This document shows positions 1 through 64,000 of a stretch of DNA of 64,000 nucleotides, in pieces. A model generated the notes under the pieces. It was not told where the DNA came from and made no database searches. It saw only the letters and a program-made list of their open reading frames with translations. The translations under genes were made by a program, and so were the position numbers. Every line of letters begins with the position of its first letter. Position 1 is the first letter of the stretch. Origin of the DNA: Bacteroidaceae bacterium (GTDB taxonomy: Bacteria > Bacteroidota > Bacteroidia > Bacteroidales > Bacteroidaceae); the NCBI GenBank assembly GCA_017522915.1, contig JAFWXX010000044.1:1363-65362 (forward strand). Reading direction: 5' to 3'.

Positions 1-2025
1 TTTCTCATGAGCCTGCGTTCAACTGTAATTTCGCTTCTGGCTATTCCGTTGTCCCTTTTGGGAACAATAATCGTGCTGTACCTCTTGGGAATGGATATTA
101 ACACCATGACTCTGGGCGGAATGTGCATTGCCATCGGTTCGCTTGTCGATGATGCAATCATCGATGTGGAGAATGTATATAAGCGTCTGCGTGAGAACCA
201 TGCTCTTCCCAAGGAACAGCGGAACTCCTCTTTTGCAATAGTCTTTGAGGCATCGTCCGAAATACGGGCCTCAATCATACATGCCACTCTCATTATCATG
301 GTTACCTTCACACCTCTCTTCTTCCTGACAGGTCTTGAAGGGCGCATGCTCAAGCCTCTGGGAATAGCATATCTCATTGCCCTCCTGATGTCGCTTGTCG
401 TGGCTATCACTGTAACTCCGTTGCTGTGCAAGCTCATGCTTTCCGACGAAAGGTACCTTACACGCAACGAGAAGAAGAACTGGGTCGATTTGTGGCTGCT
501 CAAGAAGTACCGTGTTGCTCTCGAATGGGTTATGGCACATGCAAAGCCGGTAACCGGTTCTCTGTTGTTGCTTTTTGCAATATGTATTGTGCTCTTTGCA
601 AGCATGGGCCGCAGTTTCTTGCCGGAATTCAATGAGAAAGCTCTTACTATAGCGGCTGTGTCACGTCCGGGTGTCTCTCTCGAAGAGAGCAATATGCTGG
701 GTGCTGCAATCGAGAAAGAGCTGTTGCAGATACCTGAGGTCGAGAGTACAGCACGAAGGACCGGACGTGGCGAGCTTGACGAGCACTCACAAACCTCAAA
801 TGGTGCTGAAATCGATGTCAACTTTACTCTTGGAGAACGAAGCAAGGCCGACTTCCTTGCCGAAGTGCGTGCCCGGCTGGCAACGATTCCGGGAGTAGTA
901 ACATCTGTAGGCCAGCCGCTTGAACACCGTATAGACCACATGGTTTCGGGTACGCAGGCCGATTTGGCTATAAAGATATTCGGTCCCGACCTCAGTACGC
1001 TCTTCAGGAAGGGTACAGATATCAAGGAACTTCTAAAGGAGTTCCCTGAGGTTGTTGACGTGAATGTGGAACAGCAGGTAGAGACACCGCAGCTCCAGAT
1101 ACGTGCCGATAGGGAAAAACTGGCCTATTATGGCATAACTATGGCCGAGTTCAACAGCTTTGTAGAGGCCGCATTCCCAGGCAAGAAGGTAGGAAATGTA
1201 TATGAGGAGGAGCGTAGCTTCGACCTTATAATCCGTCTCAACAAGGATTATACCGAGAGTATGGAAGGTGTGAAACGGGCCCTTATAGATACACCAGACG
1301 GCAAGGTTTCTCTTGCCGATGTGGCTTCTGTGGTCTCAGTAGGAGGCCCGGGAAGCATCAGCCGTGAGAATGTGCAGCGCAAGGTTGTTGTTTCGGCAAA
1401 CATTTCAAGCGGTGATGTTGCCGGAACAGTTGACCGTGTAGCCGACTATCTGGAGAAGAATCTTCAGCTCGATGAGGGCTACCGCCTTGAGTACGGCGGG
1501 CAGTTCGAAAGTGCCGACAGCGCATCACGCACATTGTGGCTCACTACACTTGTGGCCATCCTTGTGGTGTTCGTTCTTCTCTACAGCGAGTTCAAGAGTA
1601 CCTCTCTGTCGGTTGTTGTACTGCTCAACCTTCCGCTTGCTCTTATAGGCGGAATTATTGCGACAGCAATGACTTCGGGTGTTATGAGTATTCCTGCCAT
1701 AATAGGACTTATCACCCTGTTCGGCATCGCAACCCGTAACGGTATTCTTCTCGTATCGCGCTATCAGCATCTCCGCAGTGAGGGAATGGGAACAGAGGAT
1801 GCTGTAATGGCCGGTTCGCTTGACCGCCTTACTCCAATCCTCATGACAGCGTTTACCTCAGCCCTTGCATTGGTGCCGATGATTCTCAACGGTTCGGCAT
1901 CGGGTAACGAGATACAGAGCCCTATGGCTGTCGTTGTGCTCGGAGGCTTGTTGTCATCTACAGTGCTTAATATCTTCATCATACCGATAGTATATCGTTG
2001 GGTGGTTAGAAGAAATTGGGTATAA
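1..2025 (+). CDS. RND efflux transporter permease, C-terminal ~675 aa (5' end outside window); CusA/CzcA-like by motif resemblance
   Basis: Frame 1 is open from base 1. Two blocks of hydrophobic helices flank a large soluble loop. GSLVDDAIIDVENVYKRL-type motif of the AcrB/CzcA superfamily. Stop at 2023-2025. Confidence 0.85.
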   Translation, partial: FLMSLRSTVISLLAIPLSLLGTIIVLYLLGMDINTMTLGGMCIAIGSLVDDAIIDVENVYKRLRENHALPKEQRNSSFAIVFEASSEIRASIIHATLIIMVTFTPLFFLTGLEGRMLKPLGIAYLIALLMSLVVAITVTPLLCKLMLSDERYLTRNEKKNWVDLWLLKKYRVALEWVMAHAKPVTGSLLLLFAICIVLFASMGRSFLPEFNEKALTIAAVSRPGVSLEESNMLGAAIEKELLQIPEVESTARRTGRGELDEHSQTSNGAEIDVNFTLGERSKADFLAEVRARLATIPGVVTSVGQPLEHRIDHMVSGTQADLAIKIFGPDLSTLFRKGTDIKELLKEFPEVVDVNVEQQVETPQLQIRADREKLAYYGITMAEFNSFVEAAFPGKKVGNVYEEERSFDLIIRLNKDYTESMEGVKRALIDTPDGKVSLADVASVVSVGGPGSISRENVQRKVVVSANISSGDVAGTVDRVADYLEKNLQLDEGYRLEYGGQFESADSASRTLWLTTLVAILVVFVLLYSEFKSTSLSVVVLLNLPLALIGGIIATAMTSGVMSIPAIIGLITLFGIATRNGILLVSRYQHLRSEGMGTEDAVMAGSLDRLTPILMTAFTSALALVPMILNGSASGNEIQSPMAVVVLGGLLSSTVLNIFIIPIVYRWVVRRNWV

Positions 2026-2051
2026 GCATATTCTACATATATATTACGGGG

Positions 2052-2083
2052 CTGTTCCATGCAATATGGAGCAGTCTCTTTTT
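2052..2083 (+). terminator. Rho-independent terminator after RND gene
   Basis: CTGTTCCAT/ATGGAGCAG 9-bp stem (one G-U pair), 5-nt loop, then TCTCTTTTT. Confidence 0.55.
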
Positions 2084-2181
2084 AATTGAAAAATCTGCCG
2101 TTTCATATTATAAAAGATCGGCTGCATAATTTGATGAAGTTTATTTAACAGCTGTTAACAATTAGGTGTATCAATATTGGT

Positions 2182-2189
2182 TACTTTTG
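2182..2189 (+). promoter_or_regulatory. Bacteroidetes-type -7 promoter box (TAnnTTTG)
   Basis: TACTTTTG about 27 nt upstream of ATG 2216. Confidence 0.45.
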
Positions 2190-2215
2190 TTTAAAAGTAT
2201 AAAAACAAAGGTGCT

Positions 2216-2686
2216 ATGAAACAGCTGTTTATAATCCTGTCCGGTATTCTCTTTTCTGCGCTATCCTTTGCAGCAAACCCCGACAAGAGGCTTGTTGTGA
2301 CAAGCGGTGAGGGTGTTGCCGAGTATGCAATCAAGTCTATCCGTAGCCTTAAGTTCAGCAACGGTGCTATGTTGCTCAATATGCACGACGGTTCTGTAAT
2401 TGAATGTGATACGGAATCGGTAAGTTTCCTTCTCATAGAAGACTACATACCTTCGGAGGAGACAAATATCGGTTGCATAGAATCGGAGCCTGCTGTAAGA
2501 TTCAATAGAGGAGTCTTGCATATATCAGGCTTTTCTTCAGTTGATGTACAGCTTTTCAACCCTAGTGGAAGCATTTTGTATAGTGAGAGTTTCAACGGCG
2601 ATGGCATAGTCAATCTTTCGGGTTATCCGAAAGGAGTCTATATGCTTAATGTCAATGGTCGTACATATAAGATAATTAACCGATGA
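2216..2686 (+). CDS. small secreted protein with T9SS (Por) C-terminal sorting domain
   Basis: Signal peptide MKQLFIILSGILFSALSFA. The last ~70 aa (VDVQLFNPSGSILY...GVYMLNVNGRTYKIINR) fit the T9SS CTD pattern. ATGA overlap with the next gene. Confidence 0.7.
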   Translation: MKQLFIILSGILFSALSFAANPDKRLVVTSGEGVAEYAIKSIRSLKFSNGAMLLNMHDGSVIECDTESVSFLLIEDYIPSEETNIGCIESEPAVRFNRGVLHISGFSSVDVQLFNPSGSILYSESFNGDGIVNLSGYPKGVYMLNVNGRTYKIINR

Positions 2687-5610
2687 AAAGGAACCTTTTG
2701 CTTTTAATAATGCTTCTGTCGGCTGTAATGGTGCATGCCGATAAGGATATAAAGTTCTTTATGAACACAGGCGAAATAAAATGTGTTGCACAGGAACGTG
2801 TCGATAGCATTGTATTTGATGAGGATGCAGGTGAGGTTGCCGTAACTCTTCACGATGGTTCGGGTATTCTGGAAATGGCTGCAATTGACAGCATAAAATA
2901 TGGTGTTCTGCCGTCAACGGTTGAAGTCACATATACAAATGAGAGGGCAATTGTAGAGAATCCGTTTGCATTTGACAGTGTCGAGGTAGCGATAGACGGT
3001 GCAAAGGTTGTTGTCATGTCAAGGACAGCACGTGAGGTTGGATATACATTGCAGGGCATCAGCAGTGACGGCTGCTTCAAACTCTATGGGTTGAAGAAGT
3101 ATAACCTCTATCTTAACGGTGTGGAGCTGACAAATGGCTCAGGTGCTGCGATAAACAGCCAATGCGGAAAGCGTGGAAGGGTCTTTGTCGTTGACGGAAC
3201 GGTTAACCGCATTACCGACTCTTCAAGCTATTCAACGGTTTCGGGAGAGGATGAGAAAGCTGCGTTCTTCAGCGAAGGACAGCTTATATTCGAAGGCAAC
3301 AGCGGTGAACTCATAGTCAACGGAAACTGCAAGCATGCAATCTGCAGTGACGATTATGTAGAGGTCCGTGGCGGAAATATCATTGTAGAGAGTGCAAAAA
3401 GCGATGCCTTGCATGTGAACGATTCAGTGATAGTGCTGGGAGGTGTCGTTGATTTCAAGGCCGGAAGCGACGGAATCGATTGCGACGGCATTATAAGGCT
3501 TAACGGCGGCAAAGTTACGGTAGTTGCACCTAACTATGATGTCAAGGGCATAAAAACTGTTTCTGATATAATAATTGATGGAGCAACTGTATCTGTTGTT
3601 GTGAATGGAGAATCTTCAAAGGGTATAAAGAGTACAGGAACATTCAACATGTTGTCGGGTACGCTTGATATTGAGGCAACCGGAAATACGGCTCTGTCGG
3701 GTAACGATCCTTCTTATGCGACATGCATAAAGTGTGATTCTACGGTAAATATCAGTGGAGGAGAGGTCTCCTTAAAGGCCACCGGAATTGCCGGGCGCGG
3801 AATCTCCTCAGATGTGGATGTGAACATAACCGGAGGTACTCTTGTCATTGAATGCAGCGGAGACAGCGAGACATACGACCCTACGGTAGAGGATGATTTG
3901 TTGGGCGGTTCCGAAGAGGAGGAGAAGAGCTACGTGGTATATGTAAGCATTCCTGCAACCTCAACAAGCAATCGTCCGGGAGCTGCATCATCGGTATGGA
4001 AGAGCGTATATCTCTACGACAGCAGCAATTCGCTTGTCGCAACATTGACAAACAATGTGGTTGTGAACGGAACCGCATTCTACTATTATGATTTCGGTTC
4101 AGCTGTGACAGGCAGCTACTACTTCAAGAGCGATGACTATTCAAGTTTCAGGGGAAGCTATACAATACAGAGCTCATTGTTTACCGGCCTGGACAGTGAC
4201 AAGTACTATCAGATATCCTCTTCCTATACGACATCGGGCAGTGTGCGTACATACTCGCTGAGCGATGTCACGTCAAGCTATGAGGGCGGCTCTGTATCCT
4301 CTTCGGGTTCTGCTTCGGAAGATTCGTATGCTGCGGCCGGAATAAAGTGCGACAAGAACCTTGTGCTATCGGGCGGAACCCAGCTGATAACGATGAGCGG
4401 TACTGAATCCAAGGGTATAAAGGTTGAAGGAAATGCTGTCATTGACGGCGGAAACCTGGAGATAAACACTTCCGGTACAGCCAGGATAATTGCATACGAC
4501 CCATCCTATTGCACGGCAATCAAGTGTGACGGTATGCTTGAGATAAATGGAGGCGAGATTGAGATTACAGCAGCCGGCCAAGGCGGTCATGGCATATCGG
4601 CAGACGGAACAGTTACCATGAATGGAGGCATTGTCAATATAACGTTATCCGGTTCCGGTTCGTCATATACGGCTTCAAGCGGAACCGACTACTATTCGAC
4701 AAAATGCCTTAAGGGCGATGTTGCAGTAAATTTGCTTTCGGGAACATTGAACTGTCTTGCTAAGGGAAATGGCAGCAAAGCTATTGTTGCAGGCGGCTTG
4801 CTTACGATAGGCAATGAGGGTGCATCCAACGAACTGTTGAATATAAGGGCTGTTACGCAAGGAGCCTCTCTTGGTACAAGTTCAGGAAATGCCGGTATGG
4901 GCGGCATGGGTGGAATGGGTGGCATGCAAGAGGGTTTCAATGCTGCTCCAAAAGCCATAAAGGGTGCTGCAAATGTAGTTGTGAATAGCGGAACGGTATA
5001 TACCGAGACTGCGTATGACGGAGGCGAGGGTCTTGAAAGCAAGGCAACGATGACCATAAACGGCGGCATTATAGAATGCAATACTTATGATGACGGAATA
5101 AACGCTGCAACATCGCTGATATTCAATGGCGGTTATATATTCAGCCATGCTTCGAACAACGATGCAATTGACTCGAACGGAACAATAACCGTGAACGGAG
5201 GTGTCGTGCTTGCTTCCGGAACAAATGCTCCGGAAGAGGGTTTCGACTGCGACAATAACCAGTTTACCGTAAACGGCGGTATCATCATCGGTACCGGAAG
5301 TGCCAACAGTTCCGTCACTTCGTCGTCGCAACCATACGCATCGGTATCTTCGGTGTCGGTAACACAAGGCAGGTATCTTGCCGTAAAGAACAGTTCTGGC
5401 GAGGTGATGTTCTCTTACAGGTGCCCCAATACGGTAAATAGCGCGTCCGTGCTACTCTCATCGCCCGCATTTACATCATCGTCGCACACTTTGATGTATG
5501 GGGTCACTTCAGTTTCTGGAGCAAGCGAAAGTTACTTCGACGGCGCCTTTACGGTCGGAGGTACGGCATCAGGCGGCTCGTCGAAGAGCTTTACACCGCA
5601 GTCAAGATAA
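2683..5610 (+). CDS. large secreted parallel beta-helix protein, Cthe_2159-like carbohydrate-binding family (name from memory)
   Basis: Signal peptide MKRNLLLLIMLLSAVMVHA. Many repeated turns of the type NGGKVTVVA, SGGEVSLKA, TGGTLVIEC, NGGEIEITA, NGGIVNITL, NGGIIECNT, NGGYIFSHA, NGGVVLASG, NGGIIIGTG with DGI/DAI motifs. GMGGMGGMGGM linker. Confidence 0.65.
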   Translation: MKRNLLLLIMLLSAVMVHADKDIKFFMNTGEIKCVAQERVDSIVFDEDAGEVAVTLHDGSGILEMAAIDSIKYGVLPSTVEVTYTNERAIVENPFAFDSVEVAIDGAKVVVMSRTAREVGYTLQGISSDGCFKLYGLKKYNLYLNGVELTNGSGAAINSQCGKRGRVFVVDGTVNRITDSSSYSTVSGEDEKAAFFSEGQLIFEGNSGELIVNGNCKHAICSDDYVEVRGGNIIVESAKSDALHVNDSVIVLGGVVDFKAGSDGIDCDGIIRLNGGKVTVVAPNYDVKGIKTVSDIIIDGATVSVVVNGESSKGIKSTGTFNMLSGTLDIEATGNTALSGNDPSYATCIKCDSTVNISGGEVSLKATGIAGRGISSDVDVNITGGTLVIECSGDSETYDPTVEDDLLGGSEEEEKSYVVYVSIPATSTSNRPGAASSVWKSVYLYDSSNSLVATLTNNVVVNGTAFYYYDFGSAVTGSYYFKSDDYSSFRGSYTIQSSLFTGLDSDKYYQISSSYTTSGSVRTYSLSDVTSSYEGGSVSSSGSASEDSYAAAGIKCDKNLVLSGGTQLITMSGTESKGIKVEGNAVIDGGNLEINTSGTARIIAYDPSYCTAIKCDGMLEINGGEIEITAAGQGGHGISADGTVTMNGGIVNITLSGSGSSYTASSGTDYYSTKCLKGDVAVNLLSGTLNCLAKGNGSKAIVAGGLLTIGNEGASNELLNIRAVTQGASLGTSSGNAGMGGMGGMGGMQEGFNAAPKAIKGAANVVVNSGTVYTETAYDGGEGLESKATMTINGGIIECNTYDDGINAATSLIFNGGYIFSHASNNDAIDSNGTITVNGGVVLASGTNAPEEGFDCDNNQFTVNGGIIIGTGSANSSVTSSSQPYASVSSVSVTQGRYLAVKNSSGEVMFSYRCPNTVNSASVLLSSPAFTSSSHTLMYGVTSVSGASESYFDGAFTVGGTASGGSSKSFTPQSR

Positions 5611-5646
5611 ACAAATGGAGAGAAACAGTCGTTTCTCTCCATTTGT
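5611..5646. terminator. bidirectional terminator between convergent genes
   Basis: Perfect 16-bp stem ACAAATGGAGAGAAAC/GTTTCTCTCCATTTGT with a 4-nt loop, directly after stop 5608-5610 and 15 nt before the nadK stop. Confidence 0.8.
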
Positions 5647-5660
5647 TTATCTGTTGACAA

Positions 5661-6533
5661 TCAGTCTCTAAGGTCTGTCCCCCACATCAGCTTGTCCTTA
5701 AGGTTCTGTATGAATGTATGCTCACGGCGGCGTATTATAATCTGCTTGTAGCCGGCCTTGCGCACTGTGATACGGGTTGTCTCGCTGCAGCTCTCGTTGC
5801 GCCCGTCAATAGCTATGAGGAAGTTGCGGCTGCGGCTGTTGACTTTAATATCTATTACAGTCTTGTCGCTTATGACAATAGGCCTTGCACTGAGGCTATG
5901 CGGAGCAATAGGTGTCAGTACCAGTACATTTGCATCGGGTGTTATTATAGGTCCGCCAACGCTGAGGGAATAACCGGTCGAACCCGAAGGGGCTGCTACT
6001 ATAAGGCCATCGGCCTGATATGTTATCTTGTCGTTTCCGTTAAGTGTGACATCAACGGTCATCATTGAGGAGCTGTCATGCTTCATTACTGCAATCTCGT
6101 TCAGTGCAAACGGGTAACTTTTCAGTTCCGTACCATCTGTTACTGCCTCAATAAGGCTAAGTTCCTCGACATCGTACTCCTTGTTGTGTATCTTGCCGAG
6201 CACGTAGTCTATATCCTCGTTCGAGGTTGTTGTGAGGAAACCCAGACGTCCCGCATTAATGCCAAGTATAGGTATAGCCTTGCTCCCCACACGGCTTGCT
6301 GTGCGCAACAGCGTACCGTCACCGCCGAAACTGATAGCAATGTCGGCCGTGAACATGTCGTCCGTGATAATCTCGTCAGGGAGTGGCATCTCTATGTTTC
6401 CGTTCTTGAGAAACTCATAGAATGGACCGTCAATGGCAAACTGGTCGCCGTTCCTGGTTATGACATCAAAAAGCTTTTCGATGCTTTTCGACTTCTTAGT
6501 CTGGTGCTTGTTGCCGAATATTGCAAATTTCAT
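5661..6533 (-). CDS. nadK: NAD+ kinase
   Basis: 290 aa. GGDGTLL motif (ISFGGDGTLLRTA) and the typical NAD kinase C-terminal half (ADGLIVAAPSGSTGYSLS). Confidence 0.93.
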   Translation of the reverse strand: MKFAIFGNKHQTKKSKSIEKLFDVITRNGDQFAIDGPFYEFLKNGNIEMPLPDEIITDDMFTADIAISFGGDGTLLRTASRVGSKAIPILGINAGRLGFLTTTSNEDIDYVLGKIHNKEYDVEELSLIEAVTDGTELKSYPFALNEIAVMKHDSSSMMTVDVTLNGNDKITYQADGLIVAAPSGSTGYSLSVGGPIITPDANVLVLTPIAPHSLSARPIVISDKTVIDIKVNSRSRNFLIAIDGRNESCSETTRITVRKAGYKQIIIRRREHTFIQNLKDKLMWGTDLRD

Positions 6534-6683
6534 AATGGATTGATGTTTGTACAGCCCGGCATGTAAATTGCAGTTGCTGTTTTTGGAACATTTTATGGTA
6601 TTCTACAAACGGAGCATCCGGTTTTCATCCCTCTGCCAATGCAAAATTAAGAGAAATTATAATACAAAAATCTTTATTTATAC

Positions 6684-6691
6684 TATTTTTG
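6684..6691 (+). promoter_or_regulatory. -7 promoter box (TAnnTTTG) for pdxJ operon
   Basis: TATTTTTG about 62 nt upstream of ATG 6753, in an AT-rich divergent intergenic region. Confidence 0.45.
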
Positions 6692-6752
6692 CAGAAAATA
6701 TACTTTAAACTATATTATTCTATATAACACTATTTCAGCTAAGATATACGAG

Positions 6753-7472
6753 ATGAGAACCAAACTGAGCGTAAACATAAACAAGGTCGCTACTATCAGA
6801 AACGCACGTGGAGGCAATAATCCCGATGTAATCAAGGTTGCAAAGGATTGCGAAGCTTTCGGGGCCGATGGCATAACGGTACATCCGCGTCCCGACGAAC
6901 GTCATATAAGACGTGCCGATGTACTTGACCTCCAGGCTGTTTTGCGTACCGAGTTCAATATCGAGGGATATCCTTCAAGAGAGTTCCTCGACCTTGTACT
7001 GCGTGTGCGCCCTTCTCAGGTGACATTAGTGCCCGATAAACCCGACCAGCTGACATCGAACAGCGGTTGGGACACCGAAACGGAACAGGAGTTCCTGCGG
7101 GATGTGCTGAATGACCTTCGCGGTGCAGGAATACGCAGTTCAATATTCATTGATGCCGATGTCCGCATGGCTGAATTTGCCGCCAAGGCAGGTGCCGACA
7201 GGGTTGAACTATATACGGGCCCATACGCTCATATGTATTCCAAGAATCCCGAAAAGGCCATTGAGCCTTTCCTTGAGACAGCAAAACGTGTGAAGCAGTT
7301 GGGTATAGGCCTGAATGCCGGGCATGACCTCAGCCTTGAGAATCTCAAGTACTTTACCGATGTTATACCCTGGGTAGATGAGGTGTCAATAGGTCATGCG
7401 CTAATCTGTGATGCCCTTTATATGGGGCTTGAAGCAACAATTGCTGCATATAAGAATTGTCTGAAAAAATAA
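6753..7472 (+). CDS. pdxJ: pyridoxine 5'-phosphate synthase
   Basis: 239 aa. N-terminus LSVNINKVATIRNARGG, plus HPRPDERH and GHAL motifs typical of PdxJ. Confidence 0.93.
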   Translation: MRTKLSVNINKVATIRNARGGNNPDVIKVAKDCEAFGADGITVHPRPDERHIRRADVLDLQAVLRTEFNIEGYPSREFLDLVLRVRPSQVTLVPDKPDQLTSNSGWDTETEQEFLRDVLNDLRGAGIRSSIFIDADVRMAEFAAKAGADRVELYTGPYAHMYSKNPEKAIEPFLETAKRVKQLGIGLNAGHDLSLENLKYFTDVIPWVDEVSIGHALICDALYMGLEATIAAYKNCLKK

Positions 7473-7484
7473 AATGCGATAATT

Positions 7485-8234
7485 ATGATTTCATTTACAG
7501 TGGCTGCCATGGCAGCAACAGCCGCAGAGGTTGCGGCAGACACCTTGTCAACAGCTTCAGAGGCTGTAGCTACAACCGTTGAAGCGGCAGAGAGCCTGAG
7601 CATTATAGAACTTGCCATGAAGGGCGGTTGGATAATGGTAGTCCTCGCCTTGCTTTCTATAGTAGGCGTATATATATTCTTTGAACGTTTCTCTGTCCTT
7701 CGTGGTGCCATGAAGAAGAATCCCGACCTTCTCGACCGGATACACGACAACCTTAAGGAGAACGATGCGAAATCGGCAATGAACTACTGTGCAGGCCAGA
7801 ACTCTCCTGTTTCACGTATTCTGGCTAAGGGTATAAAGGACAGCAACCTCGATACAGCTTCAATTCGTCAGGCTCTGGAGAACAATGCAGGTCTTGAGAT
7901 TGCAATGCTTGAGAAGGGGCTGCCGGTACTTTCAACCATTGCTGCCGTAGCTCCGATGCTGGGTTTCCTGGGTACTGTAACAGGTATGGTACAGGCCTTC
8001 TGGCAAATGTCGAATGCAGGAAACAATATTGATGTGTCTTTGCTCGCAGGAGGTATATATGAGGCTATGGTTACAACGGTTGGCGGTCTCATTGTCGGCA
8101 TTATGGCAATCTTTGCATACAACTATCTTGTAACGAAGGTCGATAAGGTGCAGAACATGATGGAGGCAAATATCATTTCGTTCCTCGAAATTGTAACCGA
8201 ACTGCGTGGCGGTAATGGCTCTGTCGTGAAATAA
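7485..8234 (+). CDS. exbB: MotA/TolQ/ExbB proton-channel family protein
   Basis: Three TM segments. PMLGFLGTVTGMV and AMVTTVGGLIVG motifs. Followed by ExbD and TonB genes. Confidence 0.88.
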   Translation: MISFTVAAMAATAAEVAADTLSTASEAVATTVEAAESLSIIELAMKGGWIMVVLALLSIVGVYIFFERFSVLRGAMKKNPDLLDRIHDNLKENDAKSAMNYCAGQNSPVSRILAKGIKDSNLDTASIRQALENNAGLEIAMLEKGLPVLSTIAAVAPMLGFLGTVTGMVQAFWQMSNAGNNIDVSLLAGGIYEAMVTTVGGLIVGIMAIFAYNYLVTKVDKVQNMMEANIISFLEIVTELRGGNGSVVK

Positions 8235-8268
8235 GGGACTTCCTCTTCAATCAAAAAAAGACACAATC

Positions 8269-8682
8269 ATGATAAAGAGAAGAACAAAAGCAATAGACAT
8301 TTTCTCGATGTCCTCTATGACGGACATCATCTTCCTGTTGCTCATATTCTTTATGATAACCTCTACAATGGTTACTCCGAATGCCATTAAGGTGTTGCTG
8401 CCCCAGGGCAAGGAGCAGACTCAGGCTAAGCCTATGGCACGCATAATAATTGACAGCAACCTGAACTATTATGCAGCATGGGGTAGAGCCGATGAGATGC
8501 CCATAACAGAGGAAGAACTCACTCCGTTCCTTCTCGATTGCCGTGAGAAGGATTCGGAAATGTATGTGGCTCTGTATGCCGATGAGACAATCCCGTATGC
8601 CGAGATTGTCAAGGTACTTAATATTGCTAACGAGAACAAATTCAAGATGGTGCTGGCAACACGCCGCCCCGACAGGAAATAA
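8269..8682 (+). CDS. exbD: ExbD/TolR biopolymer transport protein
   Basis: 137 aa. Single N-terminal TM (MTDIIFLLLIFFMITS) and an ExbD-like periplasmic domain. Confidence 0.88.
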   Translation: MIKRRTKAIDIFSMSSMTDIIFLLLIFFMITSTMVTPNAIKVLLPQGKEQTQAKPMARIIIDSNLNYYAAWGRADEMPITEEELTPFLLDCREKDSEMYVALYADETIPYAEIVKVLNIANENKFKMVLATRRPDRK

Positions 8683-9482
8683 TGGACAACATTTCAAAGG
8701 ATAGGATAACCGGAATTGTAGGCACGTTGCTGTTCCACACGGTACTGCTCGTTCTGCTGTGTCTGCTTGTGATGGCAGCACCTCCAATGCAGGATGAGTC
8801 GGGCGTGCCTGTTGTCTTAGGCAATGTTGAAGATGCTTTCGGCAGCGAATTGGCTATGACGGATGTCGAGATAATTCCGCAGCCCGAAGTTTCTCAGCAG
8901 CTTCCCTCTTCGGATGATGTCTCTCAGGAAGAGCCGCTCTTGACTCAGGATATCGAAGAGAGCATTGCTGTACCTGCAAAAAAGGAGGCCAAGAGTGCGA
9001 AGGAGATAGAGGCGGAGCGTAGGGCAGCCGAGGAGGCCGAACGCAAGCGTATCGAGAAGGAGGCAAAGGCCAAGGCCGACAATCTCATAGCCGGTGCTTT
9101 CGGAAAAGGCAATTCTATGAGCAGCAAAGGCAACTCAAGTGATGGTGAGGGTACACAAGGCTCCAAGGACGGCAACTCCTCTACAGGAAAGACAACCGGA
9201 GTCGGCGGAACAGGCGTGTTTGACCTTAACGGGCGTTCCCTGAGCCCTGCCGGTTTGCCCAAGCCGCACTATAATGTGCAGGAAGAAGGCCGTGTGGTTG
9301 TCACTATTACCGTAAATCCCCAAGGCAACGTCGTAAAGGCAAGCATAAACTCCCGTACAAATACTTCAAGTCCGGCTTTGCGCAAAGCGGCTCTTGATGC
9401 TGCAAAGAAGGCTACATTCAATGCTGTTTCCCAGCTTGATGACCAGGAGGGTACAATTACATATTACTTTAAACTGAAATAA
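8682..9482 (+). CDS. tonB: TonB-family energy transducer
   Basis: TAATG overlap with exbD. N-terminal TM, a charged E/K/A-rich linker (EAERRAAEEAERKRIEKEAKAKA) and a C-terminal TonB-C-like domain (GRVVVTITVNPQGNVVKASI...). Confidence 0.8.
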   Translation: MDNISKDRITGIVGTLLFHTVLLVLLCLLVMAAPPMQDESGVPVVLGNVEDAFGSELAMTDVEIIPQPEVSQQLPSSDDVSQEEPLLTQDIEESIAVPAKKEAKSAKEIEAERRAAEEAERKRIEKEAKAKADNLIAGAFGKGNSMSSKGNSSDGEGTQGSKDGNSSTGKTTGVGGTGVFDLNGRSLSPAGLPKPHYNVQEEGRVVVTITVNPQGNVVKASINSRTNTSSPALRKAALDAAKKATFNAVSQLDDQEGTITYYFKLK

Positions 9483-9484
9483 TT

Positions 9485-10030
9485 ATGAGCAAGGTATATC
9501 TTTTTCTTGCCGACGGTTTCGAGACTGTTGAGGCATTGGCTCCGGCAGATGTCATGCGCCGTGCAGGCATTGAGGTTGTGACTGTTTCTATAATGGGTCG
9601 CCGGAATGTGGTATCGGCACAGAACGTGCCGGTTGTTGCAGATGCACTTTACGAAGATATATGCTTCTGCGATGCCGATGGCCTGGTGCTGCCCGGCGGA
9701 GGAACCGGCACCGATAATCTGTCGGCCCATGAACCATTGCGCGCACTTTTGGTAAAGGCACATGCCGAAGGTAAGCTTGTAGCGGCAATATGTGCAGCAC
9801 CTATGGTCTTTGGCAGAATAGGAATTCTGAAAGGCCGCAAGGCTACATGCTATCCGGGTTGCGAGGGTGACCTCTTCGGTGCTGAATATACTGCAGCCCC
9901 GGTTGAGAAGGACGGCAATATCATTACAGGTTGCGGTCCCGGCGTATCTTTCGATTTCGGTTTCGCCATTGTTGAACGTCTCTGCGGAGGTGATGTCGTA
10001 GGAACATTGCGTTCACAGATGCAATTTTGA
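9485..10030 (+). CDS. DJ-1/PfpI (ThiJ/YajL-like) family protein
   Basis: 181 aa. GFE..E motif near the N-terminus and the nucleophile-elbow motif AAICAAP. Confidence 0.85.
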   Translation: MSKVYLFLADGFETVEALAPADVMRRAGIEVVTVSIMGRRNVVSAQNVPVVADALYEDICFCDADGLVLPGGGTGTDNLSAHEPLRALLVKAHAEGKLVAAICAAPMVFGRIGILKGRKATCYPGCEGDLFGAEYTAAPVEKDGNIITGCGPGVSFDFGFAIVERLCGGDVVGTLRSQMQF

Positions 10031-10040
10031 TTACTCCCTT

Positions 10041-10739
10041 ATGAAAAGATATCTTATAGTAGTGGCCGGAGGTAAAGGCATGCGTATGGGCGGTGAAACT
10101 CCCAAGCAGTTCCAGTTGTTGGGCGACAAACCGGTTGTTATGGTTACTCTGGAGCGTCTGCATGCCATAGACCCTTCTATGCAGCTGATTCTGGTGCTGC
10201 CGGCCGAGCACATGGATATGTGGCTCTCTTTATGCAAGCAATATTCGTTTGCCGTTCCATTGTTGCTGGCTCAGGGCGGCTCCACACGTTTCCATTCGGT
10301 ACAGAACGGCCTTGCGCAGGTCGATGATATCGACGATGCACTTGTTGGAGTGCACGACGGTGTCCGTCCTTTTGTCTCGCCTAAGGTGCTGGACGACTGT
10401 TTCTGCGAAGCATGGATTCATGGTGCCGCAATACCTATGATAGATGTCCAGGACAGTTTGCGTCACATAGTAGGCGGAAATGGAGTTACAGAAGTAGTCC
10501 CACGTGACCGTTACCGTCTTGTACAGACACCGCAGGTGTTCAGGCTCTCTCTTCTGCGCCGTGCCTACGAGCAGCGTTTCGTTGAGAACTTTACCGATGA
10601 TGCCTCTGTCGTTGAGGCATTGGGCGAGCAGGTAGTAGGCGTTGAGGGAAACCGCGAGAACATTAAGCTGACAACACCTTTCGACCTCATGGTTGCCAAG
10701 ACCTTGATGGAATGCTGGATACCGCAACAAGAAATATAA
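10041..10739 (+). CDS. ispD: 2-C-methyl-D-erythritol 4-phosphate cytidylyltransferase
   Basis: 232 aa. VVAGGKGMRMGG N-terminal nucleotide-binding motif and VHDGVRPF motif. Confidence 0.92.
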   Translation: MKRYLIVVAGGKGMRMGGETPKQFQLLGDKPVVMVTLERLHAIDPSMQLILVLPAEHMDMWLSLCKQYSFAVPLLLAQGGSTRFHSVQNGLAQVDDIDDALVGVHDGVRPFVSPKVLDDCFCEAWIHGAAIPMIDVQDSLRHIVGGNGVTEVVPRDRYRLVQTPQVFRLSLLRRAYEQRFVENFTDDASVVEALGEQVVGVEGNRENIKLTTPFDLMVAKTLMECWIPQQEI

Positions 10740-12811
10740 AGTTTCTGCCCGGGGTGGGCGAGCAGCGTGCATCATTGCTTAACAGGGAACTGAACATACA
10801 CTCCCTGTACGACTTGCTGTACTATTTCCCGTACAAGTATATCGACCGAAGCCGGGTTTTCAAAGTCTCGGAGCTGGGCAGTCAGCTGCAGCATGTGCAG
10901 CTCATAGGCGAGATACGTTCTTTCGAGGAGATGGGCGAGGGCGTATCACGCCGTCTTGTGGCACATTTCACCGACGGCACCGCCTTTGTCGATCTTGTAT
11001 GGTTCCGCGGGCTGAAGTTCGTTAAGAACCGCCTTAAGCTGAACACCCGGTATGTCGTCTTCGGAAAGCCGTCAATGTTCAACGGAAGAGTAAACATCGC
11101 TCATCCCGATGTCGATGATGCCTCATTGCTCAAGCTCGACAATATGGGGCTGCAGCCATATTACAATACAACGGAAAAGATGAAGCGCAGCGGCCTCAAT
11201 TCCAATGCTATGGCCAAGCTGGTACAGAATCTCTTCGGGTTGCTCAATAAGGAGATTGAGGAGACGCTTTCGCCCGATATTATAAGAAAGCATGGCCTTA
11301 TGTCGCTTGACGACGCGCTTCACATAATCCATTTCCCCAAGAACAGCAAGGAGCTTCAGCTGGCTCAGTACCGTCTCAAGTTCGAGGAGCTTTTCTTCAT
11401 TCAGCTGAATATCCTGCATTATGCCAAGGACAGGCAGAAAAGATATGTAGGCCACCGGTTTGCCAAGGTTGGGGATATGTTCAATCGTTTCTATCACGAA
11501 AACCTTCCTTTTGAACTTACAGGAGCGCAGAAACGTGTAGTCAAGGAGATACGTGCCGATGTGAACGGAAACAGTCAGATGAACCGTCTCATACAAGGTG
11601 ATGTGGGAAGCGGAAAGACGCTTGTCGCGCTGCTCTCCATGCTTCTTGCAAAGGACAATGGCTATCAGGCATGTATGCTTGCTCCGACAGAGATTCTTTC
11701 CGAACAGCATTATGCAACACTTCGCCGTATGCTGGGCAATCTTCCGGTAAGAGTGGAACTGCTGACGGGCAGTACAAGGCAGAAGGATAGGCTGCCTATT
11801 CTGGAAGCTCTTGAGAACGGCGATGTTGATATACTTGTAGGCACGCACGCAGTGCTTGAAGACAATGTGCAGTTCCGCAATCTTGGCCTTGCTGTTATTG
11901 ATGAGCAGCACCGTTTCGGCGTTGTGCAACGGGCAAAGATGTGGGCAAAGAACAATATTCCTCCACATGTGCTTGTAATGACGGCAACACCGATTCCGAG
12001 AACGCTTGCCATGACGCTGTACGGCGACCTTGACGTGTCGGTGATTGATGAGCTTCCGCCTGGCAGGAAACCGATTACAACAAATCATATATTCCGCAGC
12101 CGTTCAGACGGCATGTACTCTTTTATCAAGAAACAGCTCGAAGCAGGCAGGCAGGCCTATGTGGTATATCCTCTTATAAAGGAGAACGAGAAACTCGACC
12201 TCAAGAATCTGGAAGACGGCTATAACCAGCTATGTAATATCTTCTGCGACTACAGGTTGGGAAAGCTGCACGGCAAGATGAAACCTAAGGAGAAAGATGA
12301 AGAGATGCGTCGTTTTGCACAGGGAGAGACTCAGATTCTTGTATCTACAACGGTTATAGAGGTTGGCGTTGACGTTCCTAATGCTTCAGTGATGGTTATT
12401 GAGAATGCGGAGCGTTTCGGCCTCTCGCAGCTCCACCAGCTCCGTGGCCGTGTGGGGCGTGGAGCTTCGCAATCCTACTGCTTGCTTGTAACCGACTACA
12501 AGCTGTCCGAAGACACACGCAAGCGAATGGAGATTATGACCTCCAGCAACGATGGCTTTGAAATAGCCGAAGCAGACCTTAAGCTTCGTGGCCCTGGAGA
12601 TATGGAGGGTACTCAGCAGAGCGGAATAGCATTTGACTTGAAAATAGCCAATCTTGCTCGTGACGAGCAGTTGTTGCAGTTTGTGCGCGAGGTAGCCCGT
12701 GGGGTTGTTGAAGCCGATCCGGAGTGCTGCAATCCTATGTACAGGGTAGTGTGGGAACGTTTGCGCATGATAAAGAATATGCGTAACTGGAATTGGGGCG
12801 CAATATCATAA
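10712..12811 (+). CDS. recG: ATP-dependent DNA helicase RecG
   Basis: 699 aa. Walker A GDVGSGKT, VIDEQHRFG box, QLHQLRGRVGRG motif VI. Overlaps ispD by 28 nt. Confidence 0.95.
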   Translation: MLDTATRNIKFLPGVGEQRASLLNRELNIHSLYDLLYYFPYKYIDRSRVFKVSELGSQLQHVQLIGEIRSFEEMGEGVSRRLVAHFTDGTAFVDLVWFRGLKFVKNRLKLNTRYVVFGKPSMFNGRVNIAHPDVDDASLLKLDNMGLQPYYNTTEKMKRSGLNSNAMAKLVQNLFGLLNKEIEETLSPDIIRKHGLMSLDDALHIIHFPKNSKELQLAQYRLKFEELFFIQLNILHYAKDRQKRYVGHRFAKVGDMFNRFYHENLPFELTGAQKRVVKEIRADVNGNSQMNRLIQGDVGSGKTLVALLSMLLAKDNGYQACMLAPTEILSEQHYATLRRMLGNLPVRVELLTGSTRQKDRLPILEALENGDVDILVGTHAVLEDNVQFRNLGLAVIDEQHRFGVVQRAKMWAKNNIPPHVLVMTATPIPRTLAMTLYGDLDVSVIDELPPGRKPITTNHIFRSRSDGMYSFIKKQLEAGRQAYVVYPLIKENEKLDLKNLEDGYNQLCNIFCDYRLGKLHGKMKPKEKDEEMRRFAQGETQILVSTTVIEVGVDVPNASVMVIENAERFGLSQLHQLRGRVGRGASQSYCLLVTDYKLSEDTRKRMEIMTSSNDGFEIAEADLKLRGPGDMEGTQQSGIAFDLKIANLARDEQLLQFVREVARGVVEADPECCNPMYRVVWERLRMIKNMRNWNWGAIS

Positions 12812-12887
12812 AACGCTCTATGGGCTTTGCTGATAGGCATTTTAGTAAACTTAACTGATTAATTTTCGTTATAATAGCTTTTTTTAT

Positions 12888-12895
12888 TACCTTTG
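12888..12895 (+). promoter_or_regulatory. -7 promoter box (TAnnTTTG) for ndk
   Basis: TACCTTTG about 72 nt upstream of ATG 12967. Confidence 0.4.
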
Positions 12896-12966
12896 CCGCG
12901 CTCTCCCTCGGACATATCGGGTGAGCAATCGTTCCGCACTTCAACTAACACATAATAGAATCAATA

Positions 12967-13440
12967 ATGGAAAAGACACTTGTACTGATAAAGCCGAATG
13001 CGATACAGCGCGGTCTTGTAGGTGATATTGTAACACGTTTCGAACGTAAGGGTCTAAGGATTGCAGGCATGAAGATGATGTTCATGACCGACGGGATTGT
13101 AAATGAGCATTATGCGCATCTCGTAGAACGTCCGTTCTTCCCTTACCTCAAGGCTTCTATGCAGGCAGCTCCTATCATAGCCTGCTGTATCGAGGGTGCA
13201 GAGGCTGTTGAGACCGTGCGCCTTATGGTCGGAGTTACCAATTCGCGCAAGGCTCTCCCCGGTACAATACGCGGTGACTTCTCCATGAGCGGTGAGCAGA
13301 ACGTAGTACATGCATCCGATTCTGTCGAGAATGCACTTGTCGAAATCAACCGTTTCTTTGCTCCTGGCGAACTGTTCGACTATGAGTCGGCAGTGACTTG
13401 CTTCGAGTATGGCGGTGAAGAGAGTCAGAAGTATAAATAA
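12967..13440 (+). CDS. ndk: nucleoside-diphosphate kinase
   Basis: 157 aa. LVLIKPNA and NVVHASDS (active-site His) motifs. Confidence 0.95.
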   Translation: MEKTLVLIKPNAIQRGLVGDIVTRFERKGLRIAGMKMMFMTDGIVNEHYAHLVERPFFPYLKASMQAAPIIACCIEGAEAVETVRLMVGVTNSRKALPGTIRGDFSMSGEQNVVHASDSVENALVEINRFFAPGELFDYESAVTCFEYGGEESQKYK

Positions 13441-13473
13441 GCCTGTCAACGGTTTGGCATAAACTGCAATCAA

Positions 13474-14337
13474 GTGAAGAATCTCCGTTACATATTCCTG
13501 ACAGCACTGCTGTTTGCCATGTCGCCTTGCATAAAGGCTCAGGATGTATTGGCAGAGCCTGTTGCTATGCAGACAAGCATAGAGAGTGTCGATACTGTAG
13601 CAATGCGTACAATGCTCCTCAACGAGGCCCACATCATTCCGATGAGTGATATGTATCCTCATTGGATAAACAGCGGCGTGCATTATACCGCAACGCTTCC
13701 CGACTCTTTCAAGATAGACCTTCGTGGCTATACGATGCCTACTCCCAGCACAAGGATAACCGATATATTCGGCTATCGTCCTCGTCGCCGTCGTGTGCAT
13801 CAGGGTCTTGATATAAAGGTGCAGACCGGTGATACCATATATGCGGCATTCGACGGAAAGGTCCGTATCTCGTCATACGAACGCAGAGGATACGGCAATT
13901 TTGTCGTTATCCGTCATAACAATGGCATTGAGACACTTTACGGTCATCTTTCGAAAAAGTTCGTTGTGGCGAACCAGAATGTAAAATCGGGCGACCCTAT
14001 TGGCTTGGGCGGCAATACAGGCCGTTCATTCGGTTCGCATCTGCACTTTGAGACTATTCTTATGGGAAAGGCCATTAATCCGGCTTTCCTCTTCGACTTC
14101 AAGAACCAGACGGTAACAGGCGACAGCTATCTCTACCGCAAGCCTGGCAGCAAGTATGTCGAGAACGGAAAGGTAAAGACCGCCGGCCCTGAGCCTAAGT
14201 ACCATAAGGTACGGAAAGGGGATACCGTCTCAAAGATAGCCTTGAAGCATGGCGTCTCGCAAAAAACCATATATAAGCTGAATGGCATAAATGCAAAGAC
14301 GGTTCTTCGGTTAGGAATGACATTGAGATATCAGTAA
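13474..14337 (+). CDS. M23 family metallopeptidase with C-terminal LysM domain
   Basis: Signal peptide. HQGLDI ... GNTGRSFGSHLHFE M23 motifs. C-terminal YHKVRKGDTVSKIALKHGVSQKTIYKLNGI is LysM. The start is GTG in the ORF track. Confidence 0.88.
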   Translation: MKNLRYIFLTALLFAMSPCIKAQDVLAEPVAMQTSIESVDTVAMRTMLLNEAHIIPMSDMYPHWINSGVHYTATLPDSFKIDLRGYTMPTPSTRITDIFGYRPRRRRVHQGLDIKVQTGDTIYAAFDGKVRISSYERRGYGNFVVIRHNNGIETLYGHLSKKFVVANQNVKSGDPIGLGGNTGRSFGSHLHFETILMGKAINPAFLFDFKNQTVTGDSYLYRKPGSKYVENGKVKTAGPEPKYHKVRKGDTVSKIALKHGVSQKTIYKLNGINAKTVLRLGMTLRYQ

Positions 14338-14340
14338 GAT

Positions 14341-14382
14341 AAAATGTGAAGAGGTTGCCCATGGACAACCTCTTCACATTTT
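14341..14382. terminator. bidirectional terminator between convergent transcription units
   Basis: 17-bp stem AAAATGTGAAGAGGTTG/CAACCTCTTCACATTTT with an 8-nt loop, between stop 14337 (+) and stop 14398 (-). Confidence 0.8.
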
Positions 14383-14397
14383 ATCAGGTATTATCAG

Positions 14398-15744
14398 TTA
14401 CTTCGTCTCAGAAGCTCCGGTCCCGAATCCTTTCAGTTCCCTGAGTATCTTAGGGATATCGGTGTTGTCAATCACGCCGTGGAATGCCTCTGCAGATTTG
14501 CCAATGGCAAACAGAGGAACGAATGTGCCTGAATGGTTATAGCTTGCCCACGATAACAGTGCCTCACGGTTGAGCTTGTGCATTGCCTCGAAAGAGAGTT
14601 CCTTTGCAAGGTCGCTGTCCATTGTAACCTTCTCGTCCTTGCTCTTATCCTTTCTCGGTGCTATGCCCATATTCTCTTCAAGCAGTTCATTCACACGCCC
14701 CCATGTGGTCTCCTTCTCGGCAAGCAGGATTTCCTTCATTCTCTCTACGCTCACCTTCTGTCTTTCAAGGGCCTTCAGGTTAAGACGGTATTCGTGGCTG
14801 TATCCAAGTACAATGCCGCCGGTCTCATGGTCGGCTGTAACGATAATCAATGTCTCGTCCTTGTGCTTCTTGTAGAATTCGTATGCAACCTCAATGGCCT
14901 TGTTGAAGTCCATTACCTCCTGGAACATTGTAGCGGCATCGTCGTTGTGCGATGCATAGTCAATCTTTCCTCCCTCAATCATCATGAAGAACCCCTTGTC
15001 GCTCTTCTCTTCAAGGAAATCTATTCCGGCTTCTGTAATCTGTGCAAGAGTGAGGTCATCTTCAGCTCTGTCTATTGTATAAGGAATCTCAGTAGCGACA
15101 TCTTTCTGGTATAGCATAATTTTTTCAGCTTTCTCGGCCTTGCTCTTGTAATCCTCGAATCCTCGCGCAATAGCATATCCCTGTTTCTCCGCTTTGCCGT
15201 AAAGCTCCTTACGCTCGTTGTCGCTGCATTTTGCGTCTCCTCCTGCATAGAAGTCATAGCCTGCTGTCAACATCCATTGTGCAATCTCGCTGTAGTTGTT
15301 GCGGTCAAAGTTGTGTGCATAGAAAGCACTCGGAGTAGCATGGTTTATACATACAGTTGTGGCCACGCCAACAGCCATGCCGGCCTCTTTTGCCTGCAGT
15401 GCAACACTGAATACGTTCTTTCCGTCTGCATCTACGCCAATTCTGCCGTTCCGGCTCTTGCTTCCGGTCGATAGTGCTGTTCCCGATGCCGCAGAGTCTG
15501 TTACGCCGTTGCTTGCCGAGAATGTGGTTACGAAAGCTGTCTGCGGAAACTGCGTGAAGCAGAGCTGCTGCGGACGGCCTATTACTCCCTGCTTCTCGCC
15601 CAAATAGAGCTCGGTTCCCAGCACATGCGAAGGTCCCATGCCATCGCCGATAAAGTAGAAGATGTACTTAGGGCCGTTACAGTAGCCTGTTGCAACAAAA
15701 AGCAACAATAGAATTGTTCCAAATAATCGTTTCATATCATTCAT
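14398..15744 (-). CDS. alkaline phosphatase (PhoA family)
   Basis: 448 aa. Signal peptide. DGMG metal-site motif (FIGDGMGPSH), active-site Ser motif GVTDSAASGTAL, and TADHETGG. Confidence 0.9.
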   Translation of the reverse strand: MNDMKRLFGTILLLLFVATGYCNGPKYIFYFIGDGMGPSHVLGTELYLGEKQGVIGRPQQLCFTQFPQTAFVTTFSASNGVTDSAASGTALSTGSKSRNGRIGVDADGKNVFSVALQAKEAGMAVGVATTVCINHATPSAFYAHNFDRNNYSEIAQWMLTAGYDFYAGGDAKCSDNERKELYGKAEKQGYAIARGFEDYKSKAEKAEKIMLYQKDVATEIPYTIDRAEDDLTLAQITEAGIDFLEEKSDKGFFMMIEGGKIDYASHNDDAATMFQEVMDFNKAIEVAYEFYKKHKDETLIIVTADHETGGIVLGYSHEYRLNLKALERQKVSVERMKEILLAEKETTWGRVNELLEENMGIAPRKDKSKDEKVTMDSDLAKELSFEAMHKLNREALLSWASYNHSGTFVPLFAIGKSAEAFHGVIDNTDIPKILRELKGFGTGASETK

Positions 15745-15747
15745 TTT

Positions 15748-16968
15748 TTATTTTATTGACGGATTGCCTACCTTGCCGGCAAATATCACCTCGTTGCTGT
15801 CTTCCTTGACAATTGCATATATGAATGGACGGTCTATTGTCAATATCTCAGTCTGCGGCGGTCTCATTGAGAGTGCGCCTGCAAACATAGCTGTTACAGC
15901 AGCGGCCTCTGTTCCCTTTTCATTGACATCAATGTATGTCTTCTGTATAATATCGCTTATAAATAACGGATCATCCGAAATTCCGTTGAACTGCGCCCTG
16001 TTGCCGAAAGCTCTTTTTATGCCCAATTCTTCGAGTATAGGTTTCAGGCTTCGGCTGAACTCGGTCTTGAATTTCGGCAGTGAAAGCGTCAGGTTTCTGA
16101 CTTCCATATTTTTGAGATATGCATCAAGATTGTTTGCAAGGTGTACTGCGGCTTCGTCGCATTTCACGCCCTCGTTCGGCAAAACAAACAGCATGCTGTA
16201 TCCGAACTGCAATCTTTTGGAGGTCATTGCCAGTACATCGTCTTTGTAGAACAGCTCATTTGAACGCATCATCATTGTAGGGACTGTTATCTCTTCACCC
16301 TTCTCAGTCGTGAACTTCTTATTGGCAGTGTTATTTTCTTGGAATGGTTTGTCCCACGCTGCCTTGAAGTAGAGAGCATTGAGCAGAAGCATCCTGTCAT
16401 TTTCATTGAAACGCTCAATTATTGACGGAATCTTTCCGTTGGTGTTTTCCTTGCACCAATTGTTTATGCGTTCAACAGCCGCATCGTTGAATTCTGTTTT
16501 CTCGACCTGTGCGTCGTAGAACACCTTGTTGGTATCAATGAATTCCTGTTTTACATCGAACCTCTCTTTTATCCAAATGGAGTTGGCAATCTTTACTTCA
16601 CAATATTTGTTGTCAAGTTTGTCCAGGAAAGTCCTGTAATGCCTATTGGCATCATCTCCAATTTGCATTGCTTCGCAAATCTCCTTCTTTGTAATGCCTT
16701 CGGCACCATTGGCAATCATTGATAGTGCGAACTGTACGCTCAGCGGTGAAAGGCAGATATTTTCCATGTCCATCTGCCGGCAAGCTTCACCAAGCAGCTC
16801 GCCCCAGGCCGATTTGCTTGCAGCAGTGTTCTTTGCTGCAGCCATTGGGCCTGTTGCGGCATTCTCTGCAGAACTGTTGCCGGGAGCAACACCGCCTACG
16901 GCGTTTCTGCTTGTATTGCATGATATTGCCATAACGATAAATACGGTGTATAATACCTTTTTAACCAT
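15748..16968 (-). CDS. serpin-family protease inhibitor, lipoprotein-type signal
   Basis: 406 aa. Signal ending MAISC. Serpin core motifs (SPLSVQFALSMIANGAEG, NALYFKAAWDKPF). Inhibitory-type hinge EKGTEAAAVTA. Confidence 0.88.
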   Translation of the reverse strand: MVKKVLYTVFIVMAISCNTSRNAVGGVAPGNSSAENAATGPMAAAKNTAASKSAWGELLGEACRQMDMENICLSPLSVQFALSMIANGAEGITKKEICEAMQIGDDANRHYRTFLDKLDNKYCEVKIANSIWIKERFDVKQEFIDTNKVFYDAQVEKTEFNDAAVERINNWCKENTNGKIPSIIERFNENDRMLLLNALYFKAAWDKPFQENNTANKKFTTEKGEEITVPTMMMRSNELFYKDDVLAMTSKRLQFGYSMLFVLPNEGVKCDEAAVHLANNLDAYLKNMEVRNLTLSLPKFKTEFSRSLKPILEELGIKRAFGNRAQFNGISDDPLFISDIIQKTYIDVNEKGTEAAAVTAMFAGALSMRPPQTEILTIDRPFIYAIVKEDSNEVIFAGKVGNPSIK

Positions 16969-16969
16969 A

Positions 16970-18307
16970 TCAGAATATGAATTTGGTTATATCGTTGTAT
17001 GTAGCGAGCAGGAACAGTCCCAATATCAGCAGCATGCCCACCATCTGTGCACGTTCCATGAACTTGTCGCTTGGCTGTCGGCCTGTAATCATCTCTGCAA
17101 TCAGGAACACCGCATGTCCGCCGTCAAGAGCCGGTATCGGGAGTATGTTCATGAATGCCAGTATTATAGAAAGGAATGCACTCATCAGCCAGAACTCATG
17201 CCAGTCCCACTCTGCAGGGAAGAGGCTGCCGATAGAACCGAACATGCCGACCGACTTCGCACCCTCGCTGCTGAATACATACTTGAAGTCGCTGACATAT
17301 CCCTCAAGTACATTCAAACCGAACTGTATTCCTGCCGGGAACGACTCGAAGAAACCGTATGTATTGTGTATGAGCGGGTAGTCGTTCAGAACCGGCATGA
17401 CACCGAGTGTGAATGTCGTATCCACCGAAGCTGTTATCTCAAAGACGCTGTCACGCTCAACCTCAATGCTGAATGTTCTCTTTCCTTCCTCTTTCAGGCT
17501 TGCCATAATGCGCTTGAGGTCGTTCCATGAGTCAACCGGTTTGCAGTCGATTGCGATTATACGGTCTCCCTTTGCTATGCCGGCCAATGCGGCAGGGCTT
17601 CCTGTCTCCACGCTGTCGATGCAAGACAGAATCCTCTCCTGCATGAACAGGCCGTTCTTGTTCATGTTGAGCAATCCCAGAGTATCGGGGATAGCGATAG
17701 CGACTTTCTTGCCTTCGCGGAGCACTGTCACCTCATCGGCATTGCATATATCGCGGAGAATGTTTACACCACGTACCTTGTCCTGATAGAGCTTGTGTGC
17801 CTCCTCACCGTCAATCTCCACTATGAGGTCTCCGTTCCTGAAACCGATTTCCTGCGCTGTCTCATTGAAAACAAAACCGTTTTTCATCGAGTGCATGTCG
17901 GTGTAGTAGTCGCCCCATGTAAAGAGCACCATTGCATAGATGAACAGGGCAAGTATAAGGTTGAACATTACACCGCCTACTATAATGAGCAGTCTCTGCC
18001 ATGCCGGTTTGGAACGGTACTCCCAGGGCTCAGCCGGCTTGTTCAGCTGTTCCGTGTCCATCGACTCGTCAATCATTCCTGCAATCTTGCAATATCCTCC
18101 GAGCGGAATCCAACCGATACCGTATTCCGTGTCACTGTTCTTTGGCTTCCATTTGAACAATGAGAACTTCCAGTCGAAGAAAAGGTAGAACTTGTCAACC
18201 TTTACCTTGAAGAGTCTTGCGAAGATGAAGTGTCCGAACTCGTGTATAAGTACCAGAAGGCTCAAGGCCATCAGAAGCTGAAGTGCGCGTACAAAAAATA
18301 TTTCCAT
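16970..18307 (-). CDS. rseP: RIP (site-2) zinc metalloprotease RseP
   Basis: 445 aa. HEFGHF zinc motif in TM1, PDZ-like central segments, C-terminal LPIPALDGG motif. Confidence 0.93.
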   Translation of the reverse strand: MEIFFVRALQLLMALSLLVLIHEFGHFIFARLFKVKVDKFYLFFDWKFSLFKWKPKNSDTEYGIGWIPLGGYCKIAGMIDESMDTEQLNKPAEPWEYRSKPAWQRLLIIVGGVMFNLILALFIYAMVLFTWGDYYTDMHSMKNGFVFNETAQEIGFRNGDLIVEIDGEEAHKLYQDKVRGVNILRDICNADEVTVLREGKKVAIAIPDTLGLLNMNKNGLFMQERILSCIDSVETGSPAALAGIAKGDRIIAIDCKPVDSWNDLKRIMASLKEEGKRTFSIEVERDSVFEITASVDTTFTLGVMPVLNDYPLIHNTYGFFESFPAGIQFGLNVLEGYVSDFKYVFSSEGAKSVGMFGSIGSLFPAEWDWHEFWLMSAFLSIILAFMNILPIPALDGGHAVFLIAEMITGRQPSDKFMERAQMVGMLLILGLFLLATYNDITKFIF

Positions 18308-18327
18308 TTCTTTATCAATATATCGTT

Positions 18328-19491
18328 TTAGTTAATCCATTCTTCTACCATGCGGCGTATCTCCCTGTCAGTCTCCAGATAATCCTCAAGCGTAGGCTTC
18401 AATATATATGTAGCCTTGTCCATGGCGCGTTCAATCAAGCGGGGCATGTCGGTGAACCTTATACGGTCGTTGAGGAATGCTGCTACACAAATCTCGTTTG
18501 CAGCATTTACGACACAAGGAATGTTGCCGCCCTTTGCCAGAGCCTCATAGGCATGGCGCAGATTGGGGAACAGTTCAAGGTCGGGTTTCTCGAATGTCAG
18601 TTCTCCGAGTGTGCTCCAGTCTATACGTCCGAATGAAGAGGAGAGGCGTGAGGGGTATGTGAGCGCATACATTATAGGCAAGCGCATGTCGGGAGTGCCC
18701 AACTGTGCCTTTACAGCCCCGTCCTCGAACTGCACCATCGAGTGTATTACCGACTGCGGATGTACTACAACCTCAATCTCCTCTGCACCTACGCCGAAGA
18801 GCCATTTGGCCTCCATTACCTCAAAGCCCTTGTTCATCATCGAAGCCGAGTCGATGGTTATCTTTGCTCCCATGCTCCAGTTCGGATGCTTCAGAGCCTG
18901 CTCCTTGGTCACATGCTCCAGCTGTTCTTTAGTGAATGTGCGGAACGGGCCTCCTGAGGCTGTCAGTATGAGTTTCTCCACTTTATTGTGCATTTCACCT
19001 GCAAGGCACTGGAATATTGCCGAATGTTCCGAATCGACCGGCAGTATCGGTGTCTTGTATTCCATGGCAAGGGCGTTTATCATCTCTCCTGCCACAACCA
19101 TAGTCTCCTTGTTGGCAAGAGCTATGGCCTTGCCGGCCTTTATGGCGTTGATAGTGGGGCGTAGCCCGGAGAATCCAACCATTGCGGTTACAACGATATC
19201 TATGGGGCCTTCCTCTACAATCTGGCATACAGCCTCATACCCTCCGTAAACCTTAATAGGTAAGTCGGCCAGTGCCTCCTTGAGCCGGGGGTATTTTGAA
19301 TCGTCGGCAATGACTACGGCCTCCGGCATGAACTTGCGTGCCTGGGCTATGAGGTCATCGACACGGGTGTTTGCTGTAATTGCATATACCTCGAAACATT
19401 CGGGGTGCTCCTCCACGACCTGGAGCGTCTGAGTTCCGATAGAGCCTGTAGAGCCCAGTATGGCAATCTGTCTCTTTCTGTTGTTTTCCAT
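18328..19491 (-). CDS. dxr: 1-deoxy-D-xylulose 5-phosphate reductoisomerase
   Basis: ILGSTGSIGTQTL NADPH motif. I chose the start at MENNRKRQIAILG (ATG 19491). The longer ORF to 19557 would run into the upstream gene. Confidence 0.93.
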   Translation of the reverse strand: MENNRKRQIAILGSTGSIGTQTLQVVEEHPECFEVYAITANTRVDDLIAQARKFMPEAVVIADDSKYPRLKEALADLPIKVYGGYEAVCQIVEEGPIDIVVTAMVGFSGLRPTINAIKAGKAIALANKETMVVAGEMINALAMEYKTPILPVDSEHSAIFQCLAGEMHNKVEKLILTASGGPFRTFTKEQLEHVTKEQALKHPNWSMGAKITIDSASMMNKGFEVMEAKWLFGVGAEEIEVVVHPQSVIHSMVQFEDGAVKAQLGTPDMRLPIMYALTYPSRLSSSFGRIDWSTLGELTFEKPDLELFPNLRHAYEALAKGGNIPCVVNAANEICVAAFLNDRIRFTDMPRLIERAMDKATYILKPTLEDYLETDREIRRMVEEWIN

Positions 19492-19508
19492 TATATCTGT
19501 ATCTGTTC

Positions 19509-20360
19509 TTAGAATGCGATGTATGTGCTCGGATCGAGCGGTTTTCCGCGGTGCCACAGTTCAAGGTGCAAGTATTCTTTCTTCCTGTTGTCGTTCTCTC
19601 CGCTGCTTAGTGTTGCAATGACCTCTCCGCCGGAGACTTTGTCTCCGATGTTCTTCAGCAGCCTGTAACAGTTGCGGTATATCGAAATCATGTTCTCACG
19701 GTGCTGTATTGCAATGGTGAATCCTTCGTTTGCCGTAAAGTCGCTCATTACTACAACACCGTCATGTATTGCCATGACACTCTCGCCGGGTATCTCGGCT
19801 ATATCGATTCCGAAGTGTCCCGAATTGGGGTCGAACGGCTTTATGACATCTCCTCTTGTAGGGCGCATAAGATGCAGTTCCTGCAGTTCCGCCACGCTTG
19901 TAGCCTGGGATGTAAGGTTGTATTTCTCTCTCTCTTCCCACTGCTCCATAAACTCTTTCTCGTGTATTGTCTTGTCGGTAGATATACCGTCGGTGTTTAT
20001 GGGAACGGGTGAGCTTGTTATGGAGTCTATGGTGATGTTCCCGCTTATCAATGCCTGTATGTTCGCTATGTAACGGTCCTGTTTCTCAACCTCCCTGGTC
20101 AAGGAGTCTATGCGTATGTTGTTCCTTATAAGCTCCTCCTTTGCCCTGTTGCTGATATATCCCGGCAAAAGGTTGCCTACAGGCGTAAATACAACAATCA
20201 GGTAAAGCACTCCGGCCAGCAGCAGGAATGAGAAGAAGAGCGACATTATCACCCATAGCGGCGATATGTAGAAACCAAGTACGTTCTCCAGCTTGTTCTC
20301 GTTGTGTATCGTCAAACGGTATTTGCGCAGTAACCTGCTACGGAATGCCTTTGCTTTCAT
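19509..20360 (-). CDS. M23 family metallopeptidase, membrane anchored
   Basis: 283 aa. N-terminal TM. GHFGIDIA ... HLHLELW M23 motifs. Confidence 0.85.
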   Translation of the reverse strand: MKAKAFRSRLLRKYRLTIHNENKLENVLGFYISPLWVIMSLFFSFLLLAGVLYLIVVFTPVGNLLPGYISNRAKEELIRNNIRIDSLTREVEKQDRYIANIQALISGNITIDSITSSPVPINTDGISTDKTIHEKEFMEQWEEREKYNLTSQATSVAELQELHLMRPTRGDVIKPFDPNSGHFGIDIAEIPGESVMAIHDGVVVMSDFTANEGFTIAIQHRENMISIYRNCYRLLKNIGDKVSGGEVIATLSSGENDNRKKEYLHLELWHRGKPLDPSTYIAF

Positions 20361-20372
20361 CTCTTTGCTGTT

Positions 20373-20882
20373 TTAAAGTGAAACAAGTCCGTCGGGCAGG
20401 CCGAACACGACCTCCCTCTTCTCGTGGTCTATTCCTGCAATGAACTCTTCTTGTGCAGGGACAAGTATCTCGCCGTTGTCACCGTCGATGACAAACAGAG
20501 TGTTTATAGTGCTGTCGTCAACATCCGTAATGGTTCCCAATGGGCCGAGCGTGGCATCTGTTGCCTCGAACCCGATGAAATAGCTCAAGGATAGCTCCTC
20601 GCTATCTTCGCTCCAGCTGCGCGGAACGTATGCGTCGCGGTTGGTAAGGTAGCGCACCTCTTCCGCACTCTCCATACGCTCTATCTTCACTATTACGGTA
20701 TCGTCGTTTTTCGGGCGTATGTTATCAAAGAAGAACGGGACAAGAATACCGTCAATGTCGCATGCGACAAAGTCACAATCATCGTCAAGCATGAATGTGT
20801 CTCCTTGCAGCCCTATCTCTCCTTTTGTGCCATGCGGCTTCAGGAACTTCCCGAAATATGCAAACTCTTCCTTTTTCAACAT
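20373..20882 (-). CDS. rimM: 16S rRNA processing protein RimM
   Basis: 169 aa. N-terminal GKFLKPHGTKGEI motif and PRC-barrel-like C-terminus. Confidence 0.85.
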   Translation of the reverse strand: MLKKEEFAYFGKFLKPHGTKGEIGLQGDTFMLDDDCDFVACDIDGILVPFFFDNIRPKNDDTVIVKIERMESAEEVRYLTNRDAYVPRSWSEDSEELSLSYFIGFEATDATLGPLGTITDVDDSTINTLFVIDGDNGEILVPAQEEFIAGIDHEKREVVFGLPDGLVSL

Positions 20883-20886
20883 AATG

Positions 20887-22191
20887 TCACGAACGTGTTA
20901 TTCTTGCACCGATGCTGTTCAGTCTCTCTTCAAGGTTCTGGTATCCGCGGTCAATCTGTTCAATGTTGTCGATGCGGCTTATGCCGTCGGCACTCATGGC
21001 AGCTATAAGCAGCGCGATTCCGGCCCTTATGTCGGGCGAGCTCATGGCGCGTGGCTTCAGGGTGAACTGCCTGTCGTGTCCTATGACTACGGCACGGTGC
21101 GGGTCGCAGAGTATTATCTGTGCTCCCATGTCTATAAGCTTGTCAACGAAGAAGAGGCGGCTCTCGAACATCTTCTGGTGTATGAGCACGCTTCCCTTTG
21201 CCTGAATCGATGTAACAAGCAGTACGCTCAGGAGGTCCGGCGTAAGTCCGGGCCATGGCGCATCGCTTATGTTCATGATGGAACCGTCGATGAACGATTC
21301 AATCTCATAGTGCTCCTGCGCAGGGATGAAGATGTCGTCGCCTCTCTGCTCGAATTTTATTCCGAGCCTGCGGAAACTATCCGGTATTATACCCAGGTTC
21401 TCGAATGATACATCCTTTATAGTGAGTTCGCTCTGTGTCATTGCTGCCATGCCGATGAAACTGCCCACTTCAATCATGTCGGGCAATGCGCGGTGCGTAC
21501 ATCCGCCAAGCTCCTTCACGCCTTCAATGGTAAGGAGGTTGCTTGCTATGCCAGAAATCCTTGCACCCATTTTGTTGAGCATTCTGCAGAGCTGCTGTAT
21601 ATAAGGCTCGCAGGCTGCATTGTATATTGTTGTAGTGCCCTCGGCAAGCACTGCAGCCATAATGATGTTTGCGGTGCCTGTAACCGACGCTTCATCAAGC
21701 AGCATATAGCATCCATTGAGCTTCTTTGCATGCATGTAATAGACTCTCTTCTCTGTGTCGAAAGAGAATTCTGCACCCAGTTTCTGCAAGCCAATGATAT
21801 GCGTGTCGAGGCGACGGCGTCCTATCTTGTCGCCGCCGGGCTCCGACATTGTCGCCTTTCCGAATCTTCCGAGCAAGGGGCCGATGAACATTACCGAGCC
21901 TCTGAGGCGTGAACAGCCGTTGATATACTCTTCGCTGTCGATATAATCGAGGTTTACGTTGTTGGCCTGGAATGTGTAGCAGCCCACTCCGTTGCGTGTT
22001 ACCGAAACACCCATGTTCATGAGCTGGTTGATGAGGTTGTTCACATCGGCAATGTCAGGGATATTCTCGATTGTCACCTTCTCGCTTGTGAGAAGTGTGG
22101 CGCAAATCTCCTGCAATACCTCGTTCTTTGCACCTTGCGGTGTTATTGTTCCGTTGAGCTTGTGTCCGCCCTCTATAATGAATGATGCCAT
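20887..22191 (-). CDS. murA: UDP-N-acetylglucosamine 1-carboxyvinyltransferase
   Basis: 434 aa. N-terminal GAKNE motif. Loop PGGDKIGRRRLDTH aligns with E. coli PGGCAIGARPVDLH, so Asp stands in place of Cys115. Confidence 0.95.
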   Translation of the reverse strand: MASFIIEGGHKLNGTITPQGAKNEVLQEICATLLTSEKVTIENIPDIADVNNLINQLMNMGVSVTRNGVGCYTFQANNVNLDYIDSEEYINGCSRLRGSVMFIGPLLGRFGKATMSEPGGDKIGRRRLDTHIIGLQKLGAEFSFDTEKRVYYMHAKKLNGCYMLLDEASVTGTANIIMAAVLAEGTTTIYNAACEPYIQQLCRMLNKMGARISGIASNLLTIEGVKELGGCTHRALPDMIEVGSFIGMAAMTQSELTIKDVSFENLGIIPDSFRRLGIKFEQRGDDIFIPAQEHYEIESFIDGSIMNISDAPWPGLTPDLLSVLLVTSIQAKGSVLIHQKMFESRLFFVDKLIDMGAQIILCDPHRAVVIGHDRQFTLKPRAMSSPDIRAGIALLIAAMSADGISRIDNIEQIDRGYQNLEERLNSIGARITRS

Positions 22192-22202
22192 CCTGTGATG
22201 TG

Positions 22203-22823
22203 TTAGAATTTCCGTTTAAAGTTCTTCTTGCCGTTGTTCATGTTGCGTCTCGCATTATTGTTGCGCTGCATGTTGTGCTGTCCGAAACCTGTCTTTATCT
22301 CTCCTTCCGTGATGTCGATTGCCCCTTTTGAGTATTCACGCAAGTCGTCGAATATCTTCTTGTCCTCAACACCCTCCTTGTTCCATGCCGCGTAGTTCTT
22401 CTTCATCTGTACTGTAATAAGTTCCACAAGGCAATCCCTCTCTTCTCCCGGTTCAAGTGTGCATGCATGGGCAATCATCTCTTCCACGATTCGTCCGTAA
22501 TGCCTGTTCTTTATCTCTCCGTTCTGGTAAGGAACTCTTTTGGGTGCCACATGGAACTCCTCCTCCTTTATAACCTCAAAAGGATAGTCGATATCAAGCC
22601 GGAAATCGGACATTATCGCAAGATGGTCCCATAGCTTGCGCTCATAATCGGGCTGGTTGCGGTAGTTGGGGAACATGCTTCCCATTATGTGTACAATTGT
22701 CTCGGCGCATTTCTGTCTCTCTTCTCTCTCTTCGATAGCAAGTGCATGATCGACCATCTTCTGTACCGAACGTCCATATTCGGGCAGAGGCAATTTCTTC
22801 TGTTTGGTATTGTATTCCATCAT
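22203..22823 (-). CDS. DUF4290-like protein (family from memory; conserved murA neighbour in Bacteroidota)
   Basis: 206 aa. N-terminal LPEYGRSVQKMVDHA. Basic C-terminal tail. No other recognisable motif. Confidence 0.6.
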   Translation of the reverse strand: MMEYNTKQKKLPLPEYGRSVQKMVDHALAIEEREERQKCAETIVHIMGSMFPNYRNQPDYERKLWDHLAIMSDFRLDIDYPFEVIKEEEFHVAPKRVPYQNGEIKNRHYGRIVEEMIAHACTLEPGEERDCLVELITVQMKKNYAAWNKEGVEDKKIFDDLREYSKGAIDITEGEIKTGFGQHNMQRNNNARRNMNNGKKNFKRKF

Positions 22824-22837
22824 AATGGTATGCTGTT

Positions 22838-23542
22838 TTATTTGTTTCTCAATAAGTCTTTCGGTTTTGCAGCGACAAAGTTCTTCAGGTAGAACGGCTC
22901 GAAATATGCTATATCCTCGAACCTCTCGTCATACCAGGCTCTTTCGGCAAGGGGCATCATGTTCTTTGCCAACGGGTTCCTGTGCTCTTCGAGGAAATGT
23001 GCGTTGGGGTGGGTTATTATGCTCTTGCATTTTGCCGCCCCGTTGCCGAAGAAGTATATCGGCTGCTTGTCGAGCAGCTCCTTGTAGCTCTCCTCGGTAA
23101 CAACTTCGGCATGTGTCTCTTTCACGACACTCAAAGCCCTGTCGTATATTGTCGCATACACCTCGTTGCGTCGTGCATCTATCATGGGGCATAGCAACGC
23201 CTCTTCGGGAATGTCGTCGCGGAAGAGAACCGGAACGCTCATTACGGCAGTCGTGGGTATGGCTATCAGCGGTATGTCACGTCCGTAGCACACGCCCTTT
23301 GCTGTTGATGATGCGATTCTGAGGCTGGTGTATGACCCCGGCCCGCAACTGAGCGCGACCGCATTTATCTTCGCTCCCTGGCTATCGGCATTCTGCAACG
23401 CCTCTTCTACAAAAGGTGCCAGTACCTTGGCATGTGAACGCTCGTCGCGGTTTATCCTCTCGAAGAAGACGTGGCCGTCCTGGCTCAGAGCTACAGAACA
23501 TATTTCCGTCGAAGCCTCTATGTGCAGTATTATTGTTGTCAT
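22838..23542 (-). CDS. tsaB: tRNA threonylcarbamoyladenosine biosynthesis protein TsaB
   Basis: Start chosen at MTTIILHIEASTEICSVAL (ATG 23542). GPGSYTSLRI motif. Confidence 0.85.
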   Translation of the reverse strand: MTTIILHIEASTEICSVALSQDGHVFFERINRDERSHAKVLAPFVEEALQNADSQGAKINAVALSCGPGSYTSLRIASSTAKGVCYGRDIPLIAIPTTAVMSVPVLFRDDIPEEALLCPMIDARRNEVYATIYDRALSVVKETHAEVVTEESYKELLDKQPIYFFGNGAAKCKSIITHPNAHFLEEHRNPLAKNMMPLAERAWYDERFEDIAYFEPFYLKNFVAAKPKDLLRNK

Positions 23543-23593
23543 TTCTGTCAGTTTTGTAAAAGTGCAGGATATGCACTCTATCCCATTATTTTG

Positions 23594-23601
23594 CAAAAAT
23601 A
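23594..23601 (-). promoter_or_regulatory. -7 promoter box (TAnnTTTG on minus strand) for the tsaB...phoA operon
   Basis: Plus-strand CAAAAATA equals minus-strand TATTTTTG, about 52 nt upstream of tsaB ATG 23542. Confidence 0.45.
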
Positions 23602-23705
23602 CAATTTTATTGCAATAGTCATGTTATAATATTTATTTTTAAATATATTTTATATAACAGATGCAAAAATGTGGCTCTTTTGGGCATCTATTCCGAATAA
23701 TTGGC

Positions 23706-23721
23706 TATTTTTGCAAAAATA
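23706..23721 (+). promoter_or_regulatory. -7 promoter box for yicC inside a perfect 16-bp palindrome
   Basis: TATTTTTGCAAAAATA reads as TAnnTTTG on both strands. The plus-strand box at 23706-23713 lies about 70 nt upstream of ATG 23783. Confidence 0.45.
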
Positions 23722-23782
23722 CGGGCATTATGTCTGATGCCCTATGGAACTATTGGTGCTGCTGCACCGCAAAAAGATTGGT

Positions 23783-24658
23783 ATGATATATTCGATGACA
23801 GGCTACGGCAAGTCCGTGGCAACTTTTCAGGACAAGAAGATTTGTGTAGAGGTGCGTTCGCTGAACGGTAAGGCGATGGACCTCTCTACCCGCATAGCTC
23901 CTCAATTCAAGAACCGTGAAATGGAGATACGCACCCTCATAACTAATGTGCTGGAGCGCGGAAAGGTCGATTTTTCGCTTTGGGTAGAGCAGGGCGACAA
24001 AGCGGATATGCCTTCGATAAACGGTGCTGTGATGCAGAACTACATTGAGCAGATGAACGAGGCTGCAAAAGTTACAGGCATTGCCTTGCCGCAGAATATG
24101 TTCGAAGTGCTGTTGCGTATGCCGGAGGTGATTGCGCGCAAGGAGGTCTATGAGGCAACGGACGACGAATGGTCGGTAGTGCTTGCATGTGTAAAGGAGG
24201 CCCTTGACGAGCTTATGGCTTTCCGCAAGCAGGAGGGCGAGGCCTTGGCATGCAGGTTCCGCAGCAATATTGCCAATATAGGCGGGCTTCTGGCATCGGT
24301 TGAGCCGTACGAAAAGGAGAGGGTTGAGAAAATCCGTGCCCGCATAACCGATTCGCTTGAAAAGCTTGCCGGGGTAGAGTACGACAGCAACCGTCTTGAG
24401 CAGGAACTGATATACTATATCGAAAAACTCGATGTAAACGAGGAAAAGCAGCGTCTTGCCAATCATTTGAACTACTTTGTGGAGACAATGGAAGGTCCTA
24501 AGGGACAAGGCAAGAAACTCGGATTCATAGCTCAGGAGATGGGGCGCGAGATAAACACTCTCGGCAGCAAGAGCAACCATGCAGAGATGCAGAATATCGT
24601 AGTGAAAATGAAAGATGAACTTGAGCAGATAAAGGAGCAGGTTCTGAATGTAATGTAA
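23783..24658 (+). CDS. yicC: YicC/YloC family stress-induced protein
   Basis: Start chosen at MIYSMTGYGK (canonical YicC N-terminus). C-terminal DVNEEKQRL...EMGREINTLGSK motif. Confidence 0.88.
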   Translation: MIYSMTGYGKSVATFQDKKICVEVRSLNGKAMDLSTRIAPQFKNREMEIRTLITNVLERGKVDFSLWVEQGDKADMPSINGAVMQNYIEQMNEAAKVTGIALPQNMFEVLLRMPEVIARKEVYEATDDEWSVVLACVKEALDELMAFRKQEGEALACRFRSNIANIGGLLASVEPYEKERVEKIRARITDSLEKLAGVEYDSNRLEQELIYYIEKLDVNEEKQRLANHLNYFVETMEGPKGQGKKLGFIAQEMGREINTLGSKSNHAEMQNIVVKMKDELEQIKEQVLNVM

Positions 24659-24664
24659 ATAATT

Positions 24665-25231
24665 ATGAAAAAGGGCAAGGTAGTTATTTTTTCGGCACCG
24701 TCGGGCTCTGGAAAGTCAACTCTGGTGCATTTCCTTATGGACAAGGACCCTTCTTTCGGCTTCTCGGTATCGGCAACCAGCCGTCCTCCGCGCGGTGAGG
24801 AGAAACATGGCAAGGACTACTTCTTCTTTACTCCTGACGAGTTCCGTGCGCGTATAGCCGCCGACGAGTTCGTTGAGTACGAGGAGGTCTATCCCGGCCG
24901 TTTCTACGGAACGCTGAAATCGCAGGTAGAACGTCAGCTGGAGTATCAGAACATCCTGTTCGACGTTGATGTGAAGGGTGGATGCAGCCTTAAGAAGTAT
25001 TATGGCGAGAGAGCTCTTTTCATTTTTGTCCAGGCTCCTTCGATTGATGTGCTGCGCGAGCGTCTTGTGCGTCGTGGCGATACGGCAATGGAAGAGATTG
25101 AGAAGCGTGTCGGCAAGGCGGAATATGAGATGACATTCTCTAAGTTTGCCGATAGGGTGATTGTCAACGACAACCTTGAGACTGCCAAGAAGGAGCTGAT
25201 GATTATTGTTGACAAGTTTCTTAATGAATAA
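24665..25231 (+). CDS. gmk: guanylate kinase
   Basis: 188 aa. P-loop SAPSGSGKST and TSRPPRGEE motif. Confidence 0.94.
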   Translation: MKKGKVVIFSAPSGSGKSTLVHFLMDKDPSFGFSVSATSRPPRGEEKHGKDYFFFTPDEFRARIAADEFVEYEEVYPGRFYGTLKSQVERQLEYQNILFDVDVKGGCSLKKYYGERALFIFVQAPSIDVLRERLVRRGDTAMEEIEKRVGKAEYEMTFSKFADRVIVNDNLETAKKELMIIVDKFLNE

Positions 25232-25802
25232 CAGGAAAAGGACCGTTGTTTTCGGCGGGAGCTTCGACCCGGTGCACATTGGGCATATTTCGCTTGCGTC
25301 GGAAGTGTGTCGCCGAGGATTGGCGAGCGAGGTCTGGTTCATGGTCTCTCCGCAGAATCCTCATAAGCAAGGTGTTGCCTTGACCGATGAGAAAATGCGG
25401 TTGCAGATGGTGCAGCTGGCAATAGAAGGGCATCAGGGCATGCGTGCTTCCGATTTTGAGTTCGGCTTGCCTCGCCCGTCATATACGGTAAACACCTTGG
25501 CGGCATTGGAACAGGCCTTTCCCGACAGGGAGTTTCTCTTGCTCATCGGTGCCGATAACTGGGAGAAGTTCGCTCTCTGGTACAAGGGTGATGAGATATT
25601 GGCGCGTTACGGCATAATTGTATATCCGCGAGGCGGTGAAGAGTGCCCCGAACTTCCGAAGGGCGTGACATGGCTGCAGGCAGAACTGCACGATGTCAGT
25701 TCCACAATGGTGCGTAGCATGGTATCTGCCGGCAAGAATATAAGAGGGCTTGTCCCCGATTCCGTTGCCGAATTTATAGAAAGGAATGAATTATATAAAT
25801 GA
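25224..25802 (+). CDS. nadD: nicotinate-nucleotide adenylyltransferase
   Basis: GGSFDPVHIGH motif. ATG 25224 chosen (8-nt overlap with gmk). The ORF track starts at an upstream TTG, 25206. Confidence 0.9.
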   Translation: MNNRKRTVVFGGSFDPVHIGHISLASEVCRRGLASEVWFMVSPQNPHKQGVALTDEKMRLQMVQLAIEGHQGMRASDFEFGLPRPSYTVNTLAALEQAFPDREFLLLIGADNWEKFALWYKGDEILARYGIIVYPRGGEECPELPKGVTWLQAELHDVSSTMVRSMVSAGKNIRGLVPDSVAEFIERNELYK

Positions 25803-26443
25803 GTATGAAAAAGTATATAATCGGTTTTTTGTTGATTTTGCCTGTTCTTGCCAATGCTCAGGTAAAGCTGTATGATGATTTGTGCGACCCTTTGCAAGCA
25901 GTGTTCTGCGACTATGCACGCAATGAGGGCGAGGTGATGTATCTGTCGAATCCTAACGGACAGTATATAGGAACATTGATTGACAATAAGCTCTATGGCT
26001 GGGGTTTCTACCTCTCCAATGACGGTTCACAGTCGTTCGGTCAGTACCGCGACGGCAAGATGGTTTTCGGTCTTATAATGACTGATGAGGTGGCGAAGGT
26101 AGGCGGTGAAAGCAGTTATGTCATGTATAATCTCAAGACCGGAGAGGTTACGGCATGGTATGTCAACGGAGGGCGCATGACGCTTGAATACCCTCTTGTC
26201 GCAACAGAGAAAGAGCCCGTGCCGGCTTATTCATTCAAGAAAGAGACATATTCGAACGGTGATATGTTCTATGGCGAATTCTTTGAAGGAAGACGCGACG
26301 GTTATGGTGTATATTGCTGGTCGAACGGCGATATGTGGTACGGACGCTACAAAGAGGGGTACCGTAACGGCTACGGCATGCTCATCAAGCCCGACCGTAC
26401 GGTGCACTACGGAAAATGGGTAGGCGACCGCAAGGTTGAATGA
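25799..26443 (+). CDS. secreted MORN-repeat protein
   Basis: Signal peptide. Repeated YxGxxxxGxxxGxG units (YGEFFEGRRDGYGVY, WYGRYKEGYRNGYGM). ATGA overlap with nadD. Confidence 0.65.
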   Translation: MSMKKYIIGFLLILPVLANAQVKLYDDLCDPLQAVFCDYARNEGEVMYLSNPNGQYIGTLIDNKLYGWGFYLSNDGSQSFGQYRDGKMVFGLIMTDEVAKVGGESSYVMYNLKTGEVTAWYVNGGRMTLEYPLVATEKEPVPAYSFKKETYSNGDMFYGEFFEGRRDGYGVYCWSNGDMWYGRYKEGYRNGYGMLIKPDRTVHYGKWVGDRKVE

Positions 26444-26487
26444 TGTGTTGATTCCAAAATGCAGTAATTGGTTAATAAATTTCAGCT

Positions 26488-27765
26488 ATGAATAAAGGAT
26501 TCTTGTATCTAGTATCATTGGTTGCAGCTTCGCTCATGGTATTACCAGCGGTTGCACAGGACGAGAGTAAGGTTACGTTATCGGGCAACGGGTATATAAC
26601 AGCTGCTCCTGAGGGAAAAGCTTTCATCGACGACCAGCGTTGCGAGTTGCGTAACTGGAACGATGCGGAAACAGTAGTCAGTTTCTACTTCAGAACAGAA
26701 AAGAGCGGCAAGATGAATATTGCTCTCAATGCAAAAGGGCATTCACAGATTGAGGTTTCCCTTTTGGGCAAAAAGAAAAAGGTAAGGCTTGACAGCGACT
26801 CTATTGCACGTATAGAGGTGGGAACGTTCAAGGTAAAGAGCCCCGGCTATGTAAAGATGGATATCCGTGGCGTGAAGATAAATGAAGGAGAAACTTTCGG
26901 CAATATAGAATCTGTTGCCGTTGGCGGCAACGTGGCTCCAGTCGTTTGTGTATCTCCTGAGTTCAGTGCCCATTTCGGGCGTCGCGGTCCTTCAGTGCAT
27001 CTGGGCTATATACTGCCTAAAGAGGATGTGGAGTGGTTCTACAACGAGGTTACAGTGCCGGAGGAGGGCGATATCCCCAGCAGCTACTATATGGCTTGCG
27101 GTTTCGGCCAGGGGTATTTCGGAATGCAGAACAACAGCCCGCACGAGAGAAGAGTGCTCTTTTCGGTGTGGAGCCCATACGAAACCGACAATGCGTCAGA
27201 GATTCCCGATTCATTGCGTGTTGTGCTCCTGAAGAAAGGCGAGAATGTTAAGGTGCAGGATTTTGGAAACGAAGGCTCCGGCGGACAGAGCTATATGCAC
27301 TACGACTGGAAAGCCGGAGAACGTTGCCGCTTCCTTATGGGAGTAAGGCCCGACGGCAATGGCAATACAGTATATACGGCCTATTTCTTTGACAATGCAA
27401 AGGGCAAGTGGTCGCTTGTTGCCTCTTTCCGCCGTCCGGAAATCACCACATGGTACACCGGCGCACACTCATTCCTTGAGAATTTCAATCCTGTCATGGG
27501 CTATATCAACCGCAAGGCCTGCTACGGCAACCAATGGGCACGTACCGTTGACGGCAAGTGGGTTCCGGTGACAAAGGCGCGCTTTACATGCGATGCGACA
27601 GGGCATCATAAACAGCGTCTCGACTATAGCGGCGGTGTCGAAGGCGATAGCTTCTTCCTCACTATGGGCGGCTTTTTCAACGACTATTTAAGCTCCGGCA
27701 CAATATTTGAGCGTGCCGGCAATGTGACAGAGGCACCGGAAATCGATTTCTCTACACTTGAATAG
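26488..27765 (+). CDS. secreted DUF5077/DUF3472-like protein (family from memory)
   Basis: 425 aa. Signal peptide. Segment YYMACGFGQGYFGMQNNSPHERRVLFSVWSPYETDN...FGNEGSGGQSY resembles DUF3472. Confidence 0.6.
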   Translation: MNKGFLYLVSLVAASLMVLPAVAQDESKVTLSGNGYITAAPEGKAFIDDQRCELRNWNDAETVVSFYFRTEKSGKMNIALNAKGHSQIEVSLLGKKKKVRLDSDSIARIEVGTFKVKSPGYVKMDIRGVKINEGETFGNIESVAVGGNVAPVVCVSPEFSAHFGRRGPSVHLGYILPKEDVEWFYNEVTVPEEGDIPSSYYMACGFGQGYFGMQNNSPHERRVLFSVWSPYETDNASEIPDSLRVVLLKKGENVKVQDFGNEGSGGQSYMHYDWKAGERCRFLMGVRPDGNGNTVYTAYFFDNAKGKWSLVASFRRPEITTWYTGAHSFLENFNPVMGYINRKACYGNQWARTVDGKWVPVTKARFTCDATGHHKQRLDYSGGVEGDSFFLTMGGFFNDYLSSGTIFERAGNVTEAPEIDFSTLE

Positions 27766-27825
27766 GATAAACATTTTTGCTTCGGAAATTTCCGCGGTAA
27801 AATTGTGACGGTATATAAATTTGGT

Positions 27826-27833
27826 TATCTTTG
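27826..27833 (+). promoter_or_regulatory. -7 promoter box (TAnnTTTG) upstream of GH109-like gene
   Basis: TATCTTTG. A second overlapping candidate, TAAATTTG, lies at 27816-27823. About 105 nt upstream of ATG 27939. Confidence 0.4.
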
Positions 27834-27938
27834 CAACATGCACTATTATGGTGCATTGCATGGCATGTGCCGGCATAGTTTGAAAACGCATACTTTGAAA
27901 ACATTAACAAACAATATTTATCTAAAACACACTGTAAT

Positions 27939-29615
27939 ATGAACTTGAAGAAATTTTTCGGTCTTGCCTTGTGTGGTGTAGTTGCTCTTATGGGCTCAAC
28001 AGCACAGGCACAGTCACTTTCTCCTTCAACAAAGTGGCATTGGGACAAGGGTACTATCGTAGTTGAAACACCGGAGCGTCCTGCAGGTCAGGAGCACGCT
28101 TTGAACCTTGCAGTAGCCCCAATCAAGACAGTTCGCGTTGCGTTCGTCGGTCTTGGTATGCGCGGTCCCGGCGCGGTAGTACGTTTCTGCCGTATCCCAG
28201 GCGTTGAGATTGTTGCTCTTTGCGACTACGAGTATGAGCGTGCAGAGAAGTGCCAGGAAGAGCTCCGCAAGCAGAATCTTATTCCTGCAGACATCTACTA
28301 TGGCGAGAAGGGTTATGAGGAACTTTGCAAGCGTCCTGATATCGACCTCGTTTATGTTGCCGCTGACTGGAACCACCACTATCCTGTAGCAAAGTGCGCT
28401 CTTGAGAACGGCAAGCACACAGCAATCGAGGTTCCTTCTGCAATGAACCTTGAGCAGTGCTGGAGCCTTATCGACCTCGCAGAGAAGACACGTCTTCACT
28501 GCTTCATCCTTGAGAACTGCTGCTACGACGACTATGAGATGAATGCTCTTGCAATGGCTCAGGACGGCGTATTCGGTGAGATTATCCGCGCCGAGGGTGC
28601 TTACATCCATAGCCTTGAGTGGTTCTGGGATGCATACTGGAAGGATCCAGCCGACAACGATGTTGACAACCTCCACTGGCGTCTGAAGTACAACAAGGAG
28701 AACCGTGGCGACCTTTACGCTACTCACGGCCTTGGCCCCGTTGCGCAGTGCCTCGACATTCACCGTGGCGACCGCTTCACAACATTGGTTGCAATGGATA
28801 CAGATCCTTTCTTCGGCAAGCAGCTTGTAAAGGAGAAGACTGGCAAGGAGTGCAAGGAGTTCCGCAATGGCGACCACACTACAACACTTATGCGTACAGC
28901 AAAGGGTAAGGTTGTCGAGATTCAGCACAACGTTATGACTCCTCAGCCATACAACCGCTTGTTCAAGCTCACTGGTACAAAGGGTTACGCTACAAAGTAT
29001 CCGGAGCCAAAGCTTGCCCTTTCAGGCGATGCTCTCAAGGATACAGGCGCACCTCAGGTTGACAACCTCAATGCTCACGGCTTCATGAGCGATGCACAGA
29101 AGGATGCCATGATGGCTAAGTACTACCACCCTATCCTCAAGAAGTATGTTGAGAAGGGTCGCGACCTCGGTCATGGCGGTATGGACTTCGTAATGGACTC
29201 TCGTCTTGTATATTGCTTGCAGAACGGTCTTCCGCTCGATATGGACGTATATGACTTGGCTGAGTGGTGCTGCTTGGCAGAGCTCGGTACATTGTCAATG
29301 GACAACAACTGCGCAGCTGTAACATTCCCCGACTTCACACGCGGTTACTGGGATGTTCAGAAGGGTTACAAGCATGCATACGCAACTCCTGAGGCAGAGG
29401 CTGCAACAGAGGCAGAGGCTGAGGCTTACAGCGCAGCTCAGAAGGCTGTTACTGTTCAGAAGAAGCTCTGGGATCTTTACGATGCTGTAAAGGCTGCAAA
29501 GGCTGCCGGCAATGCAAAGGCTGAGGCTAAGGCTCAGAAGAAGCTCGACGCTGCAAAGGCTGCTGCTGACAAGGCTATCGCAAAGGAGTTGAAGAAGGCT
29601 CTTGCTAAGAAGTAA
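27939..29615 (+). CDS. Gfo/Idh/MocA-fold glycoside hydrolase, GH109-like (alpha-N-acetylgalactosaminidase family), with Ala/Lys/Glu-rich C-terminal extension
   Basis: Signal peptide. Rossmann motif VRVAFVGLGMRG. GKHTAIEVPSA...ENCCYDDYE block typical of GH109. The last ~80 aa are low-complexity A/K/E. Confidence 0.75.
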   Translation: MNLKKFFGLALCGVVALMGSTAQAQSLSPSTKWHWDKGTIVVETPERPAGQEHALNLAVAPIKTVRVAFVGLGMRGPGAVVRFCRIPGVEIVALCDYEYERAEKCQEELRKQNLIPADIYYGEKGYEELCKRPDIDLVYVAADWNHHYPVAKCALENGKHTAIEVPSAMNLEQCWSLIDLAEKTRLHCFILENCCYDDYEMNALAMAQDGVFGEIIRAEGAYIHSLEWFWDAYWKDPADNDVDNLHWRLKYNKENRGDLYATHGLGPVAQCLDIHRGDRFTTLVAMDTDPFFGKQLVKEKTGKECKEFRNGDHTTTLMRTAKGKVVEIQHNVMTPQPYNRLFKLTGTKGYATKYPEPKLALSGDALKDTGAPQVDNLNAHGFMSDAQKDAMMAKYYHPILKKYVEKGRDLGHGGMDFVMDSRLVYCLQNGLPLDMDVYDLAEWCCLAELGTLSMDNNCAAVTFPDFTRGYWDVQKGYKHAYATPEAEAATEAEAEAYSAAQKAVTVQKKLWDLYDAVKAAKAAGNAKAEAKAQKKLDAAKAAADKAIAKELKKALAKK

Positions 29616-29636
29616 TAAGCATTTAAGGCTATAAAA

Positions 29637-29674
29637 AGACGAGGTGCTAGCATTGTAGTGCCTCGTCTTTTTTG
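29637..29674 (+). terminator. Rho-independent terminator after GH109-like gene
   Basis: GACGAGG/CCTCGTC stem extended by A/T pairs, followed by TTTTTTG. Confidence 0.75.
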
Positions 29675-29842
29675 TTTAACACAGCGGAGGAGTATGAGCT
29701 CTGCAGTGGCGGATGCGGTTCCTATGGGCAAATATCCCTGCTGGCTTTACAAAAATTTGTAAAATTCCATTAATTGTTTGCAAAATAGCAGAAAGGCATT
29801 GTGCATTTTTGCGATTATTTTAGGATAATTGAAGTTTCTTTG

Positions 29843-29850
29843 TAAATTTG
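29843..29850 (+). promoter_or_regulatory. -7 promoter box (TAnnTTTG) for aro operon
   Basis: TAAATTTG 34 nt upstream of ATG 29884. Confidence 0.5.
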
Positions 29851-29883
29851 CAATTCACAAGATTAAGAATAGAAAACTATATT

Positions 29884-30897
29884 ATGATAGCAGTACTTAA
29901 ACATGGAGTAACAAAGGCACAGCAGGATAACCTTATCCATTGGCTGGAGTCGCAGGGTGTCAGGGTGCATGTGTCCGAGGGCGAGATGCAGACTGTCATC
30001 GGCCTCATCGGTGATACCCGAAAGATAGATATGGACCTGCTTGCCGGCCTTGAGATAATCGACCATGTAACACGCGTTACCGACCCGTTCAAGAGCGCGA
30101 ACCGCAGCTTCCACCCTGAAGATACGGTAGTAACCGTAGGCGAGGGCGATAACCAGGTTAAAATCGGTGGCGGCAACTTTGCAATAATGGCAGGCCCTTG
30201 TTCGGTAGAGAGCGAGGAGCAGATACTTGCCGTTGCGCATGCAGTAAAGGCTTCGGGTGCGAAGATTCTTCGCGGAGGTGCCTTCAAGCCGCGCACATCG
30301 CCCTATGATTTCCAGGGACTGCGTGCCGAAGGCCTTCAGCTGCTTCTGAAGGCGCGTGAGGCAACAGGCTTGCCTATCGTTACAGAGATAATGTCGGCTT
30401 CGCACCTCGACCTCTTCTCCGATGTGGATATAATACAGGTCGGTGCGCGCAATATGCAGAACTTTGAGCTTCTTAAGGAGCTTGGTCGCAGCAACAAGCC
30501 AATCCTGCTGAAGCGCGGTCTTTCGGCAACGCTGAAGGAGCTGCTCATGAGTGCCGAGTACATCATGTCCGAGGGCAATGAGCAGATAATCCTCTGCGAG
30601 CGCGGAATCCGCAGCTACGACAACTATACACGTAATGTGCTCGACCTTGCTGCCATTCCTGTTCTGCAGGGCCTTACACACCTTCCTATTGTCGTTGACC
30701 CCAGTCATGCGACAGGCGTCTCACGTCTTGTGCGTCCGATGGCATGCGCTGCAACGGCTGCCGGTGCCGACGGACTTATCATCGAGGTCCACAACAACCC
30801 GGTATGCGCTCTTTGCGACGGTGCGCAGTCGCTCACTCCGGAGCAGTTCGACGAGGTGGCACAGCGTGTCCGTGAGATACGCGGCATAATACACTAA
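29884..30897 (+). CDS. aroF: 3-deoxy-7-phosphoheptulonate (DAHP) synthase, type I-beta with N-terminal ferredoxin-like domain
   Basis: Start chosen at MIAVLKHG. Core motifs AGPCSVES, LRGGAFKPRTSPY, VDPSH. Confidence 0.9.
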   Translation: MIAVLKHGVTKAQQDNLIHWLESQGVRVHVSEGEMQTVIGLIGDTRKIDMDLLAGLEIIDHVTRVTDPFKSANRSFHPEDTVVTVGEGDNQVKIGGGNFAIMAGPCSVESEEQILAVAHAVKASGAKILRGGAFKPRTSPYDFQGLRAEGLQLLLKAREATGLPIVTEIMSASHLDLFSDVDIIQVGARNMQNFELLKELGRSNKPILLKRGLSATLKELLMSAEYIMSEGNEQIILCERGIRSYDNYTRNVLDLAAIPVLQGLTHLPIVVDPSHATGVSRLVRPMACAATAAGADGLIIEVHNNPVCALCDGAQSLTPEQFDEVAQRVREIRGIIH

Positions 30898-30900
30898 GAT

Positions 30901-31731
30901 ATGACGGTAGGAATTGTCGGTCTTGGTCTTATAGGAGGTTCGGCAGCCAAAGCATTCAAGGCTGCCGGCTACACTATACTATCCTATGATATAGACAAAA
31001 GCATAACCGGCTTCGCCTCCCTTGAAGGCACAGTCGATGCGGAACTATCTTCGGCCAATATTGCATTGTGCGACCTTATTCTCCTGACAGCTACGCCAAA
31101 GGCTGTTGCCGGTTATCTTAAGGATAATGCAAGGCATATTCCTGAACATGCTCTGGTCATCGACTTCTGCGGAACAAAGCAGATGATATGCGATCTGGGC
31201 TTTGCGCTTGCAGCAGAGCATGGGTTCACCTTTGTAGGCGGTCACCCTATGGCAGGTCTGCAGTATTCGGGCTACAAGTATTCAAAACCGTCGCTCTTTA
31301 ACGGAGCGTCGTTCATAATCGTTCCGCCTGTACACGACGATATCGCTCTTCTCGACAGGGTGAAACAGGCTCTGATGCCTCTCGGCTTCAAGAAGTACGT
31401 TGTTACGAATGCCGATTTCCACGACCGCATGATTGCATACACGTCGCAGATGTGCCACGTGGTGTCCAACGCTTTCATCAAGAGCCCGTCGGCAAAGTTC
31501 CATAGGGGCTACAGTGCCGGCAGTTTCCGCGATTTCACACGCGTGTCGCGCCTGAACGAGAACATGTGGACCGAACTGTTTATAGAAAACAAGAGTCATC
31601 TTCTGCAGGAACTCGACCTGCTCATAAGCTCGCTTGCCGAGTATCGTGAAGCTATTGCAGCCGAGGATTCCGAATCGTTGTGCAGGCTGTTGCGTGACGG
31701 TCGCATAGCAAAGGAGGATGCCGAAAAATAA
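30901..31731 (+). CDS. tyrA: prephenate dehydrogenase
   Basis: 276 aa. VGIVGLGLIGGS Rossmann motif and GGHPMAG motif. Confidence 0.88.
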   Translation: MTVGIVGLGLIGGSAAKAFKAAGYTILSYDIDKSITGFASLEGTVDAELSSANIALCDLILLTATPKAVAGYLKDNARHIPEHALVIDFCGTKQMICDLGFALAAEHGFTFVGGHPMAGLQYSGYKYSKPSLFNGASFIIVPPVHDDIALLDRVKQALMPLGFKKYVVTNADFHDRMIAYTSQMCHVVSNAFIKSPSAKFHRGYSAGSFRDFTRVSRLNENMWTELFIENKSHLLQELDLLISSLAEYREAIAAEDSESLCRLLRDGRIAKEDAEK

Positions 31732-32783
31732 TGACAATGCAATACAGGACAATAGCCGTTGAGGCTTCAAGAAGCTATAATATACATATAGGGGCAGGGC
31801 TCCTCTCGTCGATAGGCGATATGATACGCCCGGCAGTGGGCTGCTGCCGTCTTGCCGTGCTCACCGACAGCAATGTCGAATCGCTGTACGGCAATTCCAT
31901 TATGGATAATCTCCGTTCGGCAGGCTACGAGGCATGCAAGTTCGTCATTCCGGCAGGCGAAGCATCGAAATGTGCCGAGAATCTTCTTGCTTTCCTTAAC
32001 TTTCTTGCTGCAGAACGGCTCACGCGCAGCGATGCTGTCGTAGCTTTCGGCGGTGGAGTAGTGGGCGACCTTGGCGGCCTTTCGGCATCGCTCTACCTGC
32101 GTGGAGTAAAGTATATTCAGGTGCCTACAACACTGCTTGCCGCTGTTGACAGCTCTGTCGGCGGCAAGACTGCAATAGACATACCGGCAGGAAAGAATCT
32201 TGTAGGCAGCTTCTACCAGCCGTCGATGGTATGCTGCGATACTGCGCTTATGGATACTCTCCCGGCCGAGATCTACCGTGACGGCTGTGCCGAGGTCATA
32301 AAATACGGTGTCATACTCGATGCAGCTCTCTATCGTCTTCTGCACGATGTGCCTTTCGAAAGGGAAAGCGTGGTTGCACGTTGCGTTGAGATAAAGCGTG
32401 ACGTAGTTCAGCAGGACGAGTTCGACAACGGCATACGCGGTCTGCTCAATTTCGGGCATACTTTCGGGCATGCAATAGAGAAACTGAGCGACTTCGGTGT
32501 GTCACATGGCGCGGCAGTAGCCAAAGGCATGGTAATCGCAGCTAAGGTCGCTCCTCTATGTGGCCTTTGCGACATTGTCGAGGAACTCTCCTCCCTGCTT
32601 GTGCGTTACGGCTTTGATATCAGCTGTCCGTACAGCGCAAGTGAGATATATAATGCCCTTTTGTCGGACAAGAAACGCCGTGGCGGTACTATTTCCGTTG
32701 TCCTGCCGCGTGCCATAGGCGATTGTACGCTTGTTGATTTGCCGGTAGAAGAACTTGAAACGTTGCTCGAAAAAGTTATATAA
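31731..32783 (+). CDS. aroB: 3-dehydroquinate synthase
   Basis: 350 aa. GGGVVGDLGG motif, GKNLVGSFYQP, LNFGHTFGHAIE metal site. Confidence 0.93.
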   Translation: MTMQYRTIAVEASRSYNIHIGAGLLSSIGDMIRPAVGCCRLAVLTDSNVESLYGNSIMDNLRSAGYEACKFVIPAGEASKCAENLLAFLNFLAAERLTRSDAVVAFGGGVVGDLGGLSASLYLRGVKYIQVPTTLLAAVDSSVGGKTAIDIPAGKNLVGSFYQPSMVCCDTALMDTLPAEIYRDGCAEVIKYGVILDAALYRLLHDVPFERESVVARCVEIKRDVVQQDEFDNGIRGLLNFGHTFGHAIEKLSDFGVSHGAAVAKGMVIAAKVAPLCGLCDIVEELSSLLVRYGFDISCPYSASEIYNALLSDKKRRGGTISVVLPRAIGDCTLVDLPVEELETLLEKVI

Positions 32784-34040
32784 ATGATAAAGAAAGTTCA
32801 TGGAGTGCTTAATGGCGAGGTTGTTCCTCCGCCGTCGAAGTCAAGGGCGCACCGTCTCCTTATTTGTGCAGCTCTTGGAAAAGAGCCATGCACTATCGTA
32901 TGCAGCAGTGTAAATGACGATATAATTGCCACAATGCGCTGTCTTAACGCTTTGGGTGCGTCCATAACCTATTCGTCGGGTGTGTTCAACGTCAATCCCG
33001 TCAAGGTGGTAAAAGGCGGCACACTCGACTGCGGAGAGAGCGGCTCGACACTCCGTTTTCTCGTTTCGGTAGCGGCAGTCCTTGGTGCCGATGCGACATT
33101 CGTCGGTTCGGGAAAGCTTCCGCAACGTCCTATGGGAGCTTTGACCGATGTGCTTGCCGAGCATGGCATCTCTTTTACGCGCCTTGCAGCTGATGAGCTG
33201 CCTGTAAGCTGCCGGGGTGAGCTTCGTGGCGGCAAATACATTTTGCCGGGCAATATATCGTCGCAGTACCTTACCGGTCTGCTTTTCGCTCTGCCTCTTG
33301 CAAATGATGACAGCGAAATAGAGATTGTAGGCGGCTTTACAAGTGCCTCTTATGTCGCAATGACTCTTGATGCCCTTGCAACGGCCGGCATAAGCATAGA
33401 ACATAAAGGAAATATATTCAGGATAAAAGGCAACCGGCAGTATCGTATGCCATCGGACCTGATTGTCGAGGGCGACTGGTCGTCTGCGGCCTTTTGGGTT
33501 GTTGCCGGTGTCGTAGGGGCGAAGCCTGTTACGGTATGCGGCATGAACGAGGAGTCGTTGCAGGGCGACAGTGCAATTGTAACGCATCTCCGCAATATGG
33601 GAGCATTCATCGAGAAGCAAGGCGACAGGGTAATTGCCATGCCCTCGCACCTCTTCGGTGCCGAACTCGACTGTACCGATACCCCTGACCTTGTGCCGGT
33701 CCTCTCCGTTGCAGCCGCTGTGGCGCAGGGCACTACACTCTTTACCGGTGTAGGGCGTCTCCGCTTCAAGGAGTGCGACCGTCTTGCCGCAATGAAAGAG
33801 TTGCTTGCTCTCTATGGCATCTCGTCGCAGATAGGCGAGGATACCTTTACTGTCTTTGGCGGTGAGCCTGTGGCGAGCGGCGTTGTCGATAGCTGCGGTG
33901 ATCACCGCATAGCTATGGCAGCAGCCATAATATCAACTGTGTCGAGAGGTGTTACGGCTATCGACGGAGCCTCATGCGTGGCAAAGTCATACCCTGCCTT
34001 CTTCGACGATTTTGCTTCACTCGGAGGATCGGTGGAATAA
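32784..34040 (+). CDS. aroA: 3-phosphoshikimate 1-carboxyvinyltransferase (EPSP synthase)
   Basis: 418 aa. PPSKSRAHR N-terminal motif, LDCGESGSTLRF, KECDRL, DHRIAMA. Confidence 0.92.
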   Translation: MIKKVHGVLNGEVVPPPSKSRAHRLLICAALGKEPCTIVCSSVNDDIIATMRCLNALGASITYSSGVFNVNPVKVVKGGTLDCGESGSTLRFLVSVAAVLGADATFVGSGKLPQRPMGALTDVLAEHGISFTRLAADELPVSCRGELRGGKYILPGNISSQYLTGLLFALPLANDDSEIEIVGGFTSASYVAMTLDALATAGISIEHKGNIFRIKGNRQYRMPSDLIVEGDWSSAAFWVVAGVVGAKPVTVCGMNEESLQGDSAIVTHLRNMGAFIEKQGDRVIAMPSHLFGAELDCTDTPDLVPVLSVAAAVAQGTTLFTGVGRLRFKECDRLAAMKELLALYGISSQIGEDTFTVFGGEPVASGVVDSCGDHRIAMAAAIISTVSRGVTAIDGASCVAKSYPAFFDDFASLGGSVE

Positions 34041-34066
34041 TAGAATTATATAAAAAATATACAAAT

Positions 34067-35209
34067 ATGGATTTAGACAAACTACGTCAGGAAATTGATG
34101 AGATAGATACCCAGATGTGCGACCTTTTCGCGCGTCGCATGCAGGTAGTGTCAGGTATCGGAAAATACAAGAAAGAGAATAACCTCCCGGTGTATCACCC
34201 CTCACGCGCACGCGCCGTGCTACATAATGTATCAAAGCGTCTCGGCCCCGAATTCGAGGGCTACGGCCGTACATTGTACCGCACTATCTTCGACCTCAGC
34301 GAGTCATACGAGACACGTATGCTTTCCGAGGGCAGCGAGTTCTTCACATATTTCAAGAACATAGCATCGGTGCCGCCCCAGCCGTTCCCTAAGCGTGCTT
34401 CCGTAGCATGTGCCGGCTGCGAGGGCTCATACGCACACCTTGCTTCAGAGCGTCTTTTCGACCTTCCTGAGATAATGTACATGAGCAACTTCGAAGGAGT
34501 CTTCAAGGCAGTCAACAGCGGTTTGTGCGAGTTCGGTGTCCTTCCCATTGAGAACTCTCTCGCCGGCTCCGTGAATGCCATATACGACCTTCTCTCCGAA
34601 TACAACGTAAGCATCGTACGTTCGGCACGTCTTAAGGTCGATCACGCGCTTCTCTCTGTTCCTGGCACCAAGCTTGAGGATATCCGTGAAATATATTCAC
34701 ACCAGCAGGCAATAAACCAGTGTTCCGATTTTCTCAATACCTTGAAGAACGTACGTGTAATCGCTTGTGAGAATACAGCCGAGGCTGCACGTATGGTGGC
34801 TCAAGGCGGTGACCCGACAAAAGCATCACTCTCTTCGCGCCTATGCGCCGAACTCTACCAGATGCAGGTTCTCAAATCGGCAATACAGAACCGCGACAAC
34901 AACTATACCCGTTTCATCTGCATTGCCAAAGAGCCTAAAATATATTCAGGAGCCGACCGTACAAGTGTCATGATAAATATCCCTAACCGTCCCGGAACAC
35001 TCTTCCGCATCATGTCACGTTTCAATGCGACCGGTGTCAACCTCGTAAAGCTGGAGAGCCGTCAGATACCCGAACGCGAATTCGAATACCGATTCTATTT
35101 CGATATCGAAGCATCCGTCTATAGCGACGAGTTCCTCTCCCTTATGTGCGAGCTTCATGAGTGTGGGGAGCAGTTCAAGTATTTTGGGACGTATGCCGAA
35201 ATAATATAA
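34067..35209 (+). CDS. pheA: bifunctional chorismate mutase / prephenate dehydratase
   Basis: Start chosen at MDLDKLRQEIDEIDTQM (CM_2 helix). PDT core (GVLPIENSLAGSV, TRF). C-terminal ACT-like domain. Confidence 0.9.
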   Translation: MDLDKLRQEIDEIDTQMCDLFARRMQVVSGIGKYKKENNLPVYHPSRARAVLHNVSKRLGPEFEGYGRTLYRTIFDLSESYETRMLSEGSEFFTYFKNIASVPPQPFPKRASVACAGCEGSYAHLASERLFDLPEIMYMSNFEGVFKAVNSGLCEFGVLPIENSLAGSVNAIYDLLSEYNVSIVRSARLKVDHALLSVPGTKLEDIREIYSHQQAINQCSDFLNTLKNVRVIACENTAEAARMVAQGGDPTKASLSSRLCAELYQMQVLKSAIQNRDNNYTRFICIAKEPKIYSGADRTSVMINIPNRPGTLFRIMSRFNATGVNLVKLESRQIPEREFEYRFYFDIEASVYSDEFLSLMCELHECGEQFKYFGTYAEII

Positions 35210-35225
35210 AATTATTGTCTAAATT

Positions 35226-35381
35226 GGTGATAACTGCGTTACGCTTGGTTTTGTAAACAGTCATTTAGGTTTACTAAACTCCTGTTTCCAAAACCGTCGC
35301 AAGCCTTGTTCTCCCCAATTTATACTAATAATTTGCGTTGGAATAATGGCGATAACTGCGAAAGGTGCGATAGCTGCGTTA
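35226..35381 (+). repeat. three copies of a ~16-nt motif GGYGATARCTGCG(TTA/AAA) in the pheA-downstream spacer
   Basis: GGTGATAACTGCGTTA at 35226-35241, GGCGATAACTGCGAAA at 35348-35363, GCGATAGCTGCGTTA at 35367-35381. Confidence 0.6.
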
Positions 35382-35493
35382 TAATGCAATAAATATACTG
35401 CGAATACGTTATACGTTTGTTGTTTGGCTGTTGCTGATTATCGGCTGTGGTTAAGCAACAAACGTAAATTGTTTCTTGCAAATCCTTTATTAT

Positions 35494-36078
35494 ATGAGTC
35501 CAAATGTTGCTGCTATAGTCAAATGGAGCATACTTTTTTTATGTTGGTTGCTTTTCTCACCGTTGTTCTACTGGCTTGCTGGTAAGTGGGGTATGGTAAG
35601 CAGAACAAGACGTATATGGCTGTCGATCTTTTCGCCAAATATGATAATACTCTTTTGCCTGTTGCTTCTGCTGATTGTCCTGTTTGTGGTATATATGGCT
35701 ATGCTTTACAATAGCTTGGATAGGGTATATATCTATGAAGATTCTGAAAGATTGAAGAGGATAACAGGTGTGGCATTTCCGGAATTCAAACTTATGGAAT
35801 ATGAAAAGGGTGAGACTAATTTCTTGGGTGATTACGAGGATAAATTCATTCTTGAAATGGAAGAGGAACTTTCAGAAGCAACATATCACCATCTTGACAG
35901 CATAATAGAGTGTGGTGATGCTCATTGGGGCAAGGATGGCAAAAGGTATTGGTACAGGAATATCTGGGGCAATGGCGAACCGACACCCGAAGGTGAGGAC
36001 TCAAAATATGACCGTTTCCTGGAAATCGATTTCGAGAAAGGAAACCGCATTGTAAATCTACGTTGGGGTATTTGGTAA
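35494..36078 (+). CDS. hypothetical membrane protein (two or three N-terminal TM helices plus a soluble W/G/E-rich domain), low-GC
   Basis: ORF with ATG at 35494 (the track starts at TTG 35476). Hydrophobic N-terminus. The C-terminal domain has no motif I can assign. Confidence 0.55.
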   Translation: MSPNVAAIVKWSILFLCWLLFSPLFYWLAGKWGMVSRTRRIWLSIFSPNMIILFCLLLLLIVLFVVYMAMLYNSLDRVYIYEDSERLKRITGVAFPEFKLMEYEKGETNFLGDYEDKFILEMEEELSEATYHHLDSIIECGDAHWGKDGKRYWYRNIWGNGEPTPEGEDSKYDRFLEIDFEKGNRIVNLRWGIW

Positions 36079-36093
36079 TAAAAGAATGAAAAT

Positions 36094-36522
36094 ATGAAAA
36101 AGATACTGGTAATAAATGGTCCAAACCTCAACCTCTTGGGTTTGCGTGAACCCGCGCTTTATGGGGCGCAGAATTTTGAAACCCTGCAAGCTTCAATACG
36201 TGAGTGGGCTGCTGGCCTCGCTCTTGAGGTCGAACTCTTCCAGTCGAATCATGAGGGTGTTATTGTCGACAAGATACAGGCTGCATATGGTGTGTTCGAC
36301 GGCATACTGATAAACCCTGCAGCATACACCCATACAAGCGTTGCAATACTCGATGCACTCAAGGCTGTAGCCTTGCCGGTAGTGGAGGTGCACCTTACCG
36401 ATATATCTACGCGTGAAGAGTTCCGCCGTTTCTCTTTTGTGTCGCTATGTGCAAACAAGACTATATGCGGAAAGGGATTTGACGGCTATAAAGAGGGCCT
36501 TGAGTATCTCGCAGCATTATGA
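36094..36522 (+). CDS. aroQ: type II 3-dehydroquinate dehydratase
   Basis: 142 aa. ILVINGPNLNLLGLREPALYG and SNHEG motifs. Confidence 0.95.
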   Translation: MKKILVINGPNLNLLGLREPALYGAQNFETLQASIREWAAGLALEVELFQSNHEGVIVDKIQAAYGVFDGILINPAAYTHTSVAILDALKAVALPVVEVHLTDISTREEFRRFSFVSLCANKTICGKGFDGYKEGLEYLAAL

Positions 36523-38021
36523 AAATCTTTCCCACATCGGCAATCAGGGCTATAGATGCATATACAATCGAACATGAGCCTATATCCTCAATAGATCTTA
36601 TGGAGCGTGCTGCACGTGCCATTTTCCATGCTGTTCTGGAGCATTGCACCGAAACTCGCTTTGTTGTGTTCGCAGGCCCCGGAAACAATGGTGGGGACGG
36701 CCTTGCCGTGGCGCGTATGCTGCATAATGCCGGACGCGAAGTTGCGGTGTGGCTCATTAACCCTAAAGGCAAGCTCTCTCCCGACTGTGCGGTGAATCTT
36801 GAACGCTTGAAGGAGTGCGGAACAGTTGTCAATGAGGTGTGCAGTTCGTTTGAAATGCCTTCTGTCGGCAGTGATACGGTGATTGTCGATGCTCTCTTCG
36901 GCAGCGGGCTAAGCAAGCCGGTGGAGGAGGGGCTCTTTGCATCTGTAATTGAAGGCATAAACAGTGCGGAGTGCAAGGTGCTTGCCGTGGATATGCCGTC
37001 GGGGCTTCCCGGCGAGTGCGATGCTCTTGTTTCGGGTGTGGCTGTACGCGCAACATATACTTTTACATTGCAGTTTCCGAAGGTATCGCTTCTGATGCCC
37101 GAAAATGCATGTTATGCAGGTGAAGTGAGAATAATCGACATAGCACTCTCGAAAGAGGGAATGGAACAGACTCGAACTAATCTCTTTTTCCTTGATGAAA
37201 ACGACATAAAAGGGTTGCTCAAGCCACGATGGGGGCATGCCCATAAGGGGTGCTTCGGGCATGGACTGCTTGTCGCCGGTTCACGAGGAATGGCCGGAGC
37301 ATCAGTTCTTGCTGCGCGTGCTGCATTGCGTTCAGGCATGGGGCTGCTGACAGTTCATCTCCCTGCATGCAACAACTCTATTATGCAGATGGCAGTTCCC
37401 GAAGCCATGACAAGCATCGACAGCAACGGGGCCTGTTTCAGTGAACCGCCATGTACAGGAAAATACAATGCGGTGGCAGTAGGTCCGGGGCTGGGCACAA
37501 GCGAACTGAGCGAAAGGGCACTTCTTGCCCTAATCGATAACTGCCGTGTGCCAATGGTGGTCGATGCCGATGCTTTGAACATAATTGCACGTAACCCTCA
37601 TTATTTGTCACGCTTGCCTAAAGGGAGTATCATTACACCTCATCCGGGCGAGTTCGCAAGGCTGTTCGGCAAGGCAAGCAGGTACAGCTCCATAAATTCC
37701 GTGCGTTCCGTGGCTTGCGAGAGTGGTATTGCCATTGTGCTAAAGGGTGCATATACTGCAATAATAGCTCCTGATGGCAATGTATATTTCAATAGTACGG
37801 GCAATCCCGGAATGGCGACTGCCGGAAGCGGCGATGTCCTGTCTGGAGTGCTGCTTTCGCTTCTGGCGCAAGGTTACACGGCAAAGGATGCTGCACTTGC
37901 CGGCGTGTATCTTCATGGGCTTGCCGGTGACTATGCTGCAAGTGCTAAAGGAGTTGTCTCTATGGTTGCGGGTGATATCGTCGATTCTCTTTCTCAGGCC
38001 TTTGTCTCCTTAGGAAATTGA
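36519..38021 (+). CDS. nnr: bifunctional NAD(P)H-hydrate epimerase / ADP-dependent dehydratase
   Basis: 500 aa. N-terminal YjeF_N motif (GPGNNGGDGL). C-terminal carbohydrate-kinase-like motif (GNPGMATAGSGDVLSG). ATGA overlap with aroQ. Confidence 0.9.
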   Translation: MKIFPTSAIRAIDAYTIEHEPISSIDLMERAARAIFHAVLEHCTETRFVVFAGPGNNGGDGLAVARMLHNAGREVAVWLINPKGKLSPDCAVNLERLKECGTVVNEVCSSFEMPSVGSDTVIVDALFGSGLSKPVEEGLFASVIEGINSAECKVLAVDMPSGLPGECDALVSGVAVRATYTFTLQFPKVSLLMPENACYAGEVRIIDIALSKEGMEQTRTNLFFLDENDIKGLLKPRWGHAHKGCFGHGLLVAGSRGMAGASVLAARAALRSGMGLLTVHLPACNNSIMQMAVPEAMTSIDSNGACFSEPPCTGKYNAVAVGPGLGTSELSERALLALIDNCRVPMVVDADALNIIARNPHYLSRLPKGSIITPHPGEFARLFGKASRYSSINSVRSVACESGIAIVLKGAYTAIIAPDGNVYFNSTGNPGMATAGSGDVLSGVLLSLLAQGYTAKDAALAGVYLHGLAGDYAASAKGVVSMVAGDIVDSLSQAFVSLGN

Positions 38022-38102
38022 AGTTAACTTTTGTTGCCGATGTAATAACCGGCGGAAATGCGCGTTAAAGAAAGAAACAGTTAATAAGAATCTGATTATT
38101 GT

Positions 38103-38627
38103 ATGAAGAATATCATTTTGACAGCAATGTTTGCAACGGTGCTGCTTGTCTTTGCCGGTTGCAGTGAGGAGAATCCGTTTTCGGGGTATAATGCCCATTT
38201 TGTCTTTGACGGTACCATACACCCATATAATCAGGCACGTAGTTTCGGACAGTATATATGTGTAAGGCGCGGTGCCAACATCGGTGAGTACAGGCTTACC
38301 GACGCAATGGGAAATACAACCGTCGAACGTGTGCCGGAGATTTATCTTCAGCAAGGTGTGTTCCATTACGGGTTGGGCGGCCTTATTATAGGCACTCCGT
38401 CGGCATATGGCGAAGGTGCGTTGATGGTATATGATTGGGCATGCCCTAACTGCGAACTTGAGAAGTACAGAGTGAGCATAGATTATGTAATGGGGTATGC
38501 GACATGCTCAAAATGCGGTGTCAAGTTCGACCTCAACAGCGGCGGAATAGCCATCGAAGGAAAGTCGTCACCGCTTATGCGATACCGTGTAATAGATAAT
38601 GGCTCAACGGTAATTGTGCAAAATTAA
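38103..38627 (+). CDS. hypothetical lipoprotein with CxxC...CxxC zinc-ribbon-like motif
   Basis: Lipobox LVFAGC. CPNC-x17-CSKC near the C-terminus. Confidence 0.6.
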   Translation: MKNIILTAMFATVLLVFAGCSEENPFSGYNAHFVFDGTIHPYNQARSFGQYICVRRGANIGEYRLTDAMGNTTVERVPEIYLQQGVFHYGLGGLIIGTPSAYGEGALMVYDWACPNCELEKYRVSIDYVMGYATCSKCGVKFDLNSGGIAIEGKSSPLMRYRVIDNGSTVIVQN

Positions 38628-38660
38628 GGTGCTGCATTTTGCAATTCTCTTCAAATATCT

Positions 38661-38668
38661 TATATTTG
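38661..38668 (+). promoter_or_regulatory. -7 promoter box (TAnnTTTG) for tRNA-Leu
   Basis: TATATTTG 36 nt upstream of the mature tRNA 5' end. Confidence 0.5.
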
Positions 38669-38704
38669 CAACCGCTATCGCCATGCGACAGCACACATAA
38701 GGTC

Positions 38705-38790
38705 GCTCGAATGGTGGAATCGGTAGACACGAAGGACTTAAAATCCTTTGGCATTTAAACGCCGTGCGGGTTCAAGTCCCGCTTCGAGTA
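38705..38790 (+). tRNA. tRNA-Leu (anticodon UAA), class II with long variable arm; CCA not encoded
   Basis: Cloverleaf by hand: acceptor GCTCGAA/TTCGAGT (G1-U72), D arm GTGG-AATCGGTAG-ACAC, anticodon arm AAGGA-CTTAAAA-TCCTT, 17-nt variable arm, T arm GCGGG-TTCAAGT-CCCGC. Near-identical architecture to E. coli tRNA-Leu(UAA). Confidence 0.93.
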
Positions 38791-38797
38791 CTGGATG

Positions 38798-38833
38798 ATG
38801 CCAACAGCCTATACTGGCCGTTGGCATTTTTTT
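38798..38833 (+). terminator. Rho-independent terminator after tRNA-Leu
   Basis: ATGCCAACAGCC/GGCCGTTGGCAT 12-bp stem (one mismatch), 6-nt loop, then a T7 run. Confidence 0.8.
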
Positions 38834-39057
38834 GTGTTCCCTGGTGAGCAAGGTTTATGCATAGAACAGCTTGATGTTGAAGATGTGGGTTTTGCAGGTG
38901 ACTCGTTCTGCAATGTCTTTTTTATGTGAAAAATAGCAAAAAAGCGACATTTTATTAGAAAAGAGTATTTTTTGACGGAATTTTGGATTATATTCGCAAA
39001 ATAATTCTGTGTGCAAAACTGATAATTTTGATATTAATCTAATAATAATTAAAAACT

Positions 39058-40677
39058 ATGCTTATGAAAAAATTTACACTTTTATTTTTATCAATGTTCT
39101 GCATGCTGGGCGCAGCCGTGGCACAGGATAAAGACGATGAAGCATTTGCATTGCAGTACACATCACCCCAAAATGGTGCGTCCGTTTTCAGCGTAAACTT
39201 CATCCAGCTTGGATTCAACAAGGATGTAACAGTTACACTCCCGGAGGGTGGCATTGAGGTAAAGAACACCGAAACAGGCGAAGGCCTTAAACTTACACGT
39301 GTTTACGAAGACCCTTATATGTCAAAAAATATGGTAACGCTCATGTTTGAGCAGAGAACCGTGATTGACGAAAAGGACGGAAAGGAAAAATTGGAAGATA
39401 TGTACATCAATACTCCCGGCACATACAGCTACACAATCCCGGCCGGTGTAATTACAAGTGTTGACAACGAGGTATTCCCCGAGCAGACATTTACATTTAC
39501 CATTGCCAAACCATTGGCCATAGAAAGTGTCTCACCGAACAGTCCTACAACACAACTTGACAAAATTGTCTTCACATTCAGCACACCTGTTGCAGAGGTT
39601 AAGATACCCGAAAGCGGAATGTACATTGTTGACAACTATTGGACCCCTGTAGTTAAAATCAAGGATGACGCAATCATCAGCGAGGACAAGAAGAGTGTCA
39701 CTCTGGAGCTTGAGACACCGATAACCAACCCCGGCAGCTACAATCTGGATGTCTATGAGGGCATCTTTGTAGGCGAAGATGGCGGAATAAATGAATCCAG
39801 AAGTTACCAATTCCAGATTATTGACACAGCTCCATCTTTCTCTCTCAACTATAATGAGGGCGAGAAGGTTAAAGAGCTCGGCAATCTTGAAATCACATTC
39901 AAGAACGTGAATAAGGTTGAGCTTGTTGAAGGTGCAGACCCAATTATTGTTTACATCCCCGGCGACAGTGAGATTGAGGGTACAGCAACATTGTCAGGTA
40001 ACAAGATTACCGTATCATTCGGTGAGCTCACAGAAGAAGGTGTATATACATATGTTATCCCCGCAGGTTTCTTCACTATGGACGGTGTTGAGAATGAAGA
40101 ACGTTCGGTAAGCGTAGAGCTCTACACATTTGCGATCACTGCGCTTGAAGTGGTATCAGTCACTCCAGTAGAGGGCAACGTTGCACAGATTGACAAGATT
40201 ATCATCGAGTTCAACCAGAGTGTAACACTTTCATTGGACGAGAACTGGCAACAGATTTCACGTGAGATAGTATTGAAGGGTGAAGACAAGGATTATACCT
40301 TGACCTATAACTCAATGTCAAATCTTGGCAGTACAATTGAATATCTTGTAAATGCAACGTGGACTGGTTGGGAATATACTTCAACTCCAATTACAGATAA
40401 CGGCAAATATACACTCGACCTTTCACAGATTATCGTTGACCATGCTGTTGAGGATTATATTGATGAGTGGGGTTATCCTGCCAAAAGGTGGCACAGCAAG
40501 AATCAGGTTTGCTCAGGTTCTAAAGCATGGACTATCGTCAATGACGGTACCGGCATTGACGAGGTGATAGGTGAAAACGGAAATGTCAAAGCTATTTACG
40601 ACTTGACCGGAAGAAAAGTAGAAGTTCCAACAAAGGGAATATACATTATCGACGGCAAAAAGGTTTTTGTAAAGTAA
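39058..40677 (+). CDS. secreted protein with four Ig-like (SbsA/Big-type) repeats and T9SS C-terminal sorting domain
   Basis: Signal peptide ending AVAQ. ~100-aa repeats begin SPQNGASV, VSPNSPTTQLDKIVFTF, LGNLEITFKN, VTPVEGNVAQIDKIIIEF. C-terminus is IYDLTGRKVEVPTKGIYIIDGKKVFVK. Confidence 0.7.
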   Translation: MLMKKFTLLFLSMFCMLGAAVAQDKDDEAFALQYTSPQNGASVFSVNFIQLGFNKDVTVTLPEGGIEVKNTETGEGLKLTRVYEDPYMSKNMVTLMFEQRTVIDEKDGKEKLEDMYINTPGTYSYTIPAGVITSVDNEVFPEQTFTFTIAKPLAIESVSPNSPTTQLDKIVFTFSTPVAEVKIPESGMYIVDNYWTPVVKIKDDAIISEDKKSVTLELETPITNPGSYNLDVYEGIFVGEDGGINESRSYQFQIIDTAPSFSLNYNEGEKVKELGNLEITFKNVNKVELVEGADPIIVYIPGDSEIEGTATLSGNKITVSFGELTEEGVYTYVIPAGFFTMDGVENEERSVSVELYTFAITALEVVSVTPVEGNVAQIDKIIIEFNQSVTLSLDENWQQISREIVLKGEDKDYTLTYNSMSNLGSTIEYLVNATWTGWEYTSTPITDNGKYTLDLSQIIVDHAVEDYIDEWGYPAKRWHSKNQVCSGSKAWTIVNDGTGIDEVIGENGNVKAIYDLTGRKVEVPTKGIYIIDGKKVFVK

Positions 40678-40714
40678 TTGCGTAGATAGTTCAGATAACT
40701 AAACAAGCACAATA

Positions 40715-40751
40715 AATGGGCGAGGAAAAAATCCTCGCCCATTGTTGTTTT
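40715..40751 (+). terminator. Rho-independent terminator
   Basis: AATGGGCGAGGA/TCCTCGCCCATT perfect 12-bp stem, A5 loop, then GTTGTTTT. Confidence 0.8.
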
Positions 40752-40777
40752 CATAGGCTATTAATGCCGATTGTATG

Positions 40778-40826
40778 TTAACCGGAGTTCGATATAACAG
40801 ATTATATTAACCTGAGTTCGATATAA
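40778..40826 (+). repeat. two 20-nt direct repeats TTAACCNGAGTTCGATATAA, period 29 nt
   Basis: Copies at 40778-40797 and 40807-40826 with one mismatch. A partial third copy, ACGGAGTTCG, lies at 40875-40884. Confidence 0.7.
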
Positions 40827-40990
40827 AATTTTCGCTATAAATTGGTGTGTTTGTATAGTGTTTGTCATCTTGAAACGGAGTTCGCCGCCCAAAGGGGCCA
40901 AAGGCAACGTATGTGAGAGATCTCTTTTTTTGCAATGTTTTTGAGATTTCTCACATCTGTTCGAAATGACAAGTACACGATTATATTTCC

Positions 40991-41304
40991 CCTTGACAAC
41001 ACCGCCTTTCGCAACCCAAACGGCATAACCTACGGCTATGCTACGTTTGACCTGTTGCTGCAAAACTCGTCGATAACAAAACAAAGGGGTCATTGACTCG
41101 TTTTGCCTTTCGTGCACCGCAAGGCATCACTTTCAGCGATGCTGCCTGCAACGTTCACTGCAAAACTCGTCTATAACAAAACCATGTTTTGTCATTCTAT
41201 ATTTGCACTGTCATTGACTCGTTTTGCTTTTCGTGCACCGCAGGGCATCACTTCCAGCGATGCTGCCTGCGACGTTCACTGCAAAACTTGTCGATAACAA
41301 AACC
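40991..41304 (+). repeat. three tandem 93-nt hairpin-forming units (40991-41083, 41091-41183, 41212-41304)
   Basis: Units 2 and 3 differ at 6 of 93 positions. Unit 1 is diverged but colinear. Each has an apical 5-bp stem with a 9-nt loop AC.T.C.GC and ends TGCAAAACTYGTCNATAACAAAAC. Confidence 0.85.
41198..41205 (+). promoter_or_regulatory. -7 promoter box (TAnnTTTG) immediately upstream of repeat unit 3
   Basis: TATATTTG (the same octamer as the tRNA-Leu promoter) ends 6 nt before the unit 3 start at 41212. Confidence 0.45.
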
Positions 41305-41376
41305 GCGAACAGAGATTTTTCCGGGCAAGCCCTCAACAACACGTCTCCGTTGCTATGCTCTGTATAGTACAGATGT

Positions 41377-41407
41377 AAAAAAAGGACGGTTATGCCGTCC
41401 TTTTTTT
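41377..41407. terminator. bidirectional terminator (A7-stem-loop-T7)
   Basis: AAAAAAAGGACGG-TTATG-CCGTCCTTTTTTT, 19 nt beyond the stop of the minus-strand operon (41426). Confidence 0.85.
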
Positions 41408-41425
41408 ACATATATATAACCCTTG

Positions 41426-42589
41426 TTACTCTTCTTGGTCAAGGTAGTAGAGGTCGCCCGACATAATCTGCTTGACGCGCATAATCACCTCGTTGTTCTC
41501 TAAGTTGAGCGATACTGCACGTCCTTCCGGCTCAATGAGAACAATTTTTGGAGTGCTCTCTACCTTGTACAGTTTTGCTGCAGGTGATTCTGCTCCGGTA
41601 GCATCGCATGCGTGTATCCAGCCTTCGAGGTCTGTACCGTTGCTCTTGACTGTCTCTTTCCATGCAGCTGCATTGCTGTCAAGAGCAAAACTTACAATTA
41701 CAAACTGGCCGTTGCTGCTCTTGATGGTTTCGTACAGTTCCTTCATTATAGCAAGCATAGCCGGAGATTTCTCGCAACCGCTTGCCCAGAAGTTAAGCAC
41801 TACATATTTGCCACGGTAGTCACTCAAGCGTTTCTTCTCGCCACTGAGCAGTGGCAGTGTAATGTCAGGCACTTCGTTGCCGACCTTCATGCTGTTCGAA
41901 AGCACTTTGTTGCGCAATGACAGGTAGTAGGGGTGGTTTCCCAATGACACAGCTATTGCTTTTGTCATCTGGTCGGCATAGCCTTCGCTGAGATTCGGCA
42001 GCAATGTATGTTCAATCTCAAACGGTGTCATCGGAGAAGAGTTATGGTTTATAAGGAACCTTATGGCCTCAGCCTCTGTCTTAATGGCCTCTCTTGCCTT
42101 AATGCTCTTTACTGTACTCTTGCCTTCACTGCTCTGCAGCCAATCGCTTCCATTAGCTGCTGCAAGAGCTTCTGTCTGTGTATCGACTCTTTTTTGCCCG
42201 GCATCTCTGATTGCCATGTATTCTGCGTATGCATCATTGGTCGGGGTGCCTGTAACAGTGCTCTCTTCCGGTGCTTCGGCAGAGACTGTGTTTACATTGA
42301 CCTCGCCTGGTTCTACAAACAGCCTGATGCCTTTTTCGCCTATTCCTTTTATGGTGTATAGCATCACCGGCTCACCGGCTGCAATTTCATGTGTGAAAAG
42401 ATACTTTCCCTTTTTCACTTTCGATACGGCAACTTCTCTTTCCTGGCCGAACTCATCGGCGATTACAAGGCTGACTTTCTTTATTTTCTTGCCGTCTGCA
42501 ATGTTGCCGTTTATTATGCATGTTCCTTGTGCACCGGCCGAAATGCAGGATGCAACAACTATTATTGCCGAAAATAATCTCTTTAGCAT
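41426..42589 (-). CDS. TlpA/AhpC-TSA-like thioredoxin-fold protein with DUF4369-like N-terminal domain; active site degenerate (CEKS)
   Basis: Start chosen at MLKRLFSAIIVVASCISAGAQG (ATG 42589). The Trx motif reads NFWASGCEKSP where paralogs have FWASWC(G/A)PC. The cis-Pro region STPKIVLIEPEG is retained. Confidence 0.75.
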   Translation of the reverse strand: MLKRLFSAIIVVASCISAGAQGTCIINGNIADGKKIKKVSLVIADEFGQEREVAVSKVKKGKYLFTHEIAAGEPVMLYTIKGIGEKGIRLFVEPGEVNVNTVSAEAPEESTVTGTPTNDAYAEYMAIRDAGQKRVDTQTEALAAANGSDWLQSSEGKSTVKSIKAREAIKTEAEAIRFLINHNSSPMTPFEIEHTLLPNLSEGYADQMTKAIAVSLGNHPYYLSLRNKVLSNSMKVGNEVPDITLPLLSGEKKRLSDYRGKYVVLNFWASGCEKSPAMLAIMKELYETIKSSNGQFVIVSFALDSNAAAWKETVKSNGTDLEGWIHACDATGAESPAAKLYKVESTPKIVLIEPEGRAVSLNLENNEVIMRVKQIMSGDLYYLDQEE

Positions 42590-42602
42590 AACTATAATCT
42601 TT

Positions 42603-43754
42603 TTATTTGTCTGCACCGTCAACGATGCCTTTCAGTTTCTTTACCATCTCTTCGCCTCTGAGGCCGAACTCTAAGACATTACCGTCCGGGTCTATGAGTG
42701 CAGTGAACGGCACGCCTTTTACGTTGAAGAACTTTATTCCCTCACTGTTCCACCCCTTAAGCGTTGATATGTGTATCCAGTTCTTGTGTGTAAGCTGGTT
42801 CTTTGCAATGCAGTTTACCCAGTCGTCCATCTCGCTGTCTATCGAATAGCTCAGGACAACAAGGTTTTCGCAGTTTTCGGAATACGCAAGTGCTTCTTTA
42901 AGGAACGGTATCTCGCGGCGGCATGGTGCGCACCAGCTTGCCCAGAAGTCTATGAATACATACTTGCCCTTGAAATCGGAAAGTGAAAGCTCTTTGCCGT
43001 CGGGGGTGCGTCCGCTTATGTCAGGAGCAGGAGAGCCCTCCTTGAGGTTGGCCGAACGAATTTCGTTGACCAGCTCCTTGTACATTGTCTCTCTATGCAG
43101 TTCCTGCGGTATGGCATCAAGGAACTCCTGGATTTTGTCGGTGGTGAACATAGGGAGCATGGCATATTTAATTATATACAGCACTACCGGTGAGTCGATA
43201 TGCCGGTATATGAAGTCCATGATAGCTACCTTGAAGTGCATGTTGTTCACATAGAAAGTAGGTGATGTGTACTTCATCTCTGCTTCGGGCTTGCCCTTGA
43301 TTTCATCGGGAATGGTCTCGTATGCAGCTTTCATGCGTGCCTTGCTCTCATTGATGCATCTGTTGTTCAGGTCGATATATGCCTGATTGATATCATTGCA
43401 TGGAGTACCGCCAGTTTTGGCTGCTACCGGGTATGCTGCATCGAACGGGCCGACAACAATCTCGCCTTCTTCAAGGAATAACTGTATAGCTCCGTTGTCG
43501 AAGCCTGTTATGTTGCACAGCGTAAGCTCTTCTGGGGCAGTGCCCTCGAAAGTAAATTTGCCTTCCTTGACAGGTGAAGTTGCTATCACGGTCTGTACAC
43601 CGTCAACAAGCAACTCAAGCCTGACTTCCTTGACAGAATCATTGCTGTAACATAGCTTGTTGCTGACCATTTCGCCCTTTATGACGAATTTTCTCTCTTG
43701 TGCAGTGCCGAGTGCTGCAAAGGTCAGCAATGTCAATACTAATAACTTTCTCAT
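42603..43754 (-). CDS. TlpA-like thiol-disulfide oxidoreductase with DUF4369-like N-terminal domain
   Basis: 383 aa. Signal peptide. DFWASWCAPCRREIP active site. Confidence 0.8.
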   Translation of the reverse strand: MRKLLVLTLLTFAALGTAQERKFVIKGEMVSNKLCYSNDSVKEVRLELLVDGVQTVIATSPVKEGKFTFEGTAPEELTLCNITGFDNGAIQLFLEEGEIVVGPFDAAYPVAAKTGGTPCNDINQAYIDLNNRCINESKARMKAAYETIPDEIKGKPEAEMKYTSPTFYVNNMHFKVAIMDFIYRHIDSPVVLYIIKYAMLPMFTTDKIQEFLDAIPQELHRETMYKELVNEIRSANLKEGSPAPDISGRTPDGKELSLSDFKGKYVFIDFWASWCAPCRREIPFLKEALAYSENCENLVVLSYSIDSEMDDWVNCIAKNQLTHKNWIHISTLKGWNSEGIKFFNVKGVPFTALIDPDGNVLEFGLRGEEMVKKLKGIVDGADK

Positions 43755-43765
43755 TGTGTATGGTT

Positions 43766-44866
43766 TTAATTTAGGTTCTCCTGCAGGAATGCTCTCAACT
43801 GTTCACCGCGAAGCCCTGTTGCTATTATCCTGTTGTTTTCGTTGAGTATGAAAAGCGACGGTACTCCGCTTACGTTGTAGAGGCGTATTGTCTCGCATTC
43901 CCATCCTTTTAGTGAAGATACGTTTATCCATCCCAGTCCATCTTTCTCAATGGCCTTTTCCCAAGCACCTTTGCTGGTATCGAGCGAGACGCCGATAATC
44001 TCCAGGCCCTTTTCGTGAAACTCCTCATAGAGCTTCTTGAGTGCAGGGTTGTTTAAGCGGCACGGTCCGCACCAGCTTGCCCAGAAATCAATAATCTTAA
44101 TCTTGCCCTTTACACTGCTCATCGTTACCTGGTTGCCGTTGATGTCGGGGAGTGTAAAGTCCGGTGCATCGGCACCTTGGTCTGTCTTCTCCATGCGTTC
44201 TATACGCTCCTTTATTATGCGTCCGAACTGAGAGGTCTTGGCACCGTCTCCCAAAGCGGCATACATGCTACGTGTCTCCTTGAGACCTGCGTCGCGCATT
44301 AAGATGTTGGAATATACGGTATATGCCGTTATAATGTTGTCGTTGTTGCCGAGGAAACTGTCGGTAATTTCACGCAACTTTTCCTGCTCGCGCTGCAGGG
44401 TATCGTTCACAAGGCTTGCACTGCGCAGTTTCTTTGCTTTGCGCATCGCATCGTAGCGTTCCTGCAGTCCCGATATGACAGCACGTATCGAGTCGGAAAC
44501 TCTCATGTGGGCTGTGTAGCTGTCATTGAGGCTGCCGCCTCTGATGTAGTAGCTCTCATCCTCGCTGAGGCATGCACTGTATGTCACTCCGGGCTCTGCA
44601 AACAGCGTGAATCCGCCTGAGAAACCTTCTACTACAAGCTGTGCGACAACAGGCTCCTCTGTATTAGCCTTTAACTGGAACTTGCCTTTCTTGAAGTCGC
44701 AGAATCCGAGTGTGTCGCTCTTCTCTTCCGATGAGCGTGCAAGCAAGTAGAGACGGCCTTTTTCTATACCCTCAATCTTTCCTTTTATGCTTATTTCACC
44801 TCTTTGGGCTACTGATGAGATTGCACTGCATATTATCAGCAGTGCCAGTAAAGCGGTTTTCTTCAT
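43766..44866 (-). CDS. TlpA-like thiol-disulfide oxidoreductase with DUF4369-like N-terminal domain
   Basis: Start chosen at MKKTALLALLIICSAISSVAQ (ATG 44866, 4 nt after the upstream stop). DFWASWCGPCRLNNP active site. Confidence 0.8.
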   Translation of the reverse strand: MKKTALLALLIICSAISSVAQRGEISIKGKIEGIEKGRLYLLARSSEEKSDTLGFCDFKKGKFQLKANTEEPVVAQLVVEGFSGGFTLFAEPGVTYSACLSEDESYYIRGGSLNDSYTAHMRVSDSIRAVISGLQERYDAMRKAKKLRSASLVNDTLQREQEKLREITDSFLGNNDNIITAYTVYSNILMRDAGLKETRSMYAALGDGAKTSQFGRIIKERIERMEKTDQGADAPDFTLPDINGNQVTMSSVKGKIKIIDFWASWCGPCRLNNPALKKLYEEFHEKGLEIIGVSLDTSKGAWEKAIEKDGLGWINVSSLKGWECETIRLYNVSGVPSLFILNENNRIIATGLRGEQLRAFLQENLN

Positions 44867-44870
44867 GTTT

Positions 44871-46595
44871 TTAATAAATTGCTTTGTAGATGTAGTCATA
44901 TACGAACTGTACATCCTTGATTTCGCCCCATCTGTTGCCTTCGTTGTCCTTATCGTAGAACAGCGGTGTATAGCTGTTGTCAACATCGGCTGCCGTGTTG
45001 AACTTGATTTCGGCTATAGCACCGTTTTCCCCGTCGAACATTATGATGTTCAGGTAGCGGCCGAGATCGTCGCTGAACATAGAGTTCTCCTCTGTGCGGA
45101 ATTTGATTCTTGTGATGTCATAACCCTCTGGTGCCTCATAGACTGTAAACCTGTCTCCGTTCGACACGTTGTAACGGTAAACTTTGTTCCCCTCGGCAAA
45201 GAAGAGGTTGGTTGTCGTAAACCAGGAGTTGTACGTTATGGTTGACATATCGGTCGGAGTTAGGCCGGCAAGCTTCTTTACATTATTGATCTTGTATGCA
45301 GCCTGTTTCTCCTCCTCCTCATTGGCACCGCTTCTCCTTTTGGCCTTGCTGCCGTCTCCGATATCCTGCATGACAAGCTCATAACGATAGTAGTCACCGG
45401 CAGCATCATCCCTGAATATGAAATAAGCGTTTTGTTGGTCATAGTTGTCACGGTAGTTTATATATCCCATGACAGCGGTCATTCCCTCCGGTGATTTCTG
45501 CAGGCCTTCCAGCTTTACATTTGCATCAAGCAACGGGCTCTTTGAGATGTAGCTGTCCTTGATAGAGTTTGCTTCGTCTATTGCAAATCCTGGGTCCTGC
45601 TTTGCAGCATACAGGAAACGGTTGTTTTTGGCATCCCACATGAGGAAACGGTTGTGCGTGATTGTCGCAGCTGTAATCTCATAATCGCTCTGGTGCAATA
45701 GGTCGGGGTTGTTCTCGCAGGCAAGCCCTGGCTTGTACAGAGCGTGGATATAGTTTCCGATGTAGGCCTCGCCGTTTTCCGAAAGAACAACCTTGTACTG
45801 TGTATAGTTTGACGGGTCACCGGTCTGTATGGTCCTTTTGTATGAGAAGTCCTCGCTCCCGCCTTTGAATATTTGCGGCGAAGTGTACTTTACTGTCATT
45901 CCATGAGGATTGTACGCTCTTGTCTCTCCGTTACTGCCGAAAATTGTCAGTGTACTGGTAACTCCTATATTTGACAAATCCTCAGGAATGTTCATGAATG
46001 TGGTATATCCTAATCCTGTTGCATTACCGTAGTAGTTGTTGTCTCTTGTTACATTCTTGACATCGGTGTATATCTTGGTCTCGTTTCCAATGACTTCGAT
46101 GTTGCCGAGCTTGCGATTGCCTTCATTGCCGTGAATGACAAATAGGCTGTTCTTGAACACCGGGCGTGTATTTATCTTGAACGCTGAGTAATGCGACAGC
46201 TCTGTGCTCTTGTCAAATATCTGTAGGAAGATGTTATATGACATGGGTTTCCCGATAGGCAGGTCGAATTCAAGGAATCCTTTGCTATGTAATGTATCCT
46301 TGACGCTCTTGCCTTTCTCATCAGTATATGACCTGCACCAGTAGAATTCAAGGTTGTCAAGATTGTTTGCAAGGGACTGGTCCAGGACAACCTCGATACG
46401 GCGTGTGCAGTTATCCTCTTCCAAGGCCTGCTGCACCTCGATGACATCTCCCTCGGCAGTCATAACAACAGACGGCACGAAAGTCACGGAATTTATCTTG
46501 TTCATTGAATCAAGCGAATAGTCATAGTTGCCTTTGTCTTCGTAGCAACCGGCCAGCACAGTCAGTGTCAGCAGAAGTGATGATATCTTTTTCAT
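44871..46595 (-). CDS. PKD-like family lipoprotein (family name from memory)
   Basis: 574 aa. Lipobox LAGC followed by YEDKGNYDY, the N-terminal signature I associate with this family. Confidence 0.6.
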   Translation of the reverse strand: MKKISSLLLTLTVLAGCYEDKGNYDYSLDSMNKINSVTFVPSVVMTAEGDVIEVQQALEEDNCTRRIEVVLDQSLANNLDNLEFYWCRSYTDEKGKSVKDTLHSKGFLEFDLPIGKPMSYNIFLQIFDKSTELSHYSAFKINTRPVFKNSLFVIHGNEGNRKLGNIEVIGNETKIYTDVKNVTRDNNYYGNATGLGYTTFMNIPEDLSNIGVTSTLTIFGSNGETRAYNPHGMTVKYTSPQIFKGGSEDFSYKRTIQTGDPSNYTQYKVVLSENGEAYIGNYIHALYKPGLACENNPDLLHQSDYEITAATITHNRFLMWDAKNNRFLYAAKQDPGFAIDEANSIKDSYISKSPLLDANVKLEGLQKSPEGMTAVMGYINYRDNYDQQNAYFIFRDDAAGDYYRYELVMQDIGDGSKAKRRSGANEEEEKQAAYKINNVKKLAGLTPTDMSTITYNSWFTTTNLFFAEGNKVYRYNVSNGDRFTVYEAPEGYDITRIKFRTEENSMFSDDLGRYLNIIMFDGENGAIAEIKFNTAADVDNSYTPLFYDKDNEGNRWGEIKDVQFVYDYIYKAIY

Positions 46596-46649
46596 AATAC
46601 TCTCTTTCGATGATTATTCTGTATTCTTTTACATTTCTTTTGCAGTTGC

Positions 46650-47999
46650 TCAGTCAAGTTCAACATCCGGTATGTCATATCTTCTTGTTATCGGACGCTT
46701 GTCGTTGGCTGCCTTTATGATGCGGTAGCACTCCTTAAGACGCTCCTCGCCGGCCAGCTGCTTCTTGCCGAACGGAGATTCGTCCCAACGGTAGGTGTTG
46801 TTCTCCTTGTCATATATGAACGGAAGGATTGATGCTGCAATGAAGTTTTCGGCACCGTCATCCTTCATCATTGTCTTAAGCATGAACTGGTACTTGTCGT
46901 CCTTGTATTCTCCGAAGTATTTCTTTGCTATTTCGGCTGTTCCTAGTCCGTTGGGGTCTTCCCACCAGAACGGGATTCTCATTCTGTAGTTGCTGTTGTT
47001 CTTCATCTCAACCCAGAACATATTCTTGTACTCCGAAATTGGACAGCCGTTCATTGCGTAGTTGTAATACTCGTTCAGCATGTCATATACATCGTTCTTG
47101 TGGAAATTGTCAGCCTCATCTTGCATCTTCTTTATAGCATCATCGCTTGAATATAGCGATGCGATATCCATGGTGTTGGAACCGCCGAGCATAGTTGTAA
47201 AACGGCAGAACTTGTTAGCTCTGAATATTCCCAGATATTGTTCGTACTCACTCCAGAAATAAGGTACTGTGTAAGCGGGACGTTCTGTTTCTGCAAGGAT
47301 AGGCAGGTCAACGGCAATAGGCTCTTCGGGTTCATTGGCAAGCAGTGCATTCACTGCGCTTACGTTTAGAGCCAATATCGAGTCGAATACGTGCATCCCA
47401 AGATTATTGTCATAAAGTTTCTCATAGAAACGGTTATTACCGGTATGGTTGGCAAGGAATATGTGTTTCTCCTTGCTCCACGTCCCAAGGTATGTATCGA
47501 CATGGCTATACCATACTGCCGGTTTACCGTATGACTCTGTCACATACAAGTTGATCTCGCTCTTTCCGTTTATCCCTGTACCGATATCTCCGCTGCCGTC
47601 AAGATAGATACATACGGCATAGGTAGTATCTTCCAGTTCAGGGCGTCTTACCTTGACTTTAATCTCCTTTTCGTATTCATTGTCGGCGAATACGACATGC
47701 TCTATTGTGACATCGGCCGGTGCATATCCTTCAATATTCTTTGTCTTGACTGACAATGCACGCCCTTCCTCCATAAGGTATCCGAGCAACTTGACCTTCA
47801 ATGCAACGGATACGGTATCGGGGTTGCCGACAATGTAGTCGCTGAAGTTCAGTCTCTTGTTGAAGTCGGCTGCATATTCATAGTCGAAATATGCTCCGTT
47901 AGCACCCTCGTCAAACAAATCGGGCTCACTTTCATCGCAGGCTGTGAATGCCACTGTAATGCATAACAGCCAAACTATATAGTCAATACTCTTTTTCAT
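46650..47999 (-). CDS. DUF4843-like lipoprotein with extended C-terminal domain (family from memory and locus context)
   Basis: Start chosen at MKKSIDYIVWLLCITVAFTAC (ATG 47999). Lipobox FTAC. Sits between SusD and the PKD-like gene, as in the recurrent Bacteroidales architecture. Confidence 0.5.
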   Translation of the reverse strand: MKKSIDYIVWLLCITVAFTACDESEPDLFDEGANGAYFDYEYAADFNKRLNFSDYIVGNPDTVSVALKVKLLGYLMEEGRALSVKTKNIEGYAPADVTIEHVVFADNEYEKEIKVKVRRPELEDTTYAVCIYLDGSGDIGTGINGKSEINLYVTESYGKPAVWYSHVDTYLGTWSKEKHIFLANHTGNNRFYEKLYDNNLGMHVFDSILALNVSAVNALLANEPEEPIAVDLPILAETERPAYTVPYFWSEYEQYLGIFRANKFCRFTTMLGGSNTMDIASLYSSDDAIKKMQDEADNFHKNDVYDMLNEYYNYAMNGCPISEYKNMFWVEMKNNSNYRMRIPFWWEDPNGLGTAEIAKKYFGEYKDDKYQFMLKTMMKDDGAENFIAASILPFIYDKENNTYRWDESPFGKKQLAGEERLKECYRIIKAANDKRPITRRYDIPDVELD

Positions 48000-48057
48000 A
48001 TAATTATCTATCATGTTTGAATGCTTCTGTTGTTGGTGTTGTATTTCTATAGCGGTA

Positions 48058-49494
48058 TTACTCAAGGTTCCCTTCCTCGTCCTCTGTCCATCCGTACTCA
48101 ACCTCTGCGTCGGGCAACGGGAAAATGAAATTCTCCTCCATGAGCGTTACGGTCGGGGAGTGTGCCAATGTGCCGGTAATGCCATGGGTCTTAAGGAACC
48201 AGAAGTACTGTCCTTCGCCGTAAAACTCCTTGCGGTACTCCTTGTTCAGTGCCGAAATGCATTGCTCTTCTGTATCGCATGTAACATCCTTTGCTTTGGA
48301 AATACCTCTCTTGTTGCGTACACTGTTGACAAACATTGCAGCCTCTTCGCTGTACTCCGAACCTTCACATGCAATATAATACATTTCGGGAAGTCGTATA
48401 AGAGGTATTATTTCGTTGTCGTTGTCAATGTACTTAAGTGAAATAGCCTGTTGCAGTTCATTGTTTCTGTAGAATGCTGTGCCTTTTGCACGCATGTCCT
48501 CGCTCTCCGAACCGATGCTTTCAAATATCGAGTTAAGTGTCGATATGCTAAGGTAGTACTTGGTGCCTATCTTTTCACCGATAGCAAAATAGTCGGACAG
48601 GTTGTCCTTCATCTCATGCATGTTCAGTCCGCAGATAACCTCCTTCGATAGTATCGGGTCGTTGTCGTTGCCGTTTTCAAGAGCAAGACCGCAATTGTCA
48701 ATTACCATTCGGGCATGTATGGCTGCACTGTCTTTCATACCTGCATAGTTGTAAACACGTGCCAGCATAGCGTTTATTGCATGGTAGTTGAAGCGGAAGT
48801 GCCGTCCTTCAATACGGTTGCTGAGGTCAAGGTCTTTCTCATAACTCATATACTCCCTGGCCTCCTTAAGGTCCTTTATGATTCTTGTGACAATCTCCTT
48901 TGCCGGCAGCAGAGGTTGCTTTGAGTGGTCTGCTGCAACGCGATAGGGAATACATTTCATCTCTTTGGCTTCGTCGCTTCCGGCATAGTTCATTGGGCCC
49001 CAACCACGCAACAGGTCAAAGTGCAGGAATGCGCGTAGTGCAAGTGCTTCACCGCGTATCATGCTGCGTGTGTCGGTGTTGGCAATTACTGATTCACCGT
49101 TCAGGTCCCACCATTTGAGCAGGTTGTTCACGTTTGCAATAGAGTGGTACTGCGAACCCCATATGTTTGCAAGCACACCCTTTGTGTTGTATGCACCGCT
49201 TGTCTCAGTATCGTATATATATACGCTGTTGCGGTCAGGAGTGCCGTCGGGTATCTTGTCATACATCTGTGCAAGCTGTTCCATAAGACCAAAGCTAAGA
49301 TTTTTGCCATACGTGTTTTCTTCGGTCATGGTTATGTATATTCCGGCAAGTGCACTCATGAAACCGTTCTCCGTCGTGAAGAGCTCTTCTGCCGGCACAT
49401 CTGTATTTGGAGCTACGTCCAGCCAGTCGGAACAAGAAGAGAGAGAGAACAGGCCTGTCAGGCCGGCAATAAGTATGTTTATGGTCTTTTTCAT
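48058..49494 (-). CDS. RagB/SusD-family outer-membrane lipoprotein
   Basis: 478 aa. Lipobox LSSCSDWLDV and the typical SusD N-terminus (P..DVPAEELFTTENG...ALAGIY). Directly downstream of SusC. Confidence 0.88.
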   Translation of the reverse strand: MKKTINILIAGLTGLFSLSSCSDWLDVAPNTDVPAEELFTTENGFMSALAGIYITMTEENTYGKNLSFGLMEQLAQMYDKIPDGTPDRNSVYIYDTETSGAYNTKGVLANIWGSQYHSIANVNNLLKWWDLNGESVIANTDTRSMIRGEALALRAFLHFDLLRGWGPMNYAGSDEAKEMKCIPYRVAADHSKQPLLPAKEIVTRIIKDLKEAREYMSYEKDLDLSNRIEGRHFRFNYHAINAMLARVYNYAGMKDSAAIHARMVIDNCGLALENGNDNDPILSKEVICGLNMHEMKDNLSDYFAIGEKIGTKYYLSISTLNSIFESIGSESEDMRAKGTAFYRNNELQQAISLKYIDNDNEIIPLIRLPEMYYIACEGSEYSEEAAMFVNSVRNKRGISKAKDVTCDTEEQCISALNKEYRKEFYGEGQYFWFLKTHGITGTLAHSPTVTLMEENFIFPLPDAEVEYGWTEDEEGNLE

Positions 49495-49521
49495 GTTTCT
49501 GTTATCTTTATATGGTATTTG

Positions 49522-52500
49522 TTATCTGAACATAATTGACAATGAAAGCGTGTATGAGCGTGCAAACGGATAGTCAAGGCCTCGTTCCATCTTTACAGGT
49601 GAGATGCGGGCTATGTCGTTTGTGGTGAAGTTCAATGCAACCACATCTACGTTTGCTCTGCGCAGGAACTTGAATTTTTCGCCTGTAAGCCTATAGCCGA
49701 CATTCAAGGTGGCGAATCTAATCTCGTTGTCATCCATGATAAAGCGTGTGCTTGCAGGAGTGTTTGCACCAGTGGGGCTGAAACCAACGAAGCGTGTCAC
49801 ATCGCCAGGCTTTTCCCAACGTCCCTGTCCTGCGCGCTCGTCAAGATTGTAAGCTACATTCTGGTTCTCAATCTTGTCAACAAGTGTCTGGTTATACAGG
49901 ACTCCGCCATACTTGTAGGTGAAGCCGAGAGAGCATGAGAAGTCCTTCCAGTTTATGCTGGTAGAGAGAGTTCCGCTTATCTTCGGGTTTGTATCGCCTA
50001 CTGGAACTTTGTCATTGGCACTCCAGACGAATGTCTTCGTGCCGTCACGTTTCAGGTAAACCTCTTTGCCGGTAACCGGGTCAACTCCCAGGGAGCGCAC
50101 CACATAGAGTGTTGTTGTCGATTCGCCCTCGCGGTATTGCGGCAGTGGGGCGTTGGCCGATTTCATCTGCTCTTCGTTGACTTTCTTCAAGTAATCGGAC
50201 AACTTGCGTATCTTGTTCTTGTTATGGTTCGCATTGACATTGACAGTCCAGAAGAACTGTTTGCGCAAGTTCTGTATGGCAATTACGTTCAATGAAAGGT
50301 CAAAGCCTCTGTTCTGCAGCTCTCCTGCATTCATGACCATTGTCGGGAAACCGGTAGAGGGAGCGAGATCGTAGCTTGTCAACAACTCCTTAGTGATGTT
50401 GTTGTAGTAGTTGAACGTTAGGTTCACACGATTTTTCCAGAATCCTAAGTCAACCGACAGACTGGTGTTGTGTGTCTCTGCCCAGCCCAGATCTGTATTG
50501 TTAAGTCCGGCAAGAAGAGCACCGAGGACCCCGAATGATTTGTAAGGACGCATGGTGCTGGAGAAACTGTAGTACTCAATGGCATCCGACGGGCTGAAGT
50601 TCTGTTCGCCGGTGACACCGTAGCTTGCACGGAACACAAGGTTTGACAGATAGCCCTTTAGCCATTTCTCATTGTGTGCATTCCAGCGTCCGCCCACTGA
50701 CCAGAACGGCACGAAGTCATGCTTTGCATATCTTGAAGAAGCCTCGCCGCTGATGTTGAAATCGACAGAGTAGCGGTTGTCGTAGCTGTATGAGAACTGT
50801 CCTATCAATCCTATTGAGCGTGAAATGTTCTCAGTACCGATGTTGCTCATGTTTGTCTCCATCTTGTTGCCGAAAATGAAGTCGTCCATGTGCGCATCGG
50901 GGTATCCTGTAGCCGAAAGGTTCACGTAATCGTTCCTGTCCTCGCTTATGGTCCAGTTGGCAAATACACTGAACAGGTGCTTCTTCAGCACAAGGTTATA
51001 GTTTATACCAAAGTTGTTCGACCATGAAGACATCTCACCGTCGCTCTTGAAGTAGCTTCCCTTGCGTGTAATGTCATCCTCAAGCTCAAAACTGGTATGG
51101 TCGGCCGGGAGGAACTTGTCTGTTCCGGCCATTCCTCTTGAATATGAGAACTGGTCAGTAATGCGCAGGTTCTTCAGGAGCATGTATTCAAGACTGAGAC
51201 TGGTAGTTATGTTCAGGCTGTTTGTCATGTCCTTTATTCCTACTGTGGCATCGTAAAGCGGGTTGGTGATTATTGTGCTCTGTCCGCTTACGGTATTATT
51301 GTCGAGAACCTTTATCTGCTTGCCATAACTATCCTCAGGTATATAATAAGGGTTAAGTCTTGTATATTGTGAGAATGAGCCGTAAGGGGAGTTCTGGCTC
51401 TCCGACTCCGACAGGCTTACATTCGCACGCATAGTGAACTTCTCCTTCATATATGTCATGTTGAAGTTTACGCCCTTTGTCTGGTTCTCCGACTCCTTCA
51501 TGACACCGGGCTGCATTGCCGCATTGAGGTCGAGACTGTAACGGAACACCTCAGTACCGCCGGCGATGCTTACTGAATGACGGTGCTGGAATGCCGTACG
51601 CAGAGGCTTTGAGAGCCAATATGTATCAACGCCGCCCAGAACATTACGCAAGTACTTGTTGTATAGGTTCATGTGGCTCGCGTTGTTGGGGTTGTACAGG
51701 CCGGCACGCCATTCCGTGTCGAGCTTTGTGGCTGCATCCATCATGTTGTAGTCGGTGAGGTCGGGTGTCTGTACCGTCATTGTTCCGTTGTATGAAACAG
51801 ACAGTGCACCGTCGGGAGCAACCTTTGTCTCTACTACAACTACGCCATTTGCAGCACGTGAGCCATATACCGAAGTTGCCGCAGCATCTTTCAGTATGGT
51901 AATGCTTTCGACACGTTCCGGGTCAAGGTCAAGGATTCGGCTCATAGGAACTATGAAGCCGTCAAGCACGAACAGCGGAGTGTTCGGACGGCTTGATACG
52001 TTGTCGAGCATCAGGTCCATGCTGTTCATGGACTTTGACCCCAATGACTGGTCTCCGCGAATCTGGAAGTCTGGCTCTGCGTTAGGGTCGGAACCGGTCC
52101 TGTTGTTCTCAATGACCTTGAAACTGGGGTCGAAGAACTGAAGGCTCTTCAGAATGTTCGTAGGGTTCATCTTTCTCAAGTCATCACCCTTTACCTCAAC
52201 ATAGTTTCCCGTAAAGCTGTTCTTGCTGCGGCGGCTGATACCGGTGATGACAACATCGTCAAGCTCTATGCTCGGTTTCAGCTCTATGACAAGGTTATGT
52301 TCGTTCTTTACAATCTGTTTTGAAACCGTTTCGTATCCCACGAAAGAGACACTGATAGACTCCTTCTTGTTAAGGCGTAGGCTGAACTTGCCGTCAATAT
52401 CGGTGATGCATCCTCTGGCTCCGTTGCTCTTGCCTGTTCCGTCTGTGATTAGCACCGTCGCTCCCACCAGCGGCTCTTTGTTGTCCTTGGCAAGAATCTG

Positions 52501-52890
52501 TCCCGATACGTTATATTCACCTTTGTCATCCTCGTGCTGTTTGTCGGGCCCTACGATTATCTGGTTGTTGCTCTCGTAGCTTATCACTACATCCTGGTCG
52601 CCTATAAGGTCGCCAAGGACCTTGTCAAGAGGCTTGTTCTTGACAGCAAGGCTTGTAGGCTTGTTTATGTTCCATAGCGATACGTCCTGCAATGTTATTT
52701 TCGCATTTGCAGCTTCTGCAACCATTTCCAGCACTTTGCCAAGAGGCTTGTTGCTTACTCTCAAGGTTACGGGTTTCTCTTTCCAATCGGCTGCTGCCTG
52801 TGCCTGCACACCTGTTATGCTGCATGCGAGCATGACGGCAACAATGGAAATTCTGCAGAAAAACCCTAATTCAGAAATAGCATTTCTCAT
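49522..52890 (-). CDS. SusC/RagA-family TonB-dependent outer-membrane transporter with N-terminal STN-type signalling extension
   Basis: 1122 aa. STN-like segment VTLRVSNKPLGKVLEMV...KNKPLDKVLGDLIGDQDVVISYE. CarboxypepD_reg-like GQILAKDNKEPLVGATVLI. Plug (DGFIV, VESITILKDAAATSVYGSRAANGVVVV). C-terminal barrel ending in F. Confidence 0.9.
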   Translation of the reverse strand: MRNAISELGFFCRISIVAVMLACSITGVQAQAAADWKEKPVTLRVSNKPLGKVLEMVAEAANAKITLQDVSLWNINKPTSLAVKNKPLDKVLGDLIGDQDVVISYESNNQIIVGPDKQHEDDKGEYNVSGQILAKDNKEPLVGATVLITDGTGKSNGARGCITDIDGKFSLRLNKKESISVSFVGYETVSKQIVKNEHNLVIELKPSIELDDVVITGISRRSKNSFTGNYVEVKGDDLRKMNPTNILKSLQFFDPSFKVIENNRTGSDPNAEPDFQIRGDQSLGSKSMNSMDLMLDNVSSRPNTPLFVLDGFIVPMSRILDLDPERVESITILKDAAATSVYGSRAANGVVVVETKVAPDGALSVSYNGTMTVQTPDLTDYNMMDAATKLDTEWRAGLYNPNNASHMNLYNKYLRNVLGGVDTYWLSKPLRTAFQHRHSVSIAGGTEVFRYSLDLNAAMQPGVMKESENQTKGVNFNMTYMKEKFTMRANVSLSESESQNSPYGSFSQYTRLNPYYIPEDSYGKQIKVLDNNTVSGQSTIITNPLYDATVGIKDMTNSLNITTSLSLEYMLLKNLRITDQFSYSRGMAGTDKFLPADHTSFELEDDITRKGSYFKSDGEMSSWSNNFGINYNLVLKKHLFSVFANWTISEDRNDYVNLSATGYPDAHMDDFIFGNKMETNMSNIGTENISRSIGLIGQFSYSYDNRYSVDFNISGEASSRYAKHDFVPFWSVGGRWNAHNEKWLKGYLSNLVFRASYGVTGEQNFSPSDAIEYYSFSSTMRPYKSFGVLGALLAGLNNTDLGWAETHNTSLSVDLGFWKNRVNLTFNYYNNITKELLTSYDLAPSTGFPTMVMNAGELQNRGFDLSLNVIAIQNLRKQFFWTVNVNANHNKNKIRKLSDYLKKVNEEQMKSANAPLPQYREGESTTTLYVVRSLGVDPVTGKEVYLKRDGTKTFVWSANDKVPVGDTNPKISGTLSTSINWKDFSCSLGFTYKYGGVLYNQTLVDKIENQNVAYNLDERAGQGRWEKPGDVTRFVGFSPTGANTPASTRFIMDDNEIRFATLNVGYRLTGEKFKFLRRANVDVVALNFTTNDIARISPVKMERGLDYPFARSYTLSLSIMFR

Positions 52891-52918
52891 AAGATTATTC
52901 AGTTAAATGTTTTTGCAT

Positions 52919-53887
52919 TTATTGTAGAAGCATGTCTATAATGCTCTTGTACGAAGCATTGCTGTTGTATTTCTCAAGATAGTCCTTGTATAGGACATCG
53001 GCTCTTTCAATCTCCTTGCCGTTCATGATGAAATTGCGAAGCAAGGTATAAAGCAGGAAGTCTCTCTGTTCGCCGCTGTAGAACGATGCGAACTCCTTGT
53101 ACATCTCTTCCATAACCTTAGGCATGCTGTATGTTTCGCCTTTCTCCCTTGCAGCCTTCTCGTTCATGTAAAAGCAGTATCGCATAAGAAGGCTTGCATA
53201 TTCGGGGCAGCTTAGCGACTCGGCGTCGTTTCTTGTAGTGTATCCCTCCGTGATGTTCCAATAGTCGCCTATTTCCTGGCTTGCAACGGCAAGCCCTCTT
53301 GTGCTTTCGTACATTACAGGGTACTCTATGAAAGACATATATACATCGTAGTCAACCATAGCCTTGACGTAGTTCTTTGCCTCGTCGCTTGCCTGGCTGT
53401 TCCCGATAAGGGCGTTTGCCTTTTCGAGCAGGATACGTGAATCGTCGATACGGCTCTTAGGCTTTATGTCGAGCGCGATGCAACCGAGAAGCTGCCCCTT
53501 GTATCGCATGCTCCTCTTTATATTTTCAATGCCCTTGAACAGGCGGTTGTTGTTTACTGCACGTTCCGAACCGCTGTATTCTACCTTTACGTTCTTTCCG
53601 TCGTAGTTGATGTCAACGTGCAGGCTGTCTCCGGGCTGGAGTACAACCTTGACTCGTCCGTTTATGGTCATGTACACAAGATTGTCGCAGTCGAAGCTGT
53701 AGATGTGCTCTTCACCAGGGTTTGTGTGGAACTCCTGTGCTATAAGCGGAGTCTGTACGCAGTCGAAATAGACCATATCTCTCTGGTAGCCATATATCTG
53801 TGCACTCAGAGTCGTCTTCTGTTGTGATGTTGCAGTACCCAAGAGTGAGATGATGGATATCAGTGCAAATAGCAGTTTCTTTTTCAT
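52919..53887 (-). CDS. secreted hypothetical protein resembling the N-terminal (DUF4369-like beta-sandwich plus helical) part of the TlpA paralogs but lacking a thioredoxin domain
   Basis: 322 aa. Signal peptide. No CxxC. Not FecR-like (no TM or anti-sigma signature). 28 nt upstream of SusC. Confidence 0.5.
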   Translation of the reverse strand: MKKKLLFALISIISLLGTATSQQKTTLSAQIYGYQRDMVYFDCVQTPLIAQEFHTNPGEEHIYSFDCDNLVYMTINGRVKVVLQPGDSLHVDINYDGKNVKVEYSGSERAVNNNRLFKGIENIKRSMRYKGQLLGCIALDIKPKSRIDDSRILLEKANALIGNSQASDEAKNYVKAMVDYDVYMSFIEYPVMYESTRGLAVASQEIGDYWNITEGYTTRNDAESLSCPEYASLLMRYCFYMNEKAAREKGETYSMPKVMEEMYKEFASFYSGEQRDFLLYTLLRNFIMNGKEIERADVLYKDYLEKYNSNASYKSIIDMLLQ

Positions 53888-54112
53888 AGTTGTATAATGA
53901 TTTTATATAAAACGTCTCAAAAATGCGAAATTTACCTTAAACAAAGCGAAATTATTGCAAAAGCATATAAAATCAAATTCTATGCCGGTGAAATTATGAA
54001 AATATATGTTAAAAAGGGTTTTTTCGCATTAGCGTGTGCCGGAAGCCGGATTTTTTATACTCCTGAGTCTCTAAAAACTACGATAATTTTACGCTGTTTC
54101 ATAAAATATGGC

Positions 54113-54120
54113 TACATTTG
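54113..54120 (+). promoter_or_regulatory. -7 promoter box (TAnnTTTG) for hut operon
   Basis: TACATTTG about 80 nt upstream of ATG 54201. Confidence 0.45.
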
Positions 54121-54125
54121 TAAGG

Positions 54126-54180
54126 AAGCTGCGTGGCTATCTTGTTGCAGGCAGTGCCGGCCTTGCAGCTTTTCTATTCG
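54126..54180 (+). promoter_or_regulatory. GC-rich leader hairpin followed by a T-run (possible attenuator or 5' stabiliser) in hut leader
   Basis: AAGCTGC (54126-54132) pairs with GCAGCTT (54165-54171). Inner GGC/GCC and GGCA-G-TGCC pairings. Followed by TTTTCTATT. Confidence 0.35.
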
Positions 54181-54200
54181 TATAGTCTAAAAACAAAAAT

Positions 54201-55907
54201 ATGCAGAAGAGAATCATCGAGTGCGTTCCCAATTTCTCTGAGGGGCGCGATATGGAGGTCATCAAACAGATAACCAATGCAATAGAGTCCGTAAAAGGCG
54301 TAAAACTGCTGGATGTTGACCCAGGTGAAGCGACAAACCGCACTGTAATAACGTTCGTAGGTGAGCCGGAGGCTGTTGCCGATGCGGCTGTTGCATCAAT
54401 CAAGCGTGCTACGGAGCTTATCGATATGCGATTGCATAAAGGAGCGCATCCCCGCATGGGTGCATGCGACGTCTGTCCGCTGATACCGGTTTCAGGCATT
54501 ACAATGGATGAGTGTGCTGAGCTTGCACGTGCCTTGGCAAAGCGTATAGCTGACGAGCTTGCAGTGCCGACATATTGCTACGAGGCAGCGGCGTTCAAGC
54601 CCGAACGCCGTAATCTTGCAGTGTGCCGTGAGGGTGAATATGAGGCCCTTCCCGAAAAGATGGCAAACGAGGATAAGCGTCCCGACTTCGGAGCACGTGC
54701 CTACGACGAAGGCATTGCCCGTACCGGAGCTACTGCCGTCGGCGCACGTGATTTTCTTGTTGCTGTAAACTATAACCTCAACACGACATCTACAAGACGT
54801 GCCAATGCCATTGCTTTCGATGTTCGTGAAAAAGGCCGTCCGAAGCGCGAGGGTAATCCCATTACCGGCAAGATTATAAAGGATGAGAACGGAGAGCCGG
54901 TAATGATACCCGGTACACTCAAGGCGTGCAAGGCTATAGGCTGGTTCATAGAGGAGTATGGCATAGCTCAGGTCTCAATGAACATGACGAACCTCTCCGT
55001 TACTCCGTTGCATGTAGCTTTCGACGAGGTGTGCCGTGCTGCCGATGCGCGTGGCGTGCGCGTTACAGGAACAGAGATTGTAGGCCTTGTCCCGAAGAAG
55101 ACGCTTGTGGATGCCGGACGTCATTTCCTTCTTAAGCAGCACCGTTCGACGGGCCTTCCCGAAAGGGAGCTTGTGCGCATAGCGATAGAGAGCATGGGAC
55201 TTTCGAACCTCAAGGAGTTCAAGCCCGAAGAGAAGGTCGTGGAATATATCCTTGAGGCCGAGGAGCAGAAGAGCGTTAAGAAACTTGTAGATATGACATG
55301 TGCTGCATTTGCCGAGGAGACAGCGAGCGAATCGCCGGCTCCGGGCGGAGGCTCTATTTCGGCATACATGGGTGCTCTTGCCGCAGCTCTCGGCACAATG
55401 GTTGCCAATCTCTCTTCGCACAAGGCTGGTTGGGACGACCGTTGGGAATTCTTCTCATGCTGGGCCGAAAAGGGCATGGCTGTAATGAACGAGCTCCTTG
55501 CCCTTGTCGATGAGGATACCGCCGCGTTCAACAGAATCATGGACGTGTTCGGCATGCCGAAGGGCACAGCCGAGGAGAAGGCTGCACGTGCGGCAGCCAT
55601 GGAGGTGGCTACTCTTTATGCTACGGAAGTGCCGCTACGCACGATGAAGGCTGCGTACAAGGCGTTTGAGGTTGTACGTGCAATGGCCGTAGAGGGCAAT
55701 CCGAATTCGGTATCCGATGCCGGTGTGGGCGCATTGGCTGCACGTTCGGCAGTGATGGGTGCATGCCTTAATGTAAGGATAAATGCGGCCGGTCTCAAGG
55801 ACAGGGCTGCTGCCGAAAGGCTTGTGAACGAGGCTATGGAGATACAGGCTCTTGCACAGCAGGCCGAAAAGGAGATTCTTGCAATCGTTGACAGCAAGAT
55901 TGACTGA
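54201..55907 (+). CDS. ftcD: bifunctional glutamate formimidoyltransferase / formimidoyltetrahydrofolate cyclodeaminase
   Basis: 568 aa. N-terminal IIECVPNFSEGRD motif. C-terminal cyclodeaminase-type SESPAPGGGSISAYMGALAAALGTMVANLS. Confidence 0.9.
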   Translation: MQKRIIECVPNFSEGRDMEVIKQITNAIESVKGVKLLDVDPGEATNRTVITFVGEPEAVADAAVASIKRATELIDMRLHKGAHPRMGACDVCPLIPVSGITMDECAELARALAKRIADELAVPTYCYEAAAFKPERRNLAVCREGEYEALPEKMANEDKRPDFGARAYDEGIARTGATAVGARDFLVAVNYNLNTTSTRRANAIAFDVREKGRPKREGNPITGKIIKDENGEPVMIPGTLKACKAIGWFIEEYGIAQVSMNMTNLSVTPLHVAFDEVCRAADARGVRVTGTEIVGLVPKKTLVDAGRHFLLKQHRSTGLPERELVRIAIESMGLSNLKEFKPEEKVVEYILEAEEQKSVKKLVDMTCAAFAEETASESPAPGGGSISAYMGALAAALGTMVANLSSHKAGWDDRWEFFSCWAEKGMAVMNELLALVDEDTAAFNRIMDVFGMPKGTAEEKAARAAAMEVATLYATEVPLRTMKAAYKAFEVVRAMAVEGNPNSVSDAGVGALAARSAVMGACLNVRINAAGLKDRAAAERLVNEAMEIQALAQQAEKEILAIVDSKID

Positions 55908-55928
55908 AACAGACAAAACTATAATATA

Positions 55929-57944
55929 ATGACGGATTTTCAAAAGGAGATACTTGCAGGAATACCCGATGTGTTGCCTGCAAGAAGAGAATATGACAAG
56001 AGTGCCAACCATGCGCCTAAGCGCAAGGATATTCTTACCGACAAAGAGAAGAAGCTCGCATTGGCGAATGCATTGCGTTACTTTCCGCAGAAACATCATG
56101 CCGAGCTTGCTCCGGAGTTTCTCGATGAGCTGAAGAGATACGGCCGCATATACATGTACCGTTTGCGCCCTGCATACGAGATGCATGCGCGTGCCATAGA
56201 CGAGTATCCGGCACGTTCGCGCCAGGCGGCTGCGATAATGCTCATGATACAGAACAACCTCGACAAGGCTGTTGCCCAGCACCCCCATGAGCTCATTACA
56301 TACGGCGGAAACGGTGCGGTGTTCCAGAACTGGGCGCAGTACCGCTTGGCAATGAAGTACCTTGCCGAGATGACCGTCGAGCAGACTCTGGTTATGTATT
56401 CTGGTCATCCGCTCGGTCTCTTCCCCTCCCATAAGGATGCTCCGCGCGTGATAGTCACGAACGGAATGGTAATCCCTAACCACTCGTCGCAGGATGATTG
56501 GGAGCGCTTCAATGCTATGGGAGTATCGCAGTACGGCCAGATGACAGCCGGTTCCTACATGTACATAGGCCCTCAGGGTATTGTGCATGGCACTACCATT
56601 ACCGTGATGAATGCAGCTCGCAAGCGCATGAAACCTGGGCAAAGCGACCTCAAGGGTATGCTTTTCGTTACTGCAGGTCTCGGCGGAATGTCGGGCGCGC
56701 AGCCTAAGGCCGGAAACATTTCGGGCGTGGTAAGCATTACGGCCGAGATAAACATAGCCGCAGCCGAGAAGCGTTACAACCAGGGTTGGGTAGATGAACT
56801 GCACACTTCGCTCGATGAGCTCATTCCGCGTGTAAGGAGTGCCGTTGAGAACAAGGAGGTGGTTTCATTCGCCTATGTAGGCAATGTGGTGGATCTTTGG
56901 GAACGTCTTGCCGATGAGGGCATGAATGTCGATTTGGGTTCCGACCAGACTTCTCTCCACAATCCGTGGGCAGGAGGCTACTACCCGGTGGGGTACAGCT
57001 ACGAGGAGTCGAACCGCATGATGGCCGAGGAGCCTGAGCGTTTCCGCGAGTGCGTACGCGAGTCGTTGCGCCGTCACGTTGCGGCAATAAACAGGCTGAC
57101 AGCGCGCGGCATGTACTTCTTCGACTACGGAAATGCATTCCTGCTTGAGTCGTCGCGTGCCGGTGCCGATATTATGGCTGCCGACGGCAAGTTCCGCTAT
57201 CCGTCATACGTTCAGGATATCATGGGCCCTATGTTCTTCGATTACGGCTTCGGCCCGTTCCGTTGGGTATGTACATCGGGCAAGGAAGAGGACCTCGAAG
57301 TGACCGACCGTTTGGCGGCAGAGGTGCTTGAGGATATGCTCAAGGATGCTCCGGCCGAAATACGCGGACAGCTTGAGGATAACCTGCACTGGATACGCGA
57401 GGCAAAGCAGAACAGGCTTGTCGTAGGCTCACAGGCCCGTATCCTCTATGCCGATTCCGAGGGCCGCACGCGCATTGCATTGGCATTCAACGAGGCTATA
57501 GCAAGGGGTGAGATTTCGGCTCCCGTTGTGCTGGGCCGCGACCACCACGACGTGTCGGGAACCGATTCGCCTTACCGCGAGACATCGAATATCTACGACG
57601 GTTCGCAGTTCTGTGCAGACATGGCGGTACACAATGTCATAGGCGACTCCTTCAGAGGTGCTACATGGGTGTCGATACACAACGGCGGCGGTGTAGGCTG
57701 GGGCGAAGTCATGAACGGCGGCTTCGGCATGGTGATAGACGGTTCCGACGATTCGGCACGCCACATTGAGGAGATGCTTCTCTGGGATGTGAACAACGGT
57801 ATCGCACGCCGCAGCTGGGCGCGCAACGAGGGCGCGATGTTCGCAATAAAGCGTCAGATGGAGCGCACTCCGCTGCTTAAGGTCACATTGCCTAATTTGG
57901 CCGACAAGGAACTTATAGATAAGGTATTCAATGAAAATAATTAA
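55929..57944 (+). CDS. hutU: urocanate hydratase
   Basis: 671 aa. Urocanase motifs (LITYGGNG, TAGLGGMSGAQP, GRDHHDVSGTDSPYRETSN). Confidence 0.95.
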   Translation: MTDFQKEILAGIPDVLPARREYDKSANHAPKRKDILTDKEKKLALANALRYFPQKHHAELAPEFLDELKRYGRIYMYRLRPAYEMHARAIDEYPARSRQAAAIMLMIQNNLDKAVAQHPHELITYGGNGAVFQNWAQYRLAMKYLAEMTVEQTLVMYSGHPLGLFPSHKDAPRVIVTNGMVIPNHSSQDDWERFNAMGVSQYGQMTAGSYMYIGPQGIVHGTTITVMNAARKRMKPGQSDLKGMLFVTAGLGGMSGAQPKAGNISGVVSITAEINIAAAEKRYNQGWVDELHTSLDELIPRVRSAVENKEVVSFAYVGNVVDLWERLADEGMNVDLGSDQTSLHNPWAGGYYPVGYSYEESNRMMAEEPERFRECVRESLRRHVAAINRLTARGMYFFDYGNAFLLESSRAGADIMAADGKFRYPSYVQDIMGPMFFDYGFGPFRWVCTSGKEEDLEVTDRLAAEVLEDMLKDAPAEIRGQLEDNLHWIREAKQNRLVVGSQARILYADSEGRTRIALAFNEAIARGEISAPVVLGRDHHDVSGTDSPYRETSNIYDGSQFCADMAVHNVIGDSFRGATWVSIHNGGGVGWGEVMNGGFGMVIDGSDDSARHIEEMLLWDVNNGIARRSWARNEGAMFAIKRQMERTPLLKVTLPNLADKELIDKVFNENN

Positions 57945-57979
57945 GTAACTGTCCGAACAAAATAAAATACAAAGCAACT

Positions 57980-59470
57980 ATGATTCATTACATAAGTGCA
58001 GAACACCTTACAATTGCAAGGATTGAAGAGATACTGACAAAAGGTTACAAGCTGGCTTTGAGCGACGATGCAAAGAAGCGTATCGTGCATTGCCGTGAGT
58101 ACCTCGACAGGAAAATGGAAGATACCGAACGTCCGATATACGGCGTTACGACAGGCTTCGGTTCTCTGTGCAACATTTCAATAAGCAAGGAGAACCTTTC
58201 CCGGCTGCAGAAGAACCTGATGATGTCGCATGCATGCGGAACAGGGGCAAGGGTGCCTTCGGAAATCGCACGCCTTATGATTCTTCTAAAGGTGCAGTCG
58301 TTGTCGTACGGTCATTCGGGCGTGCAGCTCGTTACGGTAGAGCGTCTTGTCGATATGTTCAACAACAATATTGTCCCGGTTGTATATGAGCAGGGCTCGT
58401 TAGGAGCATCGGGCGACCTCTCTCCGCTTGCACACATGTGCCTGCCCTTGCTTGGCCTGGGCGAAGTTGAGATTGACGGTGAAGTGATCTCAGGCGAGGC
58501 GATGATGCAGAAGATGGGCTGGGAGCCGATTGCTCTCTGCTCGAAGGAAGGTCTTGCTCTGCTCAACGGAACGCAGTTCATGTCGGCATACGGCGTGTAT
58601 TCGATAATCAATGCAAGGCGTCTGAGCCGCTGGGCCGACCATATCGGTGCAATGTCGCTCGATGCCTTTGACGGCCGCATGGAACCGTTCGAGCATAACG
58701 TGCATGCAATACGCCCGCACAACGGCCAGATAGAGACAGCAAAGGCAATACGCGGAATACTGGAGGGCAGCGAAATCGCAAGGCAGCCCAAGAAGCATGT
58801 CCAGGACCCGTACTCTTTCCGCTGCATGCCCCAGGTGCACGGCGCATCGAAAGATACCTTGGCCTATGTCGCAAGCGTGCTTGAAACCGAGGTGAACTCG
58901 GCTACGGACAATCCTACGGTTTTCCCCGATACCGATGAGGTTATCTCTGCCGGCAACTTCCACGGGCAGCCGATAGCTCTTGCTATGGATTTCCTTGCCA
59001 TTGCAATGGCCGAGCTCGGAAACATATCGGAACGCCGTATATACAAGATTATATCCGGCGCGCGCAACCTGCCGAATTTCCTCGTTGCCAATCCGGGCCT
59101 AAACAGCGGCTTCATGATTCCGCAATACACTGCTGCATCTGTCGTCAGCCAGTCGAAAGGCCTTTGCTGGCCCGCTTCGTGCGACTCCATTCCTTCGTCG
59201 CAGGGCCAGGAAGACCATGTAAGCATGGGCTCGAATGCAGCGACAAAACTCTGGAAAGTGGTGCAGAATACCGAACGCGTGCTTGCCATCGAGCTTATGA
59301 ATGCGGCACAGGCATTGGAATTCCGCCGTCCGCTCCGTTCATCGGCTGCTGTAGAGGCAATGTTCGAAGCCTACCGCAAGGTTGTGCCTTTCGTTGAGAA
59401 CGACACAGTAATGTTCCCTCATATAGCATCATCGGTCAAATTCCTGAACGAATATGAGCTTGCTCGTTAA
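57980..59470 (+). CDS. hutH: histidine ammonia-lyase
   Basis: 496 aa. MIO-forming ASG triad in SLGASGDLSPLAH. Sits in a hut operon. Confidence 0.94.
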   Translation: MIHYISAEHLTIARIEEILTKGYKLALSDDAKKRIVHCREYLDRKMEDTERPIYGVTTGFGSLCNISISKENLSRLQKNLMMSHACGTGARVPSEIARLMILLKVQSLSYGHSGVQLVTVERLVDMFNNNIVPVVYEQGSLGASGDLSPLAHMCLPLLGLGEVEIDGEVISGEAMMQKMGWEPIALCSKEGLALLNGTQFMSAYGVYSIINARRLSRWADHIGAMSLDAFDGRMEPFEHNVHAIRPHNGQIETAKAIRGILEGSEIARQPKKHVQDPYSFRCMPQVHGASKDTLAYVASVLETEVNSATDNPTVFPDTDEVISAGNFHGQPIALAMDFLAIAMAELGNISERRIYKIISGARNLPNFLVANPGLNSGFMIPQYTAASVVSQSKGLCWPASCDSIPSSQGQEDHVSMGSNAATKLWKVVQNTERVLAIELMNAAQALEFRRPLRSSAAVEAMFEAYRKVVPFVENDTVMFPHIASSVKFLNEYELAR

Positions 59471-60692
59471 GAATATAGGCACTATTGTCGGCGTTGACGA
59501 GAGCGGCCGCAGCCGTGTCGCCGGCAAGGATATGGACCATGTAGGAACCGTCAGCAATGCATGGCTGCTTACCGACGGCACGCGTATAAAGGATTACGGC
59601 AGCATGGATAAGCTCCCCGAAGCAGCCGGGTGCGATGTCATTGATGCCGGCGGTGGCTGGCTCTTCCCCTCGTTCTGCGACTCGCATACGCATATAGTAT
59701 ATGCCGGCAGCCGTGAACAGGAGTTCCTCGACAAGATAAACGGCCTTTCTTACGAAGAGATAGCAAAGCGCGGAGGCGGAATCCTTAATTCGGCCGACCG
59801 CCTGCATAGCACCTCCGAAGATGAACTCTATCGTCAGGCAATGGAACGCATCGGCGAGATTGTTTCCATGGGTACAGGCCTTGTGGAAATCAAGTCGGGC
59901 TATGGCCTAACCCTCGAAGACGAACTTAAGATACTGCGTGTCATACGCCGTATAAAGGAGAACGCACCGCTTGAGGTGCGTGCCACGTTCTTGGGAGCGC
60001 ACGCTGTTGGCCGTGCGTATAAAGGACGGCAAGCCGAATATGTAGAGCATGTATGCAACGATATGATTCCGGCTGTCGCAAAGGAGGGCCTTGCCGAGTA
60101 TGTCGATGTCTTCTGCGATAGAGGATTCTTTACCGTAGAGGAGACGGCAAAGATAATCGAGACCGGAGCAAGATACGGACTCCGTGCAAAAATACATGCC
60201 AACGAGCTTGCTGTTTCGGGCGGTGTTGAGGTTGGTGTGGAGCATGGCGCGCTGTCGGTTGACCACCTGGAATCAATGGGCGATGAGCAGATAGAGGCAC
60301 TTGGTGGAAGCGAGACAATGCCGACGATGCTTCCGGGCTGTGCCTTCTTCCTGGGCATAGGCTATCCGCCGGCACGCAGGATGATTGATGCCGGCTTGGC
60401 TGTAGCTCTGGCCTCGGACTATAACCCCGGAACAGCACCATCGGGCAACATGAGGTTTGTGGTCTCTTTGGCAAGCATCAAGATGAAGATGACACCGGCC
60501 GAGGCACTCAATGCTGCAACTCTCAACAGTGCATGTGCCATGGGCGAGAGCAAGGACTTCGGCTCGATAACACGCGGCAAGGTCGCCAATTTCTATATAA
60601 CAAAGCCGCTCCCGTCGCTCGCATTCCTGCCATACGCGCACCAGACACCGGTAATAGAGCAGATAGTGCTGAAAGGCAAGGTGGTGAGGTAA
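59454..60692 (+). CDS. hutI: imidazolonepropionase
   Basis: 412 aa. Amidohydrolase metal motif FCDSHTHIVY and the later HANEL / ASDYNPG motifs. 17-nt overlap with hutH. Confidence 0.93.
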   Translation: MSLLVKNIGTIVGVDESGRSRVAGKDMDHVGTVSNAWLLTDGTRIKDYGSMDKLPEAAGCDVIDAGGGWLFPSFCDSHTHIVYAGSREQEFLDKINGLSYEEIAKRGGGILNSADRLHSTSEDELYRQAMERIGEIVSMGTGLVEIKSGYGLTLEDELKILRVIRRIKENAPLEVRATFLGAHAVGRAYKGRQAEYVEHVCNDMIPAVAKEGLAEYVDVFCDRGFFTVEETAKIIETGARYGLRAKIHANELAVSGGVEVGVEHGALSVDHLESMGDEQIEALGGSETMPTMLPGCAFFLGIGYPPARRMIDAGLAVALASDYNPGTAPSGNMRFVVSLASIKMKMTPAEALNAATLNSACAMGESKDFGSITRGKVANFYITKPLPSLAFLPYAHQTPVIEQIVLKGKVVR

Positions 60693-60841
60693 CTCATAGT
60701 GTCGCATATCTCAAAAGCTTGGAAAGTCGGTGAAGCTGTAAATTTCAATTATCCTCAATGAAATTCCATCAAGATATGGCGGAATTATCATTGGGGATTT
60801 TCATTTTTTACTGATGGCCATCTTATTTGGCTAACTTTTGC

Positions 60842-60849
60842 TACTTTTG
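60842..60849 (+). promoter_or_regulatory. -7 promoter box (TAnnTTTG)
   Basis: TACTTTTG 19 nt upstream of ATG 60868. This argues against the TTG 60838 start in the ORF track. Confidence 0.4.
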
Positions 60850-60867
60850 CATCTGAATAATATAAAT

Positions 60868-62352
60868 ATGGTTGAACATATGACTAAAGAAGAACTTAAA
60901 GAAAGGATAGCAGATTTGGAGTGGGAGGACTTTGAAGCAAAGACTGCTAAAAATGAATTGCCCAAAGATATTTGGGAAAGTGTCAGTTCTTTCTCCAATT
61001 GCTATGGTGGTTGGATAGTTCTTGGTGTGAAGCAAGAGGGTAAAAAGTTCTCCATTCAGGGTGTGGATAATATAGAAAAATTGGAGCAAGACTTTTTCAG
61101 CACATTAAGGTCGCAGAAATTCAATGCACAATTGATTGCTCAGCCAAAGAGATATATTATTGATGACAAGAAACTTTTAGCATTTTATATACCTGCATCA
61201 AAAATCAAACCCATCTATTACAATGTACCTTCAAATACATTTATACGAATGGGAAGCGGTGACCAGAGAGCAACAGAAGCGGAAATAAATGCAATGTTCA
61301 GAGACCAATCATTTGGAATAAAAACAGAACAGTTTATTCCTACAAGCAATTTTGATATGGTCAACAGTGATTCATTGCAGTCATATAGAAGCTATGTGAA
61401 AACGTATAATCCAGATAGAGCATATCCAGAGTTGGATGATGCTTCTTTCTGCAACAAGATTAAATTCTTGAACGATAACGGCGAAATTTCCTATTCGTGT
61501 CTCTTGATGTTTGGCAAAGGCGAGTATGTCCAGCAATTTGTACCAACTTTTGCATTAAGTTATCTTGAGATACCTGGCATAGATGTTGCCAGTGCCAAGC
61601 AGCGTTATACCTATAAATTACCTGAACAAGACAATATCTGGGAATCATATTTAATCATTATGAGACGACTGCAAACCGTTGTAAATGTGCCTTTTGGCAA
61701 GATAAATCACCTAGGCGTTGCAGAGCACGATACATCGATGTCTGATATTGTCAGAGAGGCCTTTGTGAACTTCTGTCAGCATACCGATTTCTTTAGCCCT
61801 CTCAGATCTTCGATACATGTTTTTCTGAATCGCATAGAGTTCTTGAATGCAGGAAGTTTTCCAGTAGCATTAAACAAGATGGTTGGCAAGTTCTTCTCTA
61901 TGGCAAGAAATCCAGGTATCTCAAAAATGTTCCGTTGGGCTGATTTGTGTGAGAACGAAGGGTTCGGTATGGATGAATTGCTATCGTGGCAAAAGATTAC
62001 CAACTCAAAGGTTGATATAGAAAGTGAAAGAGAATTTTCGAGAATAATATTATATCTCCCTGAAAATGGCGCGAATCTTGGCGCGAATGAGGCTCAAACC
62101 GTACAGGATGGCGCGAATCTTGGCGCGAATGAGGCTCAAACCGTACAGGATGGCGCGAATCTCAGCGCGAACAAGCAACACATATTACATGCAATTCAGA
62201 TTGACAATACACTGTCTGTCCTTAAACTTCAAGTTCTAACCAATATTCCACTACGAACCTTACAACGAGAAATAAATGAACTGATTGCACTTGGGGTACT
62301 CGATAAAGGAGGAACAAGAAAAAATATTATTTGGACTATAAAGAACATATAA
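60868..62352 (+). CDS. AlbA_2 (Schlafen-like) DNA-binding domain / ATPase-like / winged-helix putative regulator (often mis-annotated as RecG-like)
   Basis: N-terminus EWEDFEAKTAKNELPKDIWESVSSFSNCYGGWIVLGV fits the AlbA_2 pattern. C-terminal wHTH-like LQVLTNIPLRTLQREINELIALGVLDKGG. Low GC by eye. Confidence 0.7.
   Translation: MVEHMTKEELKERIADLEWEDFEAKTAKNELPKDIWESVSSFSNCYGGWIVLGVKQEGKKFSIQGVDNIEKLEQDFFSTLRSQKFNAQLIAQPKRYIIDDKKLLAFYIPASKIKPIYYNVPSNTFIRMGSGDQRATEAEINAMFRDQSFGIKTEQFIPTSNFDMVNSDSLQSYRSYVKTYNPDRAYPELDDASFCNKIKFLNDNGEISYSCLLMFGKGEYVQQFVPTFALSYLEIPGIDVASAKQRYTYKLPEQDNIWESYLIIMRRLQTVVNVPFGKINHLGVAEHDTSMSDIVREAFVNFCQHTDFFSPLRSSIHVFLNRIEFLNAGSFPVALNKMVGKFFSMARNPGISKMFRWADLCENEGFGMDELLSWQKITNSKVDIESEREFSRIILYLPENGANLGANEAQTVQDGANLGANEAQTVQDGANLSANKQHILHAIQIDNTLSVLKLQVLTNIPLRTLQREINELIALGVLDKGGTRKNIIWTIKNI
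62068..62172 (+). repeat. in-frame 42-bp tandem repeat (2.5 copies) inside the AlbA_2 gene
   Basis: GGCGCGAATCTTGGCGCGAATGAGGCTCAAACCGTACAGGAT x2 are identical (62068-62109, 62110-62151), with a partial third copy. Encodes GANLGANEAQTVQD. Confidence 0.95.
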
Positions 62353-62455
62353 AAGCAACCAAGTGCCGAGTGAAAGTAACCAAATCGTTCTAAACTGTAG
62401 AAACTGTAAGAAAACTCAAAAAAATAAAAGTTTGCACTAAACCCAAACAAACAGA

Positions 62456-62496
62456 ACCCGTCAGCATCCCGTAGAACTGCTGGCGGGTCGCTTTTA
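62456..62496. terminator. hairpin with flanking T-rich tracts on both strands (possible bidirectional terminator)
   Basis: ACCCGTCAGCA/TGCTGGCGGGT 11-bp stem (one G-U pair), 11-nt loop, then CGCTTTTA. The minus strand reads TTCTGTTTGTTTGGGTTT after the stem. Confidence 0.45.
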
Positions 62497-62539
62497 TAAT
62501 TGCGGGTCACAGCACAGATATATTACAATATGTTATTTA

Positions 62540-62821
62540 TTATTTTCTCAAAACTTTTAGCGACAACATCTTCAATTGGTTGCCCGTTAAAGTATCTGCA
62601 TCAGATATGGCTATATCAATGTCTTCCGAAAAGCGATTTCCAATTTTATAAGCCTTTGATAAAGATGTACCACCCTTAAAAATGGCCTTCTCCGCATTGG
62701 AGTTCTGCACCATCAATTTAAGGGAACGGGTTATCCAATAATCCTTCTCGATATAGACCGGGCGTATATCCAAATACTCAGATGCTGCAAGGACGGCTGT
62801 GTTAAGTGGTGAAATATATTT
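62540..62821 (-). pseudogene. remnant of AbiEii/AbiGii-type nucleotidyltransferase toxin gene (N-terminal ~95 aa only)
   Basis: YIEKDYWITRSL ... FKGGTSLSKAY..RFSEDIDI are hallmark N-terminal motifs of the family. No proper start: the only upstream ATG lies inside the tRNA-like element. Premature end compared with full-length proteins of this family (several hundred residues as I recall them). No AbiEi partner. Confidence 0.65.
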
Positions 62822-62826
62822 TTGTG

Positions 62827-62910
62827 TGCCGATGGCAGGATTCAAACCTGCATCTCCCATACTCGTTCACGTGCATGATGTATAGTTGTTCTATATTGAA
62901 CTACACCGGC
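62827..62910 (-). other. tRNA-like element / probable tRNA pseudogene
   Basis: Minus strand: GCCGGTG-TA-GTTC-AATATA-GAAC ... CTATAC-(17 nt)-GTATGG-GAGAT-GCAGG-TTTGAAT-CCTGC-CATCGGC-A. Acceptor and T stems are complementary. No 5+7+5 anticodon arm. The D loop lacks GG and the T loop has U instead of C56. Confidence 0.55.
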
Positions 62911-62929
62911 TGAGCTGAATGAAGAACTG

Positions 62930-64000
62930 TTATCGTCCAGTAGCTTGCAAGTATTCGGTTTTGCTTATCTCATATTTAGAGTAGGCTTCAGCATATTTGT
63001 CACGGCTTTGTTGGTAGAGTTGTTGTGCTTCCAATAAGTCACTCATGCCGGATGTTCCCGCTTTATAATATTGTTCGTTCAAACGAAGGTTTTCTTCCGA
63101 TTGCTCAATGCTGTTCAGAGCAATAAGTGCTTGTTGATAGGCATTGCTCAAGTCGATTTGTGCTTTCTGCATCCTTATCAACAATTGCTCGCTGCCGTTA
63201 TTGAATTCGGTTACGGCATTTTGGTGACGGAGTTTGTATTTCCGTACGCTGAAAGGTGCTTTCCAAGAGATAGGAATCGATACATTCAGCATGCAGACGA
63301 ATGAGTTTTGGGAAGGTCCCATAAAATCATTGTACAGATAACCGCCTTGAAGAGCCACTGTAGGCAGGAATTGTCCTGTATTCAGACGTTTTTCCAGTTT
63401 GGATGCATCTACAGCTTTGCTCAATAGCTGATACTCGACGGTCGTTTCCAGACGCTCGTTGTGATTCACATAGAGATGTTCCGGAGAACGGAGTTCTGTA
63501 CTGACAGCTGTCTGTACATCGAAGCTGTTCATGTCGGTTCCGATGTATTGAGCCAACAACATTTTACAGATAGCGATGTTGTTCTGTATGTCTATCACTG
63601 CGCTTTGTGTTTCGTTCTTGCGTAGTTCTACCTGCAGCAAGTCGTTCCGGTTCTTGATACCTGCATCTACTGCTGCTTTGGCATCACTGCATATCTTTTC
63701 AAGCAATGCTGATACATGTTGTAGTGTCTTCAACTTTTCGTTTAGTACCACGATGTTCCAATAGTATTGGTCAACGGTGAGTGTCACTTCGTTCCTTGTT
63801 TGACGGAGTTGCAATTCACTCAGTTCCACTCCTAACTTAGCCAACTTGTTGCCATGATAAATCTGTCCACCGGCAAAGATAGGCATGGTCACCATGGCTC
63901 CGCCGAACGTACCTTCGTCCAGCAATTTCATGGTTTGTTCTCCCATGGGCATCTGAATCAAGCCGTCATCGGCTTTCATGGTACCACCTGTAAGGGAGAT
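62930..64000 (-). CDS. TolC-family outer-membrane efflux protein, C-terminal ~356 aa (5' end outside window)
   Basis: Frame open to the window end. Repeated coiled-coil segments typical of OEP/TolC (LLQVELRKNETQ..., LLEAQQLYQQSRDKYAEAYSKYEISKTEYLQATG). Confidence 0.8.
   Translation of the reverse strand: MSLTGGTMKADDGLIQMPMGEQTMKLLDEGTFGGAMVTMPIFAGGQIYHGNKLAKLGVELSELQLRQTRNEVTLTVDQYYWNIVVLNEKLKTLQHVSALLEKICSDAKAAVDAGIKNRNDLLQVELRKNETQSAVIDIQNNIAICKMLLAQYIGTDMNSFDVQTAVSTELRSPEHLYVNHNERLETTVEYQLLSKAVDASKLEKRLNTGQFLPTVALQGGYLYNDFMGPSQNSFVCMLNVSIPISWKAPFSVRKYKLRHQNAVTEFNNGSEQLLIRMQKAQIDLSNAYQQALIALNSIEQSEENLRLNEQYYKAGTSGMSDLLEAQQLYQQSRDKYAEAYSKYEISKTEYLQATGR

Follow-up and report, generated by a model that had tools for sequence, protein, structure and literature searches.

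The REP and BIME elements of Enterobacteria and Pseudomonas (GTAG REPs and REPINs) are mobilised by RAYT Y1 transposases, and the ERIC (IRU) sequences of Enterobacteriaceae and Vibrio are imperfect palindromes of ~127 bp. To our knowledge, REP-like elements have been well studied in Proteobacteria only, where they are moved by RAYT transposases, and we know of neither Hfq nor ProQ in the Bacteroidota. A literature search for a described REP family in Bacteroidales returned nothing relevant. REPs are palindromes only 20-40 bp long that form one stem of 5-13 bp and bear a GTAG/CGTC tag, and those of E. coli lie mostly downstream of genes (PMC3733652); E. coli REPs within ~15 nt of a stop codon lower translation (PMC12306157). 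The FopS RNAs, of which 12-15 copies are conserved across Bacteroides and deposited in Rfam, are transcribed from promoters of their own, present a single-stranded seed and end in a Rho-independent terminator (PMC11697453). We investigated three hairpin units in an uncultured gut Bacteroidaceae genome, located in the window, that is, the whole stretch of 64,000 nucleotides that was analysed. An initial annotation had read them either as a tandemly duplicated sRNA gene or as members of a REP/MITE-like palindromic family. We conclude with good confidence that they form one local array of a non-autonomous repeat element which is specific to its genus, depends on structure and behaves like REP/BIME or ERIC sequences.

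The units lie in a 750-bp spacer between two convergent genes. One of these, on the plus strand (39058-40677), encodes an Ig-like secreted protein (Pfam Big_5) and has its own terminator at 40715-40743, as found in a terminator scan. The other, taken from the ORF list, is a minus-strand gene (41426-42622) encoding a TlpA-like thioredoxin-fold protein (Pfam Thioredoxin_8, AhpC-TSA and DUF4369), which is the last gene of a SusCD-type operon. An A7-stem-T7 bidirectional intrinsic-terminator hairpin (41368-41416, minus strand), an inverted repeat with 22-nt arms that are 91% complementary, lies 10 nt past the TlpA-like gene's stop codon. Along the minus strand, the TlpA stop codon is followed by this terminator, ~70 nt, unit 3, unit 2, unit 1 and a further repeat described below as 'module B'. 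Because of this order, the hairpin that had been taken as the end of a plus-strand transcript through unit 3 is the terminator of the convergent minus-strand operon: the A7-stem-T7 structure stands as described, and its assignment does not.

The region 40991-41304 consists, as had been recognized at the outset, of three tandem units; they stand head to tail and have the tail CTGCAAAACTCGTCGATAACAAAAC in common. A covariance model, R1, built from 48 distinct full-length copies of the same genome, placed their cores on the minus strand at 40992-41075 (unit 1, 76.4 bits), 41092-41175 (unit 2, 71.5 bits) and 41213-41296 (unit 3, 78.6 bits, E 3e-20), with E-values of 1e-18 to 1e-20 for the three. 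Unit 3 is an 85-position hairpin element predicted to form an intact four-helix rod, and unit 2 is a tandem copy of it, 94% identical including the linker. A repeat search of the window aligned units 2 and 3 (41089-41183 and 41210-41304) over 95 nt with 94% identity and the same count of six differences as given in the initial annotation. Unit 1 is chimeric. Its inner helices are intact and it has non-canonical marks in the outer helix P1, where the two arms come from different subfamilies and are unpaired, the outer stem being missing in both DNA and RNA folds; cores near-identical to it are present at C21:11286-11364, C58:5285-5362 and C39:39280-39336. Units 2 and 3 are a local tandem duplication of a unit plus its flank, and unit 1 is a recombinant.

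The linker between units 2 and 3 (41176-41212), typical of a 'long-form' subfamily, comprises the tail AACAAAAC, a mini-hairpin (ACAAAAC-CAT-GTTTTGT, 41177-41193) and TCTATATTTGCACTGTCA, which contains a TATATTTG box; the linker between units 1 and 2 (41076-41091, AACAAAACAAAGGGGT) has a matching junction at C59:596-647. Module B (40802-40972) is a second dispersed repeat with TGTCAT...ATGACA borders and an inverted repeat inside (40906-40961), and is found elsewhere in at least six copies of 97-99% identity (C36, C51, C7, C52, C40 and C30) as well as in partial copies. A short further module, TTTTTCCGGGCAAGCCCTCAACAACACG (41312-41348), has a 92% match at C52:59507-59543, and its motif fills the empty site of locus L117. 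Since module B, the inter-unit linker and the 41312-41348 module all recur elsewhere in the genome, the spacer is a mosaic of several dispersed modules. A fragment on the far side of the Big_5 gene (38888-38911), once noted as related to the unit ends, shared only two 9-mers with them and gave no model match at E<=10 with the filters off and no genome repeat match; we therefore rejected it as a relic unit.

Iterating nhmmer to convergence with a profile of the three units gave 77 copies on more than 25 contigs of the whole assembly (a MAG, 92% complete, of 2.41 Mb in 60 contigs with 46% G+C), and model R1 gave 69 copies at E<=0.01. All copies of this genome are intergenic and many stand in tandem arrays of two to five. 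The element itself is ~85 nt long, or ~100-150 nt with its subfamily-specific leaders and tails. All 24 sampled genomes of the genus carry it, with 1-94 copies each; the genomes compared are MAGs, so that copy numbers and gene absences are approximate. The model had no match in 58 genomes that represent 34 further genera of the family, nor in 16 other families of the order. When public genomes were scanned for the pattern, the hosts proved to be uncultured 'Bacteroidaceae bacterium' MAGs from the hindgut of sheep, goat, yak, buffalo, deer and cattle, with a few MAGs from humans. The initial annotation had named no RNA family for the units, and Rfam 15 gave no match either for them at E<=5 (scan of 38500-42000) or for seven other arrays at E<=1; these scans yielded tRNAs and chance matches only.

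Each of the three units is more stable than shuffled sequence (z-scores -2.1 to -4.4), in agreement with the long-hairpin folding proposed for them. Although the copies are only ~72% identical per column, they share one architecture, which from the base consists of a 14-pair outer helix, a 4-bp helix, an internal loop with a conserved GGU opposite GG, a 6-bp helix, a 2-nt bulge, an 8-bp apical helix and a 3-nt loop. At the base of the hairpin TCGA...TCAA is conserved, and its second pair is invariably C.A. Further conserved unpaired bases and bulges are present, together with an invariant G.U pair (47/48 own and 124/125 other-MAG sequences) and an apical GNA triloop, mostly closed by C-G, in 113 of 173 distinct copies. 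In the window subfamily the outer helix also bears a tandem purine mismatch, CGAG/CGAG, and the outer stem GTTTTGC/GCAAAAC noted earlier is present. In the alignment of own-genome copies, 90.4% of the cells were paired and 22 of the 32 pairs showed compensatory changes (293 compensatory cells); an independent alignment of 125 distinct copies from other MAGs gave 91.1%, 25 of 32 pairs and 752 compensatory cells, whereas controls with the partner slid sideways paired at only 27-41%. The covariation among homologs that had been suggested as a check is thus present, and the C-G versus A-T change between the units is real and one of many covarying pairs. These alignments strongly support the predicted four-helix rod fold.

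We call the strand that carries the structure the R strand; in the window it is the minus strand, and the initial annotation had read the opposite one. RNAalifold gave -32.6 kcal/mol for the R strand compared with -23.1 kcal/mol for the opposite strand. The non-canonical pairs point to the same strand: the R-strand counts in other genomes were 90 G.U and 182 G.A, against 14 A.C and 7 C.U for the mirror pairs, and those in the own genome were 53 G.U against 8 A.C. The model, too, preferred the minus strand of the window units, at 71-79 bits, to the plus strand, at 11.8 bits. For unit 3, the RNA fold was -37.5 kcal/mol on the minus strand and -35.0 kcal/mol on the plus strand, and the DNA fold -19.6 and -17.3 kcal/mol; for unit 2, the RNA folds were -35.0 and -25.6 kcal/mol respectively. 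The minus strand was favoured for all three units by both the RNA and the DNA energy models. Because the non-canonical pairs are strand-specific, the sequence evidence argues that the single strand under selection is the minus strand of the window, opposite to the transcript that had been proposed. On this strand the apical part is an 8-bp stem with the conserved G.U and a 3-nt GNA loop, so that the 5-bp apical stem and conserved 9-nt loop described from the plus strand are an artefact of reading that strand. Similarly, the A/G difference between units 2 and 3 is real, and what had been read as an A-U pair turned into G-U is, on the minus strand, a U.G in unit 2 and a full C-G pair in unit 3.

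Comparison of BLAST-anchored orthologous spacers revealed filled and empty states of the same site in related genomes (L116/C2, L136/C60, L141/C36, L106/C40 and the near-identical pair L043/L117), the spacers growing from 30-60 nt to 250-480 nt between the two states, and the units are therefore insertions. At L136 the insert replaces the last codons of the gene and supplies its stop codon. In G017, the closest relative, the syntenic array runs unit 2, unit 3, unit 1, with part of module B missing, and the TlpA locus in genomes of ~60% identity has either no unit or one that is oppositely oriented. Ten copies of one subfamily are identical and located at contig ends. An IS element behind these contig-end copies was considered and rejected, as C50 carries SDR and CAT-like genes between two inverted units and no transposase. 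Taken together with the ~70 dispersed copies, the variable copy number and the mosaic clustering, the filled and empty sites bear out the REP/MITE-like family that had been offered as the second possibility.

Within arrays, the linkers duplicate the adjoining flank, in many cases together with the upstream gene's stop codon, such that N units are accompanied by N+1 flank copies (C4, C10, C18 and C26). Isolated units were flanked by direct repeats of at least 10 nt (10-28 nt) in ~15 of 64 cases, compared with ~2% of controls, and these repeats often take the form X-TCGA[unit]...X-TCGA. Flank duplications this long and variable are at odds with a classical transposase and equally with a Y1 'peel and paste' enzyme. 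One copy, at C31:22886-23017, has an insertion in its apical loop.

A search for a parent IS among the Y1, IS110 and reverse-transcriptase families gave no candidate mobilising enzyme. No match to Y1_Tnp/RAYT (PF01797) was found in the own genome, which is 92% complete, and this family was absent from 21 of 26 genomes of the genus; its matches in the other five were unrelated to copy number. IS110 (PF01548) was present in 3 of 26 and did not track copy number, and reverse transcriptase (PF00078) in 13 of 26, again with no relation to it: three genomes with 43-54 copies (G004, G018 and G022) have no reverse transcriptase, whereas two with a single copy (G005 and G024) have one. Y1, IS110 and reverse transcriptase were thus rejected as the driver, since their presence does not follow copy number.

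The position of the units relative to genes was analysed using script-made crude ORF calls and aragorn tRNAs. In the own genome, the gene 5' of the structured strand was co-oriented with it for 33 arrays and opposed for nine (p=3e-4). At 105 loci in other MAGs, 79 arrays were co-oriented compared with 30 (p=3e-6), and counted per unit in model coordinates the numbers were 99 and 33 (p=7e-9). Many co-oriented units begin 11-27 nt past the stop codon, often 11-20 nt, and in the independent set 17 co-oriented units and no anti-oriented unit lay within 30 nt of a stop codon. Convergent gene pairs at C26, C39 and C58 have two opposed arrays, each directed away from its own gene, which rules out replication direction as the cause of the orientation. 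In the window, the structured strand coincides with the sense strand of the TlpA-like gene, the co-oriented 'upstream gene' of the array; with the TlpA terminator lying in between, transcription of the array is probably weak.

Copies of the element are gained and lost in short intergenic spacers, insert beside other repeat modules to give mosaics, and are then amplified locally by tandem duplication of a unit with its flank. The element exists as single-strand hairpins of one polarity, that of the R strand, which we infer to be usually part of a 3' UTR or of the non-template DNA strand. There, as has been shown for the REPs of E. coli, so stable a hairpin probably acts on the stability of the mRNA 3' end or on the termination of translation.

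The alternative that survives best is that the units are host-beneficial cis-acting 3'-UTR RNA elements, kept by host selection because their hairpins, within the mRNA, stop 3'-5' exonucleases or hold up ribosomes at termination and thereby adjust expression of the upstream gene; mobility would come second. The sense orientation, the proximity to stop codons and the strand-specific G.U and G.A pairs are all consistent with this, and the E. coli REPs provide a precedent (PMC12306157, PMC3733652). However, anti-oriented copies are structurally as intact as co-oriented ones (pairing 0.934 and 0.940 respectively), and this equality argues that the 3'-UTR context does not maintain the structure. 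Species of the genus do not share the arrays at orthologous loci, the copy number varies from 1 to 94, and the window units themselves lie after a terminator. Moreover, C(GNA)G triloops and G.T/G.A mismatches are typical of stable single-stranded DNA mini-hairpins, so the same features would be expected equally of a structure formed in DNA. We regard this alternative as possible, though doubtful. Since opposed units are equally paired, arrays are not conserved between species, and the triloops and mismatches are also hallmarks of single-stranded DNA, the structure appears to be needed first for the element's own propagation. On the reading as a mobile repeat, propagation of the element is probably the main force that keeps the structure conserved, with an effect on the upstream mRNA as a likely consequence where a unit is transcribed.

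A stronger version of the mobile-repeat reading would make the family a new class of structure-dependent mobile hairpin in Bacteroidota. Such a hairpin would spread without a RAYT/IS200-type Y1 enzyme (through another enzyme, or through template-switch or target-primed copying), insert by preference in sense and 11-20 nt downstream of a stop codon, and leave long, variable flank duplications that sometimes include the stop codon, and its transcribed hairpins would tune the upstream gene. As a whole, this proposal is speculative and we consider it unlikely.

The first possibility raised for the units was stand-alone sRNA gene(s), with a sigma-ABfr-type -7 box (TATATTTG) driving a ~195 nt plus-strand transcript from 41212 through unit 3 to the terminator, and units 1 and 2 as duplicated gene copies. 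A box and a terminator are indeed both present, and the box was found on the plus strand at 41198-41205 as stated, with another at 38661-38668. The box lies in the linker TGTCATTCTATATTTGCACTGTCA, a repeated part of the 'long-form' subfamily, and this box-bearing linker also occurs at C21:11249-11293, twice in G017 and in several other MAGs. It stands ahead of 27 of 130 units in other MAGs, and with this conservation in the subfamily an element-borne promoter is conceivable. However, it precedes only 2 of the 51 full-length units in the own genome. Inspection of the sequence revealed no -33 TTTG at the usual spacing, and TAnnTTTG was without enrichment in the window (45 occurrences against 35.8 ± 6.3 expected), so that a single match such as this one is not above chance. 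In G017, whose TlpA is 95% identical, the T7 tract is kept for the minus direction, whereas the plus-direction tract, TTTTATCAT, is reduced to T4. The fold speaks against the transcript as well: the plus strand shows A.C and C.U mismatches opposite the G.U and G.A pairs of the minus strand, and the model gives unit 3 its 78.6 bits on the minus strand against 11.8 bits on the plus strand. Furthermore, ~70 dispersed copies, and numbers of 1-94 across the genus, are unlike the behaviour of an sRNA gene, the units have no Rfam match, and sRNAs of the FopS/GibS type differ in architecture. With a minus-specific structure, a box at 2/51 units and a degraded plus-direction T-tract, the tandemly duplicated plus-strand sRNA gene finds no support, and we consider it very improbable.

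Least probable of all, and hardly credible to us, is that the units are recombination or protein-binding DNA sites (attC-like, or nucleoid-, gyrase- or replication-related) rather than mobile repeats: structure rather than sequence is conserved, as in attC, and there are conserved unpaired bases and bulges, but the units are spaced ~100-160 nt apart with no cassette ORFs between them, their TCGA...TCAA ends are unlike the attC R''/R' boxes, they are confined to one genus with variable copy number, and filled and empty sites occur in otherwise collinear spacers.

The repeat reading has practical consequences. For annotation, the hairpins should be masked as a repeat family and not listed as sRNA genes, and the family explains many contig breaks in MAGs of this ruminant-gut genus. 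As a large, strongly structured, RAYT-less family that clearly favours the sense strand and the vicinity of stop codons, it can serve to test whether a different enzyme may propagate such elements, and whether hairpins in 3' UTRs control gene expression in Bacteroidota.

Among the described systems, the element has much in common with REP/BIME sequences. Both are high-copy extragenic palindromes that fold as single-strand hairpins, both lie mostly downstream of genes with many copies near stop codons, both form mosaics with other short motifs and vary in copy number between related genomes, and in both the hairpin is preserved by compensatory changes (PMC3733652, PMC12306157). Our copies are accordingly high-copy, extragenic and predominantly downstream of coding regions, and they are mosaic in the BIME manner, module B, the 41176-41212 linker and the 41312-41348 module being repeated elsewhere and composite copies being found. 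In contrast to REPs, the element has 85 positions with 32 pairs in four helices, which makes it two to four times longer than 20-40 bp, and it is without the terminal GTAG/CGTC tag: the consensus ends are nnTCGAC...GTCAAn, and the only GTAG-like string is the internal bulge G-N-A-G, which is variable. It differs from REPINs in forming direct tandem arrays rather than inverted doublets: same-orientation runs comprise one unit in 82 cases, two in 31, three in 14 and four in one, and inverted neighbours occur mainly between convergent genes. It differs from REPIN-RAYT systems in having no Y1_Tnp gene in its own genome or in most of the genus, and in its host phylum, Bacteroidota.

ERIC is likewise a long imperfect palindrome with internal loops that lies in transcribed intergenic regions, has occasional internal insertions and no known transposase; the present units, however, show no sequence relationship to it, are tandem with duplicated flanks and have a marked preference for the sense orientation. 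The MITEs of Neisseria (Correia/NEMIS) and Streptococcus (RUP/BOX/SPRITE) are also small non-autonomous intergenic insertions with presence/absence polymorphism, which can contribute stop codons, promoters or terminators, as with the stop codon at L136. Unlike MITEs, which have conserved terminal inverted repeats, the element has arms that covary; no parent IS was found among the Y1, IS110 and reverse-transcriptase families, and 10-28 nt flank repeats at about a quarter of isolated units take the place of a target duplication of fixed length. The FopS/GibS RNAs resemble it as multicopy non-coding sequences in Bacteroidaceae, some of them near SusC/D operons, but identity with them was rejected on architecture, the element being a rod-like hairpin with no Rfam match, restricted to one genus at 1-94 copies. 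Its TCGAC/GTCAA ends differ from the R''/L''...L'/R' boxes (RYYYAAC / GTTRRRY) of attC sites, and neighbouring units, 100-160 nt from each other, enclose no ORFs. Size, tag, RAYT, doublets, terminal repeats and target duplication thus place the element outside REP, REPIN-RAYT, MITE and attC in the strict sense, and the family is a RAYT-less version of the REP/BIME-like elements rather than a new kind of system.

The hairpin repeat locus L136 of another MAG, a filled site (L136:3680-3950), was compared with its empty ortholog on contig C60 of the window's own genome (C60:63240-63395). In the filled site, the upstream ORF stopped at a TAG within the terminal TAGAATGACA of the element, whereas in the empty ortholog the ORF was two codons longer and ended with TAA. 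Thus the insertion rewrote both the C-terminus and the stop codon of the upstream ORF. Within the arrays of the own genome, the linkers were copies of the local flank, including the last codons and the stop codon of the upstream gene; such flank-derived linkers were seen at C10:135935-136150, C4:17270-17910, C26:1540-1920 and C18:13250-13505. N units were accompanied by N+1 flank copies in these own-genome arrays, and a single unit on C10 had a 28-nt direct repeat, with two mismatches, on both of its sides.

Some units contained an insertion of approximately 50 nt within the apical loop (C31:22886-23017 in the own genome, and L160:395-528, L111:5761-5892 and L120:3706-3837 at loci of other MAGs). 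The insert folds as a hairpin of its own with a GGAGGGAGTTC-type motif, which was also found, in the form ACGGAGTTCG, in the window spacer (40780-40884). The apical-loop inserts show that one repeat module was inserted inside another, that is, a nested insertion. At 40774-40826 and 40873-40884, the window also contained the direct repeats TATGTTAACCGGAGTTCGATATAA and TATATTAACCTGAGTTCGATATAA as well as a third, AAACGGAGTTCG. Module B, the dispersed repeat at 40802-40972, begins with the second of these copies, and the closest relative genome, G017, had one copy only at this site.

Many units were adjoined by purine-rich heptamer arrays, which read GAGAACA, GAGCAAA or GAAAGCT on the structured strand; in the own genome, these were located at C39:20012-20224, at C59:300-400 and in the linkers of the C8 and C39 arrays. 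On C13 of the own genome (C13:70370-71140), the terminator of a tRNA-Leu gene was immediately followed, on the same strand, by a four-unit array with an A-B-A-B pattern. The window, too, has a tRNA-Leu gene (38705-38790), which was 2.2 kb away from the window's own unit array.

Outside the window, at C50:18-2095 of the own genome, two identical units inverted to each other enclosed a 1.9-kb segment. Two proteins are encoded in this segment, one a short-chain dehydrogenase and the other a member of the chloramphenicol-acetyltransferase family (Pfam CAT, E 7e-15). With the hairpin repeats as its boundaries, the region looks like a possible composite cassette. Across the genus, the presence of the reverse transcriptase that is encoded on C43 of the own genome did not track how many copies of the hairpin repeat there were. 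This gene, a 609-amino-acid open frame with a reverse-transcriptase domain (C43:1055-1882; RVT_1, E 3e-27), is possibly of the group II intron or retron type.

Follow-up and report, generated by a model that had tools for sequence, protein, structure and literature searches.

The window analysed here, a stretch of 64,000 nt from Bacteroidaceae bacterium (GCA_017522915.1 JAFWXX010000044.1:1363-65362), carries a real but so far unstudied operon for outer-membrane import, which is widely conserved among gut Bacteroidales. It comprises eight ORFs, all on the minus strand and with ATG starts, which span positions 41426-53887. Our tentative reading, to which we give somewhat less than an even chance, is that the operon encodes a SusCD-type TonB-dependent importer of a protein-derived substrate (oligopeptides or glycopeptides from disulfide-rich proteins), the cargo of which would be reduced in the periplasm by two thioredoxin-like proteins, TrxA and TrxB, and that it is not a glycan system. 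We infer the nature of the cargo, the surface and periplasmic locations (from signal peptides and lipoboxes), and the reduction step from sequence. A literature search found no functional study of this gene set, in line with an earlier sequence-only reading of this DNA, which knew of none.

Operon organization and encoded proteins

The gene order is g1, SusC, SusD, g4 (DUF4843 lipoprotein), g5 (PKD_2 lipoprotein), TrxA, TrxB, and TrxC, with gaps of 28, 27, 58, 54, 4, 11, and 13 nt; the eight co-directional minus-strand genes with gaps of 4-58 nt reported in the earlier reading were reproduced exactly. The operon is closed by a bidirectional hairpin terminator (41368..41416, no strand assigned), an inverted repeat with an A-run and a T-run at its sides. 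The arms (41368-41389 and 41395-41416) are 22 nt each, 91% complementary, and separated by a loop of 5 nt. A strong bidirectional terminator had been placed at 41377-41407, and this inverted repeat is indeed present; it is absent from the list of a consensus terminator scan. The upstream intergenic region (53888..54200, minus strand; sequence read directly) is common to the operon and a divergent hut operon, and presumably contains the operon promoter. The convergent gene on the other flank codes for an Ig-like protein with a T9SS-tail-like C-terminus. An Rfam search of the window revealed two tRNAs and no other element. Since the genes upstream of the operon vary from species to species, the operon moves as a unit starting at g1.

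Pfam and NCBIfam searches detected no glycoside hydrolase, peptidase, or regulator in the eight genes, which agrees with the initial description of a locus devoid of glycan enzymes and peptidases, and neither these genes nor their flanks contain a CAZyme. Neither CAZymes nor a locus-encoded HTCS, SusR, or ECF sigma/anti-sigma system, which are the strict criteria for a PUL, were found in the window operon, and no sigma or FecR homologue was found in the window. TonB-energising genes are located in the same window and code for ExbB-family (7485-8234) and TonB_C (8682-9482) proteins. No CcdA/DsbD-type electron donor was identified among the scanned ORFs of the window, which comprise those outside ~24.7-35.2 kb apart from several short ones.

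The SusC/RagA-type TonB-dependent transporter (49522..52890, minus strand; 1122 aa) consists of an STN-like N-terminal domain, a CarboxypepD_reg-like domain, a plug, and a barrel. It matches TIGR04056 with an E-value of 9e-170 and 567 bits (cut-off 368), bears the TIGR04057 signature (58.6 bits; cut-off 46.2), and also contains the domains PF07715 Plug and PF13715 CarbopepD_reg_2. The match of residues 76-115 to STN (PF07660; E = 3.4e-4, 20.8 bits) is below the Pfam cut-off of 28.4, and is also weak or faint in FecR-linked SusC relatives of equal length. The closest solved structures are those of the SusC homologue 8aa4 (E = 1e-55) and RagA 6sli (E = 1.5e-39). The gene for a SusD-family lipoprotein, predicted to be surface-exposed (48058..49494, minus strand; 478 aa, lipobox LSSC), lies directly downstream of SusC after the 27-nt gap. 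Its domains PF14322 (E = 9e-18, 65.6 bits) and PF07980 (E = 4e-6, 27.2 bits) are both above their cut-offs. Solved SusD structures match this protein weakly, and it scores far below the cut-offs of the NanU and SusD exception models. A barrel with plug and an adjacent SusD lipoprotein thus define a SusC/RagA-SusD pair.

The two accessory proteins had been described as DUF4843-like and PKD-like lipoproteins, and profile-HMM searches support both assignments above cut-offs. In the lipoprotein g4 (46650..47999, minus strand; 449 aa), an acidic sequence, DESEPD, comes after the lipobox FTAC. Its residues 56-186 represent DUF4843 (PF16132; 64.5 bits, cut-off 34.5), while a C-terminal extension of ~200 aa is specific to the window clade, relatives being 233-429 aa long. 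The C-terminal half of g4 matched no family, and no sequence homologue of g4 was found in the PDB, profile searches included. In g5 (44871..46595, minus strand; 574 aa), the lipobox LAGC is followed by YEDKGNYDY, and residues 17-180 represent PKD_2 (PF16407; 54.2 bits, cut-off 39.2). The AF2 model of g5 (all-beta, pLDDT 66) begins with an Ig-like domain and has a beta-propeller at the C-terminus. The PDB contains no sequence homologue of g5; a Foldseek search with the model gave the BT1487 beta-propeller 4r5o as the top match (E = 3e-9), followed by many other propellers.

The first gene, g1 (52919..53887, minus strand), encodes a 322-aa secreted protein without a thioredoxin domain. Its N-terminal beta domain is DUF4369-like and its C-terminal part entirely helical; in the AF2 model (pLDDT 68.6), beta strands occupy residues 25-106 and helices residues 108-321. 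The earlier reading had designated g1 as a DUF4369-like protein devoid of thioredoxin. No match was obtained in Pfam (PF14289) or NCBIfam, and a narrow g1 profile matched DUF4369 weakly (hhalign, 14.6%), whereas residues 1-109 of a family-wide profile matched the DUF4369 region of the paralogues with 91.4% probability (hhalign, E = 9e-7), and g1 homologues in UniRef are labelled 'DUF4369 domain-containing protein'. In a distant relative, the helical part is fused to a Thioredoxin_8 domain. The g1 family is rare, with 69 representatives among 1.84 billion proteins.

The remaining genes, also on the minus strand, encode TrxA (43766..44866), TrxB (42603..43754), and TrxC (41426..42589). HMM searches support the earlier view that these are three tandem paralogues with an N-terminal beta domain, a linker, and a TlpA/AhpC-type thioredoxin domain: all three contain DUF4369 and an AhpC-TSA/Redoxin/Thioredoxin_8 domain with a helical linker in between (Pfam, NCBIfam). 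The active sites CGPC, CAPC, and CEKS were likewise confirmed, as WCGPC in TrxA, WCAPC in TrxB, and the degenerate GCEKS in TrxC. The TlpA/ResA-like thioredoxin domain of TrxA matches the Bacteroides thiol-disulfide oxidoreductases 2lja and 3fkf, ResA 1st9, and TlpA 1jfu. ResA-subfamily scores of the paralogues are 85, 66, and 51 bits against an equivalog cut-off of 170 (NCBIfam), and two scores with the TlpA model are 61 and 62 bits against a cut-off of 230. Judged by sequence, the paralogues belong to TlpA/ResA/DsbE at the superfamily level only. Their N-termini, which were read directly, look like signal peptides of the SPI type with Gln after the likely cleavage site, and this suggests a periplasmic location.

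The CxxC active site within the thioredoxin fold is present in TrxA and TrxB and kept in their orthologues, but is absent from TrxC. CGPC and CAPC are motifs typical of reductases. In distant loci, the 'downstream' TlpA is orthologous to TrxA (30-41% identity for the copies of L043, L046, and L050), and CGPC is retained in every aligned TrxA orthologue. Near-full-length alignments of TrxB with the group of 'upstream' TlpA proteins from distant loci give 26-29% identity. TrxC is the fastest-evolving paralogue, with orthologue identities of 45-60% (95% in the closest genome, L001) versus 65-80% for TrxA and TrxB. Its orthologues have the active sites CEKS, CSKS, CAKS, DAKS, and NDRS; even CxxS is lost in the latter two. 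TrxC is probably not a CxxC-type (dithiol) oxidoreductase, and on this point the earlier reading needs correction. In nearly all lineages checked, two or more of the TlpA-like genes of a locus retain WCGPC or WCAPC, and one paralogue per locus can be without its cysteines.

Conservation of the locus and accessory genes in relatives

In a close set of 40 species-level Bacteroidaceae genomes, the 26 loci that span the whole operon contain all eight genes in the same order. Of the other loci, most are truncated at the end of a contig, and three are without Trx genes. In the latter, which belong to three species (L016, L023, and L028), all three Trx genes were lost and g1-SusCD-g4-g5 were kept, so that the transporter can do without the reductases, at least where these are not adjacent. 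Recurrence of the gene order in dozens of species places the eight-gene arrangement far beyond chance.

The metagenome census was capped at 80 loci, each containing a homologue of PKD_2 at 22-91% identity; it was seeded by two sequence patterns and includes repeated species. Among these listed loci, a TlpA-like gene starts within 400 nt downstream of PKD_2 in 54 of the 64 informative cases and within 5 kb in 59 of 64, while g1 is located upstream of SusC in 32 of 37. Of the 18 lineages, 14 have an adjacent TlpA. The linkage of TlpA and g1 to the SusCD-DUF4843-PKD_2 core persists at identities to the window of 42-46% for SusC and 24-31% for g1. One exception is Pseudoprevotella muciniphila, in which the gene after PKD_2 codes for a Sel1-repeat protein and not for TlpA. 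The two data sets confirm the recurrence of this gene set in Bacteroidales mentioned in the earlier reading and show that the combination of SusCD, DUF4843, PKD-like, and TlpA genes is conserved well beyond the window genome.

Distant loci of the same family are opened by an ECF sigma/FecR pair, which was found in none of the 40 closest loci. The statement that the locus has no regulator is accordingly valid for the window and not for these relatives, and the window SusC keeps its sub-threshold STN-like domain. A TlpA gene is located directly upstream of g1 in all seven divergent loci with upstream sequence (L043 and L045-L050), as well as in L051-L053.

Operonic peptidases of four families, S8, S9, DUF4953 Met-zincin, and TldD/PmbA, were revealed in relatives. 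An S9 peptidase gene overlaps the TlpA gene by 4 nt in L043. An S8 peptidase gene is followed by PorV in L051/L052; in L106 and L126, the S8 peptidase has a T9SS sorting tail and is also followed by PorV, and L129 contains S8 alone. A DUF4953 Met-zincin gene is located 35-82 nt after PKD_2 in L132 and L133. A 1107-aa TldD/PmbA-type protein is encoded 14-17 nt after the last TlpA in L075, L076, L086, and L090. According to the Pfam scan, which covered representative accessory ORFs, 5 of the 18 census lineages have peptidases and 16 of 18 are without any CAZyme. Neither a peptidase nor a CAZyme was found in the 40 closest loci, and the window operon also lacks a peptidase. The sole CAZyme in relatives is a GH29 alpha-L-fucosidase of two related lineages, the gene of which lies 96 nt downstream; it leaves room for a glycan or glycopeptide cargo. 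That relatives combine peptidases from four unrelated families with a near absence of CAZymes is independent evidence for a proteinaceous cargo.

Possible function of the operon

In the favoured import-and-reduce reading, the ligand would be captured at the surface by SusD, g4, and g5 and moved into the periplasm by SusC. Disulfides of the cargo would there be reduced by TrxA (CGPC) and TrxB (CAPC), and this reduction would let peptidases complete degradation. A membrane protein of the CcdA/DsbD type, its gene lying elsewhere, would presumably recharge TrxA and TrxB. As non-catalytic paralogues of the same architecture, g1 and TrxC would probably be binding or adaptor proteins. Proteases and ECF sigma/anti-sigma factors, in-locus in related lineages, would be encoded elsewhere in the window genome. 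The import and reduction of a disulfide-containing peptide had been proposed in the sequence-only reading; the peptidases in relatives speak for a proteinaceous cargo, and the retained reductase-type motifs are in keeping with its putative reduction. Several observations count against this reading: the window operon and the 40 closest loci are without a peptidase, the scanned window ORFs include no CcdA/DsbD-type donor, three species have dispensed with all Trx genes, P. muciniphila has a Sel1-repeat gene in place of TlpA, one paralogue per locus can lose its cysteines, and two lineages have the GH29 gene. Reducing action at the cell surface, also considered there, found no support, and the signal peptides point to the periplasm instead.

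The TlpA-like proteins and g1 may alternatively serve the machine rather than the cargo, by keeping cysteines of the transporter, the lipoproteins, or secreted proteases reduced or correctly paired, or by joining SusC-anti-sigma signalling. Such a role is consistent with the exact position of the upstream TlpA and g1 genes between FecR and SusC in sigma/FecR-type relatives, with the STN-like signalling domain on the window SusC, and with the adaptor-like appearance of g1, a family without a conserved cysteine. Known members of the TlpA family have specific endogenous targets, namely apocytochrome c for ResA and CcmG, Sco/CoxB for TlpA, and MsrAB for Etrx. Window g1, g4, g5, and SusD possess 3-6 cysteines each, but SusC has merely two, and zero cysteines are conserved across the g1 family. 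Retention of the transporter genes in the three species without Trx genes also argues against this role, which moreover leaves the recruitment of several unrelated peptidase families to this locus type unexplained. We regard it as unlikely.

It is distinctly unlikely that this is an ordinary glycan or glycoprotein-glycan locus with its degrading enzymes elsewhere, in which the TlpA-like genes would be common neighbours in Bacteroidales and have a general function in envelope redox. The GH29 gene of two lineages would fit such a locus, and RagA is outscored as the solved SusC match by 8aa4, which we take to be part of a glycan utilisome. The window SusD is weakly similar to the sialic-acid binder NanU, but falls far short of the exception models. 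Host-glycan PULs of B. thetaiotaomicron are typically under ECF sigma/anti-sigma control (PMC13176161). The absence of CAZymes from the window, the 40 close loci, and 16 of the 18 census lineages, together with the peptidases in 5 of 18, opposes this explanation, and the TlpA adjacency in the census is far above expectation for a scattered housekeeping family.

A small redox-sensitive or thiol-reactive cargo (copper or another metal, a compound of selenium or sulfur, or a cofactor in disulfide form) handled by periplasmic TlpA-like proteins is highly improbable: it would need no enzymes and so fits the enzyme-free window locus, TlpA of Bradyrhizobium readies copper-binding sites, and Bacteroides propeller lipoproteins such as BtuG cap cofactor transporters, the g5 propeller being most similar to BT1487, but the cargo known for SusC/SusD pairs is oligomeric, related loci repeatedly contain peptidases, and Pfam and NCBIfam searches revealed no metal-binding or cofactor-related domain among the eight proteins.

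Returning to the import of protein-derived substrates, a further and somewhat doubtful proposition is that the operon couples substrate-dedicated periplasmic disulfide reductases genetically to a TonB-dependent transporter for feeding on host or plant proteins that are rich in disulfides and resist proteases, with g1 and the cysteine-less paralogue as cargo-holding adaptors. If true, the operon would provide the first example of such a coupling, and mucin cysteine domains, defensins, protease inhibitors, and seed storage proteins would be candidate substrates. To our knowledge, gut Bacteroidales are without a DsbA/DsbB oxidative folding system.

Comparison with known systems

RagAB of Porphyromonas gingivalis and BT2261-64 of B. 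thetaiotaomicron are cited in PMC7782687 as SusCD-type complexes importing peptides or small proteins. Like the window pair, RagAB is a SusC/SusD-type pedal-bin pair without CAZymes, and its cargo, peptides, is that proposed here. However, RagA is not the best solved match of the window SusC, the window SusD showed no RagB-like similarity, and RagAB is without the DUF4843 and PKD_2 lipoproteins, g1, and TlpA-like genes, all of which are present in the window operon.

The BT2261-BT2264 locus also combines SusCD with two extra surface lipoproteins and is without glycan enzymes; according to its citation in PMC7782687, a peptide ligand is present in the structure of the four-component complex. 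BT2264 matches the window SusC weakly (E = 1.7e-22), and BT2261/BT2262 have no detectable relation to g4/g5. Searches of all PDB chains, including 5fq6-8, with the DUF4843 and PKD_2 profiles were empty. We know of no thioredoxin genes reported for this locus.

ButCD of Bacteroides fragilis, another SusCD locus without glycan enzymes, imports the disulfide-containing ubiquitin homologue BfUbb, the disulfide of which is functionally important, and is adjoined by a Zn-metalloprotease gene (PMC11467351). Unlike the window operon, its layout is ZnMc-SusC-SusD only, without accessory lipoproteins or TlpA-like genes. SusC transporters controlled by ECF sigma/anti-sigma share with the window SusC an STN-like N-terminal domain, for which the window match is below the Pfam cut-off; sigma and FecR genes occur in distant members of the window's locus family but neither in the window nor in the 40 closest loci.

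ResA, TlpA, CcmG, and Etrx are the best sequence matches of the window thioredoxin domains, and are likewise exported proteins with a thioredoxin fold and WCxPC. The window paralogues remain far below the equivalog cut-offs, as exemplified by the best ResA score, and differ in having the extra DUF4369 beta domain and the helical linker, a combination with no matching solved structure. Their genetic link is to a SusCD transporter instead of genes for cytochrome c, Sco, or Msr.

Organization of the operon and its surroundings

As judged from sequence, the locus encodes a SusCD importer together with its own thiol-disulfide module, the latter probably periplasmic, and comprises eight minus-strand genes, all with ATG start codons: g1, coding for a secreted protein without a thioredoxin domain (52919-53887; 322 aa); susC (49522-52890; 1122 aa); susD (48058-49494; 478 aa); the lipoprotein genes g4 (46650-47999; 449 aa) and g5 (44871-46595; 574 aa); and genes for three thioredoxin-like paralogues, TrxA (43766-44866; 366 aa), TrxB (42603-43754; 383 aa), and TrxC (41426-42589; 387 aa). 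The gaps between them are 28, 27, 58, 54, 4, 11, and 13 nt. The terminator is an inverted repeat with 22-nt arms (41368-41389 and 41395-41416; 91% complementary), a 5-nt loop, and flanking A- and T-runs. ORF coordinates, gap lengths, and inverted repeat thus bear out the eight-gene layout and terminal hairpin described in the sequence-only reading.

A divergent histidine-utilisation (hut) operon (54201-60692, plus strand) lies upstream and encodes formiminotransferase-cyclodeaminase (FTCD), urocanase, histidine ammonia-lyase, and an amidohydrolase, probably imidazolonepropionase. It adjoins the SusCD operon in only six of 40 closely related loci, the upstream context being otherwise variable. 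The linkage is therefore taken as coincidental, and a functional connection, which probably does not exist, was dropped from consideration. Since upstream neighbours differ between species, the operon unit begins at g1. Downstream, a convergent gene (39058-40677, plus strand) encodes a secreted protein of 539 aa in which Pfam detects an Ig-like Big_5 domain; its C-terminus resembles a T9SS sorting domain. Many of the 40 related genomes also have this gene beside the operon, oriented one way or the other, despite the varying upstream neighbours, and it could be functionally linked to the operon.

The intergenic region 3' of the terminator (41058-41304) contains a 95-nt direct repeat in two copies, 94% identical and 121 nt apart, as well as three copies of the 25-nt unit CTGCAAAACTCGTCGATAACAAAAC. 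A further 24-nt repeat pair is located at 40774-40826. Apart from two tRNAs, an Rfam search of the window found no riboswitch or other element, and neither the window nor any of the 40 close loci contains a sigma factor or FecR homologue. Candidate energisers of SusC are encoded at 7485-9482 (plus strand) by an ExbB-family gene and a gene for a TonB C-terminal domain, although nothing ties them specifically to it. Also present in the window are a bacterial serpin gene (15748-16968, minus strand; PF00079, E 1e-96), with genes for an alkaline phosphatase and an M50 site-2 protease as neighbours, and a gene for a 174-aa lipoprotein (38103-38627, plus strand), which belongs to no Pfam family, has CPNC and CSKC pairs resembling a zinc ribbon, and adjoins a tRNA gene (38705-38790).

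Transporter, lipoproteins, and thioredoxin-like proteins

SusC passes TIGR04056 (567 bits vs a cut-off of 368) and the SusC signature model. Its further domains are Plug and CarboxypepD_reg-like; an STN match at residues 76-115 (E 3.4e-4) falls short of the threshold. SusD passes PF14322 and PF07980. The DUF4843 match in g4 is confined to residues 56-186 and the PKD_2 match in g5 to residues 17-180; no family was found for the C-terminal part of either protein. Lipoboxes were read as LSSC (SusD), FTAC (g4), and LAGC (g5). In g4 and g5 the lipobox cysteine is followed by acidic residues, which fits surface exposure of both lipoproteins. In g1, SusC, and TrxA-TrxC, a Gln lies at the probable signal-peptide cleavage site or shortly after it, which fits a location in the periplasm or outer membrane.

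Word-index homologue searches with g4, g1, and g5 returned close orthologues only. Single-sequence and profile searches of g4 and g5 against all PDB chains detected no sequence relative, and kinship of the two with BT2261/BT2262 was rejected on this ground. An AF2 model of g5, built, like that of g1, on a shallow alignment, displays an Ig-like domain and a beta-propeller. Foldseek matched it to generic beta-propellers (best match BT1487, 4r5o, E 3e-9), so that the fold search was discarded as a substrate clue.

Among 1.84 billion representative proteins, searched exhaustively with HMMER, only 69 relatives of g1 were found. About 35 of these are full length, all of 317-350 aa and none with a thioredoxin domain. 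Family-wide conservation extends to a PGD motif and several aromatic residues, but to no cysteine. In the AF2 model of g1 (pLDDT 68.6), a beta domain of eight strands precedes a helical part; Foldseek comparison of this model with the PDB gave no match with E below 0.02. The family-wide g1 profile aligned with the DUF4369 region of the Trx paralogues (hhalign 91.4%, E 9e-7), this support coming only from the family-wide alignment, as a narrow one gave only 14.6%. In addition, a distant 477-aa relative fuses a g1-type helical part to a Thioredoxin_8 domain, and UniRef labels the g1 homologues of Hoylesella enoeca and Pseudoprevotella muciniphila as DUF4369 proteins. On this basis, the earlier description of g1 as a Trx-less DUF4369-like protein is reasonable.

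TrxA, TrxB, and TrxC each combine DUF4369 with an AhpC-TSA/Redoxin/Thioredoxin_8 domain. Their scores against the ResA and TlpA models are far under the equivalog cut-offs and accordingly indicate superfamily membership only. The nearest solved Trx domains are Bacteroides structural-genomics thiol-disulfide oxidoreductases, Bacillus subtilis ResA, Bradyrhizobium TlpA, and pneumococcal Etrx; no solved structure matches the N-terminal two-thirds. In all orthologues aligned, TrxA retains CGPC and TrxB CAPC or CGPC, while the TrxC site varies (CEKS, CSKS, CAKS, DAKS, or NDRS). The retained thioredoxin-like CGPC motifs point to reductase chemistry, which may be directed at cargo disulfides.

Conservation of the module

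In a scan of species-representative genomes, 40 loci were recovered, their g4 being 45-85% identical to that of the window. All are from Bacteroidaceae MAGs, mostly labelled as originating from the colon, cecum, or rectum of ruminants (sheep, goat, buffalo, deer, yak, cattle). The full eight-gene order occurs in the 26 loci that cover the operon from end to end; most other loci end at a contig boundary. Approximate orthologue identities are 80-94% for SusC, 65-98% for g1, 65-94% for TrxA and TrxB, and 45-85% for g4 and g5. TrxC is at 45-60%, except in the closest genome (L001; 95%). Three related species (L016, L023, L028) have lost all three Trx genes and kept g1-SusC-SusD-DUF4843-PKD_2. A transposase-like fragment is located at the junction in L023, and a common replacement ORF occupies the site in L016 and L028.

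Contigs of remote g1 relatives (g1 24-31% and SusC 42-46% identical to the window proteins) display a fuller architecture: ECF sigma, FecR, TlpA, g1, SusC (STN), SusD, DUF4843, PKD_2, and TlpA. A TlpA gene directly precedes g1 in all seven of these loci with upstream sequence (L043, L045-L050), and likewise in L051-L053, retrieved later. The downstream TlpA of these loci is orthologous to TrxA (30-41% identity); for TrxB and TrxC, the upstream group is slightly the nearer of the two.

A metagenome scan with a PKD_2 alignment yielded at least 80 loci (22-91% identity to g5), annotated with home-made HMMs built from the proteins described above. Two sequence patterns seeded the census, some species are represented by more than one locus, and many contigs are incomplete. 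Among listed loci with at least 1.3 kb downstream, a TlpA-like gene starts within 400 nt of PKD_2 in 54 of 64 and within 5 kb in 59. Where at least 8.5 kb upstream was available, g1 occurs in 32 and FecR in 14 of 37 listed loci. The matches listed represent 18 lineages at ≥60% PKD_2 identity, 14 of them with TlpA adjacent, and nearly all lineages have at least two TlpA genes per locus with WCGPC or WCAPC. Cultured carriers available for experiments are Butyricimonas, Hoylesella enoeca, and Pseudoprevotella muciniphila (UniRef).

One human-gut lineage (L068-L073, L078, L089, L091; ~13000-15060 in each) has the second and third TlpA genes replaced by one 681-aa protein with DUF4369 and then two thioredoxin domains (WCAPC and GCPTC). 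In two long contigs (L094, L109) the whole locus seems fragmented into numerous short ORFs, with SusC divided among 4-5 and PKD_2 among 1-3 of them, through either pseudogenisation or frameshift-rich assembly. In P. muciniphila, a mucin degrader (L134; CP033459.1, 2466507-2487475), an 18-Sel1-repeat protein takes the place of TlpA 10 nt after PKD_2 (18824-20969 of L134). Encoded upstream is a protein of 2165 aa for which no Pfam family scores above threshold.

The core of SusC, SusD, the DUF4843 and PKD_2/beta-propeller lipoproteins, and two or more TlpA-like proteins with CxxC, in most cases joined by g1, is a coherent, deeply conserved module.

Possible cargo and comparison with known importers

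Pfam scans of other co-directional ORFs in the census and distant loci revealed several peptidases. Peptidase S8 with a T9SS sorting domain, followed by PorV, overlaps the PKD_2 stop in L106 and L126; S8 also follows PKD_2 in L129 and, with PorV next, in L051 and L052. A DUF4953 Met-zincin lies 35-82 nt after PKD_2 (L132, L133), a 1107-aa TldD/PmbA-type protein 14-17 nt after the last TlpA (L075, L076, L086, L090), and a C1-like peptidase 2 kb downstream (L088, L095). Peptidase S9 overlaps TlpA by 4 nt in L043. Apart from a GH29 fucosidase 96 nt after TlpA in two related lineages, no CAZymes were found among the ORFs scanned in the loci listed; remaining neighbours were unrelated transporters and housekeeping genes.

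Different lineages have recruited four unrelated peptidase families (S8, S9, DUF4953 Met-zincin, TldD/PmbA), as against a single glycosidase family, and this is the strongest available hint of protein-derived cargo. Mirroring the logic of glycan PULs, the T9SS-secreted S8 protease would take the part of the 'endo' enzyme at the surface, with degradation completed in the periplasm by S9 or TldD-type enzymes. In the main rival explanation, TlpA and g1 work for the transporter or for its signalling and not on the cargo, in line with their location in relatives, where FecR and SusC flank them. The cargo might also be a glycan or glycopeptide, or else a small redox-active one. The sequence-only reading had proposed an import-and-reduce system of SusCD and Trx proteins, and this is partly supported: recurrence beyond this genome by the 40 close loci and the census, and the leaning to proteinaceous cargo by the peptidase families, with reduction a putative step.

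Many SusCD pairs of gut Bacteroidales lack a known substrate, and this locus type, common in annotations and uncharacterised, is among the recurrent ones. From the census comes an assignment that is concrete and can be tested, namely that protein-derived cargo is taken up and undergoes a redox step. If true, the 'utilisation locus' logic, so far one of glycans, would apply to disulfide-rich proteins as well; the assignment would also explain the abundance of DUF4369-TlpA paralogues in Bacteroidales and point to a gut-bacterial route to degrading mucin backbones, antimicrobial peptides, or dietary protease inhibitors.

Of the 59 susCD loci of a B. fragilis strain, 12 carry the label 'function unknown' (PMC11467351). 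We found no paper on the gene set (DUF4843, DUF4369, TlpA, or PKD-like with SusD) in a search that most subscription-journal papers fell outside, so that this absence is not proof. SusCD-type complexes able to import peptides or small proteins include RagAB and BT2261-64, as cited in PMC7782687, and ButCD (PMC11467351). Unlike the operon described here, none of the three systems is known to have the DUF4843/PKD_2 lipoprotein pair, g1, or TlpA genes.
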